A stretch of DNA of 64,000 nucleotides. It comes from Phallusia mammillata (Eukaryota). The stretch covers positions 13,392,001-13,456,000 of the forward strand of contig OZ281499.1 of the NCBI GenBank assembly GCA_965637545.1, in the 5' to 3' direction. A program made the translations under genes and the position numbers. The notes beneath the pieces are model-generated. The model did not search any database, was not told the DNA's origin, and saw nothing but the letters and a program-made list of their open reading frames with translations. Positions within the stretch are counted from its first letter, which is position 1; every line of letters begins with the position of its first letter. This document shows, in pieces, positions 1 through 64,000 of this stretch.

Positions 1-3000
1 CAGCAATATTTTATTTATTTTTTAATCTCTGGTGTTTGGGAAGAGGTTCATCACATACGGATGTCCAAGCATTGAGTTTACCATAAGTAGTGTTTCCACC
101 CTTGATTTTTTTAACACACTTGCGTTGTGAAAGCGCAGATACTCCATATCCAACTTGGGAAATGTCAGGATTTGTATTGCGGCGCATGTAAGCCCTCTAC
201 AAAAAATTGCCTCAGTTATTGTACACTTTAATTGCACACACAACCTACCAAATTTCCAAAAAAAGCTTCGAGAACATCTTGAGTCAACATGCACAAGCAC
301 ACATAATCCATTCCATTGCGTAACAACCTTTTTGTCAGACAAATAATATTTTTTTGTAGCAAAAAAGAGACCCTCAAGAGTAGGTTTGGCCAAAATTCTC
401 TTGTGTTCCCCAGGATGTTGGTTATTGACTTCATCCTAAAAAGTACTTTAATGAGTATCAGAAGCATTTTAAATGATTAAGTGAAGTACAAACTTTCCAA
501 TCTACTAGATATTGTAAAAAAACATCTTGGAGCCAAATAAGTCTGGAATCTGCATTTGTACGAATTGGATCCCTTGTATTGCAATTAAGTCACTATTTGA
601 AACCACCTGTAAAAAAAATTTAATAATACTAATCAATAAACCATTACACAAAGTAAATGCTACTTACTTGTCAAATAGTAAAACAAATTCTGATGTTCCT
701 TCAGATTTTTTTACATCCTGAAGGAGTGCCTGGCCAACAGACCAACTCAAAACTTCTTTAGCAAATGAAACTCGCATCTAATTAAAATGATACAACTTCT
801 TTAACACAAAATGAATAAGTTAAAAATTTATCTGCAGCCTAATTTTGGAAACAAACCTTATTATAAGAATTCAAATTTGTATTTATTTCCGATAGTTTAG
901 TTTTATGCAAAGGGCGACTCTTTTCAATTTTGTGTAGCAATTGTATATGTGTCCACAATATGTCATGTCCATTTTTGTGCATATACTTTTCCCACCTGCT
1001 TTTGAGGCATACAGCGAGTTACTGCAGTCTAAACAAAAATAATATTTTTTATCTGCAATTTGTCATACTCATTGCTTTTTGCATTTGTTACATACCTTTA
1101 GGAGATGGCTTGTATCACTGCAAAGAAGTATTGGCTCATCATTGTAGGGATTTGGAGCTGCATATATGCTATTGTGGTCTGGTTGTTGTCCACTAATCAT
1201 TTCAAAAAATTTCCGGTTAATGCTAGCTCCATCTGCTACCACTGCACGAATATGAACATTTTCTTTTTCACATATATATTCCAACTGCTTCCCAAAACAT
1301 TGACACCAGTTGGAACGCTGGAGTTGTCGTTGTAGGACACCAAGAAAGTGGCATTGAAATTTCCTTTTTAAAAGAGCGAACATAGAACACTAAATAAAAA
1401 ACAACAACATATTATTCACTAATCTAAAATGCCAACAAATATTCTAAATATTTACTGCAGATATGTGATGCTATTGTATCTTCACAGGCTCTATTACCAT
1501 AATCTGTAAATCCCACCAATTTTCCATACTGGTAAACCAAATTTTCCTTAACTGCATGCAAAATAATAAAAAATGTAACTTTCCAACATTTATAAAACAC
1601 AAAACATATTAAAATACTTTTCATTTCATCAATAGTAATGAATGCATCAACAGGTGTAGTTAGCTTTGTTAGTTCCAAAAATATTTGTTTGTTTATACCA
1701 GCTGAGCCTGTTCCAGAGATCCTAAAATAATTTACCAATTATGTTATCTTATTTCTAGTTTAATTTTAGGAAAAATACCTATAATGGCGTAAAGTCTTTG
1801 CTGATGGAAGTATAAGGACTCCAGTCGTTGATAGATGTCTGTACGCAGCTGGAGATCGAGCATAAAGTTCAATTGCCCATCTTACAACATCAGGGTGATA
1901 TCGATGAGCATTTATTGTTTGGTTTGCATTTTTGTATTGGTTTTTAAAAAGCATTTTTTTGCCATGCATTCATTTCTCCTGATTCATTTTTGATCAGGTC
2001 CTAAAAAATTATTTAACATGTTTCTCTTCATGCTTTTATAAATCCTAATGGTACAAAACATTTAATGAAACTCAAAAGTGTTTTTACCCCTATATCAGCA
2101 TGAAGATCTTCAGTCACTACTACATCATTCTCATAATCTTCATCTGGCACATCTCTTTGGTTGCATACTTACGGTTATATGATGTCTTTACATCATACCT
2201 CATACAGTTAATGCAGTTTTCACCGAATTTTGCTGTGTACATGCCAAACATAATTATAGTGTAAAAAGAACACTACAAATGCCTTACTATATATGTCACA
2301 GTTTGGAGATCTAATAATCTTTTCTGATGCCAAGTGGTTTTCTTCCCACCATTGAAGTACTTGTATAGATGTATTTTTTGTTGCCTGATTTACACCTTTA
2401 CATATTCTCTTTTCTTCAAGTTTAACTGTGAAAGTTTTAACATTGTTGCTTGCAAATAAGTGTCATTCAAAAACTTTAGACAATTTAAGATAATATGCTG
2501 TTAAATGTCGTGTATACCTACCCAGGAAAGAGTTTAGTGTGGAATATTTAATGTCCAGCTTAGGGGATACCAATCTTCCCACCCATGAAATGCAATCCAA
2601 TTTTTAAGTGATGGTGATATACAGGCACTAACAAAATTATTAACATAAATTAAGCACACAGTGTAGTAATACACAGTACAAATACAGTAGACCTCACAAC
2701 CTAACACTGGGATGAATGAACGTTTTTTCATAAAGTTCAATAAACAAACATTCCTGTCTTCTTGTAAAAGACCATTTACCTAAAATAAGACTGCAAATAA
2801 ACTTCTATTTATGGCGGGGGTTAAAATTGCCCTACCTCTAAATGCTTTTCCAAGTTTTTTGCTCGCTGATTCTAGATCATTTAAATTTGAGTACTTAATT
2901 TTTGCTGAAGGAGGCTGTCTTTCTGTTGGTGGTTTTCTGGCTAACCAAGATACATAAAAGAATGAAAGGTATAGACTACAACATTCACATGCACTTACAA

Positions 3001-3522
3001 AATATGTATTTTAATCTTACCTTTTCTTTTTTGCAGTGGAATTTTGTAGGCAGAAACAAGGTTGGAAGAGCACCAACTACTAATCTTTTGCTTTTGGCAT
3101 GTACCATAATTTTTTCTTTTGCAAAATGAGCTTTACAAACCGCCGCCCTGAATATATCACCAGTTTCTTAAAACGAGCGCTTTTATGCAGAATAACAGCA
3201 ACCTACGTTTCCTTATGTAACATGTGTTTAATTTGATCGTTCTGGCAAGGATCTCTCAACTGTAAAATAAACTGACGCAAACTTGCCCTGTGCGCCTTTT
3301 CCTCATCATTTTTCGCCAAATCTGGTATTCTAATAATAAACAATGACCTAAACAACTTTGATCTATTTGTATAGGAACACTCTACAACAGTGTGTCATAT
3401 TCACTTTTTTCGCCCACTGCTATATCAAGCGACACTGCAAACGGTCGAATCTTACCCGGAGCATCCAAGCGTGACCGATCTGCCGATTTTCGTAGTGTCG
3501 CCTCTAGTATTAGTGCTCTATG
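1..3522 (-). mobile_element. P-element/THAP9-like DNA transposon, degenerate; left end outside the window
   Basis: Minus-strand THAP motif (AVCKAHF...LVVGALPTLF, ~3050-3150). Multi-exon P-type transposase fragments: RYHPDVVRWAIELYARSPAAY (1766-1969), VVADGASINRKFF...LCSDTSHLLK (1069-1383), further exon at 22-393. Candidate terminus CATAG (fits CANRG) at 3522. Confidence 0.7.
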
Positions 3523-4539
3523 GGTATATTATGTTTTGCTTATGTAACAGGCTTACATGTGTAACGTAACCTTAATTTCAAAATAATCATTATTCTTTAA
3601 AAAGTAATTTTACATTTAATGATTAATAAGCCAATATTAATCATACAAAATTGTTTGTTTGATTGCATTAACTGCAGTTGGATTTTTTTCATTCTTCACA
3701 GTAGGTGCCTTCTGTGTCAAACGGATTTAATTTGTTTGTGTTTTGTTTTAGCAGTTCCCATTGCGTGTTGTTTTCCTAAGCAGGTGGAGTCGTCCCAATT
3801 TAAACACGCCCATTTCAAAGATGAAGTGATCACAGACGCATCCAATGTCAATGAAACAATAAACAGAAGTTAAATGTCAATACGTAATAAAAAGGATCGA
3901 CGTGCACATTTAGTTATTCCTAGTATTTTTAATACAGTTAAATTGTGAAGTTCACACCTATAGCGTCGGTGTTTTATAACTTTTTTCTATTGTATTCGCT
4001 AGTTTCGACAGTAACATTGTATTATCTGATTATAATATGTTGCTAACCTGTATACGTTTTTTAACGTGCATGTAATAATAATGTGGCTGTATATCGAAGT
4101 TATGAAGCAAATTAAGAAGTTTTATTGACGTACTTTATTATTCTTATCCATAATACACTCATCTTTTAACCGATAAGGGCATGTCCCAATTGCATTTATT
4201 CCTAAAAAAAATAATAATAATATCTTCTTTTTGGATACTTGTTTTATTACTTTTCATTCATTGTTTCCCTTTTTTTAGAACATACCATTCACTTTTTGAT
4301 AAAGGACGGACTTGATGCGTGGTTAATAGGGTTGTTCATCCACTAGGTGCCGCCACGTTCCTCCTATAGAGGCTTCGCGAGTCGTGCTAAACAATGGAAA
4401 CAGTCACATATTCTTGACGTTTTTTTAGGTTTAATACTGCATGTTTCCCACAACTTAAGTTATTATTGTAAAACATATTTCAACTATTTTAAGAACTTGC
4501 AAAACTAAACGGAAAAAATACTAAAGAAAAAGGGGAATT

Positions 4540-4585
4540 TGCAGACAGTGCACACTGTTTCGACCTATGAGGTCTCATCAGTGCA
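4540..4585 (-). ncRNA. Type I hammerhead ribozyme (inverted copy)
   Basis: Reverse complement reads TGCA-CTGATGA-GACCTCATAGGTC-GAAACAGTGTGCACTGTC-TGCA; stem I is only 4 bp. Confidence 0.75.
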
Positions 4586-4742
4586 GCTGGTGACGAGAGA
4601 TCGAGAGTTTCATTTGTGCTGTATGCCCAGTTGTGGCATCGCACAGACTGGGTGATGTATGGGGTTGTACCCTGTTGCTCACCACAAACTGGAGTGCCGT
4701 TTGATGGCTACACTAGCCAATGCGGCCGATCTCTCGTCACCA

Positions 4743-4792
4743 GCTGCACTGATGAGACCTTATAGGTCGAAACAGTGTGCACTGTCTGCAGC
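4743..4792 (+). ncRNA. Type I hammerhead ribozyme
   Basis: Stem I GCTGCA/TGCAGC, core CTGATGA, stem II GACCT-TAT-AGGTC, GAAA, stem III ACAGT/ACTGT, GTC cleavage triplet. Confidence 0.85.
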
Positions 4793-6475
4793 TTATCATT
4801 TATTGGCTCATATGCTTTTACATAAAAAGGGGAATTCCTTGATAAGTTTGCGCATGTCATGCCACTTAAGGTGGCTGGACACAGACTGCGTATTCCGTCA
4901 ACGTGGGTAAACGCATGGGAAAAACGCTCCGTAATCTGACGTGCGTAAACGGACCGAATTTACGGTCCGAAAGTGGCTGCGCTTGCTGGTATACAGGATC
5001 CGAACGATGCGACGTTTCGCTTGAATGCGTGCATCGACTGGAAGCCAGCTTTGTAACTGCGCGCTTGTGAAGGCTGAGTGATGTAAACAAAGAAAGAATT
5101 CAGTTCCTTTTTCAAGAGAAGTTATTTCTCTGCTTTGAAACTGTGACGTTTCTTGTTTCCAGAAACATATTATTTTGCGTTGAGATGGATAACGATCAGT
5201 TCTTTACGGTTTTGTGCATTCAAACAGTTGTGTTGTGTGGTTTAACCCACCATGAGCAGCAAAAAAACGGAGGTAAGTAAGGCATAATATATTTGCAGTA
5301 AAGTGCAACAAAAATTCCATGTTTTTATTTACTTTACAACTGAATTTTTTCAATTGTGAAGATTGTGGGTGCATGAGATTTTTGCAAACCGCCATAGGGG
5401 ACAATGGCATTCTTTGGTTCCTGAATTGGAAAGGGATCCTGAATTTTACTTCAAGTATTTTCGAATGGACAAGGCTGATTTTGAACAACTTCTACAATGT
5501 TTCAATCATTGATTGTGAAAAAGCATACCAATTGGCGCACTCCTGTGTCAGCAGGCCACAGATTGGCAATAACTTTGAGCTGACTATACTGTAAATATAT
5601 ATTGTTGGATGTATTGAGACAAATTTAGTTGATGTTTTTTCTGCAGGTATTTAGCAAGTGGAAATTCATTTTCTGACCTCGCTTTTCAGTTTCGTGTCAG
5701 TGAATCTTTAATAGGCCGTATCATTCCTGAAACTTGTGCTGCTATTTGGAATATATTGCAGCCACAAGTACTGGTGCCACCTTCAAGCCACAAACATTGG
5801 AGGGATATTGCAAAAGAATTTGAACGCAAATGGCAATTTCCAATGTGCATTGGCAGCATTGATGGAAAGCATGTGGCTATTCAGAAACCAGCTAAACAAG
5901 GAAGTGAATTTTATAACTACAAGCATTATCACAGCATTGTGCTTATGGGTGTTTGTGATGCCAATTACATTTTTACAATGGTAAACATTGGTGACTCTGG
6001 TCATCACAGTGATGGTGGGATTTTCGCAAATTCTTCCATGTCCAAATTTTTGCAAGAAGATTCTAATATTCCACCAGTATGTACTCTTCCATTAACTAGT
6101 GTTGAAGTCCCATACTGTATTGTTGGAGACAACGCTTTCCCACTAAAGCCATGGTTGTTAAGGCCCTATCCAGATAGAGGATTGTCTGATGACAAACGCA
6201 TTTTTAACTACTGATTGAGCAGAGCCCGTCGCTGTATAGGTTAGTATTACAACACATAAATGCATTATATTTTATTAATTTTTAACTTTTGTTTAGAAAA
6301 TGCATTTGGCATTCTTGCTCAGCGATGGCGTATTTTAAGAACATCTATGCTGCCTAATGTGGATACAGCCAAACAGGTGGTTAAAGCAACAGTGGTTTTG
6401 CACAACTGGTTGCAGACCAAGAATATCACCAAACCAGCTGACCAACAAAAATACATCACACATGATGATGTAGAT

Positions 6476-8725
6476 CAGGGGTTTTCAACCTTTTTTTGCT
6501 CATGGCCCACTAAATTAGTAAAAAATGGCGTTGGCCCATTAACGTTTAATGAAAAACTTCAATGAAAAACTTCATCAACGAAAAACACCAAGTTTCAACA
6601 ACACAATAAATTAATCAGCTGAACATTCACACAAATTTAATGAGAAGGTTGTTGCTGTAGTTTGTCCACAAGACTTTGTATTCTGGGTGCAGTCGATGAG
6701 AGAGCGCACCGTATGTCAGCTGCAACATCAAGTCTGTTGCGCGGCTTGGATTTTATGTTCAATAGGGATGAAAATGCTGACTCACACAACCACGTGGTGG
6801 TGAAAGGCAGTAGTTTCATAAGACAATTTTTGCTGATTTGTGAATATGATGAGGACACTTGGATCCAGAATTCAGTGACAGGCACATCTTCAAATAGGTC
6901 ACGACAGCCTGAGTCATTTCTAAGGTCAATTAGTTCATCTTGTAACTCGTCATCCACTTGCTCAATATCAACACGAAATGGATTCCTCACAAGTGTGAAA
7001 GCATCTCTGCTAAGCTCTGGAAAGTAGGATTTGAATTCAGTTTGTAGAGTACCAAGGTGGTCTGCCACTTCATCCCTAATCTCATCATCCACATCAGATA
7101 TACATGCGAAACTGTGAAACATGTCAAAGTTACCATTTGTCACTTTACGTCTCCAATTGCCCAGCTTTTCAACAAATGCCCTTGTAAAGTCCACAAACTG
7201 AATGATATCTTTTCCTTTTCCTTGCATTTTTAAATTCAGCTGGTTCAAAGCTTCAAAAATATCCACCAAATATGCCAAGCAAGAAAGGAACTTTACATTT
7301 TCAAAATGTACTGCAAGTTCAGGTTTTGCTGTTCCCAGAAAGACCTTTATCTCATCATGGAGCTCAAACACTCTGGCTACAAGGTTACCTCTTGACAGCC
7401 ATCGTACTTTGGTGTAGTAGAGAAGTTGCTTATGTTCAGAATTTAGGCCTTCACACAACTTCCGGAACAATCGAGTATTTAATGCGCTGTTTTTGATATA
7501 ATTGACGCTTTTAACGACCACATCAAAAGCGCATTTAAGACCGTCAGGTAAGGTTTTTGAAGCTAATGCTGCGCGATGAATAAAGCAGTGAGTGGTCACA
7601 AGATTAGGTGCTTTGTTCTTTACGAGCGTCTGGAATCCACTCTTGGCACCTAACATGGCTGGTGCGCCATCAGTGCACACACCACACAAACTTGCCCAAC
7701 TTATGTTCTCTTTATCAAAAAAATCCTCGACCTTAGCCATTACATCTTTTGCCTTTGTGGTGGTTTCCAATTCACTGCAAAAGAGCAGCTCTTCTTTCAC
7801 ATTTTTCTCTGTTACATAGCGAACAAAGGCCATTAGTTGAGCTGCTGAAGAAACATCTGTTGATTCATCCAGTTGCAGAGCAAACAAACCAAACAATGAC
7901 TTATCTTTAACTTCGGTGACCACTTGCTCTTTTATATCATTCGCCATAAGATCAATTCTTCTCTGAACTGTGTTGTCCGACAAAGGAATTGACTTTATCT
8001 TTCTTTCACTTTCTTCACCCAATACATTTCGAACCATAGCCAGAGCACTTGGCTTTACAAGAGTCTCACCAATATTATGAGCCTTTTTCTGTTTAGCAAT
8101 AAGTAGGCTCACTTCAAAAGATGCCTCTGTCAGTTTCTTATCTGTACGTGCAAACGATCCAGTCTTGTCAAGTCGTTGACGCTTCAAACCGTTTTCCAGT
8201 CTTTTAAAGTATTCAATATCTTTTCCCTTAAGGCCAGGATGATTCTTTTCCAAATGATTTTGTAATTTGGATGGTCGCAGTGATTCATTACTCAAAACAC
8301 GATAGCAAATGACACATTGACCCTTTTCCTCACCTCGATCACTGAATGAAGTAAACCCATACTTTATAAAATCTTGATTGAATTTTCTTTTTGCCATGCT
8401 AAATTATTAAAATCTTTATGCTATTAAACGTTAAATTGAATCATGTCTAAAATCAAAATTGAATTTATTTAACGCTTGTACAGTATTTCAAATTCACTGC
8501 CCAGTGCCCACTCAACCAAAGTGTACCAGCATCAACGCAAGATAGCAACTTCCATAAACAGTTAAGCATTGTTAGCAGAAATTATGTCGTCACAAACGTA
8601 ACGTTCTGTGTTGAATGTTCATAATGACATGATTTCTGATATCGCTGTATGCCAAGCTCTGTGGCCCACTGAAAACAGCGTCATGGCCCACTACTGGGCC
8701 ATGGCCCATAGGTTGAAAACCTCTG
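6476..8725 (-). mobile_element. hAT (Buster-type) DNA transposon, apparently complete
   Basis: 15-bp TIR CAG(G/A)GGTTTTCAACC. 8-bp TSD ATGTAGAT (6468-6475, 8726-8733) with central TA. Confidence 0.95.
6637..8397 (-). CDS. hAT Buster-type transposase (ZBED5/ZBED8/SCAND3-like), 586 aa, intact
   Basis: BED-like CVIC...LQNHL, LQLDESTD, VCTDGAPAM, HCFIHR, VRWLSRG and C-terminal TTWLCESAFS. Confidence 0.92.
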   Translation of the reverse strand: MAKRKFNQDFIKYGFTSFSDRGEEKGQCVICYRVLSNESLRPSKLQNHLEKNHPGLKGKDIEYFKRLENGLKRQRLDKTGSFARTDKKLTEASFEVSLLIAKQKKAHNIGETLVKPSALAMVRNVLGEESERKIKSIPLSDNTVQRRIDLMANDIKEQVVTEVKDKSLFGLFALQLDESTDVSSAAQLMAFVRYVTEKNVKEELLFCSELETTTKAKDVMAKVEDFFDKENISWASLCGVCTDGAPAMLGAKSGFQTLVKNKAPNLVTTHCFIHRAALASKTLPDGLKCAFDVVVKSVNYIKNSALNTRLFRKLCEGLNSEHKQLLYYTKVRWLSRGNLVARVFELHDEIKVFLGTAKPELAVHFENVKFLSCLAYLVDIFEALNQLNLKMQGKGKDIIQFVDFTRAFVEKLGNWRRKVTNGNFDMFHSFACISDVDDEIRDEVADHLGTLQTEFKSYFPELSRDAFTLVRNPFRVDIEQVDDELQDELIDLRNDSGCRDLFEDVPVTEFWIQVSSSYSQISKNCLMKLLPFTTTWLCESAFSSLLNIKSKPRNRLDVAADIRCALSSTAPRIQSLVDKLQQQPSH

Positions 8726-9074
8726 ATGTAGATGGTGTTATTGTAGAGGGAAACTGGAGAATTGATGAATCTGATTGGGAAAGTTTGGAACTACCAGGCT
8801 CAAGTCGACCATCAACATTTGCTGGCCATATCAGAGACATATTTAAAGACTATTTTGTATCTAACCAAGGTGAACTGCCCTGGCAGTACACTACCATTTC
8901 TAGAGAAAGAGGAATGCCATAAAATGCCTGTATTTTTTATTGAAACTGTACATTACATTTAATGAGTATGTGCAAAATAACACAGTGTACACAAATAAAG
9001 ACTATTAAATGTTCATCTTCAAAAGTTAAACACTGAAAATAAAACAGAATATACATCAACGTTATTTTGTCAGA

Positions 9075-10452
9075 TTAAACAGATTCTTCCAGTTCGTATT
9101 TGTTGAGAATTTCAGTCATTTCATGAAAAGCTTTGCCTCAAGCTTCTCCTCAATTATTTTAGAATAATGGAAGGCTCTACCAGTTTTTACAGTTTGCTTC
9201 TGTTGGCTAGCCAAAGTGTTAGCTGTTGCCTGCAAAACATCTGTGAGTTTTCCCTGAAAAACAACAACATAAGTATGCACAAATGATGTAAAAAGGGTGG
9301 TATGTACTAAATACCACATGATGTACGGAATGTAGGAATACAAGACACAGCACGAAAAAACGAAACCATATTGTAATGTTAATTTTTTAACAATCATATT
9401 CAGGTCTATTAAAACTGCCTTAACATATATTTAGGACATATATTAGGTGGTATTAAGTACCCCTGATTTCAAAGCTTCAATATTTTTCAATAACATATTT
9501 TACTTAAGCTACAACAACAATTACAAGAAAAAAATAGCAAATTTAACTCACTGAAAAGTCATTGTTGGCTGGTTTTCTTCTGTGTTTTCTGTTCACTGTG
9601 TTAGGTGATCTGCCAGTAAAAACTTGCGGCCTTTATTGGAGTCTGTGCTTCATCTGCTGTTAAATCTAAAAGAGGAGTTTCATCTCCTTCTTTTGCTTTA
9701 TCAGGTTTGTTCACTGAAAAAAATACAAAACATCACTTAAATAATTATCAGAAGAATGTAAAAACTGAAACAAGTACAAACCATTACTCAAACAACCAAC
9801 ATAACAATGTAAAAAAATCTTTACATACCTTGTATGTCAGCAGACGAACAAAATGCTGAATACACTTTGTGCTGTTCAGGCGTCATAATCTCTTCACTCA
9901 AATCATTTGACAACAAAATGTTTGTGTCTGTCCTTTAAAAACAAACATAATGTATACAATTGGTTTGTTATGATAATGATGCATAAACATGTAGTTTACA
10001 TACCTGCGGTGTTGTGTGTAATTATCCAAAAATGACATGCTTGAAAAATAGGGCCATGTTTGTGGTGGCATAAATCCTGAACCACTTGGTTTTTCTGCCT
10101 CCTTTTTTCTTCTAACATATGTGTCTTGCATGTTTCGCCACTTTTCTTTTACACTTTTACCTGATGCAAAAGTGAAACAAATCACATATTTTACATGTGC
10201 ATTTCATACAAACTAAAGTACAACAAAATAGTAGTTAAAGCAATTTCATGGTAAACATTTTTATTTCAATCACCAGTCAAGAAACTTACTATGTTAAGAA
10301 ATAGTTAAATTACCTGTTAAACCAAACTCCACTCCAATTGAATCCCAGGCATTGATGAGGTATGTTTTGTCAGAGTGCATTGGATCTTTAACATCATACA
10401 AGGCAGTTTTCTCTCTGACTAGTTCAATTAATTTTTCCTTACTAAACTCCAT
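9075..10452 (-). CDS. MADF/Myb-like accessory gene of the Harbinger element, multi-exon; boundaries approximate
   Basis: MEFSKEKLIELVREKTALYD...AWDSIGVEF and KEKWRNMQDTY...SGSG...WPYFSSMSFL match a MADF domain; convergent to the transposase. Confidence 0.75.
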
Positions 10453-11392
10453 TTCTTTCGGTGGGGATGGAAAACAGAAGTTTCTAAAAATGAAGTAACT
10501 TTTAGGTGCACAATTCACAGTTAGTTGCAAAAATATCAACTAGCACTTAAGTATATGAAGAAAAAAAACTATTAACATGAGATTTCAAAAGCAACACTAC
10601 AAATAATACAACATAGTCCAGAAATACTGTACCCCGTTGTTTTATTTTTTTTTCCTTTTCTGAACATGTTTAACAGCATTAACTACAAGAAACAGTTATG
10701 AACTGACTCTTTCGTGACCCCTTTGTTTCCCGGAAAGCCATTGTTACTTACATTATTAGCTTTTTGTATCCCGCTGTTGTTCTGCGTCCCATGCGAGATC
10801 GAAGCATGCCTTTTGACCCGTTTAGAAATGAAACCTTGCATAATACTTTACTTCTTTCCATTTGTGGAAACAAGATAGCTTGTGTTTAGATCAAAATAAC
10901 TGCACTGTAAAAAAAATTTGATGGTTTTTACATATTTTTTATGGCAGCAGTGATGCCATAGAAAATATGTTTTTGATATAAAAGAAAAGTATGTATGCAA
11001 AGTTTACCTGTTCCTGCTTAAATTTGTTTTACATACTTTTTGTGTTTAAATACAAATGGTATATCAATTGACCTAATTTCAGTGAAACTACCTATTGAAC
11101 CTAAATAATAAATGTTTACAATTAACAGCATTCGTTGTAAGCAATATATTTCGATCACCTTTACAACGCAACACAGTTTACACAAAAGTAACCAAGCAAC
11201 GAAAATTGCGCTCATTGATGTAATGTTTATAGAGCATTAAAATGTTCACAGAGCACAGAAGTCGTTTATGTTGTTAACAAGTGTGGTCACTTTGGCATGG
11301 ATTCCATTCATTCTACTTTTGTTTCTTCCAGCCTTTTCCAGTTTGTTACCAGTTGGTCTTATTTCAGCAATAGACCTACATACAAACAACAT

Positions 11393-13170
11393 TTAGATTA
11401 AAGTATTATGGAAATAAAAATGCATATCATACCATTGCAAAAACTCCAATGTAACAGCGCACATGGAAGGATATTGAATGTTGAAAATGTAAAATGAAGC
11501 AAACAGGATGGCAAGTGCATCAGCGGCCATTCCAACATCTTTGATGATAATTTGCTTGTCTACTGCAATGTCATAGCCATTGCCAGTGTATATGGTTGAA
11601 CCTAAAAAAATCAAATTTGAGACTGGAGTTATGCAATTGAATAACAATCCATGAACTGTGGACAGTAAAACTACATAGGTAGGAAGTCAAAAAACCAAAC
11701 AAAGTTAGAGTAGTCTAAGTCATTGCAAGGAATTTGCTGCATGAAATCAATTTGCACTAGCTATGACTGACAGTAGAACAAATACAAATTTACCTTTACT
11801 GATGATACATAGTGTAACAAGGAGACTGGAAACTCCCTCCTAAAACAAAATTTTGATGTTAATGGTACTGAATAATGATATTTCTTGTCAACATTTTACC
11901 AATGATGTTTATTTAAGATCAGGGCCTTATTTTAAACCTATTCAGTTTATAGGGTTCTTCATTTTGATCCAAATGGTTTTCTAATTACCTTTAAAACAAG
12001 TGCGTTGATGTGCTCTCCAAAGTAATGTGTAAGTAATGTAAGCATTCCAATAACTTTAGGTTGAGAATCTTTGGTAACAGATTTGGCGGCATTTATTTCT
12101 TTGATTACAGTTTTGATACCCTTGTTCTTAATTTGAAGAGACTGCATATACATTTGGAAGTTTGACATAGTTTTGCACAAATTATCTGTAAAGTTTTTTA
12201 AGCTCTTTCCGACAAGTTGTTCAAAGTGCACTGACAGACCAATTTTTGTGAATAGAATGGGCCATCCCTTTAGCAAAGCTGATACTTGAAACTTTTGAGA
12301 GTTAATTTGGGATCTAACTCCAGTAAAGCTTCTTTGAAGAAGAGAAATGGCTTCTTCATCGACACTTCCAAGTGTTTGAAACTTTGCTACAAGCGTAACT
12401 CGTAAACTTTCCAATTCATCTTGTGACAAGTTGCATCCTTGTTTTTTTCTCGAGGTGCTTGGTTCGCTTTCAGAAGCAGAGGATTCTGCCAACCTCTTTT
12501 GGCCATGACGTCGACTATTGGACAAACTATTTTCAAGTTGGAGGATGAAAGAACCACACCCATCTCCCAAAAACTCTTGATTAAATCCATAATCAGCCAA
12601 TGACTTTGGATACTTTAAGACTAAGTTATTTGCGATAATTCGCAAAATCTTTCTTCCGGGGTATTTAAACTTCATCAAAATGTCATCTGACATAATCCTT
12701 ACTAAAAGCCTACGTTCTGAGGGTGATAATCTCTTTTTTTCTTGCAAACATGTGACAATAGAGATGGGAAGTTTTTCTTCGTTTATTTTGTAATCGATTG
12801 CAGCATTGAACTGTGGAACAGGTGAATCATCTTTTCTGGAGGAGACTTGTATTGCTTGGACATCAGAGTTCTGATCTGAGAAAATATCTTGAATTTTATT
12901 GTTGTTGAACTTTAGATGAATACAGGACAATAACTTTCTTCGCTGAATTGGTAAAAGAAAAGGTGCAAGATCTTCATCAGATATATACATCATATCTTTC
13001 ACTGAGAAGGTACCCATTTCAACCATGAAGTCAACTAAATTTTGCTTAGTTTGTTCAGACATTTGTACTTTACTTTCATCAAGGACATCTAAAATGTTCT
13101 GCTCAATTGGTATTGTGTCACTATCACTCTCTTCCATTGTCAGTTGTACACTATACAGATAATTTCCCAA
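11393..13170 (-). CDS. SAMD3-like accessory protein (SAM-like N-terminus), multi-exon; boundaries approximate
   Basis: 403-aa ORF (DMMYISDEDLAPFLLPIQRRKLL; ERRLLVRI...LVLKYPKSLAD) plus a C-terminal exon ALAILFASFYIFNIQYP...TLEFLQ (11393-11647), resembling accessory ORFs of animal EnSpm-like elements. Confidence 0.6.
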
Positions 13171-13442
13171 ATGTTACAACCTATAAAAGACCTGCAATAC
13201 GGGAAAAAAAACTTGTAACACCACCGAAGTAAGCAAATGATAACAAACAGCATACCTAACACTTTTGTCTTACAATATAATCTATGTACATCTAAACTAC
13301 ACTGTGGAAAAGTACATGCTTTGTGGATAAAAACTTTTGGCCACCAATTACATATGCTTGCAAGGGATAATAGTCAAACAAATCTTCACATTTTATTAAC
13401 CTAAAATGTTTGGTACTTTCTAACAAGCTATGCATGCCAGTA

Positions 13443-13679
13443 CTACAAAGTAACATTTGTACAACTGCCCTTGTGCTTTCTTTTTACATGACTTTGAAAA
13501 GAATTAAAGTTGGTGTATACTGCTGGACATTTGCCAAGAAAGCAGTGAAACTGAGCGTTTCGCACGTATCTGTGGCTTCTCATATGATTAAAATATTCTT
13601 CACCAGTTATAGAGGAGTGTTTATAAATGCTGCAAGTTGGCAACATCGTAATGTTTAGAAAAAGTCTACACCTACACAC
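13443..13679 (-). pseudogene. C2H2 zinc-finger exon, probable remnant of the EnSpm transposase N-terminus
   Basis: CSIYK...YFNHMRSH and CFLGKC...FQSHVKRKH. Confidence 0.5.
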
Positions 13680-14580
13680 TGTAGTTACACCTGTTATAAA
13701 TCAACATTGTAACCCATATAATTACAGTAACATCAGGAGGTAACTTTTAGCAAATACGTCAAAAAATACTTTCCTACCTTTCGCAACCAACCTACGCACA
13801 AAAAGGCCTCAAAACGGCATCCGACATTGCATCATCCAAATTCTCAAAGGTCCCGGATGTGACCATGCTTTTTACGCATGAATAAACTCGAAATTAAATA
13901 ATCTAAACCAAAATGATAATGCTCTATACGTAATATTTTGTCGAACTAAAGAATGGTTTTGCAAACGTTTAACAAAGGTTTTTGTTTTAGCGCAAAACCG
14001 AGATTTTGTATTTAAAAATCACATATCATTTATGTAAAATAACCTTAAATCAAGTTACATACGCCAACTTTTTTGCGTGATTTAACATAAAATTACGTAA
14101 CAAAAGAATACCTACAAAAAACGGCAAAAATGTATGTAAATGCACGAAATTTTTTTACAGTGTGATGCTATTCAAGCCATCTCGAGATATCTCTCAGTTT
14201 GCTCTACCACTTGATCAAAAATCGCATGCGTATCGTCCGAAAAAATAGAACATGTTCTATTTGTTCGGATGGCCTTGCGTTAACGTCCGTTTTCGGACAA
14301 AACGCATGGTTCGGATTCTGTGTTTACACGTCGACGGAAGGCGACGGACCGAGATTTACGCGCGTATACGCATGACGGACGAAAACGGACCGAAACGGAT
14401 CCTGTGTCCAGCCACCTTTACACCTGTCCAGAAGGTAATTTCAAAAAATGTCTGGGTCATGTTTGTGAGAAAAATGGTTGTTAGTTTTGCTTTTAAAATA
14501 TATTTATATTGTAAATACAGATGTTTGTTAATAATTTACATGATTTGTACCATGTTCTTTTGTGTTGATTCATGCCTTTT

Positions 14581-14704
14581 TAGTGACTATAGCGAACAAT
14601 CACTTGCTAGATCTGATTCTTGAGGCGAACAATCACTTGCTAGATCTGATTCTTCTTTAGTGACTATAGCGAACAATCACTTGCTAGATCTGATTCTTCT
14701 TGAG
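14581..14704. repeat. Short tandem repeat, three copies of a 30-bp core
   Basis: GCGAACAATCACTTGCTAGATCTGATTCTT at 14592, 14625 and 14669. Confidence 0.9.
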
Positions 14705-14914
14705 TGTGTAGGGGCTGGTCCTGATGACGTCGTACTTATTACTACAGAAGTATCTTTCGCTGTAGATGTTTATACTTTAAGTCCCTGGCTATCTGATATA
14801 CTGCTTGTCTGGGCTTAGTCCGATTATGAGGACGGCGTTAGACCTTAGAGTTAGTTTATTGCGTTAAAAGAGCTATACGTTCTGTATTAAGTGAGAGATG
14901 TTAGCGTCTCTCGT

Positions 14915-14986
14915 AGAGAGAGAGCTTGTCTCTCTGATAGAGAGAAAGCTTGTCTCTCTGATAGAGAGAAAGCTTGTCTCTGGTAT
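14915..14986. repeat. 24-bp minisatellite, three copies
   Basis: AGAGAGAAAGCTTGTCTCTCTGAT x3 with minor variation. Confidence 0.9.
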
Positions 14987-17900
14987 CGTTACAACACACA
15001 TGAACGTATATAATGAGAAAGGTGACGATGACGTAACTGTACAGATGGTAAAAGGTGTTAAATAGCGACAAATGACAATCGAGGTCGAGCACTGATAAGG
15101 TGACGATGACGAAATACAACGTTCATGCAATCACAGTAACTCGCATGATATTTGCGCTTATTTGTTCTGTAATACACGATACACCACAAGTGTATTATTG
15201 CAGGAGTTGAGCTATGTTATGTTAATACAGTGAGTATCGTTCCAAACATACATCTATGACCCAAAGTCAACAAATGGTGACAATATATGGTATGCTGCTA
15301 TGAAGAATTAAATGCTCGAGGTGTTGATTGGTTTACTTACTGATACATTTGTACAGATCCTAATTCCACACCTTTCAGTTGTTGTAGAGATGTATAGGTT
15401 GTATTGAACAAGGAAAATTGTTAATTTTAAAGAGGAATAGGCAAAACCAAAAAAGAGGAGTTGATTGCACATGTCCCGTTTGGCTTCAACTTATGATGCT
15501 ATAGTTGGACTTTCTGAGCAACGCATGTGAGAAAGTGTTAAAATTGGAATGCATCATTTCAAAGAAAAATTTTCTTTTTATTCTACTGCCAAAAGGTCTA
15601 CTTGTAACAACTATAAAAGCATCATACTTTTTATTGCTTACATATTTGGTGACTTTACATCAATTTTCAAACAGTATTTCAATATTGTTTTGTTTAATGC
15701 ATTGCCAATAGTTGTAAAATTCTATTTTTCCATTTTCAACAATAAAGTGTTTGTTTATTCCAAGTTAATATATATCATGCAATCCGTTGACATACTGGGT
15801 GTGTTTAGAAATACAATGAATCAAAAGACTTGTGAAATCATTTTTTACCATTTTAGAATCTTTTGGTTCACATAGGATAGCAGCCTCTGATGATTTATTA
15901 CTTTGGAAGATGGCTATTTATTCAGTTAATTTAGCTGTCAATGATATAAATCTGATCTAATCAGAAAAAGAAATTCTGAATTCTTTCTTTAGATGTGCTA
16001 AATAAGATACACATATCTTGGTACTATTTATTTAGTCAAACCATGTGACGGTGAAGATCAGTTGATATATCTTTGAAATTAAACTGAAACATTATATTCA
16101 TAGTTACTTTTTAAGTCACAGAAATCAATACATTAAAAACAGGTAAAATACTTGAAACTCACATTCAGTGTCATTCTGTAATGTTGTCAATTTTGAAAAA
16201 ATTACTGTCGAAAGTTACATCTTTAATTTGCTAGCTGTTTGTATAAGCAACAATGAATATGGATGCAAGCAATGGAATCATTTGCAACTGATGTTACTTC
16301 GTTGTACCATAGTATACTAACATGGTAGTCCAGCTATTGTTACCGTCACGCTTGATTAACTCTGTACGCTTGTCGGTTGCTTGCATTGAGTTGGGTGCTT
16401 TAGGAGCAGGAAAATGACAAAACTGAGCGTGCGTGGTCGGTTTTATGCATCTACCATGTGTAATATTGCTACGTTTGGTTGGAATTGTGCTGATGGGGAG
16501 AATTTACTGGTTTTTTTTTGCCTTTTAGTCCTTTAAACGCGTTGAAGTGATTTGAGCGTGGTTTTACCTAACATATTCAAGGGTGCATAAAGCTTGTTAC
16601 TGATTAATCTAAAGTCTGGTGAAAATTGAACTTTGCCAAACTGACTGCATTTTTAATGAACTGGTATTTAACGACTTTGACCCCGACCAGGAACTCGATT
16701 CGGACGGACGAAAAGTCAAGCTTAAACGAAGACCATATTTTTTTTCCCAAGTAGCTCATTTCAAACTGTCAACAAGCGGCAGATTTTTCATAAAAGAACT
16801 GATTAGATGAGAAACGAAGCAAAAGAGTGCTGTGAAGCAAAAAGTTTATTTGAAAAAAATTCAAGGTACGAAAACAATTGCTAGACATCATAAACAAGTG
16901 TTAAACTGGTGCAGATAAAACAGTTAAATGGTGTGATTGGTAACATAGAGTTTAGAGTATTTGGAAGGTGATGTTTTGTTCATGGCAAAAAACAATTTTA
17001 CAAAAGTAAGCAAAATTGTTCGCAAGTTGCCCACCATGCAATCACAGCAGGGCAAGCTGATTTCTTCAATGGAGCAAAACCCTGGAGATCTCACTTATCC
17101 TTCATCAGAGTTGCTGCAACTTTTACAAAGTGTGTACCTGAAATGCTTGAGAAATGGTTTTGTGGCCAACCAACAAGCTAGACTTTTTTGTGTATTGCAA
17201 AAGTTTTTCCATGATCTTCATTATGAAAGTTTCCAAAATAGGACATGTGATATTCTGGAAGTTGATATGGATAAAGAGAGAGTACCCAATAGGTTTGTAT
17301 CGGACTTTGGACTTTTTAATTCAAAACATTTTAATTCGTGTAATTGTCGTGTCATATCATCACGGTCAACCCCGTTCATAACTCGCCTTTTTCTACACAA
17401 AAGCTTGACCGGCTGTTAACTGTTGAAACCTGTTTTACTTATTAATGCATCGGTCAATTACTGCTTAAGGCTATCGTTTTATCGTCCCCTTACGTGTTAA
17501 CGTGAAGCAATGTCTTAAACTGCTTCCAGCCATGTTACACTTGACAATTCTATAAGCAATTTAAAGTATAATTACGGTTTAGAACACAGTTAATCTTCTC
17601 GGGCGTACGTTTTACGACTATGCCGGTGATAACGAGATATGACCTGAACGCTATAAATATAGACGTATTTTAGACTTAAAATCAGTTATCTAAAGTTACC
17701 TAGAGTTATCATAAGAGTGACCAGAGTGACTAAAGTACGCATTGGAATTGATATCTCACAGTTGATTCTTGGCGCGGTGACTTTTGTGTTGCGTGTTTAG
17801 CCGCAATTGGCGCTCTCGTGGCATGGTTTATTGAAATATAATGTGGGAACGTTAATTTAGTTTTGCGTCTTTTTAGTTTTGTTTCGACAGCAATAGTTTG

Positions 17901-19933
17901 TTTGTTTATTAGAGTCAGATAACGGAGTGTGTTTAATTGTCTACCCACTGGGTCAGTACAGGTTTTAATATTCGTGGATTTATTTATTTGTGTCTTGTCG
18001 TTCACGTTTGCCGAAAAGCTCTTTTCTAAAATGTTCCAAAGGTCTACCAAGGAAACCCAAAAAAGGGGCTCTGAAAAAATATGTCAAAATAAAACTGTCA
18101 AAAGTGTCTGTACTTTCTGCACAATGTGCTTCTTTTTTCAAATTACAAAAAATGATGCCTCACCAAAATCTATTCAATACCACAAATGGGTATAAACCAC
18201 AGAACACAACTGATTTTAATGCCTCATTAAGCAACTGCTGGGGAACCAAAGTGATGGCAATATGATTAATAAGCCAATAGATAGATGATACGTAAGCTGC
18301 AAATACTGCTCACTGTTTTGACAAGGTCTCATCAGTGCACCTGATGACAAGACACAGGCCATGTTTGCTAGTGTAGTAACATGCTGAAAAACCTTGCCTC
18401 GCCAATTCGGTTCATTGCCTCAATTTTAAAGCAATTTCTACAAAAAAGATGCCTGTCTATAAGTTTTTAAAAATACACTTCAAAGAGTTCATACAATTGA
18501 AAGCTAAAAACGTTTTAATAGCTCTACATACATTAAAAAATAAACCCAATAACTAAAAAACTTCAATACAGACACGGATTTGTCGCCAGCGGCTTTTAAA
18601 AACTAGCTGTTTACCACGTACCTCGTACAAAACTTCAGGCGACGTGCAGTGTTAGTCATGCGTAACCGAAATGCGCAGGATAATAAAAGAAACAAGAGGA
18701 AAAGAGGAGCTGGACTACCATGTTAGTATACTATGGTTGTACTATTTACTGCCATTACCATTATGACATCTCTATTTGGTTGGTATAACACCCAGCCAGT
18801 ACATCAAATTTCCTTGTTTTGACTTTCCTCCGAAAATGCTGTCTTAAGTGGAAATATAGAAGGACATATAGTTTCTTTGTCAAATCTTGCTTGCTCGATG
18901 TTGCGAATGTTTCCGAAACGGTCCCCCAAATTTCTCCAGCGGTTTCCCAAAATTTGGACTTGCAACTACAGTAGAAAAATAATGGTTGTTTCTCGCTATG
19001 TCTTGTCGATAATACGAATATAGCCTACGATCAATAGTTCACGTCCGGAAAAAAAGAATAAGTGGAGGTACAGCTAACAGCTGAATCAAAGAGTTATTCA
19101 CAAAAGAAGTGCACCTTCGATACTCGTCAATGTTTATTTTTGATTTATGGCGCATAATGATCAGTTTTTACGTGTGGAAACATAACAAGCGGAAGCCAAG
19201 AAGCACACTTTGTTTAATTGTGCAGCAAACTTGTTTGGCGGCCGTGTTGGGCAGGCTGTTTGGTCGCTGTCACAATCATTTAAGCTGTGCCTTGTCGAAT
19301 AATTCATTTTATGTTGCGTTGATTGTATGTAGTTTAAATGCCTAGGTTTGAACCGCATCTTTAGAGATTAAAGTTTGTCCTAAAGTAACCTTTGAAATCA
19401 GAAATAACGTAATAATTGCTTTTTTTGCGAAACCTAGATTCGAGTTAATTCTATTCCTTCTGGACTCTTCTCTGACTTAAACTGAATATTATGAAGCTTA
19501 TGATGTCATAAACGTATTTACTCAACCTGACGTTTAGTTTTAACAATTGTTTGTGACGTAACTTAACCGAAGCTTCTCGTAGGTGGGAGAATATTTTTGG
19601 CATTATATAAGGCGGCATATTTTGAGTGTAAAAGAGAGGAAGGACAGAAATTAAGAAATACGTTGAAGTGCTGACAGTTGCTATCAAGTTTTAATGCGTT
19701 ATTTGCAAGTGCTATTGTAGATTACATCGCCCTTTTTGCCAGTTCTCTGAAGATTTTGATCAGCGATCTCAGAAGTAGAACTATTCAGTCGTTAATTGAT
19801 CAGCGATCTCTTTCCTGGTAAAAGAAAAGGAAGACGTGACAGTCGCTATCTTGAGCATTTTTGAGATAGAAAGATTGTTTTTGCAATGCAATAAAATTTA
19901 GAATAGGCTATTTCTTAAATACTCTTTCTATTT

Positions 19934-21501
19934 CAGGGGTGCAAAAATTTTTTCGGAATCTGGTAGCGCGCAAAAAAATTTAGTAGCGCATACGTTTTTG
20001 TGTATGTGTCTTTTTCCACCTAATGTACAACCATTTCGCCACTAATAGCCGTATCGCAGGTTCCTATTTTACAAACGGCCACCAAATGACTCAAATTTTT
20101 TATAATTTAGTGATTTAAAGAATTTTGATTTATTTCACAATATCCCATTTGCTTGGACCTGAAAATTTATGCCTAATCCATAGATTGAACTGAACAGCTT
20201 AATGATTTGTTTCAATTGTTAATGACGCCACTATCTAAATTGTTAAGTTGTTTGTTGCCTGACATTTGACATTGTTTGCACACAATAGCGTACCAAAAAA
20301 TCTGTCACGTATTGCTACCGAGATCACCCTAGTAGCCCCGAATAATCTATTTATACCAGTTTTATAGCCTAAAATTAAGTTTAAATCAACGCGTTACAGC
20401 CAACACATATACTTCCACATACAGTTTCGTGGCCGCACTAATTCGTCTCCCGAGTACGCATACGGCGGCAGGTTGTGGAGCATTGTGCTTCGGTAACATC
20501 ACTGCATAGCCTATTGGCATAGGTTTTGGAATTGGGGCTTGCCGTATATCCAGTTTTTAACCCGACGCCTGACGAATCGTTGTTAAAATTGCTGATTCGG
20601 CAAATCGGTCTTTCGGCTCGTCTTACATGTTCTCAGATACAAACAGCAAACGTCCAAACTTGACGCAGAGATTGCGTTACAATGGCAACTGAGTCAAAAG
20701 TCCGTGTGAAGTGACTGTTTGCAAACTTAGTTGCACAAATACCAGACTAAAGCACGTTTTACTCGTGTATAAATGTATCGGTATTTGTTCCGATGCCACA
20801 TAAGTATCGAATGAGTAGCGATGCTACACATAGCATCAGGTAATACTGTATTATCGGGCTAACCCTAAATACAACAACATGTATTGATTTGTGTTATACG
20901 ACGCATCATACGAAGATTTGAAATTATGACCTCAGCTTTTTTTGTGGCAAACTTTTTTTGCCAAAATATTGCGTCGCGGCGTGAGTGACGTGTTGTTGAG
21001 TGCATGTGCGTTGCAAATTCTTTTTGAGACACGTGTGCGATTGCACCATACCCACGACGATTAGCATCACATTCGCGCCCAATGTGTAAGAATGCTTATT
21101 ATTAGAGTGAAAAGTAAATGTTCTTTTTAGGTTGTAAAAACGTGTGCGGAAATCACTACTTCAACTGATGACAGTCACGTCATGTCAATTGGTGATGACA
21201 CTTTTTACACAGTTACCGTAGCATCGCGATAGTGCCTCATAAAATAAGCTACTCAAGTAATTCGGTCGCGGCTTGACTCAAGCGTGTTTTTCGCGAAAAC
21301 AATATTGGTAGATCGTTGCCTACTCTCTATTTTTCTGCTAATTGTGCCACTTCGTCAGTACTTTACTATTATTCTAAAAATATTTCTGAGAATTAATTAA
21401 AAAAATATAGACCACCTTTAATTGTGACTACAAACTGCGGTCGCGCACGCAAGTTTATTGGTCGCGCGGCGCGACCGTGCGACCGCATTTTTGCACCCCT
21501 G
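19934..21501. mobile_element. Non-autonomous hAT element (1.57 kb)
   Basis: 15-bp TIR CAGGGGTGCAAAAAT; 8-bp TSD TTCTATTT (19926-19933, 21502-21509); no internal long ORF. Confidence 0.92.
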
Positions 21502-22529
21502 TTCTATTTTGTAACTTAAAAATTTTAAGTTTTTGTGAGTTATTTCAGGTGAAAATGTCGCAGCGTAAACGCTTATCCTCTGATAAACCTAACAATCGAA
21601 GTATAAAGCATGTCTTTTCTAGCAAACCGAAAACACGTACTGCTGCTTTAACCCCCGAAACCGCATCTGCCAACAGCACCACAAGTTCTGATTGTGTTTT
21701 ACTGAATGACCGCAATTTTGCTGAAAATGTTCAAGAGCAGTCGACTCTTCCTGTTGCATCGTCGACGACTGTTCCAGCTGCACCATCCAACAAGATATTT
21801 CAATCGTGGATTAAACTGAAAGGTTTTCATGATGCTCTACGAATGAACGTGTTCACCCTCCATGCTGACGGAGGCATAATATGTTTGCTTTGCTCTAAGC
21901 ATCCAGTAGCTATCACTGGCCGAGGCAAGTTTGCTGATGTTTACACCAGCGTACCCGCCAGACCTCAGCGCCCCTCTCGTCTGGATATGCATCTGAGCTC
22001 GGAGCAACATCAGCAAGCAGTTAAACTGGAACAGAACCAACGTGTCTCGCTATTTCACACAAAGTATCAAGATCGTGTATTACCGTAATTTTCCGTGGAT
22101 AATGCGCAAAATTTACTTAATTTATTGTCCTAAAATCTGGGGTGCGCATTATGCATGGGTACAACAATTTTTGAAGAAAATCTGCCTCGAAATAAAACTT
22201 GAAATCAGACCTTTCTTCTTGTTTGTTGTCAATCGCCCATCACATTCAGCCATCCTGCCCAACACACTTAGTCAGTAAAATTCATAATTGACGACACATT
22301 TTTTTTTTTGAAGTAGTCAAGTTGATGTATCAATCAATAAAATTTAAGTCAAAAGCCTACGCTTCACGTAAACACGAAAAAAACGACGACAACACAACTT
22401 TTTCCTATCCTTTTCCATTGTAAACGATGCAATCTTACTGGGCGCGTTCAAGCGGAACCGATCTTAAGATAAAAAGGCAGTGTGCAGTCTCTGGTTTCAA
22501 TTCACACTTTAATTAGCAGTTTCATCAAG

Positions 22530-24362
22530 ATGGTTAAGAGAGCAAGTTATAGTATAGAATTTCAAAAGAAAGTCATTAAAGTGGCAGAAAAATTAAGCAA
22601 TAGGGCAGCTGCGCGCAAATTTGATGTCAATGAATCAAACATAAGACTCTGGAGCAGTGGTTCTTAACCTTTTTGTAGTCACGGACCCCTTTTCTGAATT
22701 TTGTAAGTCTGCGGACCCCCAACGCAATTTACGATAGGTCTTTTTATGTTTCACGCTTCTTGCATTATACCCTGTCATGCTTTTGAAGCATTTAAATCCG
22801 CCTTCACAGTCCTTTAAATTCAATGACGTTTCTGTATTGTAGTGGCCAACGCATCTAATTGATAATATTTATGGTGTATATAATTTCACAAATCACGTCC
22901 TATGAAGTCTATTGTCCATTTGTGTTATGATGTCACAATAGGGAAGACAATCACAAAAAGTAATTGTTCTTGGCATAATTAAGGTGTAATTAACAGCGTG
23001 CACTCATATGCAGGATTGTAAAAACGGTTGAGATACTTAAAAATATTCTTCTGTTGGTTAATGATACTTATAATATTTCCCTCCGTGGACCCCCTGAAAC
23101 CATCTCATGGACCCCTTTGGGGTCCACGAACCCCAGGTTAAGAACCACTGCTCTGGAGGAAGAAAAAAAATCAAATTGATACAGCGAAGGATTCAGCAAG
23201 AGCACCTGGAAGAGGAAAGAAAGCACAGTATCCAGATGTAGAGGAACAATTAGTGGAGTTCATTGGGGAGAAAAGAGCTGGTGGAATAGCCATCAGCACT
23301 ATTGAGATTAGAATTTTGGCTATGAAATGGATAAAGAGAGACCACCCACATTCAAACTTCAGAGCCTCTCCAAAGTGGTGCTACTTATTCATGAGGCGCA
23401 ATGACATTTCAATTAGGAGGAGGACTTCAGTGGCGCAAAAATTGCCACAGGACTATGAGGACAAGCTGTCGAAGTTTCAGAAATACGTGATTGGATTAAG
23501 AAAGGGTTATGACTACGAGGTAAAGGATATTGCTAATGCTGATCAGACTCCACTCACGTTTGATTTACCGGCAAGTCAGACCATGGCCTTCAAGGGAACA
23601 GGCACTGTAACAATTAAATCGTCTGGTAACGAAAAGAACAGGTTCACGGTTATGCTAGGGGCATATGGGGATGGGAAGAAAATGCGGCCCTATATAATAT
23701 TCAAAAGAAAAACCCTCCCTAAGAACGTAGTGTGGCCTTCTGGTGTGATTGTCAGGTGCCAGAGCAAAGGATGGATGGACGATGCACTGACCAAAGACTG
23801 GCTGAAGACTGTCTGGTGCGCAAATCCATCCATCAAAAGAAGAATGCTTGTGTTGGATGTCTTCCGCTGCCACAGGATGCCAGCCATCAAGGACATCTTA
23901 AAAGAAAACAGAACGGATTTCGTCATAATTCCCGGTGGTATGACATCGCAGTTGCAGGTAATGGACGTCTCCTGCAACAAACCTTTCAAGACATACATGC
24001 GGCGGCGATGGAATGAGTGGATGGCGAGTGGGCAACACCAGTTCACAGCAGGAGGGAATTTAAAGAAGGTGGAGCTCCCGACCATAGCCACTTGGATTAA
24101 GGAAGCGTGGGAAGAGCTTGATCCCAACATCATCATCAAGGGATTCAAAAAGTGCTGCCTCACAAACAAAATGGATGGCACCGAAGATGACATTCTGTGG
24201 GAGGATCAGGTTGCACCGCGGGAAGTAGAGGAGGAGGAGGAAGATGAGGATTGCATACTGGATGAGGAGATGTACGCTGATGATCAGAATCAGCTGCAAG
24301 CTTTGCAAAACCTCTTCAAAGGGTCAGATTCAGACTCTGACGATTCGTTCAATGGATTTTAG
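22530..24362 (+). CDS. pogo transposase (Brinker-like HTH + CENP-B HTH + DDE_1), interrupted by a MITE at 22655-23150
   Basis: MVKRASYSIEFQKKVI...NIRLW; after removing the MITE the frame joins the ORF with ANADQTP, LVLDVFRCH and LQVMDVSCNKPFK. Confidence 0.85.
22655..23150. mobile_element. hAT MITE
   Basis: 16-bp perfect TIR CAGTGGTTCTTAACCT; 8-bp TSD CTCTGGAG. Confidence 0.95.
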
Positions 24363-27300
24363 AGTATTGATTTATGTATTGTCCTCTTATTGTCATGTTG
24401 TGAAAGAATGTGCTAAGTAGTACTCGGGACAGCAATTATTGAGGTGCAAGAAGCTTTAAGAGGATTATCTTCATTAAGTAGGATGGTAGGGTGGCAGGTC
24501 AACTTTGATTGTGAAAGGTGGCAGGTAGCTGCAATTGTACATAGTGGCAGGTCGACTCTTTGATGTAATTGATTTGTTAGTGTCAATGTGATATGTTCAA
24601 GTTAATGTGATACTGTTGGGTTGAATAAATACTGAAAGTGTGTTTGTACTGTGCTCTGGTCATTTCGCCAAAGAAGGGATAATAGCCCTCTTCTCTTCTT
24701 GACTGACAATGAATGCGATAGTTTAATACAATCAGCAAATAACAAAATGCGTATTACAGGTAATATTTTATTTCACAACACTTTGCCTTGTTCCTTTCTT
24801 CTCTGCTGTTCGCTACAAACACGCTCCATACGAACACAATGCTCTCGTATCAGACGCTTGCTCGTTTGCTGTCACAATGTACCCTACACAAATCCGAAAC
24901 ACGCTATCGAGTTTGCTAGCGCATGCGCAGTGATACTGACCGGCAGAATAACATCCGGTTGTTCCCAAAGATGATCTTTTTTCTGAAATAATTTTACGTT
25001 TACGGACTTAAATGGGTACAGGCTTTTTTCCAGCATCGACATGCCATTTTTAGGGTGCATATTATGCACGGGGGCGCACTATACTTGGAAAATTACGGTA
25101 AATAAAACCAAAACAGTGGCTGAGAGAGTACACCTAATTTACTGGGTACTGAAAGAGGAAGTAGCGAATCGAAAAGTTGCTTCCTTGCAAACACTGGTTG
25201 ACCGCATTGGTCACAATGACCGGCTTCGTGACCTGCGACATACCAGTTCAACAGCAGTGACGGAGTTTATTTTGCTCATTTCCGACCATCTGACTGATCG
25301 CATCGTTGCTGATGTCAAGCAAAGCCTATGCTGGGCTACCATGGTCGACTAGACAACCGATATTGCTACTTTGCAGCAATATATTACATTTGTTTAGTAT
25401 GTCAATAAAAAGGGACGCCAGGCAACTGCATTTTTGGATATCCGTCGGATAGACGCTCGCGGGGCAACTGCTGCCAACCTATTCCGACTCTGGAAAGAGG
25501 TCGCTGCTGACTACAGTCTTGATGTGGGTAAACAGGTGGCTATTGCATGCGATGGAGCTGCTGCAATGATAGGCCGCCGAAATTCCCTCTCACAGAAATT
25601 GACTGCACAAAATCCGATTACCTACACAGTGCACTGCCATGCGCATCGCTTAGCCTTGGCATGTACGGACACGGTAAAGGAGCTACAACACATCCAGGAT
25701 TGCGAACGTGGCTTAGTCCAGACGTGGAAGTACTTTTCAATTTCGCCGCTCAAGACCGCACAACTACAAGAAATGCAAACTGTTGATATTGATTCGTCTG
25801 CGCGAAAATTAGTTAAAGCCTGCCGTACTCGCTGGCTATCTCATGGTCAGGCTGTAATCGCAATGAAAGCAGAACTGCCTGCTGTACACGCTACGCTCCA
25901 ATATTTTGCTACCGAGAAGAAAGATGCACAGCAGTTGGTATTCTTCATTTAATTTGCTCCAAACGCTTTCTTTTCTCCCTTTACTTGCTGAATGCTGCTT
26001 TGGTCCATCTCAACAAGTTATCGTTGTTGTTTCAAAAAGGTAGTTTTCACTTTTCTCACATGCAGTCGGCACTTTCAATATGCAAAAAAGAGATTAGGAG
26101 CATTGCCAATTCAGATCAGGTTTTAAACAGCCTAAAACTTGACTGGGAGAAGATTTCAAAAATTTTACCAAGATCTCAAAATACACTTCTTGAAGATGAT
26201 TTTAAACTGCTGGGATTCACCACAGAAACATACTGTGAGGCACTGCTCTGTAATTTCGAAGAACGTCTCCCTGAGCCTGAGGTACTCTCTGCTTTTCGAG
26301 TCTTTGATGCTAATGAGATTCCTCTTGATACCCCTCAGCGCCAGCTTTATGGGAATGATGATCTCTCGCTGCTTATCAGAAGATTTGACATTGTTCCTGC
26401 TAGACAAACTTTGAAAGTACTAAATGACCAACAAACGTTGAAAGATAGAATGACAATGTCAGAATTTGAGTTCTGCCAAGATCCCGGTGATGTCTGCAGC
26501 AAAATTGCTCGAGACAACGTATTCCAGCAAATGTTTCCAGAGGTTCATCGACTTTGCTGCATTGCATTGTCAATTCCTCTAGCAACCGCCTGGCCAGAGC
26601 GAGGATTTTCGACTCTATGTCGTGTTAAAACCAACCAACGAAATAGGCTACTAGATATCACCCTGAATGCTCTAATCAACATTTCGATAAACGGTCCGGA
26701 GCAGCTCACTGAAGAGGATGCACAAAAGATAGCTGAGAAGTGGCAAAAAACAAAGGACCGACGAACAGTGACAGTGCGAGCATTGAAGGCGTTGGAATCT
26801 GCAAACAACGAAGAAATGGAAGCTGGCGGATGGGAACGGGATTGCGAATCTGTTTTGTTGCATGAGATAGAACCTGATAAATTTGGTCTGTGATTGTGCA
26901 CTGCCAGTAGCCTAATAAATAATTCGTTTAAACAAATATGGCTATTTTTTGGTATTTAAATGAAACACTTGCGGTCTCTTAAAACTACTTAGCGGTCATC
27001 CAAACCAAACCTTTGAAAAAAAAACTGCATGCAGGTATTCGTAAAGTATTCGAATACAGGACGCATGTATTCGACCCCCCTTTTTTTTTTTTTTTTCACT
27101 TTTTTTGCTCTGCTATGTAGAGGCCCCACCTCGCCTCAACAAGTGACGACCAACCTGGTCTTGTTAGTGTCGTCTCCTTCCTATAGGAGCTGCTCTTAAC
27201 TCTCAGGGAGCAAAAAAATTGTCAATAAAAAAATGAAAAGCAAGAAAAAGAATAAATGCACAAAAAAACAACAACATTACATAATGCGAAAAAAAGACAA

Positions 27301-29140
27301 GCGCATAGCGTTGCGATGAAGGAGAGAAGAGAAAGAAGGGTTTACAAAATTGCGATTTAAAAGTCGCAAGGTTGTGGTTAAAGGGATTAAAAATGTAATA
27401 AATATTTGATTTCTATGTTTACGCATTAGAACGTACACTTTTAAACAGGTTATGTTGCCATAACCGAAGTATTTATAGTAAGGTTTTTCGGGTTTATATT
27501 AAAGATTAGTTCAAAGTTTGTATCATCAAGGGTATTTGTAAAGTTTTTCAATTGTTCCATTAATATGTCCAAAATTTTTGCTGCCGTTCTTTTTACAAAG
27601 GGTTCGGGGAATTCTAAATATTCGTTTTTAATATCGAATTTGATTTTTTGTTTAATAATTTCCGTTCGCCAAATTGCAATCATTTTTAAAACAACTAATG
27701 GGATGTTTTTATCAAATAAGTTCAAAAGAATTAAATTTGGATTGATGTCGAATGAGATTTGGAACTGACTGGAAAGAATATATTTTATGTCGTTTAATAT
27801 TTTTTGGGGTATTATGCATTCCGTTAAGAGGTAAGAGATATTGTCGGTATTTTTTCTACAGAATTTACAGTAAAGGAGTCGGGATCTGCCGGATTTAAGC
27901 GTAAAAATTTTCTTTTCTTTAAAGAAGTCGCCCCATTTGAATGCGTTATGGATAGTAAGATAGTAAGGTAGTATTGGCGGTCGTAGTTATTAAAGTAGCG
28001 TTTAATTCCTTTTTGGTATAAAAGGGCGTTTTGCCATTTAAAGTCGGGGTTGGAAGTTGGGCTGGTTATAATTTATTTTTTCTTAATCAATTTCGTAGTA
28101 AAAATGTCTCAATTTTGCTTTGGTCCAATTAAATTCATTGTTTAAGTCGATTAAGGTTTTATAATGTTCGAAAATGTTTTGCCATTCGGGGTTTGTTTTC
28201 CATGCTGTAGGTCTATTGTGATCGAATATGGTGGGTTTAATTTGTCGCAGTTTGAAGCCTAAATTATAGAGGGCCCATTGCTGCCAAATTTCAGGGTTTT
28301 TTTCGGGTACAATGAGGTCGCGTAATTTTTCCAATTGCGTTGCGTCGATTTTAGTTTGTAAATCTGGCATTTTAATTCCACCGTTGTTAATTTGCGCGAT
28401 GAGTTTTTTCCTAGATAATTGTTCAATTTTTTTGGGATGCCAAAGGAATTGGTAGATAATATAATTAAGGTCTTTTAAGTGTTTTTGTTGCGGTGGGAAA
28501 GCCCTAGCTAAGAATAAAATTCGGGGAATTATCAGCGTATTAATTACAGATATTTTGCCGAAAAGGGATAAGTTTCTGTTTATAAATTTGGATACAATGT
28601 TTCGACTGTGATTAATAAATTCTTTCCAGTTCTTGTTTGTTTGCCAATTGTAGATTGAACATTGGATACCTAAAATTTTAACATTGTTTTTTATAAAATT
28701 TGGATAAATTCGCGTAATGTCAGATCTTAGGTTTTGGGAAAAAGAGATAATTTCAGTTTTGCTTTTGTTAATTTTTTGTCCAGATGCATAAAGTTTCATT
28801 AGTTCAAAAATTTGGTTCAGAGAAGGTTGGTTTGAGATTACAAAGGTCGAATCGTCAGCATATTGTTGTATTTTTGTTTCAATAGGGTCAATTTTAATTC
28901 CATTTATTTTCGAATTGTTGTTTGTTGTTTGAATTAAAGCTTCAGTTATGGCTACATATAAAAGCATTGACAGGCCACAACCCTTCCTCACGCCCCGTAG
29001 AATTTTAATTTCTTCCGTAAGTTTACCATTTACATTAATTTGGCTTGTTATGTTTTTGTAGAAAATTTTTATCCAATTCAGGGTATTATCGTTTATTCGT
29101 AATTTTTCCAGGACTTTGAAAATAAATTCATGGTTTAGGG

Positions 29141-29577
29141 CAGGGGTTCCCAACCGGTGGTACGCGTAGTGGTACGCGAAGGTTTTTCAAGTGGTACGCG
29201 AGTAGCTTCCGTTTTTTCACAAAAACCTGGATTCACAACTTTATATTTTGTTTATCTGGTTTTGTTTACAATTTTTTTCCTGATCCCTATTGTTACTGTT
29301 ACGTAACTATTCCTGTTGTTTCGTATCATTACGATCTTCAAAATACAGGTCATGTCAATTTTTAACAAGAAGCACAGTTGCTTTGAAAAGCCGTGCAACG
29401 CTGTGGGACAGTGGGCGTTAATTTTGTCAAATGATTGCTCTTGATAGATACTGTTTTATAGCTTAAGCTACAAATAGCGTTTGATTCGATCAAATTAGTT
29501 GTTCTGCAGGAAGTGGTACGCGTGGCAGTACAGAGCGTCCAAGTGGTACGAGATCGTAAAAAGGTTGGGAACCCCTG
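29141..29577. mobile_element. hAT MITE inserted in the RT domain of L1 copy 1
   Basis: 15-bp perfect TIR CAGGGGTTCCCAACC; 8-bp TSD GTTTAGGG. Confidence 0.95.
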
Positions 29578-32500
29578 GTTTAGGGTGTCAAAAGCTTTTT
29601 CGATATCTATTAAAACGAGGGCCAAAGGGGACGATTTTTGTTTTGCATATTCGATGATAGCTTTAATGTTGTAATGAATGTGTTGTATATATCTTTTTGG
29701 AAGGCCGCATTTTTGTTCTATTGCAATTTTATTCTTGAGTTCGTTTTGTAAGCGGTTTGCGATAGTTTTACTTGTAATTTTATAGTCCGAATTTAAAAGT
29801 GATATTGGTCGCCAATTTTTGACAAGGGTTTTATCCTGTTTTTTTGGAATTAGTTTAACGATCGCATTTTTAGATGATTTGGGGAGTTCTTTTTGAAGGT
29901 ATATATTTTGTGTCAATTCGTGAAAACTATGTTTTAGCAGGGGCCAAAATTTTTCATAAAATTCAACTGGTATGCCATCTTGACCGGGTGACGAATTGAG
30001 ATTCATAGCATTTATTGAGGTTTCTAATTCGATAAGGGTCAAAGGGGAAGTTTGGCTTAAATCGTCAGTTACATCAGTTTTAATATTACGAAGGAAATGA
30101 TTTTGCGCATTTGCTGTCGATTTACTTTTGATTTGCCATAAGTTTGCGTAGAAATTATGCACCTCGTTTATAATTTGGTCATGGTCCGTTTCCATTCTGT
30201 TATTAATATTCAGCGTTCTTATACTGGTTGCTTCTTGTTTGGTATTTTCGACTCTAAAGAAAATTTTGTCAGGTCGTTCTTCGTTTGTTACTTGTTTAAC
30301 ACGGGATCTTATTTGCGCACCTTTCATTTCTTTTTCTTGTTGGGTTTTTAGTTTCTTTTTAATTGCAACGAATTTTATATTAGCTTCAAGGTTATTTGGG
30401 TCCATTTTTCCTACAAGGTCATCGAGTTCGTTTTGGTTTTGTTCGAGGTTTTTTTTTTTTTTTTTTCTTTTCTCAATCGCGAAAGTAATTGATTTCTTTT
30501 TAATTTTGCGTTTTAATTTTTCCCACCAAGTTATGGCGTTATCTATTTCATCTTTTTCATTTTCGAAATCTAATATAAGGTTATTAATTAAAACGTTATA
30601 ATTTTGGTCGTTTAAAAGGTCCGAGTTTAATTCCCAAGAGGGTTTACCCCATTGTTTATTGAGATTGAAATTGAATGTCGTGGAGGGCGCGTAACAATGA
30701 TCGGAAAATATAAATTGGTGGTGGTCGAATTTAATTACTTTGCTTAAAAGATATGTGTTGCAGTAGATTCTGTCTAAACGGGTCGAGGATTTGTTTCCTA
30801 TTCGGGTGTAGAATTTTTTATTTGGGTAGAAGAAACGAAAGCAGTCGGTAAGTTTAAATCTTTTTATTGTTTGTCGCCAATTTAGGGTATCGCTTTTGAT
30901 TTGATACGCGGAAGTCAATGAATCAATTTTGTCGTCAAGTAGATTGAAGTCGCCGCCAAGGATTTGGGCTTGGTTTTGGTGCTTTTCTAAAACATCGTTT
31001 ATTTTATGGATATGTTCTATTCTTTTGTAGAGTGCAAGGTTTCCGGATGGGAGATATAAATTGATTAAAACTATTGGGATATTATTAAAAACAAAGGTTA
31101 ATTTTTGGATGCGGTAGTCAATTATTATTTCGTGTTGGAAATTTATATCTTGCCCAACACTTTGTTTTATTAAAATTAGGGTGCCGTCGAATTTATGTTC
31201 TTTTTGGAATGGGTTAGACCAATGAGAGTTAAAGAAATATATTAAATTGTTTTTCAAAGACCAATTTTCGAAAAAAGTTTTGTTTAATTTGTGTACTTCT
31301 TGAAACAAAAAGATATCCGAATTCGATTTACGTATGAAATTTTCAATGTGATTATAATTGCGTTCGAAACCGTTTGTGTTCAAGGATAAAATTTTTAGAT
31401 TATTGTGCGCCATGATAATTTAGAGGGGGGAGGAGGAGGAGGAGAGTGTTCTGTTTTTAGTTTTTTTAGTTTCTCTGTTGATTAAACTGTTATCGCCACT
31501 GCTGCTGCTGCTGTACTTCCGCTTTGTTCCTCCATCTTCTTCTTTGTCTTCTTGTTCTTCGCCTTTTTCTTCTTCTTTGCTTTGCTCTGCAGATTCATCT
31601 GTGTTGATTATTAAAGCTTCATTATCATCAGGAGAAGATTCGATGGGAGAGGTGTGTTCGTCAGGGCTGATAGTTGCGTTGGGAATAACTTGGGCGTTTT
31701 GGAGTGCATCTTTGTTTGGCTGAAGGGGGGTATGTAACGGAGTCTGAGGTATTTCATCCATAGAAGAGCTGGAATGTGAACCGAAAAGTAATTTTTGGCG
31801 GCGCCAACTGCAAAGAGATTTCTAAGTGTAGGACTTTGGTTTGATTGATTGCCAGATAGGTTTTGGTCGGATTTTGGTGTCTGGTTGGATGGTGAAGGGG
31901 GGTTTTCAGGTGCAGACTGCAACGCTAGTGGTGCAGAATTTATTAAGACTTCTAACGGTGGGATGTTCCTGATGGGCTGTGGTGTTCTGGTTTGAGGAAG
32001 ACTAGAATTTGAGACATCTGGAAGAGCTTCTTTTTGTTTTTCCGACTCAGGGTTTATTGGTTGGTTTAGGATTTGTGTCTTTTTTTGTTCGAAACCTGCA
32101 ATGAAGTGGGCTAAATTTTCTGGTCCTTTGTTGCTGAATTGGAAGCCAAGGGGGGTAGATTGTTTGTTCTTCTGAAATTTGTTCTGTTGCTTTTGGTTGG
32201 CATTTTTTGTAGAATTGGAGATATTTGCGCCCTGCTTTTCTATAGGCGAAGCGTATGGGCAGTCAGACAGTTTATGATCGGACGCTTCGCAGAGTTTACA
32301 TTGGTCCCTTTTTATGCATTGGTTAGACCAATGACCTCTTTGCTTACAGGTTTGGCAAACCGGACCGAATGATTCTCCCGGCTTTACGACTTGAATTGTA
32401 TGCCCAAATGCTGTTATTTCACTTTGTTTATTGGATAGTTCAATTCTTTCAAGGAATAAGTTCAGATGGCCGTTGCATATTGTAGGGAAATTTCTTTGTG

Positions 32501-32614
32501 TTAGGAATGTGTGCTTGTAGTAATTTCCCCATCCATATGTTTCGAAAATATGAATGAGATGCCTCTCGTTTATGGGGCGCCGTTTGTAAAAATATTTGTT
32601 GTCATTTCCATTCA

Positions 32615-32982
32615 GATTTACCTAAATCAAAACGGAAATGCCATTCCGCTTTAGTTAAATCAGAACGGGAATAACATTTTCATTCCGATTTAGCTAAATC
32701 AGAATGGGAATGTCATTCCGATTTAGCTAAATCAGAACGGGAATAACATTTTCATTCCGATTTAGCTAAATCAGAACGGGAATGCCATTCCGATTTAGCT
32801 AAATCAGAACGAGAGTCACATTTTCATTCCGATTTAGCTATATCAGAAAGGGAATGCCATTCCAATTTAGCTAAATCAGAACAGAAATAACATTTCCATT
32901 CCGATTTAACTAAATCAGAACGGAAATGCCATTACGATTTAGCTAAATCAGAACGGGAATGCCATTCCGATTTAGCACTGAA
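32615..32982 (+). repeat. Left subterminal array of palindrome GATTTAGCTAAATC (~11 copies, mostly alternating 33/39-bp spacing)
   Basis: Palindrome starts at 32615, 32648, 32687, 32720, 32759, 32792, 32831, 32864, 32903, 32936 and 32969 (partial). Confidence 0.9.
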
Positions 32983-33229
32983 CCATGACGAACTAAGTGA
33001 TGGACCGAACCATTATAATCAACAGGGTGTTGGGGCTTAAATTACATGCTACGTTTCTGATTTCGTTCAGAAATCAGCTGTTCATTGACAACTGTACCAT
33101 TTTATAAAAAATATAACCAAACAGGTTAGGACTGATAGTGACAAATACGGTTAAACATCAGCAATGCAGCGAACGAACGGCGTGAAAAATCTCGGTTCCA
33201 AAACCAGAAAAAAAATATTTTTATGTGAA

Positions 33230-36200
33230 CTCCCGGTGGGTGTAACATAGAAGGTACTCGTTATCACGTAGGATTTGTTTCAGTTCGTTTTTTTGGGCGA
33301 AACGATAATATGGATGCAAACCTGCAAGAGCACATAAAAAAAGCTGTAGGTGACTTTGCTGCAGCAATTATTGGTACTGTAACCAACAATTCGGATTCTC
33401 CAACATGCTCTTCCACAACTGATAAAATTGGACCAGTGACACCCAACCATGAACAACCATCAAAAGTAAACTAAATTTCAATTCTGCCATTTGATTTACA
33501 TTAGGTAACACCCATACAAAAATAAGTTATCTTTAGGCCAAACATTTTTACACTCCCAAATGGTTCTTGTTGGATTAATATCATTCAGTATTTGACACCT
33601 TAAAAATTAAAACAAATAAAAACTTTGTGCCCTGTAGGTATTTTTTGCATTTAAATGTATATAATCACTAGCATTATCATTTAAACATGTTGTACTTTAA
33701 ATTAGGTGACAAGGCCTGGTGGAAATGAAGCAACAAAGCTGTTGTTTATAGAATCTGACAGTGATGATGACGATTTTAGAAAGGTAGTTTTGTATATGAC
33801 AGTTAGTGTTTTTCATTCGGTTAATTCGGCTATTTGGGTTGGTTTTGTTGAAAAAAATAAAAATGTTTGGCAGGATTACAAACATTCACTACCCTCGTGC
33901 ACAAAACAAAGAGGATCTAGGTATGTGCCAACCGCAGTAAAAGGAGGTAGAAGACGAACAAAACCAAAAACAATGTATTACACCCGAACTATAATTTGCA
34001 TACCTGCAAATATAATGGAGCAAGTACAAAACAACTCGCACAACATTGCGTTTAAAATACCAAGAGGAAAAAACAGAAGTAAACTTGCTGCTATTGGGTT
34101 AGTTGCAAAGATTTCAATAAGTAACAGCTGGTCTGAACAGGAAGTAAGAAGAGAGATTTCAGATGTTTTCAAAAGTCAATTTACTCCATTTCAAACACCA
34201 TTATTGTCAAAAGATTTACTACAGTTTGATTATCTCAGCAATTTGCCTGGTTTGAAAGTACTTGTTAAGCCAAAAGTAAGTGAATCATTTAGATGGGATG
34301 CTGCTGCAGTGCTTTCACTCGGTAAAAGCATTATTTACGTCACTGTACAAAAAGAACACCAACTTTTGAAATCCTCCATGAATCTTTTGACAGAAAAAAC
34401 TGTTGAGGTAATATGAGTATGTAAATGTCAAATTAACAATCATAAAACAATAGGGAATGACAATTTTATAAATTTATTGCAGAAAGGTGACAAAACATGT
34501 TCAAACATTTCTTTGCATAAATATAATTCAGTTTTAGATGAAGATTTCAAGTGTGGGGTGAGCAAAACTTTCTAGTTAGATTTTCTAACATTTCAAATTA
34601 TTTTTTATTGCAAAAATATTTTGTGTTTACAGGAGTGCTCAAATACCAAACCTGGCACATGTCAGACACCTTCTTTGTACATGTAAGTGGACACTTAAAT
34701 TTATCTCTTAATTTTTTGTGGTTATTTGTAATTACTAAAATTGACTTGCACACAACAAAATAACTTCAGGTTTGTGTATTGGTTACCAAATTGCACTTAT
34801 GTTGTTAGGGATTATGTAAACTTGATATCTGAGGAAATTGATGAGGACACTCTGATTCAAGAGGCAATTGAGGCTTCATTGCTAGAAACCCCAAACAAAG
34901 ATAGGTACATGTTTCAGTGTTAGTTTTTTCGATGAGTTTGGAATTTGACACATGGTAGCAATATTTGGTACAAAGAAGGTTAATTAACTGTGTTTCTGAA
35001 GGTGCCAAGTTGAGGAATTATCTGCTCATGAGTCTATAAGGTGTATTAGAGACAGCATCGATGAAAGTCAAGTAAACTTCTTTAATGTCAATCGCCAAAA
35101 TGTTCTGGACTGTGCTGTCCGTGCCATAAAGCGAAAAAGTTTTTGTGCTAATGCAAGAATGAGTGTGAAATTTAGTGATGATATTGGCCAGTCTGAGGGT
35201 GCTGTAGATGCAGGTGGACCTACCAGAGAATTTTTAAGATTAGTAATGCAAGCTGTGGCAAACAGCATAATATTTGAAGGAAATGAAACAGCAAAAATTC
35301 TCACAAGAAATGAAACAGGTACATAATAGTACATTAGATATACCTTAGTTCTACAGTTTGTTGATTAGCAAACAACTTTGTAAAATGTGTACTTTTGTTA
35401 CGGTATATTGAAGCAAATTAAGAATGAAAAATACTACCAAATTAATAGTTGTGTTTATTTTATAGCAATTGCCAAGGACCTGTATTATGTGTATGGGTGT
35501 ATTATCTCCCTTTCAATCATTCATGGTGGGCCTGCTCCACGCTTTTTTTCCCAGTTATTGTATGATCAAGTTCTTGATAGATCAAGAAATTTTTTGGACG
35601 CTCTTGCAACTATAAATGACCCTGTCTTGTTTTCCAAGTTAACAAAAGTAAGCGCTAATTCAATTGTATAGTATTTGTATGTTAAACTGTCAACTTTGTA
35701 AGATAAATTCAACTTGTCAACAGATCAAAAATACTGATACAGTAGAGGAATTAAATGTGGCATTGTCAGATATGGATGATTTCTTGTCTATTTGTGGTTC
35801 CATTACATTTGTGAAGGACCTGTCATGCAAAAATGACATTGTTGAAAAAGCAATTAAATTTTATACAGAGGATCGCCTTACCGAGTTATTGGCCAGGTAT
35901 GGCTTAAAAGCAATGATTTATATTACTGAGACAGTAAGAGGTTTTTGTTTATTTCAAGGTTTAGACTTGGTCTAATGACACATAATTTGCTACATAAGGC
36001 AAAATTGGCACCAAATGGATTTGAGGATATTTTTCTGTGGCAAAACAATAAACCATTGAGTGGCATAGAAATTGTTGACTCAATTTTCATCAATTTAAAT
36101 CTATCAGAACCTGGAAGCAACGAAAGATGCCAGGAAAATCGGGCGGTTTCCTTCTGGAGGGATTACATACTGGATGTTGAAGGTATTCACATTCAGCACA

Positions 36201-36481
36201 TTAGCATACAACACATGACTTGTGTTTTGACTTTCATTTCAGATGGGGAATCCTTATGTTCAATAAAAGAAATTTTAATATTTGCAACTGGGGCAGATCA
36301 AGTGCCTCCTCTTGGTTTTTCTCCAACTCCATCCATTGAGTTCTCGAACGAGTCTATGTACCCTTTGGCAAACACTTGTGCGAACATATTGACTGTACCC
36401 ACAAGATACAGCAAGTATGAAAACTTCAAAGAAGCAATGGATTTTGCAATCCTGAATTCCCCCGGATTTGGTGTTGCTTAA
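33230..36481 (+). CDS. Multi-exon UIM + G2E3-type HECT ubiquitin-ligase-like gene inside the transposon; exon structure approximate, integrity uncertain
   Basis: UIM-like DEDTLIQEAIEASLLE. HECT motifs VKFSDDIGQSEGAVDAGGPTREF, SIIHGGPAPRFF, LIFATGADQVPPLGF and PLANTCAN (catalytic Cys), ending NSPGFGVA*. Confidence 0.75.
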
Positions 36482-36690
36482 CTGAAATATAACACAAATC
36501 TACCCTGATATTTTGGATCCTTTGAAATGGCTAGTTGGGTGTTCTTTTGTTTTTGATCTTTTTTAGCCAGTGCTTTTCTGGTCACTACCTGGATTTAAAC
36601 CCGAAATAAATGACATCTTGCTGGCACATTTTTGTATTGTTTTCAAAACATGCAAATCAAAAAACTGTTACATTAGTTCATGCATCAAAT

Positions 36691-37906
36691 TTACACTACC
36701 AAAGCATTGTGTTGTGTCCGGATTAAATATTCCAACGTTTTATTGACTGCATTTTTATACAAAATAATTCCATCTAGATTAGAGTTTTGCTGCAATAGGT
36801 CCTGTAGCTCACTCACACATTCATGTGGTAAATGGGGAATAGCGTCTACTTCAACAGAACTTGTACCTGGGCATACAATATCCTCACTATCTATTTTACC
36901 AGTATCGTTTAAAGTTTGCAGTTGAAGTAAATGTAAGTTAAGATGAAACAACTGTTCAGGAGTGCAATTTTTTTCAGTGGAAAGACTGTGCTTGTTCCAA
37001 GCATTAACAAACTCCTGGATTCGCTTATTAATGATGTGGCAAAACACAAAATGTAAACAAAACAAATCTGTATCATTTGTTGGGTCAAGCAAATTACTTT
37101 CTTCAAGAAAGAAAAAGTCATTGTAAAATTTATTTACAACTTGTGTGTTTATATCACGGTTGAACCTTTCAATGCGCTGGTTATGGACAGAGCTTCCAGT
37201 AATAACTGCATGATAGTTCTGATGCTTTTCTAGCATGTAATTCCACACTTGCACATTTTCTCCTCCATAGTCGGATCGAACATGTAATGGTAAACCATAT
37301 TTTGCTTCAGCTTCCTTAAACAATTTTAACACTACAGATGATCTGTTATTGGTTGAACAGTGGCAGAATGTAATGAGACGACTAAAGCCATCCATAGCTG
37401 CATGTATGACAAATTTCCATCTTATGAGCTTATGTGTTCCATCTATGTGCCAAATATAATTAGGACACGGAACAGTGTAGGTCCTTCTGCTTATTGTAGT
37501 CAGCTGTCTTGCATGGATCCCCTCGCCATCAACTCGGTGAAGACTCTGACGCAATCTTTTTCTTTGGATACGTATACCCTGTGATTGAAGATGACCCTTC
37601 ATCATTGCCTCTCCAGCTGCTGGGTGGTTTTGTTTTATGTTGCGGACTACATCATCCAACTCATTATTGGTCAACGAACTGCAAAATAAATACCCGACCT
37701 TGAGAAAATGTACTTTTTGAACCTGTGTATACACATTGATCAGATACAGTATACTCATTTAGAACCAAAACAAAGTTCATGATATACCTGTACTGATTAA
37801 TATCCACATCGTTTTCTCTCATAACCCTTTTTAGGGTTGGTCGGGAAATTTCCAAGATTTTTGTAATTGAGACTTTAAGTTGCAAAAGTTCCAACAACCT
37901 GTCCAT
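36691..37906 (-). CDS. Integrase-core DDE transposase (IS3EU-like) with an N-terminal HTH exon
   Basis: WHIDGTHKL, MDGFSR, VRSDYGGEN and HNQRIERFN; upstream exon ITKILEISRPTLKRVM (37795-37906). Confidence 0.85.
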
Positions 37907-38273
37907 CGGAACTTGCTTTTTTGGCCTTCCCTTGAAGTAGAATAAAGAAAATAAAAAAATGCTCTTGCATGGATGTTACCAAACTAACCATAATAAAATA
38001 CATGCAGGTCCGCCTCTACGACGTCCACGTTCCATATTTCTGGTTTTGGAACCGAGATTATCCACACCGTTCGTTCATTGCATTGCTAATGTTTAACTGT
38101 ATTTACCTCTCCTGACCTAATTGATTGCAATTAAATAATATGTTACAGTTGTCAACTAACAGCAGATTTCTGACCGGTTGCGAATTAGACAAACCCCGAA
38201 ACGTTGCATGTAATTTAAGTCCTTACACCCCGTTGGTTATTATGGTCCGGTCCATCACTCAGTTCGTCATGGT

Positions 38274-38578
38274 TCAGTGCTAAATCGGAATGGCATTCCC
38301 GTTCTGATTTAGCTAAATCGGAATGGCATTCCCGTTCTGATTTAGCTAAATCGGAACGGAAATTTTATTCCTCTTCTGATTTAGCTAAATCGGAATGGCA
38401 TTCCCGTTCTGAAATAGCTAAAACGGAACGGAAATGTTATTCCCGTTCTGATTTAACTAAATCGAAATGAAAATGACATTCCCGTTCTGATATAGCTAAA
38501 TCGGAATGGAACTGTTATTCCCGTTCTGATATAGCTAAATCGGAATGACATTCCCATTCTGATATAGCTAAATCAAAA
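38274..38578 (-). repeat. Right subterminal array, inverted relative to the left (~9 copies)
   Basis: Palindrome starts at 38306, 38339, 38378, 38411, 38450, 38489, 38528 and 38561, plus a half copy at 38279. Confidence 0.9.
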
Positions 38579-39357
38579 TGACGTGGTTCTTTACACATGC
38601 ATATTTTTACAAAGGGCTTCATTATTTGGGCAAAAAAGGCTTTTTAGAAATGTCATTGATATTTTTACAAACGGCGCCCCATACTCGTTAAACTCAAGGG
38701 GGACTGGAAAAAGGGTTATTTTAGTGTTGGGCGGGGGGGGGGGGGTTTCAGCAAGAAGAGAAATTTTGTCGTTTCCATTATTCCCAAAGGTAAGGCCTCT
38801 ATAAAGTCTTTCATAAAGTTTAGTATGTTTCTCTCTGCTTCTCTCGTCGTTTCTAAATGTGATTTTGAAAATCGATTTTTTCGGATTGAGGCATCGCACA
38901 CCCTCAAGCGATTCTTCATAGAAAGGAAGAATCCCGTTGCGGGTAAACAGTGCGATAAAGTCAGCTAGATTGTAGTATTCGTGTGATTTCACAGTAATAT
39001 GAAGAGATCTATCTTCCAAGAGGTGTCGTTCGATGTTTAGGGGCATTTTGGTAGTGGCTTTGAAGGTTGGTTGAGCAGTAGGGATGATTATAGTTTAAAG
39101 GTGGGGGGGCGCACGTTTACAGCAAATTGAAAAAATTACAGGAAAAAAGGGGGAAAGTGGGAGAGTTTTTTAAATATTAACAATACAGAATGGAGTTATG
39201 CAATTTCGATATTAATTGGATAAAAGAAAGTTTATTCGGATATCTTTTTGTTGTTTGATTTAAGTTTTGGGCAGATTTTAATTTTAGGGCGTGGCAGGGG
39301 TGTGGCCTGTTTTGGTTCATACATTTTCGCCTCTGTGCCCGCTGCATTATTCATTCA

Positions 39358-39403
39358 TTGCTCTGAAGAAGCCCTACCGTTCTGGTGGGCGAAACGTCAG
39401 CAA
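39358..39403 (+). ncRNA. Minimal type I hammerhead ribozyme (Penelope-like)
   Basis: TTGCT-CTGAAGA-A-GCCCTACC GTTCT GGTGGGC-GAAAC-GTC-AGCAA; stem I TTGCT/AGCAA, palindromic ACGT stem III. Confidence 0.7.
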
Positions 39404-39469
39404 AAATACAAGTTCGTGTAAACAACAACTAGTATTTTGTTTAGCATTGCACCAGTTGAACGAAATAAT

Positions 39470-42400
39470 TTATTAAAGGTGTTTATATGTTTTATAAATG
39501 TATCATGTAATGTGGAAATTAAGTCACATCGAGTATTTACTATACTGGCTGAACTTCCAGAAGGTAAATATAAGTTAATTATTGCGAATTGTGTTTGACA
39601 AAATTCAAAAGATAACTTTTGTATTTTGTTTTCTGTAATAATTTCATGTTCCAAGTTTATGTCTTTTCCGAAATTTTCTTTAATCAAAATTAAAGTACCA
39701 TCAAGTTGATTTTTCAAGTAAGAGTTATCCCAGAGCGCATTAAAAAGGGGTATCAGATGGTTCTGTTTAATCCAATTTTCAAAAATTGTTTGATGTATTT
39801 TGTGTATTTCTTGTACTAAAAAAATTTCCGAATCTTGTTTAATTAAATGTGATACATAAGCTAATTTATTTGCAAGTCAGTTTGTATTAAATGAGAGTAT
39901 TCTACAACACGAATCAACTGCCATAGTTTAAGAGTTCTTGGAGGATCTTCTTGAGTGCTTCTTGTTCTTCTTCTTTGGTTTCTTCTGAGATGTACTTGAG
40001 CTATTCTTTCTTTTGTTTTTTCTCACTTCAAAGGGATTATCCGGTTCTGAATCTGTGCCTGAAGAGCCATTTTATTTGGTGCCCAGAAAAATTGAAATAA
40101 AATGTAATTTAGGTCTTTAATGTGTTTCTTTAGTGGTGGGAAAGCACGTGCTAAAAATACTATTTTTGGAATTATAAGTGTGTTTATTATAGTTATTTTA
40201 CCAGGTAGTGTTAAATTTCTGTTTGTAAAACGCGTTGTAATGTTTTGGCGTGACTTGTAAATAGTTTCCAATTTTTATGTATAGCCCAGTTTTGTATAGT
40301 ACATGTAATCCCGAGTATTTTTACTTCGCTTTTCAGAAAATTTGGATAAATTTGATTATTTCTGTTCTAAGATTTTGAGAAAATGCTATAATTTCGGTTT
40401 TTTCTTCATTTATTTTTTGTCCGCTGGCTATTGCGTACAAATTCATCTGTGTAAAGATTTCGTTTAGCGAGCAAGTGTTTGTAATGATAAAAGAAGTATC
40501 ATCTGCGTATTGTTGGAATTTCGTTTCGGTCGGTCCTATTTTAATTCCGTTTATTTTTGTGTTCTGTTTTGTGCATGTGATGAGTGTTTCAGTTATAGCA
40601 ACTTACAACAACATCGACAAGCCGCAACCTTGCCGAACACCTCTTAGTATATTTATTTTTTCAGTCAGTTTTCCGTTAACGTTTATTACACTAGTAAGCT
40701 TAATATTTTTACATAAAAATTCTAAAGATAACTTTTATATTTTGTTTTCTGTAATAATTTCACGTTCCAAGTTTATGTCTTTTCCGAAATTTTCTTTAAT
40801 CAAAAATAAAGTACCATCAAATTGATTTTTCAAGTAAGAGTTATCCCAGTGCGCATTAAAAAGGGGTATCAGATGGTTCTTTTTAATCCAATTTTCAAAA
40901 ATTGTTTGATGTATTTTGTGTATTTCTTGTACTAAAAAAATTTCCGAATCTTGTTTAATTAAATGTGATACATAATCTAATTTATTTGCAAGTCCGTTTG
41001 TATTAAATAAGAGTATACAACACGAATCAACTGCCATAGTTTAAGAGTTCTTGGAGGATCTTCTTGAGTGCTTCTTGTTCTTCTTCTTTGGTTTCTTCTG
41101 AGATGTACTTGAGCTAATCTTTCTTTTGTTTTTTCTCACTTCAAAGGGATTATCCGGTTCTGAATCTGTGCCCGAAGAGCTAGCATTTTCATCGTCTGAA
41201 GGGTTTTCTTTGTTTGAGGTTAAAGGTTTCGTTAGAATTGGAGCAGATTTTGTTGCATCTTTTCTTTTAGTCAGTGAAGGGTGAAGCGGAGTTTCATGGT
41301 CTGGGGTTCCATAGCGACAAGAGTCCGAAAGATTGGAATAATCAAGTTTTTTTCTTTGCATTGCCTTGGCCAATGTTGAAGATATTCGAAAGAGATTTGG
41401 AATTTGACTTGGAGAGTGAGCCAGAATTTGGATTGGAAAAGAGAAAGATGTTTGGAGTTGAAGAAGATGCAGCTTCTTCTGGAACCTTTCTTAAGACTTC
41501 TTTGTGTTCTGATGTATTTAGATTTATGTTTTCGTTCAAGATTTTCTTCTGAAGTTTTTCAAACTTTTTGACTTTGGGAAAGAGATTATCCGCTTTCTCT
41601 TTTTGATCAAGACTGCCAATTGGTGTAGACTGCCTTTGTTGTTTGCTCACTTTTGGGCCAAAGTTGATGTGCTGCCTGCTTCTGGTCTTATAGGCGAGGC
41701 GAATTTACAATCTTTGACGTTATGCTCACCATTGCAAATGAAGCAGAGATGTTTCGTCGGGCAATCAGTGGCCCAGTGACCCCGTTCGTGACAATGTTTG
41801 CACGTGGGGCCAAAGGACTCTCCTAGGTGAGTAATTTGCATGTTGTGACCAAAGAGTTTAATATTGCGTGGGACATTGTCTAGTTCTGCATTGTCCAAGA
41901 AGAGATGCATGTAACCATTGCACAACGAAGGAAAGTGTCGGTGTGTTAGGTATCTATGTTGTTTATACTTTCCCCATTCTAGACGAGATGTTACTTCTTC
42001 CCAATGCTCTTCTCCCAGTTCGAGAGGAACTGGGAAGAGAGTAATTTTGGTCAAAGGCTTCGGTGGATGTTCAGATTTAAGAGTAATTTTTTCTTTTAAG
42101 TTCTTTGTGGTAGAGACTTTTGCCGTTTTTAAATTCCTTGTGGAGCTCTCCGAGGCGTTTTACATCGCGCTCGGTGAAAGTGATTTTGAATAAAGGAAGT
42201 CTGCGGTTTATGCAACGAATTCCCTGCAGTGCGTCCTGGTATTTCTTAAAGGGCCCATATGACATGAAGAAACTGATAAAATTGTTTATGTAGCAGTTTT
42301 CCGATGACGTAACTTTAAAGTGAAGGGACCTGTTTTCTTCTATAAAACGGTTTAAAGCGAGATAATGTTCCATATTTTTTTTACAATATTACAATGCGGA

Positions 42401-42722
42401 AACAACGATGTTAATGTTTCAAGATGATTCGAAAAATGCGTTATAAGTCAGATTTTTTTGTGTTTGTTGGTTGCAAGGTGCGGCTTGTCGTTTGTGGCAG
42501 CGATCGACGTGGAGCACGTCACAAGTTTGGACTAAGACAAGGTATTGGTAATTCGCCCACACAGACTAATTAACCAATCAGTGACGTCACGAGGGAAAAA
42601 ACCCAGGGGCTCTCTGGCTCTTTAGCCGGAGAGGGAGCCTGGAGAAGGTCTTGCACACAAAAAGGAAAGGCGCTCTCGATTCTATTGAAGTCCGGTATAT
42701 GCTTACCTTATTCAAATAGAAT
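39470..42722 (-). mobile_element. L1/Tx1-clade retrotransposon, copy 2 (rearranged, 3' end missing) with an SL-exon 5' end
   Basis: Frameshifted ORF1 (42373-41041; CKHCHERGHWATDC). EN start at 41037, deletion into RT (GVRQGCGLS), ~460-bp duplication (39599-40060 vs 40716-41172). SL exon at 42707-42722. Confidence 0.8.
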
Positions 42723-42781
42723 CCAACCAACCGTCCGCAGCTTTAGGGAACCGATTTGAAATGATTAAAGTCGAAAAAATA

Positions 42782-44484
42782 TTTTTTTTTTCAAAATCAA
42801 ACATTTTATTTGCAACAAAAAGTCAGCTAGCTCAACCCACCAAACAAAATCGGTTTTCTGCAACGACTGTACACTTTGCACACAAAAACACATCTTAAAC
42901 CTACAACATATCATGTCCAGTGAATATTGGCAGTGGACTATTTTGTTATTCAAGGATGGTATGCAAAAAAATCTTAAAAGAGTACCAACAAAAACATTTT
43001 GAATCGAACAAAAGGAACTAGGCAGTGGATTGTGAAGTTAAACTACATCTTCAACGCCAAGTTGGATCTCAACGTCATTTCAAGTTCACTTTCGGAGGTG
43101 TCTGGATCATTATCTATCACCACTGGGTGGGGTGTGTCGGGATTCATTTCCGTAGAGTTGACATCATTCATGCCTAAAATGTTCCTTGCAAATTCGATAG
43201 TTGCGACTTGTAACCCGAGACAAACACCAAGATATGGTTTTTGATTTTCTCTTGCCCATTTTGCTGCGGCAATTTTTCCTTCAACACCTCGATTTCCAAA
43301 TCCACCAGGGACCAAGATACCATTAGCTATGCAGATTTTTTTCCAAGCCTCACGGTATGACACTGGATCATTCACCACAGTTTCTTTCTCCAAATGTGTT
43401 GCCTCAATTATAGCTAAATCTAATCTTCTGTTCACTGCCAATGCTGCGTGCCTTAGAGCTTTAATGACCGACGCATAAGAATCTTCAAGTCTTGTGTATT
43501 TTCCTACCAGGGCAATTGTGCATTTCTTTTGGATTCTATCATATTTATCTGCAAGGTTTTTCCACTTCGTAAGAAGAAATCTTGTTGGATAAGTTGGCAA
43601 GCTCAAACGTTTCTTTAAATACGTTGATAGATTTTGTGCTTCCAGAACTGATGGAACATGGTATATCGAACTGACGTCATAAACATTGATCACCTGTTCA
43701 GGAGCTACATGACAAAAATTGGAAACTTTGTCTTTAACGGACATTTCGATTGGTGAGACGCTTCTACAAACAATAAGATCAGGAAATAAAGCAAGACCTC
43801 GTAAAGCTCGGACACTGTGTTGTGTCGGTTTCGTTTTCTGTTCTCCAGTTGCACTCGGCTGTGAAACGAGGCTGACATGAATGTTGCAGAAGTTTTCTGA
43901 TTTCACTCTGAATTGGAATTGACGAAACGCTTCCACAAAAGGCATCCCCTCAATGTCTCTTATCGTTCCACCCAACTCGATTATACAAACTTCCGGGGGT
44001 TCTTGATCACCGCTTACTGGAATCTTGGCGACTCGCTCCACCCATTCCATAATTGCGTCAGTAACATGGGGAACAACTTGTACAGTTTTTCCAAGGTAGC
44101 CCCCCTTTCTTTCTTTGCTGATGACATGTTGATAATTTTTTCCGGTTTGGATGTTGTTATCTTTGTGAAGCGTAACATTCAGAAATCGTTCATAATTTCC
44201 GAGATCCAAATCCACATCTCCGCCATAATCACACATAAATACATCACCATGTTCATATGGTGAAAACGTTCCCGCGTCGATATTTAAATAGGGATATATT
44301 TTAATGGCTGTGACACGAAGGCACATAATTTCAAAATTGTTCCCAAACTGCTTGAAATAACACCTTTTCCTATGCCACTTATAACACCACCAAAAACTAA
44401 AATGTATTTCATATTTTCAGAATCAGATTGCTTGGCATTCATAATGTTCTGTACTAAATGACAAATACCTCATTCAAATAGAAT
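42782..44484 (-). pseudogene. CTPS: Processed CTP synthase retrocopy of an SL-trans-spliced mRNA
   Basis: [17 protein letters not shown] (ATG at 44412), [42 protein letters not shown]. Intronless. SL (15/16 match) at 44469-44484, AATAAA at 42805-42810, A10 tail, 17-bp TSD GATTAAAGTCGAAAAAA. 1-bp frameshift near 44320 and an apparent internal deletion after PVVID. Confidence 0.95.
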
Positions 44485-44531
44485 GATTAAAGTCGAAAAA
44501 AAGTAACACCGATGATTAAAGTCGAAAAAAG

Positions 44532-44580
44532 TAACACCGAAGTGTTGAAATCGTGAAATCTTATCTTATTCAAATAGAAT
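44532..44580 (-). ncRNA. SL RNA gene copy with mutated splice donor (GT>AT)
   Basis: SL exon at 44565-44580 followed by ATAAG instead of GTAAG. Confidence 0.8.
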
Positions 44581-45096
44581 ACTGTTATAAGGTAACAGGC
44601 GGCTACCTGAAGGCCGTACATGCTTTATTTCAAGACACGGGATATTTTTACGAGTGAAATGGCAAGAAAAAATCCCCAGTCAGTCGGTGTCGCGCATGAT
44701 ATGTCCACTAGAGCAAAGTAGTGGCCAAAACAATGTGATACTAACTTTGTGCAGTGCTACTGTAACATTGTGGCGTGTTTTCCAATTGCGCAGACCTGTT
44801 CATGGTGACTTTATTCGAAGCATTGCAGGCACATAGGTGTGGTAGCCACCCGGTAATTACCGGGTTGGCTGCGGCGCGACTTGCTGGGGCCAGCAGGTCT
44901 GGCATAATTAGCCGACCAGTCCGTGCTGCTGTGCGCTTCAGCTCAACTTCTGCACCTCGAGGAGCCTCATTGGCGCCCCCACGACTTTGTGTAAGGCCCA
45001 GCAACACTTCTAATGGGTAATAATAATAAAAAAACCAACCAACCAACCGTCCGCAGCGTTAGGGAACCGATTTGAAATAATTAAAGTCGAAAAAAG

Positions 45097-45145
45097 TAAC
45101 ACCGAAGTGTTGAAATCGTGAAATCTTACCTTATTCAAATAGAAT
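45097..45145 (-). ncRNA. Spliced-leader (SL) RNA gene
   Basis: 16-nt Ciona-type SL exon + GTAAG donor + terminal hairpin AACAC-TTCG-GTGTT. The ~49-nt 3' end is inferred. Confidence 0.88.
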
Positions 45146-45190
45146 ACTGTTATAAGGTAACAGGCGGCTACCTGAAGACCGTACATGCTT

Positions 45191-45208
45191 TATTTCAAGA
45201 CACGGGAT
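45191..45208 (-). promoter_or_regulatory. snRNA-type proximal sequence element (PSE) of the SL gene, present in every unit
   Basis: ATCCCGTGTCTTGAAATA at -63 to -46, resembling vertebrate U2/U6 PSEs (CCGTG-N-CTTGAAA). No TATA at -30, consistent with a Pol II snRNA promoter. Confidence 0.65.
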
Positions 45209-45673
45209 ATTTTTACGAGTGAAATGGCAAGAAAAAAATCCCCAGTCAGTCGGTGTCGCGCATGATATGTCCACTAGAGCAAAGTAGTGGCCAAAACAAT
45301 GTGATACTAACTTTGTGCAGTGCTACTGTAAAATTGTGGCGTGTTTTCCAATTGCGCAGACCTGTTCATTTTGAGTTTATTCGAAGCATTGCAGGCACAT
45401 AGGTGTGGTAGCCACCCGGTAATTACCGGATTGGCTCCGGCGCGACTTGCTGGGGCCAGCAGGTCTGGCATAATTACCGAACCTAATTAGCCGATCAGCC
45501 CTTGCAGTTGTGCGCTTCAGCTCAACTTCTGGATCACGGGGAGCCTCATTGGCGCCCCCACGGCTTTGTGTAAGGCCCAGCAACACTTCTAATGGGTAAT
45601 AAAAAAACAAACCTACCAACCAACCGTCCGCAGCTTTAGGGAACCGATTTAAAATGATTAAAGTAGAAAAAAG

Positions 45674-45721
45674 TAACACCGAGTGTTGAAATCGTGAAAT
45701 CTTACCTTATTCAAATAGAAT
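45674..45721 (-). ncRNA. SL RNA gene (1-nt deletion in the UUCG loop)
   Basis: SL exon at 45706-45721 with GTAAG; hairpin reads AACACTCGGTGTT. Confidence 0.85.
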
Positions 45722-46247
45722 ACTGTTATAAGGTAACAGGCGGCTACCTGAAGCCCGTACATGCTTCATTTCAAGACACGGGTTATTTTTACGAGTGAAA
45801 TGGCAAGAAAAAATCCCCAGTCAGTCGGTGTCGCGCATGATATGTCCACTAGAGCAAAGTAGTGGCCAAAACAATGTGATACTAACTTTGTGCAGTGCTA
45901 CTAGAACATTGTGGCGTGTTTTCCACTTGCGCAGACCTGTTCATGGTGACTTTATCCGGAGCATTGCAAGCACATAGGTGTGGTAGCCACCCGGTAATTA
46001 CCGGGTTGGCTCAGGCGCGACTTGCTGGGGCCTGCAGGTCTGGCATAATTACCGAACATAATTAGCCGACCAGTCCGTGCAGCTGTGCGCTTCAGCTCAA
46101 CTCACCACGGGGAGCCTCATTGGCGCCCCCACGACTTTGTGTGAGGCCCAGCAACACTTCTAATGGGTAATAAAAAAAAACCAACCAACCGTCCGCAGCG
46201 TTAGGGAACCGATTTGAAATAATTAAAGTCGAAAAAAGTAACACCTT

Positions 46248-46278
<31 letters not shown>

Positions 46279-46881
46279 ATTGTAGAGGCACCTCCCCGCC
46301 TCAACAAGTGACGACCGACCGACAAAAACGGTGATATTTACTATTGTCGTCTCCTCATTAAAAATAAATTAAAATGCAGGCAGGCGGCAACAGCACGTGT
46401 ACTTAAAAGTTCAACGAAAAAAAGGAAAACAGGCTTGGCAACGAGAAAAAAAACGCGAAGGACAAGCATCGCACGTCGCGAACGGGATATGATTGCTATT
46501 GTCAACTAAGGGATTTCATATAAATTAATTTCATTTTTAAACAGGCAGGTGTAATAGTAATTTCAACTGTTGCCGCATTGAAAAAAAAAACATCACGAAA
46601 ATGTCAGATAGGACAGACATCGCACGTCGCGAATAGGGTAACTAATTGGTAATAACAACTAAGAGGTTTCATTTAACTAAAAGACATTTTTGGCAGGCAG
46701 GTATAGTACGCATTTCAGTTGTTACCACAAGAACAAACATAACATTGCAAGAAAACATATCATTGCGAGTGGAAAACTCTACGTGGCTGTTTGAGGTGCG
46801 TGGATTTTTAAAGTTTTAAGCCGAATTTTTGTTCTATTTCTGTTTCACCAAATTTCTGTTCAAAGTAATTTAAGTCCTTTT

Positions 46882-49800
46882 TTAAAAGAACAAAAATTTT
46901 TGCTGCAAATTCTTTGCGAAAGCGGCTTTATTGGCTAGGTATGAGTTGAGAAACTCGAGTTTTTGTTTTATTATTTGCAGACGCCAAATTGCAGTAGTTT
47001 TTATTACTAGTAACGATGTTTCCGAATCGAAGTGATTGTACAATTTGAGATTTGCAGAAGGATCGAATGGAGTTTGGAATTCTTTGAGGAACAGATCATT
47101 TAGGTAAGTTATGATTAAGTTCGGAATTGGGCAATTTGTAAGTAGGTGTTCAACATTGTCGTTGCGATTTTTGCAAAAATTACAGTATAGTTTACGGGGA
47201 TCACCATTTCTTAACCGCAAGAGTCCTGTTTGTCTATAAAAATCTCCCCATTTAAAAGCCTTATGGATGCTTAGGTAAGTGTATTGTCGTTCAAAATTAT
47301 TGAAAAAATATCTTATCTCCTTTTTCAGGAGTAAAGCATTTTTCCAACTGAAATCGGTGATGTGTGATGGCGTGCTATCTATTTCTATCGTTTTAATGAG
47401 CTCATAATAAAAGTGTCTGAGTTTTGCCTTTTGCCAATTGAAGTCATTGTTCTGTTCGATAAGATTTAAGTACGTAGCGTAGATTTTTTGCCAGTCTCTA
47501 TTGGGTTTCCATGCATGGGGTTTTAGGTTATCAAAAAACGTTGGTTTTATCTGTTTTAGCTTTGTACCTAGATTATATCTTGCCCATGCTTGCCAAATTT
47601 CGGTTATGTGTTCTGTTTTCAAAAAATCACGTATTTTTTCAAGATAGATTGCGTCAAGTTTTGTTTCCAGGTGTGGGACTTTAAGGCCGCCTTTTTGTAA
47701 GGTCGAAATGAGTTTCCGTCGGTTTAGTTGTTCGATCTTTCGCGGATGCCAAAAAAATTGGAAAATGATATATTTTAGTTGTTTGATATGGGCTGGGAAA
47801 GGTTTAACTGCACGTGCGAAAAAAAGAATTTTGGGATAAATTAGGGTATTAATTATGGCAATTTTTCCGGTAAAAGATAGTTTACGCGAGGAAAAGGTAG
47901 ATGTTATGTGTTTCGATTGTCTAATTACTGGATTCCAATTTTCATTGTGATCAAAGTTGTTGTTTTTGCATTTTACACCTAGTATTTTTGCACAGGTTTT
48001 AATATAGTCCGGGTATATATGCGTTAGGTCTGTTTGGAGGTTGCGTGAAATAGTAATGATTTCAGTCTTTTCCTGATTGATTTTCTGTCCGCTTGCATTT
48101 TGATACCGTTTCATTAAGTTAAAAATTGTACAGAGGGATTCTTTATTCGAAATTAGGAAGGTAGAGTCGTCTGCGTATTGTTGGATTTTTGTTTGTATGG
48201 TGCCGATTTTTAAACCGCTTATGTTAGTGTTTTTGTTTATTGCACATATCAGTGATTCAGCAACTGCCACGTAGAGTAACATTGACAGACCGCATCCCTG
48301 TCGTACACCTCTGATTATTTTTATTGGTTCTGTTAATTTTCCATTCACATTTACAGTGCTATTTATGTCGTTGTATAGAATTTTGATCCATTTTATCGTG
48401 TATTCATTTATTTTTAAATTTTCCATAATTTTGAACATAAAATCGTGGTCTATCGTATCGAAGGCCTTTTCAATGTCAACCATTACAAGCGCAAGTGGGG
48501 ACTGTTTTTCTTTACTATATTCTATTGCGGTTTTGATGTTGTAGTGAATGTGTTGGATGTATCTCTTATCGAGACCACATTTTTGTTCAATTGACAATTT
48601 TTCATTTAATTCATTCTGGAGGCGACGTGCAACGGTTTTACTGATAATTTTGTAGTCTGCATTAAGCAGCGATATTGGTCTCCAGTTTTTTATCAAGGTC
48701 TTATCTTTCTTTTTGGGGATAAGCTTAACTAACGCGTTCCGTAGCGATGTGGGTAGTTTTTGTGCCATGAAAATGTTATAAACTAGCTCAATGAAGTGCT
48801 CTTTTAAAGTTTGCCAAAAATGTAGATAAAATTCTACAGGGAGGCCATCGTTTCCGGGGGAAGAGTTTTTATTCATTTGGTTTTTGGACAATTCTAGTTC
48901 CTGGAGTGTTATTGGGGCGTCAATTGGGTTAGAGGGGTATGATTTCATTTGGGATACAAAGAAATTTTGGTCAGTATCATTTGTGATGTTTGGTTTCTGC
49001 CATAAGTCTGAGTAGAAAAGATGAACGTCGCCTAAGATTTTGTCTGCGTCGGTTTCAAGTTGATTATTTATTTTGAGCGAACGAATACTACAGCTTTCTT
49101 GTTTATGAGCCTCTATACTAAAAAAGGCTTTGTCAGGTTTTTCGTCGTCGCATTGGTCTTTTATTCTGGCTCGGATCTTAGCACCATGAAGGGTCGATTC
49201 GGTATTTGTTTTAAGCTTTTTTTGCAACTCCAATAGTTTAATGTTTACGTCTAGGTTTTGGGGGTCCATTTGCGCCATAATATCCTCAAACTGTTTTTGG
49301 GTTCTCGCTAGATCGCGTCTTTCAAGTTTTTTTAGATTAACCGCAAAGGTAATGGATTTTTTTCTGATTTTTCTTTTTAGAGTTTCCCACCATTCAGGGA
49401 CGGACGGGTAGTGCTCTTTTTCAGCTTCGAAGTCAAGAATTAGTTTTTTTATAAGCGCATTGTATTCGGGATTTGCTAAAAGCGCAAGATTCAATTTCCA
49501 TTGCGGTTTACCCCATCGTTTTCTTTTATCAAGGTTTAGACAAATGGTTGGTGCGAAGTTGTGATCGGAGAGCAAGGAGTGTTTATGGTTAGCGGAAATT
49601 AGTTGATGAAGCCTATTTATATTACAGTAAATCCGGTCAATTCTAGTTGAGGAACGCGCCGTGATTCGCGTATATATTTTTTTATTTGGTGCGAAAAAAC
49701 GGAAACAGTCTACGAAACCGTATCGTGTAGTCGCTTCAACCCATTGTTTAGCGTCGCAAGCTTTGTTAAAATTGGGATTTAGAGTATCCAACTGAGTTTC

Positions 49801-50271
49801 TACAAAATTAAAGTCTCCACCTATGATTTGGCAGTAGTTTCGGTTATTTGCTAAGGTTTCTGTAATTGCGTTTAAGAGAGTGGTTCTATTTTTCAAATTT
49901 TTTGCGCCAGAGGGGAGGTATACATTGCAGATTATATAGTTTAGGTTATTAATTGCAAAGGAGATTGTTTGTATTTTCTGATAGACCAAGATTTTATGTG
50001 TGATGTCGAGGTTGTGCACGAAGGATTTTTTTATAAAAATCAGAGTGCCATCGTCCACATTTTTTGGGGCATCAGCGCTGTCATTTCGCCAGATTGAATT
50101 AAAATAGAAATCGAAATTGTTGTTTTGAGCCCATAGCGTGAAAAGGTTTTGGTCAATTTGATGTATTTCTTGGAGCAATACTATGTCCGAGTCATCTGTT
50201 TTTAAGAATGCAGATAAGTCGTTCAGTTTGTGTGCAAGTCCATTAATGTTTATTGAGATAATGTGTAACAT
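46882..50271 (-). CDS. ORF2: APE endonuclease + reverse transcriptase + C-terminal CCHC, 1129 aa
   Basis: LLQEIH, GGDFN, RIDRIY, LSDH; WRPISLLNADYK, DIEKAFD, GVRQGCGLS, QYADD; CNFC...EHLLTNC. Confidence 0.95.
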   Translation of the reverse strand: MLHIISININGLAHKLNDLSAFLKTDDSDIVLLQEIHQIDQNLFTLWAQNNNFDFYFNSIWRNDSADAPKNVDDGTLIFIKKSFVHNLDITHKILVYQKIQTISFAINNLNYIICNVYLPSGAKNLKNRTTLLNAITETLANNRNYCQIIGGDFNFVETQLDTLNPNFNKACDAKQWVEATTRYGFVDCFRFFAPNKKIYTRITARSSTRIDRIYCNINRLHQLISANHKHSLLSDHNFAPTICLNLDKRKRWGKPQWKLNLALLANPEYNALIKKLILDFEAEKEHYPSVPEWWETLKRKIRKKSITFAVNLKKLERRDLARTQKQFEDIMAQMDPQNLDVNIKLLELQKKLKTNTESTLHGAKIRARIKDQCDDEKPDKAFFSIEAHKQESCSIRSLKINNQLETDADKILGDVHLFYSDLWQKPNITNDTDQNFFVSQMKSYPSNPIDAPITLQELELSKNQMNKNSSPGNDGLPVEFYLHFWQTLKEHFIELVYNIFMAQKLPTSLRNALVKLIPKKKDKTLIKNWRPISLLNADYKIISKTVARRLQNELNEKLSIEQKCGLDKRYIQHIHYNIKTAIEYSKEKQSPLALVMVDIEKAFDTIDHDFMFKIMENLKINEYTIKWIKILYNDINSTVNVNGKLTEPIKIIRGVRQGCGLSMLLYVAVAESLICAINKNTNISGLKIGTIQTKIQQYADDSTFLISNKESLCTIFNLMKRYQNASGQKINQEKTEIITISRNLQTDLTHIYPDYIKTCAKILGVKCKNNNFDHNENWNPVIRQSKHITSTFSSRKLSFTGKIAIINTLIYPKILFFARAVKPFPAHIKQLKYIIFQFFWHPRKIEQLNRRKLISTLQKGGLKVPHLETKLDAIYLEKIRDFLKTEHITEIWQAWARYNLGTKLKQIKPTFFDNLKPHAWKPNRDWQKIYATYLNLIEQNNDFNWQKAKLRHFYYELIKTIEIDSTPSHITDFSWKNALLLKKEIRYFFNNFERQYTYLSIHKAFKWGDFYRQTGLLRLRNGDPRKLYCNFCKNRNDNVEHLLTNCPIPNLIITYLNDLFLKEFQTPFDPSANLKLYNHFDSETSLLVIKTTAIWRLQIIKQKLEFLNSYLANKAAFAKNLQQKFLFF

Positions 50272-50274
50272 TGT

Positions 50275-51828
50275 TTAGTTAGTGCTTCTTTCTTCTTCTT
50301 GTGACTTGTTCTTCTTCTTTGGTCTTTTCTTTCCGGAGCTTGAGTTTCTTCTTTTCTTTTCTTTTTGTTGTGGTACAAAGAGCTCGTCTAGCTCTTTCTC
50401 GTTACTTCCTACTGTTTTTTCATTGGTTAAAGAATCTTCGTCGAGGGAAGAAGACTCGTCAGCCGTGAAGCTTATTCTTTTGGAAACAAGTTTGACCTTG
50501 CTGGTTATGTGCATCTGGGTGTCAGGGTGTTTTTTGGTTGGATAAGAAGGTGTAGAGGGTTTTGCCGAGTTTTTAATTGGAGATGCCGGTGTGCCATAGG
50601 TCGAGTTTGAGGATTTTGTAGAGGAGAGAAAATCAATTTGTTTGGGGTCCAACTCTGATTTATCCTCTGTTGAGAGCGAGAGTTTTCCAAAGTCTTGAGA
50701 AAGATTTGGAGAAGAGAGTTTTTCCATAGATTCGTCAGGAGGAAATTTTGAAGTCTGGGAACGAACTGGTGTGGAGGGTTTATCTTTAGGTACCTCGGGG
50801 GGAGGGTTTGCCGTCTGGGCACGGTTTGGAGTAGAAGTTTTGTCATCTGGTTCATCAGTGACCATATTTGAAGTCTGTGGACGATTTGTCGTTGTGTCCT
50901 TGGGCTCCTCACTATTTCTGTGAGAAGGTTGGCTAGATGCAAGATTTACTTCTGGGCTATCTTCAATAGGGATTGATTGATTAAGCTTGTCTCGTTTTTC
51001 TTCTTGTATTTCGATTTGCCTTATAAGAGGAGAGAGGTCATCAGGAGTAGTCCGGGGGTCCGGTTTGTCTTTTGGGGTAGATTTCTTAGGGCCCTTTGTT
51101 AGTTTCGGAAAGTTCCTGTCATACTCTTCGTCCGAGGACGATTCACCGTGAGAGGAAGAGATTGATGATCCATAGGGACAATTCTTTGCAAAGTGCCCTT
51201 GCTCTCCACAGATACGGCATTTGAGTTTTCTTGGGCACTGGTTAGCCCAGTGTCCCCTTTGGTTACATGTATTACACGCAGGTCCAAAGGTTTCACCGGG
51301 CTTGGCTATTTGTATGTCATGGCCATACATTTTTACCGTTAGAGGTATGTTGTCTAACTCTACTTCTTCCAAGAAAAGGTGGACATAGCCGTTTAAGATG
51401 TGAGGATACTGTCTATAGGTGAGAAAAGTATGTTTGTTGTAGATTCCCCATTCAAGAATTGATGCTGCAGTGGTAAAGTGTTTTGTTTTAAATTCGGCCG
51501 GGACCGGAAAGAGAGTCAGACGTGTCAAAGGTTTTGGTGGAGTAAAGCTCTGGAGTATAATCGTGTCATCACCATAGGTCCAGCAAAAACTGTTCTTCAG
51601 TTTGCGGTGCAAGAGTGTCAAATCGTGTGTGTGGTTCTCAAAGAAAGATATTTTGTAGATAGATCTGGGTCGGTTGATTACACGGCAGGCTTCTAACATG
51701 TCTTTATATTTTTCTAAAGGAAATCCTTTTTCGAAGAGATTCATGAAGGCATCAAACTTGTAGTAATCCGCTGTTGTGATTTGAATATGGAGAGACCGAT
51801 ATTCAAGCATGTACTTGTCGAAAGGCAT
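50275..51828 (-). CDS. ORF1 gag-like protein with two CCHC zinc knuckles (517 aa from the likely ATG)
   Basis: CNTCNQRGHWANQC and CRICGEQGHFAKNC; low-complexity S/P/T tail and basic C-terminus. Homologous to ORF1 of copies 1 and 2. Confidence 0.88.
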   Translation of the reverse strand: MPFDKYMLEYRSLHIQITTADYYKFDAFMNLFEKGFPLEKYKDMLEACRVINRPRSIYKISFFENHTHDLTLLHRKLKNSFCWTYGDDTIILQSFTPPKPLTRLTLFPVPAEFKTKHFTTAASILEWGIYNKHTFLTYRQYPHILNGYVHLFLEEVELDNIPLTVKMYGHDIQIAKPGETFGPACNTCNQRGHWANQCPRKLKCRICGEQGHFAKNCPYGSSISSSHGESSSDEEYDRNFPKLTKGPKKSTPKDKPDPRTTPDDLSPLIRQIEIQEEKRDKLNQSIPIEDSPEVNLASSQPSHRNSEEPKDTTTNRPQTSNMVTDEPDDKTSTPNRAQTANPPPEVPKDKPSTPVRSQTSKFPPDESMEKLSSPNLSQDFGKLSLSTEDKSELDPKQIDFLSSTKSSNSTYGTPASPIKNSAKPSTPSYPTKKHPDTQMHITSKVKLVSKRISFTADESSSLDEDSLTNEKTVGSNEKELDELFVPQQKEKKRRNSSSGKKRPKKKNKSQEEERSTN

Positions 51829-53378
51829 AGTGAACGATGTATGTAAGCAGATGACTCGGAGAAATAGAAGATAAGCAGAAGTGGAACCTACAGGGATGCG
51901 GTCTGGTAAGTACGGACGAGAAGGAAATTGAAAGGTACTGTTGTAAATCTGAATTAAATTATTTTTTTGATTTCTATGTTTTGGCTGTTTAGGGGAAGTC
52001 CCTTGACTGTTGTCGCAAAACAGGGAGTTTCCCGAAAGAAAGGCCAGAGAACAGATGGACAAAGGGGAATACCCTTTTACTTGCCGAAGACAAAGGGGAA
52101 CTCCCTCCACGAAAACAAGATCTTGGGGGGGACGAAGAGTAGAGCAGCAAGACCAATTAAGCACGAAGACAAATGCGCTTAATTGGTCGGTAAGGGGGGA
52201 AGTCCCAGAGAGCACCTCAGGCACGGGCCTAGGAGGTGGTCAGTGGGGCTTTCCCTAACACACACAAAAAAAGAACAAAGGTACAACTAGCGAAACGCCG
52301 CCGTCGCAGCTCTTATAAGAAAAGCGTAAACAGGGACGTGGCGCTAGGGGGCAAACAAAAAAAGAAAACAAAATGGCGCTACAAAGGTTTAAGACGTGTT
52401 AGATTACCAAGAATTACAACCAAAGGTCACTAGAGGGCCTTACGGGCCAGAAGAGGGCGTTACCCGGTTTGAGGCCTTAAGGGCAAAAAGTTACAGCAGA
52501 AAAGCCTTAGAGGCTCTTAAGTCAGGTTACTAGTTAGTTTTTACCACCAGAGGACCTTTGAGATCCGGTTATAGTTAATTTCAAATTACAGTTACCAGTT
52601 TACAAGAGAACTAAGGTTTATTGGTTACACGGTTAGAAAAAAAGGTATAATAAAACAAACAAACAACAGCCCTGCAAGCGCCTTTGCGCACTTACTGTAC
52701 AAAAAACAAAGTAAATAACACTGCCTGCCTGAAACAACTAAGGGTGAAACGCACCGATAAACATGCAAGAGTAAAACCACACCAAGCAACGTGCAATGCT
52801 TTCCGATTCTATTGAAGTCGGGTATGATGCTTACCTTATTCAAATAGAATACTGTTATAAGGTAACAGGCGGCTACCTGAAGACCGTACATGCTTTATTT
52901 CAAGACACGGGATATTTTTACGAGTGAAATGGCAAGAAAAACATCCCCAGTCAGTTGATGTCGCGCATGATATGTCCACTAGAGCAAAGTAGTGGCCAAA
53001 ACAATGTGATACTAACTTTGTGCAGTGCTACTAGAACATTGTGGCGTGTTTTCCACTTGCGCAGACCTGTTCATGGTGACTTTATCCGGAGCATTGCAAG
53101 CACACAGGTGTGGTAGCCACCCGGTAATTACCGGGTTGGCTCAGCCGCGACTTGCTGGGGCCTGCAGGTCTGGCATAATTACCGAACATAATTAGCCGAC
53201 CAGTCCGTGCAGCTGTGCGCTTCAGCTCAACTTCTGCACCACGGGGAGCCTCATTGGCGCCCCCACGACTTTGTGTGAGGCCCAGCAACACTTCTAATGG
53301 GTAATAAAAAAAAAAACCAACCAACCAACCGTCCGCAGCGTTAGGGAACCGATTTGAAATAATTAAAGTCGAAAAAAG

Positions 53379-53427
53379 TAACACCGAAGTGTTGAAATCG
53401 TGAAATCTTACCTTATTCAAATAGAAT
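53379..53427 (-). ncRNA. SL RNA gene
   Basis: SL exon at 53412-53427 + GTAAG + UUCG hairpin. Confidence 0.88.
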
Positions 53428-53952
53428 ACTGTTATAAGGTAACAGGCGGCTACCTGAAGCCCGTACATGCTTCATTTCAAGACACGGGTTATTTTTACGA
53501 GTGAAATGGCAAGAAAAAATCCCCAGTCAGTCGGTGTCGCGCATGATATGTCCACTAGAGCAAAGTAGTGGCCAAAACAATGTGATACTAACTTTGTGCA
53601 GTGCTACTAGAACATTGTGGCGTGTTTTCCACTTGCGCAGACCTGTTCACGGTGACTTTATCCGGAGCATTGCAAGCACATAGGTGTGGTAGCCACCCGG
53701 TAATTACCGGATTGGCTCCGGCGCGACTTGCTGGGGCCTGCAGGTCTGGCATAATTACCGAACATAATTAGCCGACCAGTCCGTGCAGCTGTGCGCTTCA
53801 GCTCAACTTCTGCACCACGGGGAGCCTCATTGGCGCCCCCACGACTTTGTGTGAGGCCCAGCAACACTTCTAATGGGTAATAAAAAAAAACCAACCAACC
53901 AACCGTCCGCAGCGTTAGGGAACCGATTTGAAATAATTAAAGTCGAAAAAAG

Positions 53953-54001
53953 TAACACCGAAGTGTTGAAATCGTGAAATCTTACCTTATTCAAATAGAA
54001 T
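53953..54001 (-). ncRNA. SL RNA gene
   Basis: SL exon at 53986-54001 + GTAAG + UUCG hairpin. Confidence 0.88.
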
Positions 54002-54528
54002 ACTGTTATAAGGTAACAGGCGGCTACCTGAAGACCGTACATGCTTTATTTCAAGACACGGGATATTTTTACGAGTGAAATGGCAAGAAAAACATCCCAA
54101 GTCAGTTGATGTCGCGCATGATATGTCCACTAGAGCAAAGTAGTGGCCAAAACAATGTGATACTAACTTTGTGCAGTGCTACTGTAACATTGTGGCGTGT
54201 TTTCCAATTGCGCAGACCTGTTCATTTTGAGTTTATTCGAAGCATTGCAGGCACATAGGTGTGGTAGCCACCCGGTAATTACCGGATTGGCTCCGGCGCG
54301 ACTTGCTGGGGCCAGCAGGTCTGGCATAATTACCGAACCTAATTAGCCGATCAGCCCTTGCAGCTGTGCGCTTCAGCTCAACTTCTGGATCACGGGGAGC
54401 CTCATTGGCGCCCCCACGACTTTGTGTGAGGCCCAGCAACACTTCTAATGGGTAATAAAAAAAAAACCAACCAACCAACCGTCCGCAGCGTTAGGGAACC
54501 GATTTGAAATAATTGAAGTCGAAAAAAG

Positions 54529-54577
54529 TAACACCGAAGTGTTGAAATCGTGAAATCTTACCTTATTCAAATAGAAT
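54529..54577 (-). ncRNA. SL RNA gene
   Basis: SL exon at 54562-54577 + GTAAG + UUCG hairpin. Confidence 0.88.
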
Positions 54578-55697
54578 ACTGTTATAAGGTAACAGGCGGC
54601 TACCTGGAGACCGTACATGCTTTATTTCAAGACACGGGATATTTTTACGAGTGAAATGGCAAGAAAAACATCCCCAGTCAGTTGATGTCGCGCATGATAT
54701 GTCCACTAGAGCAAAGTAGTGGCCAAAACAATGTGATACTAACTTTGTGCAGTGCTACTGTAACATTGTGGCGTGTTTTCCAATTGCGCAGACCTGTTCA
54801 TTTTGAGTTTATTTGAAGCATTGCAGGCACATAGGTGTGGTAGCCACCCGGTAATTACCGGATTGGCTCCGGCGCGACTTGCTGGGGCCAGCAGGTCTGG
54901 CATAATTACCGAACCTAATTAGCCGATCAGCCCTTGCAGCTGTGCGCTTCAGCTCAACTTCTGGATCACGGGGAGCCTCATTGGCGCCCCCACGGCTTTG
55001 TGTAAGGCCCAGCAACACTTCTAATGGGTAATAAAAAAACAAACCTACCAACCAACCGTCCGCAGCGTTAGGCAACCGATTTGAAATAATTAAAGTCGAA
55101 AAAAAGTAACACCGAAGTGGCATCTTTTGTTTATTGTAACGCCAATAAACGAAGCGATACGAAAAACTCAATGCGATAATAAAAACAAACAACGAAATCA
55201 TCAGGCCGATGAATTTCGGGCACGTCACGCCTGACAACGCGGTGCCGTTACCCCTCGGGGTTGGTCAATAAGAGAAGAAGAAAGTCAGGGCCATTACTCC
55301 CCGCCTTGGCGGATATGCTTGGGCCCTGCGAGAAGCGGCGCGAAGTGAAAAGAAAAAGGTAAAGACGTCACGAGTACCCGACATAGAAATCGTAGTACGA
55401 ATAACGAAAAATAAAACACGCACGCACGAACGAATATAAAAAACAAAAAAAAATGACGTCACCGGTACACGACATAAAAATCGTAGTACAAGAGACACGC
55501 ACGAGAAAATAGAGAGCGAAACAAACAAGGGTCACGTGAAGCACGCAAGAAAACAAAAACGGTTGAGAATTGTAAGGCAAAAAGACAGGGTCTTCGCTCC
55601 CCGCCGACGACGGGTATGCATTGACCCTGGGAGAAGGGCGAAGAGGGAAGGTAGAAAGGAGCATTGCATACACTACCGATCTCAAACATTAATTTTA

Positions 55698-55770
55698 GGG
55701 GGAAGATCAGGATTAGAACCCGTGATCTGTTTATTACGGGACTTACGCCGTTACCACTAGACTATTCAAT
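55698..55770 (-). other. Degenerate tRNA-like/Pol III A-B box segment in the 3' UTR
   Basis: A box TAGTCTAGTGG (55754-55764) and B box GGTTCTAATCC (55710-55720) at tRNA-like spacing; the acceptor stem does not pair. Confidence 0.45.
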
Positions 55771-56476
55771 GGTAGTGGGCAACGGTTCAAAATTGTGGGC
55801 TTTTTCTCTTGGGAATTATCGGGAGGGGGAAACAAAAGAAACTATACTGTTAAGAAATGGAAAATACAAAGTCAGGGTCGTCGCTCCCCACAATTGGTGG
55901 ATATGCTTGACCCTGGGAGGATGCGAAAAGAGAGAAGTAGAAAGCAAATTCATGCAAAAGTATCGTATTTTATGAAACTGAGAACTCCATATCGGGGTTT
56001 CTCGAAAGCGAAAATCGTTTCGACGCGGTCCGGACACCGCTGCCTAATTGAATAATACGCATGGCGCACAAGTCACCATGGTTTCGCCACTAGTCGTTTG
56101 TGGCGTGCATATATGCACACTGTTCAAGTACTCGGTGGAAGCGCTGCGGGTCTGCAGCAAATAAATACGGTAAATGGAAACAAAATTTTTCAAAACAGGG
56201 TCAATGAAAAAAAAGTAACTGGGGATGTTTGATGTTAATCTATGACGCTCTCGGTTGTCTTTAGGAGTTGCAGGGTGAATAGAAAAAAAAAGGCAATACA
56301 GTAACGGAAAAAAGGAATTAGTGTAAAAAATTTGGCTGTGCGTGAGAAACAAACAAAATGGCGAAACAAAATTAAGCAGGTCGTCGAAATTGGAATTTAT
56401 GCAAATTAGTTCCTACGGTTGGTTGAGATCGGATTTTTATGTGACAACCGGAGACGTCCCTAGAAGCGTTAGTCTG

Positions 56477-59400
56477 CTACACCGTCAAATCCCTGAGGTC
56501 TTGAATAATATCCTTATGTGTTGTGTCAACCCTATTGTTTTCGACTGCAAGTCGATGTGCAATAGCTTTTTTAATGGTAGAAATTATGTGATGAGGTAAA
56601 ATGTTTCTGTCTTCGTATTTTATGCGGTTTCTGGCTTTCCAGATGTGGTGCCGAGTGAGTGTAAAGATGTATACTAGGTGCTCTGTAAATATTTCAATGT
56701 TGGGTGGAATGATAAGTTTTATGATCATGTCTCCGCAGAGCGTGGTGTCAGTGTGTGTAATACGGTTTGTAAGGCGTTGTATGTAGTCCCGTACCGGGGA
56801 GAGTACGGGACACGAGGTGAAAATGTGAGTGGAGGTCTCTGGGCTCCTCCCACAGAATTGGCACAACGTGGTTGGGTCAAGAGAAAATGGAAAAAATTTG
56901 GAGGATACGGGTAGTACATCCCAAATAGTTCTGTAGTTGAACGACTTCATTGCGTTGGTGAGGATAGGGTGGTGAACATTGCCCCAGCGACGGTCGTGGG
57001 ACGCTTGAGAGCCGCCCGCGCCAGGGATATTCGTTTGGGAACAGGTTATTAACCGATAAAGGGTACGGATGGATCCACGGACGAGTTGGTCAAAGGTTAA
57101 ATTATATTTTTCAATAAGAGATAGGGTTTTACTATAGAAAGGTGAAGGACTAACAGCATGGGGATGGTTGTTGCGCAAGCGCAGATCAAACCGGTGGGAG
57201 AGCTGTAGTCCGATGTTATACTCGACCATGGCCATACCGGGGGAGGTTGGGGTGTCGTTCAATCTATGTCTACAGTAGGAAAATATAGGCTGCATAAAGA
57301 AAAGATCGCAGTAAAGTGGACAGTTCGCCACGTTGTAGCCTCCTCTGTCAAAAGGGAGTGCCAGAGTGTCAATGGGTATGATCAGTTTCGTGTTGTTCGT
57401 CATAAACACCTCGCACGCGCTATTCACCCTTCGCCTAAGGGAGTGGGGGATAGGGTATGTCGAGGCCTGGTAAGTGAGTAGGGGTAAAAGTTTGGATTTA
57501 GAGATTAATGATTTGGCATTCCAGGTGAGTATGTACCGAGTGTGGTAAGTCATAGAGGAACGGAATGTGCGATAGTGGGCACGCCAGCTCTCGGTTACGC
57601 TACTGGCATTGCCAATAACGGTCCCCAAGAGACTGATGTGGGATGACGTCCACTCAAGAGGTGGTAAAGAAGCCAATGGGGGATTTGGCTTGGTAAAGAG
57701 GCCTTTGGATTTCGACACATTAAGTGCTAGTCCAGAGGCCGAGTAAAGGAGTTCGAGATGCTGGAATGCACGTGTAACAGAGTAGGGATGCGTCAGGGTG
57801 AGGGTTGTGTCATCGGCGTAACTGGGGCACTTGATCACGTGTCTCCCAGGTACGTCGATGCCACGGACGCTTGTGTCTGCCGTAAGGGCTAGTGAGAAAG
57901 GGGTTGCGGCGATTAGGTAGAGGAAGAGACTCAGGGGGTCCCCTTGCCTCACTCCTCTACCCACAGTGAACAGCGGGCTTTGGTGTCCATTAACTAGAAC
58001 ATTCGACTGCGCGTTTGTGTTAAGTGACTGAACTAGTTTTACAAAGTGTTCAGGGAAACACATTTTAGTCATAACCGAATAAAGCCATTCATGGTCAACT
58101 GAATCAAAAGCCTTCTAGAAGTCGAGCGAAATAATGAAAGCATCTGTGCCCCGCTCTATCGCATCACAATAGAGATCTCTCAGCAAAACAGTGGCGTCGG
58201 CAATTCGACGGGCGGGCGCAGCAAATTGTTGGGGGTGCAAGACCTTGTCCAGAAGCGCGCGCATGCGATTTGCCAGAATCTTGGTGTAGATTTTAAGGTC
58301 AGTGTTAAGCAACGAGATCGGGCGGTAGTTCTTCAGCAGTGTTGTGTCGTTTTTCTTATGGATTAGAGTAACTGTGCCACGTTTCATCTCGTCCGGGACG
58401 GTTCCCGACGAGTGTATCGTATTAATGACGTCAGTTAAATCCTGGCCAATGATACGCCAGCACGAGCGGTAAAACTCGACGCTGACGCCATCGGGTCCAG
58501 GGGATTTCCCCAACGACATTTGCATAATTGTGTTCAGCACTTCCTCAGCCGTTATGGGCTTACCTAGTGTATCATCATTCGAGTCAAGTTTAGGGGTGAC
58601 GTGTTGCAGGAAGTGCTGCTGAGCTGCTGTACATGTAGGGCGTTTCGTGTAAAGTTTACTGTAAAAGGTGTGGGCGATGTTAAGCATCTCGTTAGTGTTT
58701 TCCGTGTGGCGACCGGAATCATCACACAGTTTAACAATACCAGTATTAGATCTATGTTCAGTGAAGCGCTGAAAGAACTCCTTGGTACCCCGATCACCGC
58801 GGTCAAAACAGGAAGCTTGGGATTTTAAAATTTTGGCGCGAGCAGATTGTCGCTGGGTGTTGGCCGAAAGGCGTTTTAAAGAGAGGTATTCGGGGAGGAG
58901 GGTAGGGTCCCTTGCCAATTGCCCCCAAATAGCCGTAACCCTTTCCTCAAGCTGTTTGGCTTCCGTGTTTGCCTGTTGTCTGTTCTGTTGTGAGTGTGCT
59001 ATGTTCATTAATTTAATGCGGTGTTTCATGTCGAGCCACCAAGAGAATTTATCCTTGAAGCAGGGGACCTGTAGCGTTCGCCACAAGGCCCACCTGCGTT
59101 CAAGTTCCTCCTGGAAGGCGTCTGTTGTGTAAGTGCTAGTGTTATTCTTCCAGATCCCCTTCCCCCTAGGGGGCTGAGGCTCTCTCCGAATCTGTAGTGT
59201 TATGATGTCGTGGTCTGAAAGTGAATTTTGTGTGCCAAATTCCGAAATGGGGTGCACATGAGATGAAATGTAAAATCTGTCTAGACGTGATTGAGTGTTA
59301 TGTTGTCTACGTGTGTAAAAAATACGGTTGCCGTACAGCTTTCGGAAGGAATCCGACAACTGGAGGTTCTCAACAAGGGCGATAAGACCTGACAACTTTT

Positions 59401-59938
59401 CGTTACTACCACGTAAGGGGGGGAATCGCTCAAGTATCGGGTCCTGCACACCGTTGAAATCACCGGCCAAGAGAGTGGGATGCCTCGAGTAGGTGTAGGT
59501 ATAAAGGGAGTCGAAGAAAGCATTCCTTAAGGGAGTGCTTTCGGTACGGTTAGGGGCATACACGTTTACGACGTGTATGATTGAATGGTAAAGTCTAATG
59601 TCGGCAGCCAAAATTCTACCGTTCCCATCCCCAGAGTGAGAAACAAAGCTAAGGGCGTTATGCTTTAGCAAGATCCCGACTCCGTTCTCCGATCGGGCCC
59701 CCGAAAGAGAAGACCAAAAAATCGCTTTATTCGGCTCCCATTCGACGCACCACCCACCCTCCGTCACAGGAGAACTATGCGTCTCCTGGAGGAGAATGAT
59801 GTGGGCGTCTAACGACCGGAGGGATGACAATACAGCGGATCGCTTAGCTGGATCGGCCATCCCCCCGACGTTGAATGTGGCTATTTTTAGGAAATTCGCC
59901 ATGACTATTGATATTGGCGTGTTACAACGGTGTATCAA
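56477..59938 (-). pseudogene. Tx1 ORF2 (EN + RT + CCHC) with a single nonsense codon
   Basis: ILLQETH, LAGDFN, SRLDRF, LSDH, GVRQGDPLS, SYADD and CQFC...HIFTSC. TAG at 58115-58117 falls in SLDF*KAFD; the two ORF halves are in frame. Confidence 0.92.
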
Positions 59939-59956
59939 AAAAAACGCTTCTAGTCC

Positions 59957-61756
59957 CTAAACGGTATAGTTAAGAGCGTGCATGGGGAAAAACGTTTTAC
60001 ACTCAGAGCATTGGCTACCTTGCCCATCCCCTAACGGATGAGCATGGCCACACGAGCATTTAATGTAGCACTTTTTACAACCCGGGCAAGTTATGGCTTC
60101 TCCCTCTTTAGATAGAAGCGTGTCCTGCCCGCACTCACACGAAACGATATTGTGAAAATTTTCAAAACAGGCCCGCTTTCGGTCATCGCCAGAGTTCGAC
60201 GACGACCTATCACGCTTATTAAGTACCGGTACCTTGTCCTCTCCGCTGGAGTCAGAGAGGTCTCTTGCAGCTTCCAAAAGGTCTTCGAGGATTCCCTCTT
60301 TCAGTTGGATTTCCTTCTCTTCGGCCGGGTCGGCCAATAAATCCACTTCTTTGTCTTCAGCCGGGTGGGCCAATAAATCCAAATCTTTGTCCAATAAATC
60401 CAAGTCCGGATCCTGTGTTGGCGGGGATCTGGGCCCTGTTTTCCCGCCGGTAGGGTCGGGGGCACCCGAGGTACCACCCTCAGGATCAGGTGTGGGCCCA
60501 GATTTCCGCGGGGTTTGCTTCTTTGTCGCCCCGGGTTTCTTGGCTGCGGCACCCGAAGTGCCTCCCGCGCTCTTCTTTGGTTTCCGCGGCGGGTTTCGTT
60601 GTGGCCTTGGGCCAGGAGGGGCGGGGGCACCCGAGGTGTCGCCCTCCGGATTCTGAAGATCCTTTCCTTTGTCGGGGGCACCCGAGGTGCCGCCCTACGG
60701 ATACTGAAGATCCTTTCCTTTGTCGGGGTCACCCGAGGTGACGCCCTCCGGATTCTGAAGTTCCTTGTTGGCCTCTGTTGTTAGAGGCTCCAGTGCCTGT
60801 GCAACCAGGGTGCCTGTCTCGGTGGCACTGGACTTCAGGGGGTTGGCATTCGCGTTGCCGCTTTTCTTTCGGTTTCGGCGTCCCTGGACCACCTGAAAAC
60901 CGTCGTTCTTCTCCGCCCGCACCGGGGTGGAGGTAGCCGAAGGTAGAGGCGGGCCCTCGACCGCTTCCTCTACCGAGTTTTCGGGGGTGTTTTCCCGGCT
61001 TTTGAGTGCCTCGCACTCGTCACGCATGTGCCCAAACTGGCGACATACGAAGCACTGCGGTGGTTGGTTGTCATATTCAATGACAAAGGCCAAACCACCC
61101 AGTCTGATTTTCGGACCAATTGGGCTTTCCTTGAGGTCAACCGTTTTTGTGTCGAAGGTTCGTTTGCCATCGTACAGGCCCCAACGATCCTTGACCTTCT
61201 CGTGCTTCTTGACCTCTCCGTGCTTACGTTCGATGTATGCACGGATTTCCTCGTTGGAGTACCTGGGTGGAACCTCCTTCACCCAAACCCGGGTCCACTC
61301 CGAGTCGTAGAGTTTTGCATACTCCACGTTGGGGTGCGACCCGAGTTTCCTTGGCAGCGTGCGCGCACCCTCCTTGGTGCGGCACGTGAAGTCCATGAGC
61401 CTTCCACGGCGCTCGACGATGCCTTCGAGCTCCTGCGCCGGAAAGTTGACCTTTTTCAACAGTTCATAAATGAACTGTCGAGTCTTCCGGGCAGGAAGCT
61501 TGGCTAGTACTTCAGTCTCCCGACTGAAAGGTGGAAGGTTGCGGCTTGCAACGACATTCCACGCCTTTGCCATGGTCGAAACTCGTTCAAGCGGAACGGT
61601 GAGTTTCGACGTTAATCCTCCTTCAAAGGTCGACCTTGCAGCAGGAAGGTTCGACCGTGACGTCACTAGGTCGAAATCGACTTCGACTTGCTGTGACGAC
61701 GTATCAGCAGTTGGGCCGGCGCCCTGCACGCTGGGTGACCGACTGGTCCTTTCCAC
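59957..61756 (-). pseudogene. Tx1 ORF1 with zinc knuckle, 17-aa repeats and a C-terminal Cys cluster; one nonsense codon
   Basis: ORFs 60695-61756 and 59957-60403 are in the same frame. The TAG at 60695-60697 lies in a 51-bp repeat where sister units have GAG. Confidence 0.8.
60623..60760. repeat. 51-bp coding tandem repeat (~2.7 copies)
   Basis: GGGGCACCCGAGGTGCCGCCCTCCGGATTCTGAAGATCCTTTCCTTTGTC units encoding LQNPEGxTSGxPDKGKD. Confidence 0.85.
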
Positions 61757-62375
61757 GCAAGAGCCCTGAAAAGGGCTGGGAGCCCCGGACGTTCGTCGGT
61801 CTGGGATGGGGGTGGGTGGGTGGAAAAAGCGGGCCGGGGTGTCGTGGGTGCTGGTGTCGAAGGTTTGGGCTCTGCCTTACCGGGCTGGGGTCGCGCTCGG
61901 GGGCAGGCTTGGGGGGGCACAGGCCTCGTGTCCACAAGGTGACGCACGAGGTGGCCGGGGTAGCAGGTGGGGAGTCAACTACCCTTTGTGGTGAACACAC
62001 GGGGTAGTTGGGGTAAGAACGTTTGCGACGGCAATAGAAGTCCGCACAAACGTTAGGCCTAACAGGGGTGGAAACAGTAGATGGGGTAAACGTACAGGGA
62101 GCCGAAATGACTTCTATTCGCGCCAGTTCCACGTGTAAATCTATTGACTTAACTTGCTGATGGCACGGATAAGGGGCAATCTTTTTGTATTGGCGCACCA
62201 GGTCGCACAATAAACATAACATGTCTTAAAACAACAAAAGACGTACCACAAGGGGTTGATAGCGGATAAACAAAGAATAGGTTAAGGAACAAAAAAGATG
62301 TTCATAACGGGACGAAGAACACGATGGCGCCAAGAAATAGGAACGCTGGGAAAACGAAAATAAGAAAGCCCTGTT

Positions 62376-63440
62376 TGATTGGCCCACCGGGCGGCCAATC
62401 AGAGGCTTGGGGCGTTATGCACATGAGACCGCATAAGAGTACGAAAAACGGCAAAGTACAATAATGAAAAAAAAAAAAAGGCTTGACCAAAAATGACAAA
62501 GACGCACGTAAAAGCGCAAATGTACGGGGAAAAAATAAATAAATAAATAAATAGGTCTCGCGGTAAATTAGGGGCTGCCAGGCCGCGTACGTTGTACCGT
62601 TAGGCGGTCAAACTGAGGCTTGAATATATATTAACTAGACGAAGAGCGCGCACGACGGCGCAGACTAAAACACAAACAAGCGGTAGCTACAAAACGCTAG
62701 CTCTGTATGAGTGGACGGTTAGTCGGCCAATCAGAGGCTGGTCAGGTAAACAACACTAGCGCGCGCAAAGTAGGGCCTACGACCCACGGCGACGAAACAG
62801 AAGTAAACAAACGCACTACTACGATGGAACACAGCATAGGGCTGTTGAAACTTGAATGATTGGTCAACGCATTGACCAATCAAAACCAAGGCTTTTCTTA
62901 AAAAAGGGCGGTTATAGGACAAGTACAAGAAACAAAATCACCACTAGGGTTTTTGCTAGTAAGCGTTCTAGTGGTACAAGTATGAAAGTTAGGACACTTC
63001 ATGGTTGTATTGGGGCTCTGCTTTAAGCAAAAGAACCCTACTTAGACAGGAGTGATAATACATCTAAATAACAACACCCTAATAAAATGCATCTAATGAT
63101 GCAGGCGTTTTAATAAAGTAGCGGGGAAAACGGGCTCTATTTGCCGCTATTTAAATAGAAAGATAGGTTTAGCAATGTTACATTGTTATATTACCATTAA
63201 TTGACCAAACAGGGGCGTGTATCTTATCGCTAACAAAGTACGCGCACTAGAGCGCAGACATGTAAAAAAACACTAAACACACACAAGAAAAGGCCCTGTA
63301 TGAACGGGCTATTAAGTAACCAAACAATGGCTTACCACTAACAAAGCACGCGCGCTAAAGCACAACATACAAAGTTACTCTAAAAAAAAAACTCCAAGTA
63401 ATCTAGGCCCTATGTGATTGGTCCGGTAAACGACCAATCA
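62376..63440. promoter_or_regulatory. Four inverted CCAAT-box pairs, TGATTGGYC-N8-GRCCAATCA
   Basis: Copies at 62376-62401, 62708-62733 (degenerate left arm), 62857-62882 and 63415-63440. Regulatory function is not demonstrated. Confidence 0.5.
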
Positions 63441-63491
63441 GAGGCTAGGCGCAGTAACTTATAGGTGGCAAAAGTGTTAGGACGTAAAGGT

Positions 63492-64000
63492 TTACCATGT
63501 AACGTTTACACCATGTGGTGGCTGCACTATGTTGCCACAGCGCGTGCATGATTCGGGGTAACCACCTGGTAAATTGTTAATTTCGTTACAGCAATCACAG
63601 CGACGAAAATAACTTGTACAACTAGGGCAAAAACCGTCACCCTTTTCTGGTGTGATATACACATCAGCCCCGCATTCGCACGGAGCAGCATTTTGATCTG
63701 CGCATACACGTTTACTCGAGTGCGGACTGGATGAAGAGGAGGAAGAGTGCATTCGTTTGATGAATGCCTCAACCTCTTCTTCGGTACTACTACTGTTTAG
63801 TTCTGTAGAGTTAGATAGTAACCTTAACTCGTGTATGAATTCCGGGTCTCCCAGCGGTAAGTTCCTGATACTCGAATCGGGAGGTGGCGGCTGCGCCCAT
63901 GGGTTCTTCTTGTCCGGATTCCTCCAAACGGTCTTCCTCCTTGGTCCTCCTTGGGAAACGGGGGCGCCCGAGGCGCGGCCCTCAGGATTCTCCGTGGCTA
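63492..64000 (-). CDS. C-terminal part of a second Tx1 family-B-like ORF1 (runs off the window)
   Basis: ENPEGRASGAP resembles the copy 4 repeat motif. CECG...CPSC...CDC matches CECG...CPGC...CSC of copy 4 ORF1. Confidence 0.65.
   Translation of the reverse strand, partial: ATENPEGRASGAPVSQGGPRRKTVWRNPDKKNPWAQPPPPDSSIRNLPLGDPEFIHELRLLSNSTELNSSSTEEEVEAFIKRMHSSSSSSSPHSSKRVCADQNAAPCECGADVYITPEKGDGFCPSCTSYFRRCDCCNEINNLPGGYPESCTRCGNIVQPPHGVNVTW

Follow-up and report, generated by a model that had tools for sequence, protein, structure and literature searches.

The SLACS, CZAR and CRE elements of kinetoplastids, members of the CRE clade with a restriction-like endonuclease, insert inside the spliced leader (SL) exon at nt 11/12. 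Like the LINE described here, SLACS, CZAR and CRE1-2 are site-specific in tandem SL RNA genes and lie downstream of the SL start, where the SL promoter can drive them; as a precedent, SLACS transcripts are reported to begin at +1 of the SL gene that the element interrupts (PMC3447711). NeSL-1, a metazoan LINE targeting the nematode SL1 genes (PMC4640811), resembles the present element in its SL-gene target, but it is of the RLE-type NeSL/Utopia lineage, unlike the APE-type element here, and no report of an SL head carried in NeSL-1 RNA was found in the literature. The Tx1 group of target-specific APE LINEs (Tx1L, Keno in U2 snRNA genes, and others) has in common with our LINE an ORF2 with APE and RT, a CCHC ORF1, a poly(A) and a multicopy small-RNA gene as target; SL RNA genes as a Tx1-group target were not found reported in the literature. 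With R2 and R1, which are co-transcribed with rRNA, the LINE would share a reliance on the promoter of the target gene, and target sequence at the RNA 5' end can guide precise 5' junctions (PMC4494074). R2, however, cuts off the upstream rRNA by a ribozyme, whereas here the transcript would start at the host +1 and keep a structured host head. SINEU and the U6-L1 chimeras also carry small nuclear RNA sequence at a retroposed 5' end (PMC4494074), although their heads arise by template switching with variable or recurrent junctions, in contrast to the one fixed junction seen here across diverged autonomous lineages.

The host of the present LINE is a chordate relative and not a kinetoplastid, and its ORF2 is L1-like with an APE in place of the restriction-like endonuclease of SLACS, CZAR and CRE. 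Unlike those elements, which insert within the exon, it keeps the whole exon, the donor and intron bases, and its head has been carried to non-SL sites and to another SL gene class. It is a new combination of a lifestyle like that of SLACS, CZAR and NeSL, an APE-type lineage, a tunicate host and a mobile, structured and unspliced SL-gene head; in a search of the literature no description of a tunicate SL-gene LINE of the APE type came to light. By convergence, a tunicate APE-type LINE appears to have reached the lifestyle of trypanosome SLACS and CZAR and of nematode NeSL, and it most likely uses the SL promoter. The first ~29 bases of the host gene travel with the element, because promoter-less, duplication-flanked copies start at SL+1 and class-A bases are found in class-B arrays, and the 5' end of the RNA can thus be read in the DNA.

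The junction described in the original prediction is real, with the correction that junction, head and element all lie on the minus strand of the window (the whole stretch of DNA that was analysed, 64,000 nt). Read on that strand from 42762 to 42677, array sequence ending in GGTTGGTTGG passes into the SL exon, then GTAAG, then CATATACCGGACTTCAATAGAATCG and the 5' UTR of the element termed copy 2. The tunicate 16-nt SL exon, ATTCTATTTGAATAAG, occupies 42722-42707 and the donor 42706-42702, and 25 further bases complete the head. BLAST with the class-B array unit gave 96.5% identity over the flank and ended it at unit +107, so that the junction, predicted to lie ~107 nt downstream of an SL start, is exact; the first 21 nt of the head matched unit +1 to +21. 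SL followed by GTAAG occurs eight times in the window against none expected by chance, and seven of these occurrences belong to, or are in register with, the class-B tandem array. The conserved promoter-proximal motif GGTARCCGCCTGTTACCT stands upstream of the same number of window SLs (7/8) and is absent only before the SL of copy 2, in agreement with the predicted lack of promoter-proximal bases at this site. The class-B array on C6 has 150 units, and copy 2 is located at its distal edge.

The 16-mer leader is the published Ciona spliced leader (PMC7986045), and the Sm motif of Ciona intestinalis was absent from the SL RNA genes examined here. At least three classes of SL RNA gene were distinguished, with an identical exon and differing intron parts. 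Class-A genes read SL+GTAAGCATCATAC, followed by their own short hairpin and T-run, in a 553-bp unit; the variant class A2 reads GTAAGCATCAGCAC, and class-B genes read GTAAGATTTCAC. Nearly all of the ~2,900 genomic matches to SL+GTAAGCAT are in tandem arrays on C3 (classes A and A2, units of ~553-555 bp), while class B comprises 150 units of ~576 bp, all on the C6 minus strand and the first ones in the window. Among the classes there is conservation of the 45 bp preceding +1, and SL arrays make up ~0.7% of the genome. The class-A and A2 arrays were read around C3:11.1-11.3 Mb, and class B from C6:13436553 onward. The last class-B unit before the insertions leading to copy 2 (SL at 44580-44560, minus strand) has a mutated donor, ATAAG instead of GTAAG. 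At 44483-44540, also on the minus strand, there is a 28-bp tandem duplication of unit +43 to +70, starting exactly at the +43 site of copy 1; it has the form of an insert-free target-site duplication, perhaps left behind by an insertion that was aborted.

Features of the SL-gene LINE locus in the window, with the 3' junctions of elements inserted in SL genes (position in the SL gene unit)
Feature	Window positions	Strand	SL gene class	3' junction	Basis
Copy 2, decayed body: 5' UTR, ORF1 remnants (42361-41510), APE fragment (41016-40690), RT fragment (40698-40065)	40065-42676	-			tblastn with copy-1 ORFs
Copy-2 head: SL exon, unspliced GTAAG, class-A-type intron bases and arm complementary to SL nt 1-12 (42701-42677)	42677-42722	-			sequence
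Class-B array fragment, unit +51 to +107, joined straight to SL+1 of the head, without promoter motif	42723-42779	-	B		BLAST
Processed retrocopy of SL-trans-spliced CTP synthase mRNA: SL without GTAAG, poly(A), target-site duplication of 17-20 bp	42780-44484	-	B	+51	
Class-B array downstream of copy 1	44512-46245	-	B		
Copy 1, intact LINE	46246-52850	-	B	+43	ORFs, domains, junctions
Copy-1 poly(A), then class-B position +43 as 3' flank	46278-46246	-			
Copy-1 ORF2 (APE and RT, 1129 aa)	50271-46882	-			
Copy-1 ORF1 (CCHC knuckles)	52224-50275	-			
Copy-1 head, directly behind a class-B promoter	52850-52806	-			
Class-B array upstream of copy 1, units of ~576 bp	52851-55119	-	B		
L054 element			B	+43	
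L053 element			A2	+45	

The ORF2 of copy 1 carries an N-terminal Exo_endo_phos (APE) domain, PF03372, and RVT_1, PF00078, as identified with Pfam. Its best solved relative is the human L1 ORF2p, collinear over residues 3-869 (E = 2e-54); zf-RVT is carried by many of its database relatives, and an exact-protein look-up of ORF2 gave no match. The order of an N-terminal APE and then an L1-type RT is that of the L1 superfamily, and not that of the CRE/NeSL clade, in which a restriction-like endonuclease follows the RT and no APE is present. Since the APE and RT domains and the collinear match to L1 ORF2p agree in this, the SL-gene LINE is, as judged from its predicted protein, an APE-type element of the L1/Tx1 group and not one of the RLE-type CRE/NeSL elements. 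The 3' terminal motif TCACNTGTTGAGGCG..GCCTCTA before the poly(A) has 76 occurrences in the genome, spread over all large contigs (46283-46311 and 27118-27146 in the window). Because this motif is dispersed, the wider LINE superfamily is taken to be dispersed as well, with only a sub-lineage associated with SL genes.

Copy 2 proved to be a decayed LINE, deleted internally and truncated at its 3' end, when searched by tblastn with the copy-1 ORFs. At the protein level its ORF1, APE and RT remnants share ~33-61% identity with copy 1, the UTRs of the two cannot be aligned, and nucleotide likeness is limited to the first 46-47 nt, that is, to the head (95.7% identity). Copy 2 had been regarded as a second copy of the family of the intact element; this view had to be given up, as only the head is common to the two, although the name is kept here. 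One relative of the copy-2 5' UTR, of 296 bp, was found elsewhere in the genome. Downstream of copy 2 there is no array sequence; neither its 3' junction nor its target-site duplication has survived.

A survey of 5' junctions for SL+GTAAG, which had been suggested as a check, was carried out as a pattern search of the genome for the head and with the copy-1 UTR, the family of the copy-2 UTR being too small to survey. Eleven heads of the lineage were found genome-wide, copy 2 among them, plus one head of a sister lineage on C1, and all of them, the sister head included, start at the A of ATTCT. Eight of the eleven stand exactly behind SL promoters, three of them class A2 (C3) and five class B (C6, copy 1 included), and the other three, copy 2, C2:7309982 and C5:7929272, have other DNA upstream. 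The copies on C2 and C5 are outside any array; the remaining nine are within SL arrays. In the C5 copy a clean 10-bp target-site duplication, GGGTGAGTTT, adjoins both SL+1 and the poly(A), and at the corresponding two places of the older C2 copy the repeat, GTT..CAAGTC, is imperfect. The sister-lineage head on C1 also starts at SL+1, next to unrelated DNA. Since all heads start at ATTCT and the C5 and C2 duplications abut SL+1, the head is part of what is transposed, and the RNA has its 5' end at the first base of the head.

The head is class A over +1 to +29 (GTAAG, then CATCATAC) and is followed by element-specific sequence; this single junction at SL gene +29 is common to all lineages and occurs in full-length elements. 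Thus 13 bases past the exon (GTAAG and 8 more) match the class-A SL gene, and copy 1 and four other copies behind class-B promoters retain the class-A bases. One subfamily was found behind both class-A2 promoters (C3) and class-B promoters (C6). As class-A bases are present inside class-B arrays, the head must have travelled with the element RNA and was not acquired from the local target. The eleven heads, the C5 and C2 duplications and the class-A bases together uphold the earlier proposal that the element RNA includes the SL exon and donor and was copied to its 5' end; the refutation test put forward with that proposal came out in its favour. Both ORF1 and ORF2 were seen intact in promoter-adjacent copies only (copy 1, L054 and L053, the three of these that could be read), and ORFs are broken or deleted in the C2, C5, C6:13336303 and copy-2 elements. 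The three C3 copies resemble a higher-order duplication, and the in-array copies are therefore not all independent.

Two further matches, C3:15116872 and C3:16164786, lie outside arrays. In addition, a contig of the independent run X1 joins a head of the copy-1 type (window 52849), from SL+2, to a 1.5-kb tandem repeat of C7 and C5 (L067, C7:5139835). This junction, seen in that one contig of a run of uncertain kind, may represent a polymorphic promoter-less insertion; Rfam gave no match on the 1.5-kb C7/C5 satellite.

Retention of GTAAG had been taken to indicate read-through transcription and not trans-splicing. The 13 post-exon bases that match class A, and the absence of GTAAG from the CTP-synthase retrocopy, are in line with this, and an origin of the head from an unspliced class-A SL gene transcript, not from trans-splicing, is supported at the level of sequence. 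The retrocopy, with an open frame of 427 aa, is inserted in an SL gene unit and separates the array from copy 2. Its SL, with one mismatch, is joined directly to the 5' UTR at the AG acceptor of the parent gene; the parent-like gene at C6:25.565 Mb has the AG acceptor before the UTR and an intron missing from the retrocopy. The target-site duplication, TTTTTTCGACTTTAATC(AT), starts at class-B unit position +51, and it overlaps the first SL bases, so that the retrocopy, an independent marker of the 5' end of the SL RNA, starts at the first SL base of the LINE heads or within ~3 nt of it. Judging by its structure, the retrocopy is an internal control for the look of a trans-spliced head, and the LINE head differs from it.

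Transcription of the parent element from an SL gene promoter would be the most economical reading of these sequences, because the 5' end of the element is SL+1, 8/11 copies stand exactly behind SL promoters and all three copies seen with intact ORFs are there. This part of the original prediction is borne out as far as the 5' end and the position of the copies are concerned, while the use of the promoter itself is deduced from them. As in a co-transcribed LINE, the 5' end of the element coincides with the transcription start of the host gene, all heads beginning at the first SL base. The element was also present in runs X1-X5 (of unknown kind, at contig level), and the contigs span promoter and spacer too.

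The conserved head with its single junction at +29 would also fit one founding event, in which a template switch of the reverse transcriptase onto SL RNA provided the head once, to be inherited since then, while an internal promoter, placed in the head or 5' UTR, drives the elements. Machinery of the L1/Tx1 type is documented to switch templates onto small nuclear RNAs (PMC4494074), and the existence of promoter-less copies agrees with an internal promoter. However, the junction is internal to the SL RNA (+29 of ~46-48 nt) and not at its 3' end, and the variable junctions near the small-RNA 3' end and the truncated LINEs of U6-L1-type chimeras were not found. The exact register of eight copies behind SL promoters, with the intact ones all among them, likewise speaks against such an event; since SL genes also harbour relatives in another species, residence in the gene is a simpler source of the head, and a motif search showed no SL-type promoter motif inside the element. 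We consider an origin by template switching unlikely on these grounds. A promoter inside the element may nevertheless fire at the first base of the head.

This edge of the array has been heavily rearranged, with several insertions besides the 28-bp duplication, and copy 2 could once have stood behind a normal promoter, with a later deletion of +108 to -1 ending by chance at SL+1. A 469-bp deletion that stops just at the start of transcription and leaves no microhomology at GGTTGGTTGG|ATTC is improbable, and the independent copies on C5, C2 and C1 start at the same base with unrelated DNA upstream; little credence can be given to a chance deletion. Addition of the SL to the element RNA by trans-splicing, although the CTP-synthase retrocopy demonstrates that trans-spliced RNAs do get retroposed into this array, is practically ruled out by the retained GTAAG and 8 class-A intron bases, which trans-splicing removes.

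The 3' junctions of the three LINEs and the retrocopy (Table) are all in or beside the terminal hairpin or T-run of the SL RNA. With nine of the eleven heads in arrays, and LINE 3' junctions at +43 (twice) and +45, the lifestyle of the element is SL-gene-specific. In promoter-adjacent copies ~21-23 nt of the gene (+22 to +42/44) are replaced, and the SL of the head coincides with that of the gene.

The explanation that we regard as probable is a LINE of SL genes whose RNA starts at SL+1, bears a class-A-derived head and is inserted in SL genes. The element RNA would begin at the first transcribed base of the SL gene, and its 45-47-nt head would consist of the 16-nt SL exon, the unspliced GTAAG with ~8 class-A intron bases and an element-encoded pairing arm. 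An ancestral copy in a class-A SL gene was presumably transcribed from the external promoter of that gene, the head being retained since. Target-primed reverse transcription would start where the terminal hairpin or T-run of an SL gene is nicked, a site evident from the three LINE 3' junctions (+43 to +45), and would run to the 5' end of the RNA. The SL stretch of the cDNA would then, in the majority of fixed copies, be aligned with the target's SL exon and joined to it in register, probably by homology-mediated 5' joining, which would delete ~21-23 nt and put the element directly behind a live SL promoter again. In the case of copy 2 the 5' end would have been joined without SL homology, at +107, and the naked head would mark the true 5' end of the RNA, with no promoter left at the normal distance from this copy. 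The SL-bearing cDNA of CTP synthase was joined without SL homology, which makes the homology route optional; judging by this retrocopy, host mRNAs too appear to be carried into the SL array by the same machinery. Such a scheme raises the question of promoter-less LINEs that regain a promoter at each jump via homology-guided 5' joining, and it bears on the turnover of SL arrays and on the annotation of SL genes in ascidian genomes.

It also raises the question of how an RNA with a bona fide SL exon and donor escapes use in trans-splicing, and here the conserved hairpin of the head has to be considered. All heads can adopt a fold in which the arm is paired to SL nt 1-8 and 10-12, and UACC to GGUA at the donor. 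Among six distinct head sequences 100% of the pairs are kept, the arm changes being solely A-to-G and leading to U-G wobbles. In a covariation test there were no double-sided changes and the SL side was invariant, which fits an RNA structure of the sense strand and is statistically not decisive. In the sister lineage on C1 another arm, of greater length, pairs with the donor (-15 kcal/mol, z = -5.3). In the native SL RNAs the donor is unpaired (A, A2) or weakly paired, and the fold-back of the SL 5' end seen in the heads is present in none of them. Outside the SL, the head has 84-92% identity between lineages (92% for copy 1 vs copy 2), as against ~50% between copy 1 and copy 2 in the next 150 nt, and ~50-55% there for the most diverged lineages (copy 2 and C6:13336303). 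Selection on the head is likely from these comparisons. A more tentative and rather doubtful idea is that the head is an evolved device and no passive transduction, in which the SL guides recapture of a promoter and the arm shields the donor from trans-splicing, with the SL cap perhaps used for translation. If true, it would be a self-renewing mechanism of promoter capture in a LINE of the chordate lineage.

The best database relative of ORF2, P0001 (33% identity), is in an SL array of another tunicate-type assembly. At its locus (L075, a contig of ENA ERZ25067582, positions 4504-12509) a 596-bp SL array with the same 16-nt leader contains two tandem L1-like elements. The insertion is at +20/+23, with the 5' junction after the donor GTAA, and the poly(A) is followed by position +23. 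The second-best relative, P0002, is on a TARA metagenome scaffold (L076) and is 29% identical. Positions 1-70 of L076 resemble what we take to be the 5' part of U2 snRNA, a hint of a Keno-like element of U2 genes and, indirectly, of a possible place of the SL-gene LINE in the Tx1 clade. Rfam gave no match on L076 and L077. Both P0001 and P0002 fit a branch of the L1/Tx1 group that targets small-RNA genes, the U2 likeness of P0002 being a lead only.

A second LINE family, with an ORF2 ~24% identical, was also observed in SL genes. In the window two of its elements are arranged head-to-tail at 55120-62178 and 62179-62470 (minus strand), and another is at L031:1145-4728. The 3' end of this family (..AAAAGATGCC) adjoins class-B position +37, and in a class-A array the family replaces +26 to +34. 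One copy, C6:13335662, bears its own SL+GTAAGCATCAG head. A third, related LINE at 27079-39052 (minus strand) has ~50% amino acid identity to copy 1 and lies outside SL genes. It appears to be split by an insertion of ~6 kb, as residues 129-245 of ORF1 are encoded at 39052-38690 and residues 248-418 at 32564-32055. Arrays of a 39-bp repeat are present at its two inner edges (38279-38574 and 32600-33020).

What the first reader, a model, noticed from the sequence alone, without database searches (positions are those of the whole stretch)
42763..44501. Full-length SL-trans-spliced CTP synthase mRNA retroposed into the SL gene array
Seen: an intronless CTPS copy with SL (15/16) precisely at its 5' end, AATAAA plus poly(A), and a 17-bp TSD covering SL gene nt +51 to +67. 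It has the same orientation as, and lies within 15 bp of, the retrotransposon junctions. This is direct DNA evidence that CTPS mRNA is trans-spliced in the germ line. Inference: the SL-targeting machinery mobilises host mRNAs in trans, so SL arrays may be sinks for SL-capped retrocopies.
Basis: partly seen in the sequence, partly recalled or inferred. Interest (0 to 1): 0.8.

Follow-up and report, generated by a model that had tools for sequence, protein, structure and literature searches.

The report
Spliced-leader-tagged CTP synthase retrocopy in SL gene
A dead, intron-free copy of a CTP synthase mRNA, still carrying the 16-base spliced leader and a poly(A) tail, sits just behind a sea-squirt spliced-leader RNA gene at the spot where a local family of jumping genes (LINEs) also inserts. 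This suggests those LINEs copied a host mRNA into their own preferred target, but it is the only such case found.

Summary
On the minus strand, 44484 to 42782 is an intronless CTP synthase (CTPS) copy. It starts with the ascidian spliced leader (SL, 15/16) and ends 16 nt after AATAAA in a 10-A tail. A 17-19 bp target-site duplication (SL gene +51 to +67/69) flanks it.

It is complete only at its two ends. It has a 1-nt frameshift and an in-frame 408-nt internal deletion, so it is a pseudogene.

The intron-bearing paralogue A (same contig, 12 Mb away) has a polypyrimidine-AG acceptor exactly where the SL joins. An RNA contig shows the SL spliced there. The true source is a second lineage, B (95.7% identical against 92.0% for A). 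B is now 5'-truncated, so its own acceptor cannot be checked.

The 3' junction falls inside the 8-nt zone used, in the same orientation, by at least four independent poly(A) LINE insertions in SL genes. Mobilisation in trans by that LINE is likely but rests on one case.

The idea that SL arrays are a sink for such retrocopies is not supported. CTPS is the only host mRNA among the 8 poly(A) junctions found by two site-restricted pattern searches. About 24 of 29 LINE copies lie outside arrays, and 473 SL 16-mers are dispersed. The scan has already noted SL-headed retrocopies elsewhere in this genome.

The parts
44552..44580 (-). Host SL RNA gene. The SL exon is 44580-44565. Its splice donor is mutated (AAG|AT instead of AAG|GT). 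This is the first unit at the edge of the C6-type array.
44512..44540 (-). First copy of a 28/29-nt tandem duplication of SL gene +42 to +69. Its left edge coincides with the LINE 3' junction site.
   Evidence: family D4. One search shows the duplication junction is unique in the genome.
44483..44511 (-). Second copy of the 28/29-nt duplication. It contains the upstream target-site duplication (44501-44485, or to 44483 if the shared AT is counted).
44469..44484 (-). Spliced leader, 15/16 (A to G at SL position 14), fused directly to the CTPS 5' UTR.
   Evidence: SL identity from PMC1488885 and PMC7986045.
43043..44468 (-). CTPS 5' UTR and coding remnant. The canonical ATG is at 44412-44410 and an extra in-frame ATG at 44442-44440. 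A 1-nt deletion (frameshift) lies within 44325-44314. The in-frame 408-nt deletion has its junction at 43111/43110. The stop codon is 43045-43043. Pfam finds CTP_synth_N plus the first half of the glutamine amidotransferase (GATase) domain.
42792..43042 (-). 3' UTR, colinear with the last exon of loci A and B. AATAAA is at 42810-42805.
42780..42791 (-). Poly(A) tail of 10 A (42791-42782) plus 2 filler bases, TA (42781-42780).
42761..42779 (-). Downstream target-site duplication (SL gene +51 to +69). The SL unit then continues to about +107.
42701..42732 (-). Next feature downstream: a LINE 5' end that begins with the exact SL plus GTAAGC. It is joined to SL-unit position about +107, away from any SL promoter.
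46228..46253 (-). For comparison: the 3' junction of the full-length poly(A) LINE (46246-52850). Its poly(A) is followed by SL gene +43 onward, 8 nt upstream of the CTPS 3' junction and in the same orientation.
55106..55124 (-). For comparison: the 3' junction of a second LINE family without a poly(A) tail, at SL gene +37/39.

Best explanation
This is a processed pseudogene. A mature CTP synthase mRNA from a paralogue of the B lineage was reverse-transcribed end to end and inserted just 3' of an SL RNA gene. The mRNA was SL trans-spliced at its first acceptor and polyadenylated 16 nt after AATAAA.

Shown:
- The copy has no introns.
- The SL sits at the exact acceptor position.
- The poly(A) tail sits at the parental cleavage site.
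- A target-site duplication flanks the copy.
- The copy is dead: a frameshift, and loss of 136 codons including the His-Glu half of the glutamine amidotransferase (GATase) domain.

Inferred:
- Insertion was by target-primed reverse transcription, with a nick made by the endonuclease of the poly(A)-tailed APE+RT LINE family. That family repeatedly inserts, in the same orientation, at +43 to +51 of SL genes. In other words, the LINE acted in trans on a host mRNA, as L1 does in mammals.
- The 408-nt deletion has no splice-site signals and 1 nt of microhomology. It is best read as a template jump by the reverse transcriptase or a later deletion.
- The unique 28-nt tandem duplication of +42 to +69 next to the insert suggests an earlier abortive cut at the same site.
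For: - No introns: colinear with 13 exon pieces of locus A.
- Acceptor: locus A reads polypyrimidine-AG immediately before the first base shared with the retrocopy.
- RNA evidence: a contig of run X1 ends at that acceptor in the first 13 bases of the SL (its last 3 fit the genome too), preceded by 6 other letters that I take (from memory) to be the end of a template-switch oligo. Spliced contigs with GT..AG introns show these runs are RNA.
- 3' end: homology to loci A and B ends at the poly(A) tail.
- Duplication: 17-19 bp.
- LINE junctions in SL genes, all on the gene strand: poly(A) followed by +43 (window copy, L050), by +44 (L051), by a T run at about +48 to +51 (L047-L049), and the equivalent site in a C3-type gene (L082).
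- The neighbouring elements encode APE plus RT and a CCHC ORF1.
- Rough chance estimate (my arithmetic): about 3000 SL units x 9 nt x 1 strand is about 6e-5 of the genome.
- The duplication junction is unique in the genome.
- DNA runs from 3-4 studies hold 0.81-0.92 of the retrocopy's sampled words. It is therefore neither an assembly artefact nor private to one animal.
Against: - Only one host-mRNA insertion of this kind was found, so the link to the LINE is circumstantial and was noticed after the fact.
- The LINE family is not strictly site-specific. About 24 of 29 copies with the conserved 3' motif lie at unrelated sites.
- LINE copies in the array show no comparable duplication. One has its 5' junction at +44 and its 3' junction at about +48. 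Another is fused at the SL exon.
- The duplication starts with a T run, which cannot pair with a poly(A) tail, and 2 filler bases are present.
- The true source gene (B lineage) has lost its 5' half, so its own acceptor cannot be inspected.
Confidence: 0.7

Rival explanations
1. It is the same processed pseudogene, but a different, non-specific LINE inserted it and it landed in the SL unit by chance. The match to the LINE junction zone is coincidence.
For: - The poly(A) LINE family itself inserts mostly outside arrays.
- Other APE+RT elements are present in the window.
- The scan's notes report SL-headed retrocopies at non-array sites (not checked here).
- The duplication and filler bases differ from the LINE's own junctions.
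Against: - Same strand, and within 0-8 nt of at least four independent LINE 3' junctions.
- The target zone makes up roughly 6e-5 of the genome.
- The left edge of the adjacent unique 28-nt duplication is at +42, next to the LINE junction at +43.
Confidence: 0.2
2. The 5' 16-mer does not come from trans-splicing. Either the lost B-lineage gene encoded it in cis, or the reverse transcriptase switched template onto an SL RNA or a local SL gene transcript.
For: - The 5' half of locus B is absent, so a cis-encoded SL cannot be excluded directly.
- BLAST extends the locus A alignment weakly into the 16-mer.
- The insert lies in an SL array, where SL RNA is made.
Against: - The 16 bases upstream in locus A match the SL at 6/16, against 15/16 for the retrocopy.
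- The weak BLAST extension reflects a T-rich tract plus AG.
- RNA shows the SL joined at exactly this acceptor in locus A.
- A template switch would have to start precisely at SL position 16 and at the acceptor. No SL intron bases (GTAAG) are present.
Confidence: 0.05
3. The copy is a functional retrogene encoding a shortened CTPS-like protein.
For: - A 427-codon frame remains open, and the 408-nt deletion is in frame.
- Some RNA runs hold 0.10-0.21 of its sampled words.
Against: - A 1-nt deletion separates the start codon and the ATP-binding N-terminus from the rest.
- The deletion removes the QFHPE region of the GATase domain.
- At about 4% divergence from B, roughly one stop codon would be expected by chance, so the open frame is not evidence of constraint.
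- The RNA words may come from paralogues.
Confidence: 0.03

Closest known systems
LINE-1-mediated processed pseudogenes of mammals (Esnault et al. 2000, cited from memory)
   Same: An intronless cDNA copy of a mature mRNA with a poly(A) tail and a target-site duplication. It carries the insertion-site signature of the LINE that supplied the endonuclease and reverse transcriptase in trans.
   Different: The site signature here is a position in an SL RNA gene (+43 to +51), not TT/AAAA. The duplication starts with T, not A. The 5' end carries a trans-spliced leader.
DinoSL-tagged retrogenes of dinoflagellates (PMC6050394, PMC5585692, PMC12014239)
   Same: A spliced leader encoded in DNA at the 5' end shows that the gene copy came from a mature trans-spliced mRNA.
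   Different: This is a metazoan (ascidian) with a 16-nt SL. It is a single SL with no tandem relict SLs at this locus, the copy is a pseudogene, and it is inserted into an SL gene array.
Non-LTR retrotransposons specific for SL genes: SLACS/CZAR/CRE of trypanosomatids and NeSL-1 of nematodes (reviewed in PMC4640811)
   Same: Retroelements that use tandem SL RNA genes as a safe multicopy target, in a fixed orientation.
   Different: Those elements encode a restriction-like endonuclease and insert inside the SL exon. The elements here encode an APE-type endonuclease plus a CCHC ORF1, insert 3' of the exon at +37 to +51, carry poly(A) tails, and also occur at many non-SL sites. No host-mRNA retrocopy at the target of the known families came up in my searches.
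APE-type target-specific LINEs of the Tx1 and R1 clades (PMC4640811)
   Same: APE endonuclease plus RT, and repeated insertion at one position of a multicopy small-RNA gene.
   Different: Clade membership of the local LINE was not tested here. Its specificity is a preference, not a rule.

Membership tests
Processed pseudogene (LINE-mediated retrocopy) | Colinear with the spliced mRNA of an intron-bearing parent, with all introns absent | tested here: met
   13 exon pieces of locus A abut in the copy, so 12 introns are missing.
Processed pseudogene (LINE-mediated retrocopy) | Poly(A) tail at the parental cleavage site, not encoded in the parent | tested here: met
   Homology to loci A and B ends 16 nt after AATAAA. 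The copy then has 10 A, whereas the parents read on with unrelated sequence.
Processed pseudogene (LINE-mediated retrocopy) | Target-site duplication flanking the insert | tested here: met
   17-19 bp, SL gene +51 to +67/69, T7 against T6.
Processed pseudogene (LINE-mediated retrocopy) | Disabling lesions or no sign of constraint | tested here: met
   1-nt frameshift and loss of 136 codons of the GATase domain.
SL-tagged retrocopy (dinoflagellate-type evidence of trans-splicing) | SL in the DNA exactly where the parent has a trans-splice acceptor, and not encoded in the parent | tested here: met
   Met for paralogue A: acceptor position, 6/16 match of the upstream bases to the SL, and an RNA contig with the SL at that acceptor. 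Could not be tested for the B-lineage source, whose 5' half is missing.
SL-tagged retrocopy (dinoflagellate-type evidence of trans-splicing) | Recycling: tandem relict SLs from repeated rounds of retroposition | tested here: not met
   There is a single SL at this locus. Tandem partial SLs were seen only in an unrelated dispersed repeat (L029).
Insertion made by the LINE that prefers SL genes | 3' junction at the LINE's own nick position, in the same orientation | tested here: met
   The CTPS flank starts at +51 (or +48). LINE flanks start at +43, +43, +44, about +48 to +51, and the equivalent site in a C3-type gene. All are on the gene strand.
Insertion made by the LINE that prefers SL genes | 5' junction and duplication of the same form as the LINE's own insertions | tested here: not met
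   LINE copies join at the SL exon, at +44 or at about +107. None shows a 17-19 bp duplication.
Insertion made by the LINE that prefers SL genes | The LINE endonuclease cleaves SL-gene DNA at +42 to +51 | not testable with these tools
   Needs a biochemical nicking assay.
Strictly target-specific non-LTR retrotransposon (as a description of the neighbouring LINE) | Nearly all copies at one target sequence | tested here: not met
   Of the 29 copies with the conserved 3' motif, about 24 lie outside the two arrays. The 19 non-array copies I read have unrelated flanks.

The most novel reading that the evidence does not exclude
The LINE's own RNA begins with the SL. SL-headed RNAs may therefore be privileged templates for it: its machinery could recognise or retain the SL 5' end, so that trans-spliced host mRNAs are preferentially copied and delivered to SL genes. 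That would link trans-splicing to a directed route of gene retroposition.
Probability: 0.08. Interest if true: 0.8.

Novelty: new member of a known kind. Interest (0 to 1): 0.5.

Why it matters
The locus is a clean molecular fossil. It shows that a complete, SL-capped, polyadenylated mRNA was present where heritable reverse transcription took place, and that the cDNA reached the first bases of the leader.

Its position ties a host retrocopy to one identifiable LINE family through the insertion site. In most animals outside mammals the source of retrocopies is only guessed at.

It also preserves the 5' half of a CTPS paralogue that has since been lost from the genome.

It does not show that SL arrays collect retrocopies.

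Tried and rejected
- Alternative splicing as the cause of the internal gap: rejected. The junction lies inside two exons, has no GT or AG, and shows 1 nt of microhomology.
- A variant SL gene with G at position 14: no support. All 34 genomic copies of that variant are scattered, and apart from the retrocopy's own SL none lies at the array coordinates I know. Their flanks were not read. A point change in or after the copy is simpler.
- Treating the 473 dispersed SL 16-mers as classical retrocopies:
  - In 20 sampled loci I found no duplication next to an A-rich tail within 5 kb.
  - None has a long ORF after the SL.
  - About 10 of 23 carry a CTGATGA...GAAA hammerhead-like motif.
  - So they cannot be counted as host retrocopies.
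- Rfam on 17 of those loci and on the whole window: only weak, sub-threshold microRNA-hairpin matches on one locus (L032); nothing on the window.
- Folding of the SL RNA: not distinguishable from shuffled sequence (z -0.69), so I make no structural claim about the target.
- Yeats et al. 2010 on Ciona SL genes and pseudogenes is not held in the library.
- Literature searches found no tunicate SL-tagged retrocopy.

Full report
**Setting.**
- The window is contig C6:13392001-13456000 of a 240-Mb assembly.
- The 16-mer ATTCTATTTGAATAAG is the spliced leader (SL) of Ciona intestinalis (PMC1488885 and PMC7986045).
- It occurs 9 times in the window within one mismatch, all on the minus strand. By chance 0.02 would be expected.
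- Seven of the nine head SL RNA genes in units of about 570 bp. Here the unit and the SL RNA intron differ from the 264-bp Ciona unit, so this is another ascidian with the same leader.
- The genome holds 3034 copies of SL plus GTAAG. These are of at least two gene types. One is a C3-type in 553-bp units. The other is the C6-type of this window, with 171 intact copies of the target segment, all in one array whose first unit is the one studied here.

**The observation.** Read on the minus strand, the order is:
- an SL gene (exon 44580-44565, donor mutated to AT);
- its downstream sequence to +69;
- a second copy of +42 to +69;
- the SL-like 16-mer (44484-44469, 15/16);
- a CTP synthase (CTPS) 5' UTR and coding sequence;
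- a stop codon at 43045-43043;
- a 250-nt 3' UTR with AATAAA at 42810-42805;
- ten A (42791-42782) and the filler TA;
- SL gene +51 onward again.

Pfam finds CTP_synth_N (E 1.7e-95) and the first half of the glutamine amidotransferase (GATase) domain. It differs only in a T run (T7 against T6).

**Parents.**
- The genome has two other CTPS loci, both on the same contig.
- Locus A (C6:25556993-25565529) is a complete gene. The retrocopy aligns to 13 exon pieces of it that abut in the copy, so 12 introns are missing.
- Locus B (C6:22979047-22984928) holds only the 3' half, with the last exon displaced upstream and one exon split by an insertion.
- Over about 820 shared bases the retrocopy is 95.7% identical to B and 92.0% to A. 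A and B are 92.9% identical to each other.
- The source was therefore a B-lineage gene that was still whole at the time. The retrocopy now preserves its lost 5' half.
- About 4% divergence, one changed SL base and a T6/T7 difference in the duplication all fit an insertion that is not recent.
- DNA runs from three or four other studies hold 0.81-0.92 of its sampled words. It is therefore real and widespread in the species.

**Is the SL from trans-splicing?**
- In locus A the first base shared with the retrocopy is preceded by a T-rich tract ending in AG, which is a normal acceptor.
- The 16 bases upstream match the SL at 6/16, against 15/16 for the retrocopy.
- I laid contigs of four public runs on the 5' end of locus A. 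They skip three introns with GT..AG ends, so the runs are RNA.
- One contig of run X1 ends at the acceptor and continues with letters that, reverse-complemented, read TACGGG followed by the first 13 bases of the SL. The last three SL bases fit the genome as well.
- Two other runs show the same acceptor spliced in cis to an exon 663 bp upstream. Its last bases match the loose end seen in run X5.
- So the acceptor takes either the SL or an upstream exon, and the retrocopy records the SL form.

**Not full-length inside.**
- Relative to A and B, one T is missing near 44318-44325, which shifts the frame after residue 30 or so.
- At 43111/43110 the copy jumps from the middle of one exon to 20 nt inside the last exon.
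- The skipped mRNA is 408 nt (136 codons) and the jump is in frame. It removes the part of the GATase domain that carries the QFHPE motif.
- The junction has no splice signals and 1 nt of microhomology. A template jump during reverse transcription or a later deletion fits better than alternative splicing.

**Link to the LINEs.**
- The window holds a 6.6-kb element (46246-52850) with an ORF1 bearing CCHC knuckles and an ORF2 with APE and RT domains. It also holds further APE+RT elements.
- The poly(A) tail of the 6.6-kb element is followed by SL gene +43 onward.
- A pattern search for nine or more A within 14 nt of the C6-type segment found 7 sites, all in this array and all on the gene strand. 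One is CTPS and six are LINE 3' ends.
- The six LINE flanks start at +43 (two copies), at +44 (one), and, in three copies, at a T run at about +48 to +51, where CTPS also joins.
- Those three copies are 99.6-99.9% identical over 5 kb including flanks. They are one event copied by segmental duplication.
- The same search for the C3-type gene found one site, again a LINE at the equivalent position.
- A second LINE family without poly(A) ends at +37/39.
- At least four independent poly(A) LINE insertions therefore fall in an 8-nt zone in one orientation, and the CTPS 3' junction lies inside it. By my arithmetic that zone, over all SL units and on one strand, is about 6e-5 of the genome.
- The 28/29-nt tandem duplication beside the insert spans +42 to +69. 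Its left edge is next to the LINE junction (+43), its right edge is the CTPS 5' junction, and its junction sequence occurs nowhere else in the genome. I read it as the scar of an earlier staggered cut at the same site, but this is inference.

**Limits of that link.**
- The LINE is not strictly site-specific. Of 29 copies with its conserved 3' motif, about 24 lie outside the two arrays. The 19 of them whose 3' flanks I read end in poly(A) at unrelated sequences.
- Its own insertions in the array have other 5' junctions: at the SL exon, at +44 and at about +107. None has a 17-19 bp duplication.
- The CTPS duplication begins with T, so the primer could not have paired with the poly(A) tail.

**The 'sink' idea.**
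- Among 8 poly(A) junctions in SL units, CTPS is the only host mRNA.
- No other SL-headed insert lies within 31 nt after the C6-type segment.
- By contrast, 473 exact SL 16-mers not followed by G are scattered over all large contigs, with 0 in the reversed-pattern control.
- In samples of 20 and 23 such sites the flanks are mostly different. About 10 of 23 carry CTGATGA...GAAA a few bases after the SL. This agrees with the scan's note of SL-headed hammerhead repeats (s1-408599).
- Three sites belong to a repeat with tandem partial SLs. The rest are unique, but none has a clear tail, a duplication or a long ORF.
- The scan's notes also list SL-headed kinesin and NEK8-like retrocopies on other contigs (s1-375384, s1-375416, s1-395739). 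I did not check them.
- SL-headed DNA copies are therefore common outside arrays. Nothing shows that arrays collect them.

**Verdict.**
- The locus is a well-preserved processed pseudogene of a trans-spliced CTPS mRNA. It was very probably placed by the LINE that prefers this spot in SL genes.
- In kind it is an ordinary retrocopy. Its interest lies in the SL tag in a chordate relative and in an insertion site that names the likely retrotransposon.

Noticed in passing
window 44483-44540: A 28/29-nt tandem duplication of SL gene +42 to +69 lies directly upstream of the retrocopy. Its junction sequence is unique in the genome. It may be the scar of an abortive staggered cut.
   Followed up: partly
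window 44560-44580: The SL gene that hosts the insert has a mutated splice donor (AAG|ATAAG). It is the first unit at the edge of the C6-type array.
   Followed up: partly
window 52806-52850; L072 (C3:11113300-11119200): The full-length LINE begins with the SL plus GTAAGCATCATAC. That is the start of the C3-type SL gene, not of the C6-type gene it sits in. The LINE RNA therefore carries about 29 nt of another SL gene type at its 5' end. Copies outside arrays (L074, L075) keep it too.
   Followed up: partly
L025:2515-3200 (C6:25565514-25566199): The first acceptor of CTPS locus A is used both for SL trans-splicing (run X1) and for cis-splicing to an exon 663 bp upstream (runs X5, X8).
   Followed up: partly
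C6:22979047-22984928 (L024, L026): CTPS locus B is a 5'-truncated, rearranged paralogue. Its last exon lies upstream of the other exons. One exon is split by about 1.1 kb, with an 11-nt overlap at the two edges that looks like a transposon insertion.
   Followed up: partly
genome-wide; samples L027-L046, L052-L071: 473 exact SL 16-mers not followed by G are dispersed on all large contigs. About 10 of 23 sampled carry a hammerhead-like CTGATGA...GAAA motif just after the SL.
   Followed up: partly
L029-L031 / L054-L056 (C1:1.15, 1.55, 2.18 Mb): A repeat family with two or three tandem, partly truncated SL copies at its head, followed by an ORF of up to 142 aa. It resembles the relict-SL stacks of dinoflagellate retrogenes.
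   Followed up: no
L032 / L057 (C1:2319417): A head-to-head palindrome of SL plus hammerhead-like motif, with a forward and a partial reversed SL at the centre. It gives only spurious microRNA-hairpin hits in Rfam.
   Followed up: no
genome-wide: The same A-to-G variant of the SL (GAATGAG) occurs at 34 scattered sites. That seems many for a single specific substitution.
   Followed up: no
C6:13468419-13558415: A recurring 1524-bp spacing between target segments in the array points to a small insert, or to degenerate units, copied along with segmental duplications of 18 and 62 kb. The content was not read.
   Followed up: no
L081, L085: Two LINE copies outside arrays are flanked by GGTGTTAAC, which resembles the SL-gene target GGTGTTAC. 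This hints at a short sequence preference of the endonuclease.
   Followed up: no

What the first reader, a model, noticed from the sequence alone, without database searches (positions are those of the whole stretch)
46246..52850. Intact L1/Tx1-clade retrotransposon inserted into an SL RNA gene and fused to its promoter
Seen: a full-length 6.6-kb element with open ORF1 and ORF2. Its poly(A) joins SL nt +43, inside the UUCG loop. Its 5' end follows SL exon + GTAAG with PSE intact, SL nt +22 to +42 are lost and there is no TSD. Known: SL-targeted non-LTR elements exist in trypanosomes (CRE/SLACS) and nematodes (NeSL), which use restriction-like endonucleases, while APE-bearing Tx1 elements target other small-RNA genes. 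Inference: an SL-targeted Tx1 family in a chordate whose SL-headed cDNA anneals to the target exon (as in some R2 5' junctions), regenerating a promoter-driven copy each cycle. Novelty needs a database check.
Basis: partly seen in the sequence, partly recalled or inferred. Interest (0 to 1): 0.9.

Follow-up and report, generated by a model that had tools for sequence, protein, structure and literature searches.

The report
LINE family living in spliced-leader genes
A complete jumping gene (LINE) sits inside a spliced-leader RNA gene of a sea squirt, fused to that gene's start site, and belongs to an old group of LINEs that carry a copy of the leader as their own 5' end and insert almost only into leader genes, a niche known so far only for a different type of LINE in trypanosomes and nematodes.

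Summary
On the minus strand, window 46246-52850 holds a 6.6-kb non-LTR element. It has SL nt 1-21, a 1-kb leader, ORF1 (CCHC knuckles), ORF2 (APE endonuclease, RT, CCHC) and a poly(A) tail joined to SL G43. SL nt 22-42 are missing and there is no TSD.

- The SL head belongs to the element. It continues to about +29 as the sequence of a different SL gene class.
- Three full-length relatives outside the arrays start at SL +1 or +2 and have TSDs.
- At least five related families (50-63% ORF2 identity, synonymous sites saturated) insert at SL +36 to +51.
- They occupy three SL gene classes on two chromosomes.
- Copies 99-99.9% identical sit in flanks only about 71% identical, so the insertions are recent and independent.
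- The best database homologue (33% identity) sits in the SL array of another organism.

Not tested: Tx1 clade membership (no reference sequences), the start site by RNA ends, and endonuclease specificity. No paper in the held library describes this; Repbase could not be checked.

Verdict: a new variant of a known kind. The scan had already noted an SL-headed LINE elsewhere in this genome.

The parts
52851..52950 (-). SL gene upstream region (putative promoter), contiguous with the element's head
   Evidence: At 39-40 of 40 positions identical to the 40 nt upstream of intact SL genes. About 40 nt are conserved among the three SL classes, while the rest of the unit is about 71% identical. Promoter function is inferred.
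52830..52850 (-). SL head: SL exon (16 nt) plus GTAAG, nt +1 to +21
   Evidence: Shared by the target and the element, so the crossover point cannot be placed within it.
51829..52829 (-). 5' leader. Its first 8 nt (CATCATAC) continue the class-3 SL gene sequence to +29. It contains the CTTCAATAGAAT motif complementary to the SL exon.
50275..51828 (-). ORF1, 517 aa from the first ATG (the open frame reaches 52239), with two CCHC zinc knuckles. It is in frame with ORF2 and separated from ORF2's open frame by a single stop codon; ORF2's ATG follows one codon later.
46882..50271 (-). ORF2, 1129 aa: APE-type endonuclease, reverse transcriptase (YADD) and a C-terminal CCHC
46282..46881 (-). 3' UTR with an internal direct repeat of about 145 bp (46459-46601 and 46610-46755, 72% identical) and a terminal GAGGC...GCCTC hairpin motif (46282-46303) conserved across families
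46246..46281 (-). AAT plus poly(A) tail (A18 G A14)
46170..46245 (-). 3' remainder of the interrupted SL gene, from G43 onward (hairpin 3' arm, T run, downstream sequence)

Best explanation
This is a full-length copy of an APE-type (L1/Tx1-group) non-LTR retrotransposon that specialises in spliced-leader RNA genes.

Proposed cycle:
1. The element's RNA begins at SL nucleotide +1. It carries an inherited SL-gene-derived head: the exon, GTAAG, and a few more nt taken from another SL gene class.
2. The endonuclease nicks the bottom strand in the 3' half of an SL gene, between C42 and G43 for this family.
3. Reverse transcription runs to the RNA's 5' end.
4. The SL-complementary end of the cDNA is joined by homology to the target's own SL exon.

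The result is a seamless promoter-SL(1-21)-element fusion that has lost SL +22 to +42 and has no TSD. The new copy again sits behind an SL gene start site and lacks the downstream part of the SL RNA.

Shown: the anatomy, the target specificity, that the head belongs to the element, that source RNAs began at +1, recent activity, and long-term purifying selection.

Inferred: that the upstream SL promoter drives transcription, the homology-directed 5' joining, and that the endonuclease sets the specificity.
For: Anatomy.

Target specificity:
- All 16 array-resident copies whose RT region is at least 60% identical to the focal element have their downstream (3') junction with SL-unit DNA at SL +35 to +53; in two family C copies (L013, L014) the element's own 3' end is missing.
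- B2 copies in the C6 575-bp class and the C3 class-3 array are 99.9% identical over 6.4 kb, while their flanks are 70-72% identical. B1 copies are 99.1% against about 72%.
- The two family A copies are 98.8% identical, while their flanks are 97.6% (upstream) and 92.7% (downstream) identical.
- A trans-spliced CTP synthase mRNA retrocopy also sits at SL +50/51.

The head belongs to the element:
- It follows the class-3 SL gene to +29 although the copy lies in a 575-class array.
- The recent B2 copies L003, L008 and L009 share GCAAG in the head; the older, 96%-identical copy L010 has GTAAG.
- Family C carries a 50-nt head bearing its own substitutions: T45A in all five copies, plus G46A in two of them.
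- Off-array full-length copies L003, L012 and L019 begin at SL +1 or +2 and have TSDs of 6-12 bp.

Selection: between families dN is 0.26-0.43 with dS saturated. dN/dS is 0.11 within B2.

Expression hint: in three small runs the contig depth of the SL-unit bin is 1.4-4.5 times that of the element. In a DNA-like run the ratio is about 180.

Same architecture in another organism.
Against: - No RNA 5' ends were available. The reads tool gave contigs only, and those runs are only guessed to be RNA.
- One such contig carries 9 nt upstream of SL +1. That fits read-through transcription or DNA in the sample as well as an assembly effect.
- Nearly identical elements use different nick positions: B2 at +36/37 in one copy (L009), while the older copy L010 is at +43/44; B1 at +36/37 in one class and at the T-run start in another. 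A single strict cleavage sequence is therefore unlikely.
- Family A has only three copies, one of them off-target.
Confidence: 0.78

Rival explanations
1. The element has its own internal promoter in the head or the 1-kb leader that sets initiation at its first nucleotide, as in many LINEs. The adjacency to the SL upstream region would then be a by-product of homology-directed joining, not a requirement.
For: Off-array copies start at +1 or +2, which shows only where the source RNA began. LINE internal promoters that initiate at +1 are established knowledge.
Against: Every full-length array copy restores the exact promoter-SL junction. Recent near-identical copies are found mostly in arrays.
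Confidence: 0.14
2. The SL head is added anew at each insertion, either by the RT switching template onto free SL RNA or by trans-splicing of the element RNA.
For: Template switching to small nuclear RNAs is known for L1 and was proposed for SINEU heads (PMC4494074). An earlier scan note (s1-375379) proposed trans-splicing for another SL-headed LINE in this genome.
Against: The head contains intron nt +17 to +29, which trans-splicing cannot supply. The head-body junction is fixed within each family. Head variants (GCAAG in the recent B2 copies, T45A in C) are inherited. The head follows a class-3 SL gene even in 575-class arrays.
Confidence: 0.03
3. The copies spread only by unequal crossing-over or segmental duplication of array blocks after one chance insertion. 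There would then be no target specificity.
For: Some copies are clearly block duplicates: L013 and L014, L015 to L017, and L004 and L007 share flank structure.
Against: Near-identical elements lie in arrays of different SL classes on two chromosomes, with flanks about 71% identical. Tail lengths and junction positions vary. Off-array copies have TSDs. A processed pseudogene lies in the same site. A related lineage lies in the SL arrays of another organism.
Confidence: 0.02
4. Targeting is guided by the RNA's SL head pairing with SL gene DNA, or by tethering to the SL transcription complex. The endonuclease would then nick loosely within a window downstream.
For: Nick sites vary between +36 and +51 for nearly identical proteins. 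The three targeted SL classes share mainly nt 1-21 and the T run. The retrocopied mRNA in the array also carries the SL exon.
Against: Off-array insertions occurred at sites that resemble the SL hairpin arm: GGTGTTAAC for L003 and GGGTGAGTTT for L012. Families E and C use the conserved TTTTTTCGAC in two classes. Both points fit recognition of DNA sequence.
Confidence: 0.1

Closest known systems
Tx1-group site-specific LINEs: Keno (U2 snRNA genes), Mutsu (5S rRNA genes), Dewa (tRNA-Leu spacer), Kibi and Koshi (microsatellites), Tx1L (Kojima and Fujiwara 2004, as summarised in PMC4494074 and PMC3706591)
   Same: APE-type endonuclease plus RT, an ORF1 with CCHC knuckles, and specific insertion into multicopy small-RNA genes in the same orientation as the gene.
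   Different: The target is the SL RNA gene. The element carries an inherited head derived from the target gene, and its 5' junction restores the gene's start site. Clade membership could not be tested here.
SLACS, CZAR and CRE1/2 (trypanosomatids) and NeSL-1 (nematodes)
   Same: LINEs that live in SL RNA genes. SLACS is reported to be transcribed from the interrupted SL gene's start (my own knowledge, not checked here).
   Different: Those encode a restriction-like endonuclease and insert inside the SL exon. This group has an APE endonuclease and inserts in the intron-like part at +36 to +51. The host is a chordate.
R2 and R1 in rDNA
   Same: Dependence on host gene transcription, and 5' junctions formed with the help of upstream target homology carried in the transcript (my own knowledge, not checked here).
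   Different: R2 is co-transcribed with 28S rRNA and released by a ribozyme. Here the RNA would start at the host gene's +1 and keep the host-derived 21-29 nt as a permanent head.
SINEU (snRNA-gene-derived heads, mobilised by Tx1-Mar) and the MAST2-SVA 5' transduction (PMC4494074)
   Same: A mobile element whose 5' end derives from a Pol II small-RNA gene or from an upstream host promoter region.
   Different: SINEU is non-autonomous and its transcription is unexplained. Here an autonomous LINE combines such a head with homing to the matching promoter.

Membership tests
Tx1 clade of non-LTR retrotransposons | RT phylogeny places the element with the reference members Tx1L, Keno and Mutsu | not testable with these tools
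   No named Tx1 or L1 reference sequences could be obtained. Database hits carry no clade names.
Tx1 clade of non-LTR retrotransposons | N-terminal APE-type endonuclease, RT, and a C-terminal CCHC in ORF2 | tested here: met
   Pfam Exo_endo_phos and RVT_1, ExoIII-family matches in the PDB, and the QE, GDFN, SDH, YADD and CCHC motifs. The L1 clade shares these features, so this does not discriminate.
Tx1 clade of non-LTR retrotransposons | Sequence-specific insertion into a repeated target | tested here: met
SL-associated RLE elements (SLACS, CZAR, CRE, NeSL) | Restriction-like endonuclease C-terminal to the RT | tested here: not met
   An APE domain sits at the N-terminus, and no other nuclease domain was found by Pfam.
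SL-associated RLE elements (SLACS, CZAR, CRE, NeSL) | Insertion inside the SL exon | tested here: not met
   The junctions lie at +36 to +51, downstream of the 16-nt exon.
SL-associated RLE elements (SLACS, CZAR, CRE, NeSL) | Residence in SL RNA gene arrays, in the same orientation as the gene | tested here: met
Ordinary dispersed L1-like LINE | Insertions scattered in the genome, with TSDs, without regard to a specific gene | tested here: not met
   16 of 23 copies whose RT region is at least 60% identical to the focal element lie in SL arrays. Off-array copies do exist and have TSDs.

The most novel reading that the evidence does not exclude
An ancient ascidian lineage of APE-type LINEs homes to SL RNA genes by means of its own SL head. 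The head would both guide integration, by pairing with the SL gene or its transcription complex, and rebuild a promoter fusion at every cycle. That would be an RNA-assisted homing mode not described for APE LINEs.
Probability: 0.12. Interest if true: 0.85.

Novelty: new variant of a known kind. Interest (0 to 1): 0.62.

Why it matters
SL RNA genes were a known niche only for LINEs with restriction-like endonucleases, in trypanosomes and nematodes. Here an APE-type lineage has taken the same niche in a chordate.

Its twist is that the element carries a piece of its target as its own 5' end, so that each insertion rebuilds a fusion to the host gene's start site. This gives a clear natural case for three questions:
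- How site-specific LINEs solve their promoter problem.
- How 5' junctions are formed by homology.
- How several families coexist for a long time in one multicopy gene.

It also matters for annotation. About a tenth of the assembled SL units in this region are interrupted.

Tried and rejected
- Rfam gave no hit for the SL units and no 5S gene.
- My recollection that Dewa targets SL/5S arrays was wrong. PMC3706591 gives the tRNA-Leu spacer as its target.
- Naming the clade failed with the large protein search, the Atlas and the cluster names.
I did not try another route to those letters.
- A fixed-length pattern for the 3' hairpin missed the 21-nt variants.
- The proposed anti-SL fold-back of the leader is not the minimum-energy fold, and the z-score is -1.6. 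I left it open.
- The TARA scaffold L022, the third member of the clade, shows no recognisable SL.
- The 5' end of family D was not found in the window.
- The trans-splicing and template-switch origins of the head were rejected for these families, because the head includes intron nucleotides and is inherited.
Full report
**1. Observation**

The stretch is as described, on the minus strand.
- The minus strand reads: SL upstream region, then ATTCTATTTGAATAAG+GTAAG (52850-52830), then element sequence beginning CATCATACCCGACTTCAATAGAATCGG.
- A leader of about 1 kb follows.
- ORF1 runs 50275-51828 from its first ATG and has two CCHC knuckles.
- ORF2 is 46882-50271, 1129 aa, with Exo_endo_phos and RVT_1.
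- A 600-nt 3' UTR ends in a GAGGC...GCCTC hairpin motif.
- The tail is A18-G-A14, and then GGTGTTACTTTTTTCGAC follows.
- Against intact neighbouring genes (ATTCTATTTGAATAAGGTAAGATTTCACGATTTCAACACTTCGGTGTTAC...), the tail joins G43, the last loop base of the ACAC-UUCG-GUGU hairpin.
- Nt +22 to +42 are missing and nothing is duplicated.
- The catalytic motifs QE, GDFN, SDH and YADD and the C-terminal CCHC are present. The endonuclease domain matches ExoIII-type structures.
- The host DNA is a 575-bp tandem array, at 44512-46245 and 52830-55119.
- The 21-nt SL string occurs 8 times in the window against 0 expected.
- Rfam has no model that reaches threshold here.

**2. Genome context**

- The window is C6:13392001-13456000 of a 240-Mb assembly.
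- At least 150 intact 575-class SL genes lie on the same strand of C6.
- A search with the RT region found relatives at 60-99% identity, concentrated at C6:13.43-13.68 Mb and C3:11.09-11.29 Mb.
- The C3 region holds two other SL gene classes with units of about 553-555 bp. Class 2 reads GTAAGCATCAGCACATC... and class 3 reads GTAAGCATCATACTCCTCGGAGTAAC....
- Units of 575 bp and about 553 bp fit my recollection of Ciona savignyi in Yeats et al. 2010. I could not read that paper, so the species is a guess.
- I fetched 20 loci.

**3. Junction census**

| Family | Loci | Head | 3' junction |
|---|---|---|---|
| A (focal) | window, L001 | SL 1-21 + CATCATACC | polyA\|GGTGTTAC (+42/43) |
| B1 | L004, L007 (575 class) | GTAAGCATATACCTGAC | polyA\|CACTTCGG (+36/37) |
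| B1 | L005, L006, L011 (class 2) | GTAAGCATATACCTGAC | polyA\|TTTTTTCGACTC (T-run start) |
| B2 | L009 | GCAAGCATCTG | +36/37 |
| B2 (older copy, 96% identical) | L010 | GTAAGCATCTG | +43/44 |
| B2 | L008 (class 3) | GCAAGCATCTG | polyA\|GAGTAAC |
| E | L018 (class 2) | GTAAGCATCATACTGC | T-run start |
| C | L013 to L017 | 575-class SL 1-50 with T45A (plus G46A in L016, L017) | +50/51 in L015-L017; in L013 and L014 the element's own 3' end is missing and SL-unit DNA resumes near +47 |

Family C is family E without its leader and ORF1. In every full-length array copy the upstream region runs seamlessly into SL +1. No copy shows the target's SL 1-42 followed by a second head.

**4. The insertions are independent and recent**

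- B2 copies in the C6 575-class array and the C3 class-3 array are 99.9% identical over 6.4 kb. Their flanks are 70-72% identical.
- B1 copies are 99.1% identical against about 72% for their flanks.
- The two family A copies are 98.8% identical. Their flanks are 97.6% (upstream) and 92.7% (downstream) identical, which is the ordinary unit-to-unit range.
- Some copies are block duplicates: L013 and L014, L015 to L017, and L004 and L007. Counting conservatively, there are at least about ten separate events in SL genes.
- Of 23 copies with at least 60% RT identity, 16 lie in SL arrays.
- A processed copy of a trans-spliced CTP synthase mRNA lies at SL +50/51, with the SL exon at its 5' end, an A-rich tail and a TSD of about 23 bp. 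This shows the same machinery acting in trans on the same target.

**5. The head belongs to the element**

- Beyond +21 the heads of A, E and L019 read CATCATAC, with close variants in B1 and L012. This is the class-3 SL gene up to +29 or +30. It is not the 575-class sequence in which the focal copy lies.
- The recent B2 copies L003, L008 and L009, including off-array L003, share GCAAG at +17 to +21; the older copy L010 has GTAAG. For those copies the crossover with the target must therefore lie upstream of +18.
- Family C carries its own substitutions in a 50-nt head: T45A in all five copies, plus G46A in two of them.
- Three full-length copies outside any array begin at SL +1 or +2 and are flanked by TSDs:
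  - L003: GGTGTT(A).
  - L012: GGGTGAGTTT.
  - L019: TGTATGTCAGAA, with 12 extra nt before the head.
- A 5'-truncated family A copy (L002) has a 13-bp TSD, ATTACTGTTTCTT.

The source RNAs therefore began at SL +1 and the head is inherited. It is not added by trans-splicing, because it contains intron bases. It is not added by template switching, because the head-body junction is fixed and the variants are heritable. Two off-array targets resemble the SL hairpin arm GGTGTTAC, which points to recognition of DNA sequence.

**6. Age and selection**

- ORF2 identity between families is 49-63%. dN is 0.26-0.43 and synonymous sites are saturated.
- Within B2, dN/dS is 0.11.
- Several old lineages therefore coexist in this niche under purifying selection.

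**7. Expression**

Only assembled contigs were available.
- Three small runs, guessed to be RNA, cover 21-27 of 30 bins of the element at 95-100% identity.
- In those runs the contig depth of the SL-unit bin is only 1.4-4.5 times that of the element. In a DNA-like run the ratio is about 180.
- This suggests transcription but does not prove it, and it says nothing about the start site.
- One contig reaches 9 nt upstream of SL +1. That is where a 31-mer unitig would break, but read-through or DNA in the sample cannot be excluded.

**8. Another organism**

- The best hit among 5.8 billion proteins, P0001, is 33% identical and colinear over 940 aa. It lies in an ENA assembly, ERZ25067582.
- There it sits inside a 596-bp SL unit array with the same 16-nt SL. 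Its head is SL 1-20 and its 3' junction is polyA|C23.
- A cluster mate, P0139, sits in a second SL class of that sample. Its head is GTAAGATTGACG...; the copy just upstream of it in the same array joins the SL gene through an A45 tail, A45|CGTCTTGC.
- That SL unit is absent from this genome.
- P0001's best matches here are exactly the SL-headed group at 33-37% identity. Other LINEs reach 26-28%.
- In a quick ML tree the seven SL-headed ORF2s, the two foreign ones and one TARA scaffold form a clade with SH-aLRT 100 on a long stem. This was the quick search and the root is the midpoint only.
- Residence in SL genes thus looks ancestral to a lineage shared by at least two species.

**9. Mechanism**

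- Shown: specificity for the 3' half of SL genes, an inherited SL head, source RNAs starting at +1, and a seamless rebuilding of the junction between the upstream region and SL.
- Inferred: the upstream SL promoter drives the element. About 40 nt upstream are conserved among the three classes.
- Inferred: the cDNA end complementary to the head pairs with the target's exon, so that the stretch between exon and nick is lost.
- Inferred: the endonuclease sets the site.
- The main rival is an internal promoter.
- Because near-identical elements use sites 7-8 nt apart, a strict cleavage sequence is unlikely. A looser mode, possibly helped by the head, cannot be excluded.

**10. Known relatives and novelty**

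- Tx1-group LINEs target U2, 5S, tRNA spacers and microsatellites (PMC4494074, PMC3706591).
- SL exons are listed as targets of LINEs (PMC4640811, PMC8869645). As I recall, those are the elements with restriction-like endonucleases in trypanosomatids and nematodes.
- Searches of the held library found no description of an APE-type LINE in SL genes, nor of any SL-gene LINE in tunicates.
- Repbase and Yeats et al. 2010 could not be read.
- I rate it a new variant of a known kind.

Noticed in passing
window 42780-44486 (minus strand): Processed retrocopy of a trans-spliced CTP synthase mRNA. It has an SL exon with one mismatch, a 427-aa open frame with CTP_synth_N and GATase, and an A-rich tail. 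It is inserted at SL +50/51 with a TSD of about 23 bp and an extra duplication of SL 42-73.
   Followed up: partly
window 27083-42722 (minus strand): A second, related element whose SL head (42702-42722) abuts spacer position about +107 of an SL unit instead of a promoter. Its 3' end (hairpin at 27138, tail to 27083) abuts non-SL DNA. It is interrupted by a DNA transposon of about 6 kb near 32.6-38.7 kb.
   Followed up: partly
window 55120 to about 62000 (minus strand): A distant APE+RT+zf-RVT LINE family (about 30% RT identity, ORF2 broken by a stop) with no poly(A). Its 3' end ...AAAAGATGC joins SL C37. Many copies lie in both SL array regions. Its 5' end was not found.
   Followed up: partly
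L013-L017 (C6:13.46-13.57 Mb): An ORF1-less derivative of family E with a new 50-nt head copied from the 575-class SL gene (T45A). This appears to be a head replacement that is itself propagated. L013 and L014 lack the normal 3' end.
   Followed up: partly
genome-wide: The last 47 nt or so of the 3' UTR (the terminal hairpin) match dozens of dispersed places at 91-95% identity. These could be SINEs or other families that share the tail. Their flanks could not be fetched.
   Followed up: no
window 52806-52829 and the heads of L007, L012, L019: The leader motif CTTCAATAGAAT is complementary to SL nt 1-12. Variants in other families keep pairing through G-U. The recent B2 copies (L003, L008, L009), which lack the motif, have the splice donor changed to GC; the older copy L010 also lacks the motif but keeps GT. 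The minimum-energy fold does not use this pairing.
   Followed up: partly
L024:711-760 (ENA ERZ25067582): In the other organism, a poly(A) tail is followed by TTGAATAAGGTAAGATTGACG. One element has therefore inserted into the SL head of the next element, at about +7/8.
   Followed up: no
window 50272-50277: In family A, ORF1 and ORF2 are in the same frame and separated by a single stop codon. B1 uses a different frame.
   Followed up: no
window 46459-46755: Two direct repeats of about 145 bp (72% identical) in the 3' UTR of the focal element.
   Followed up: no
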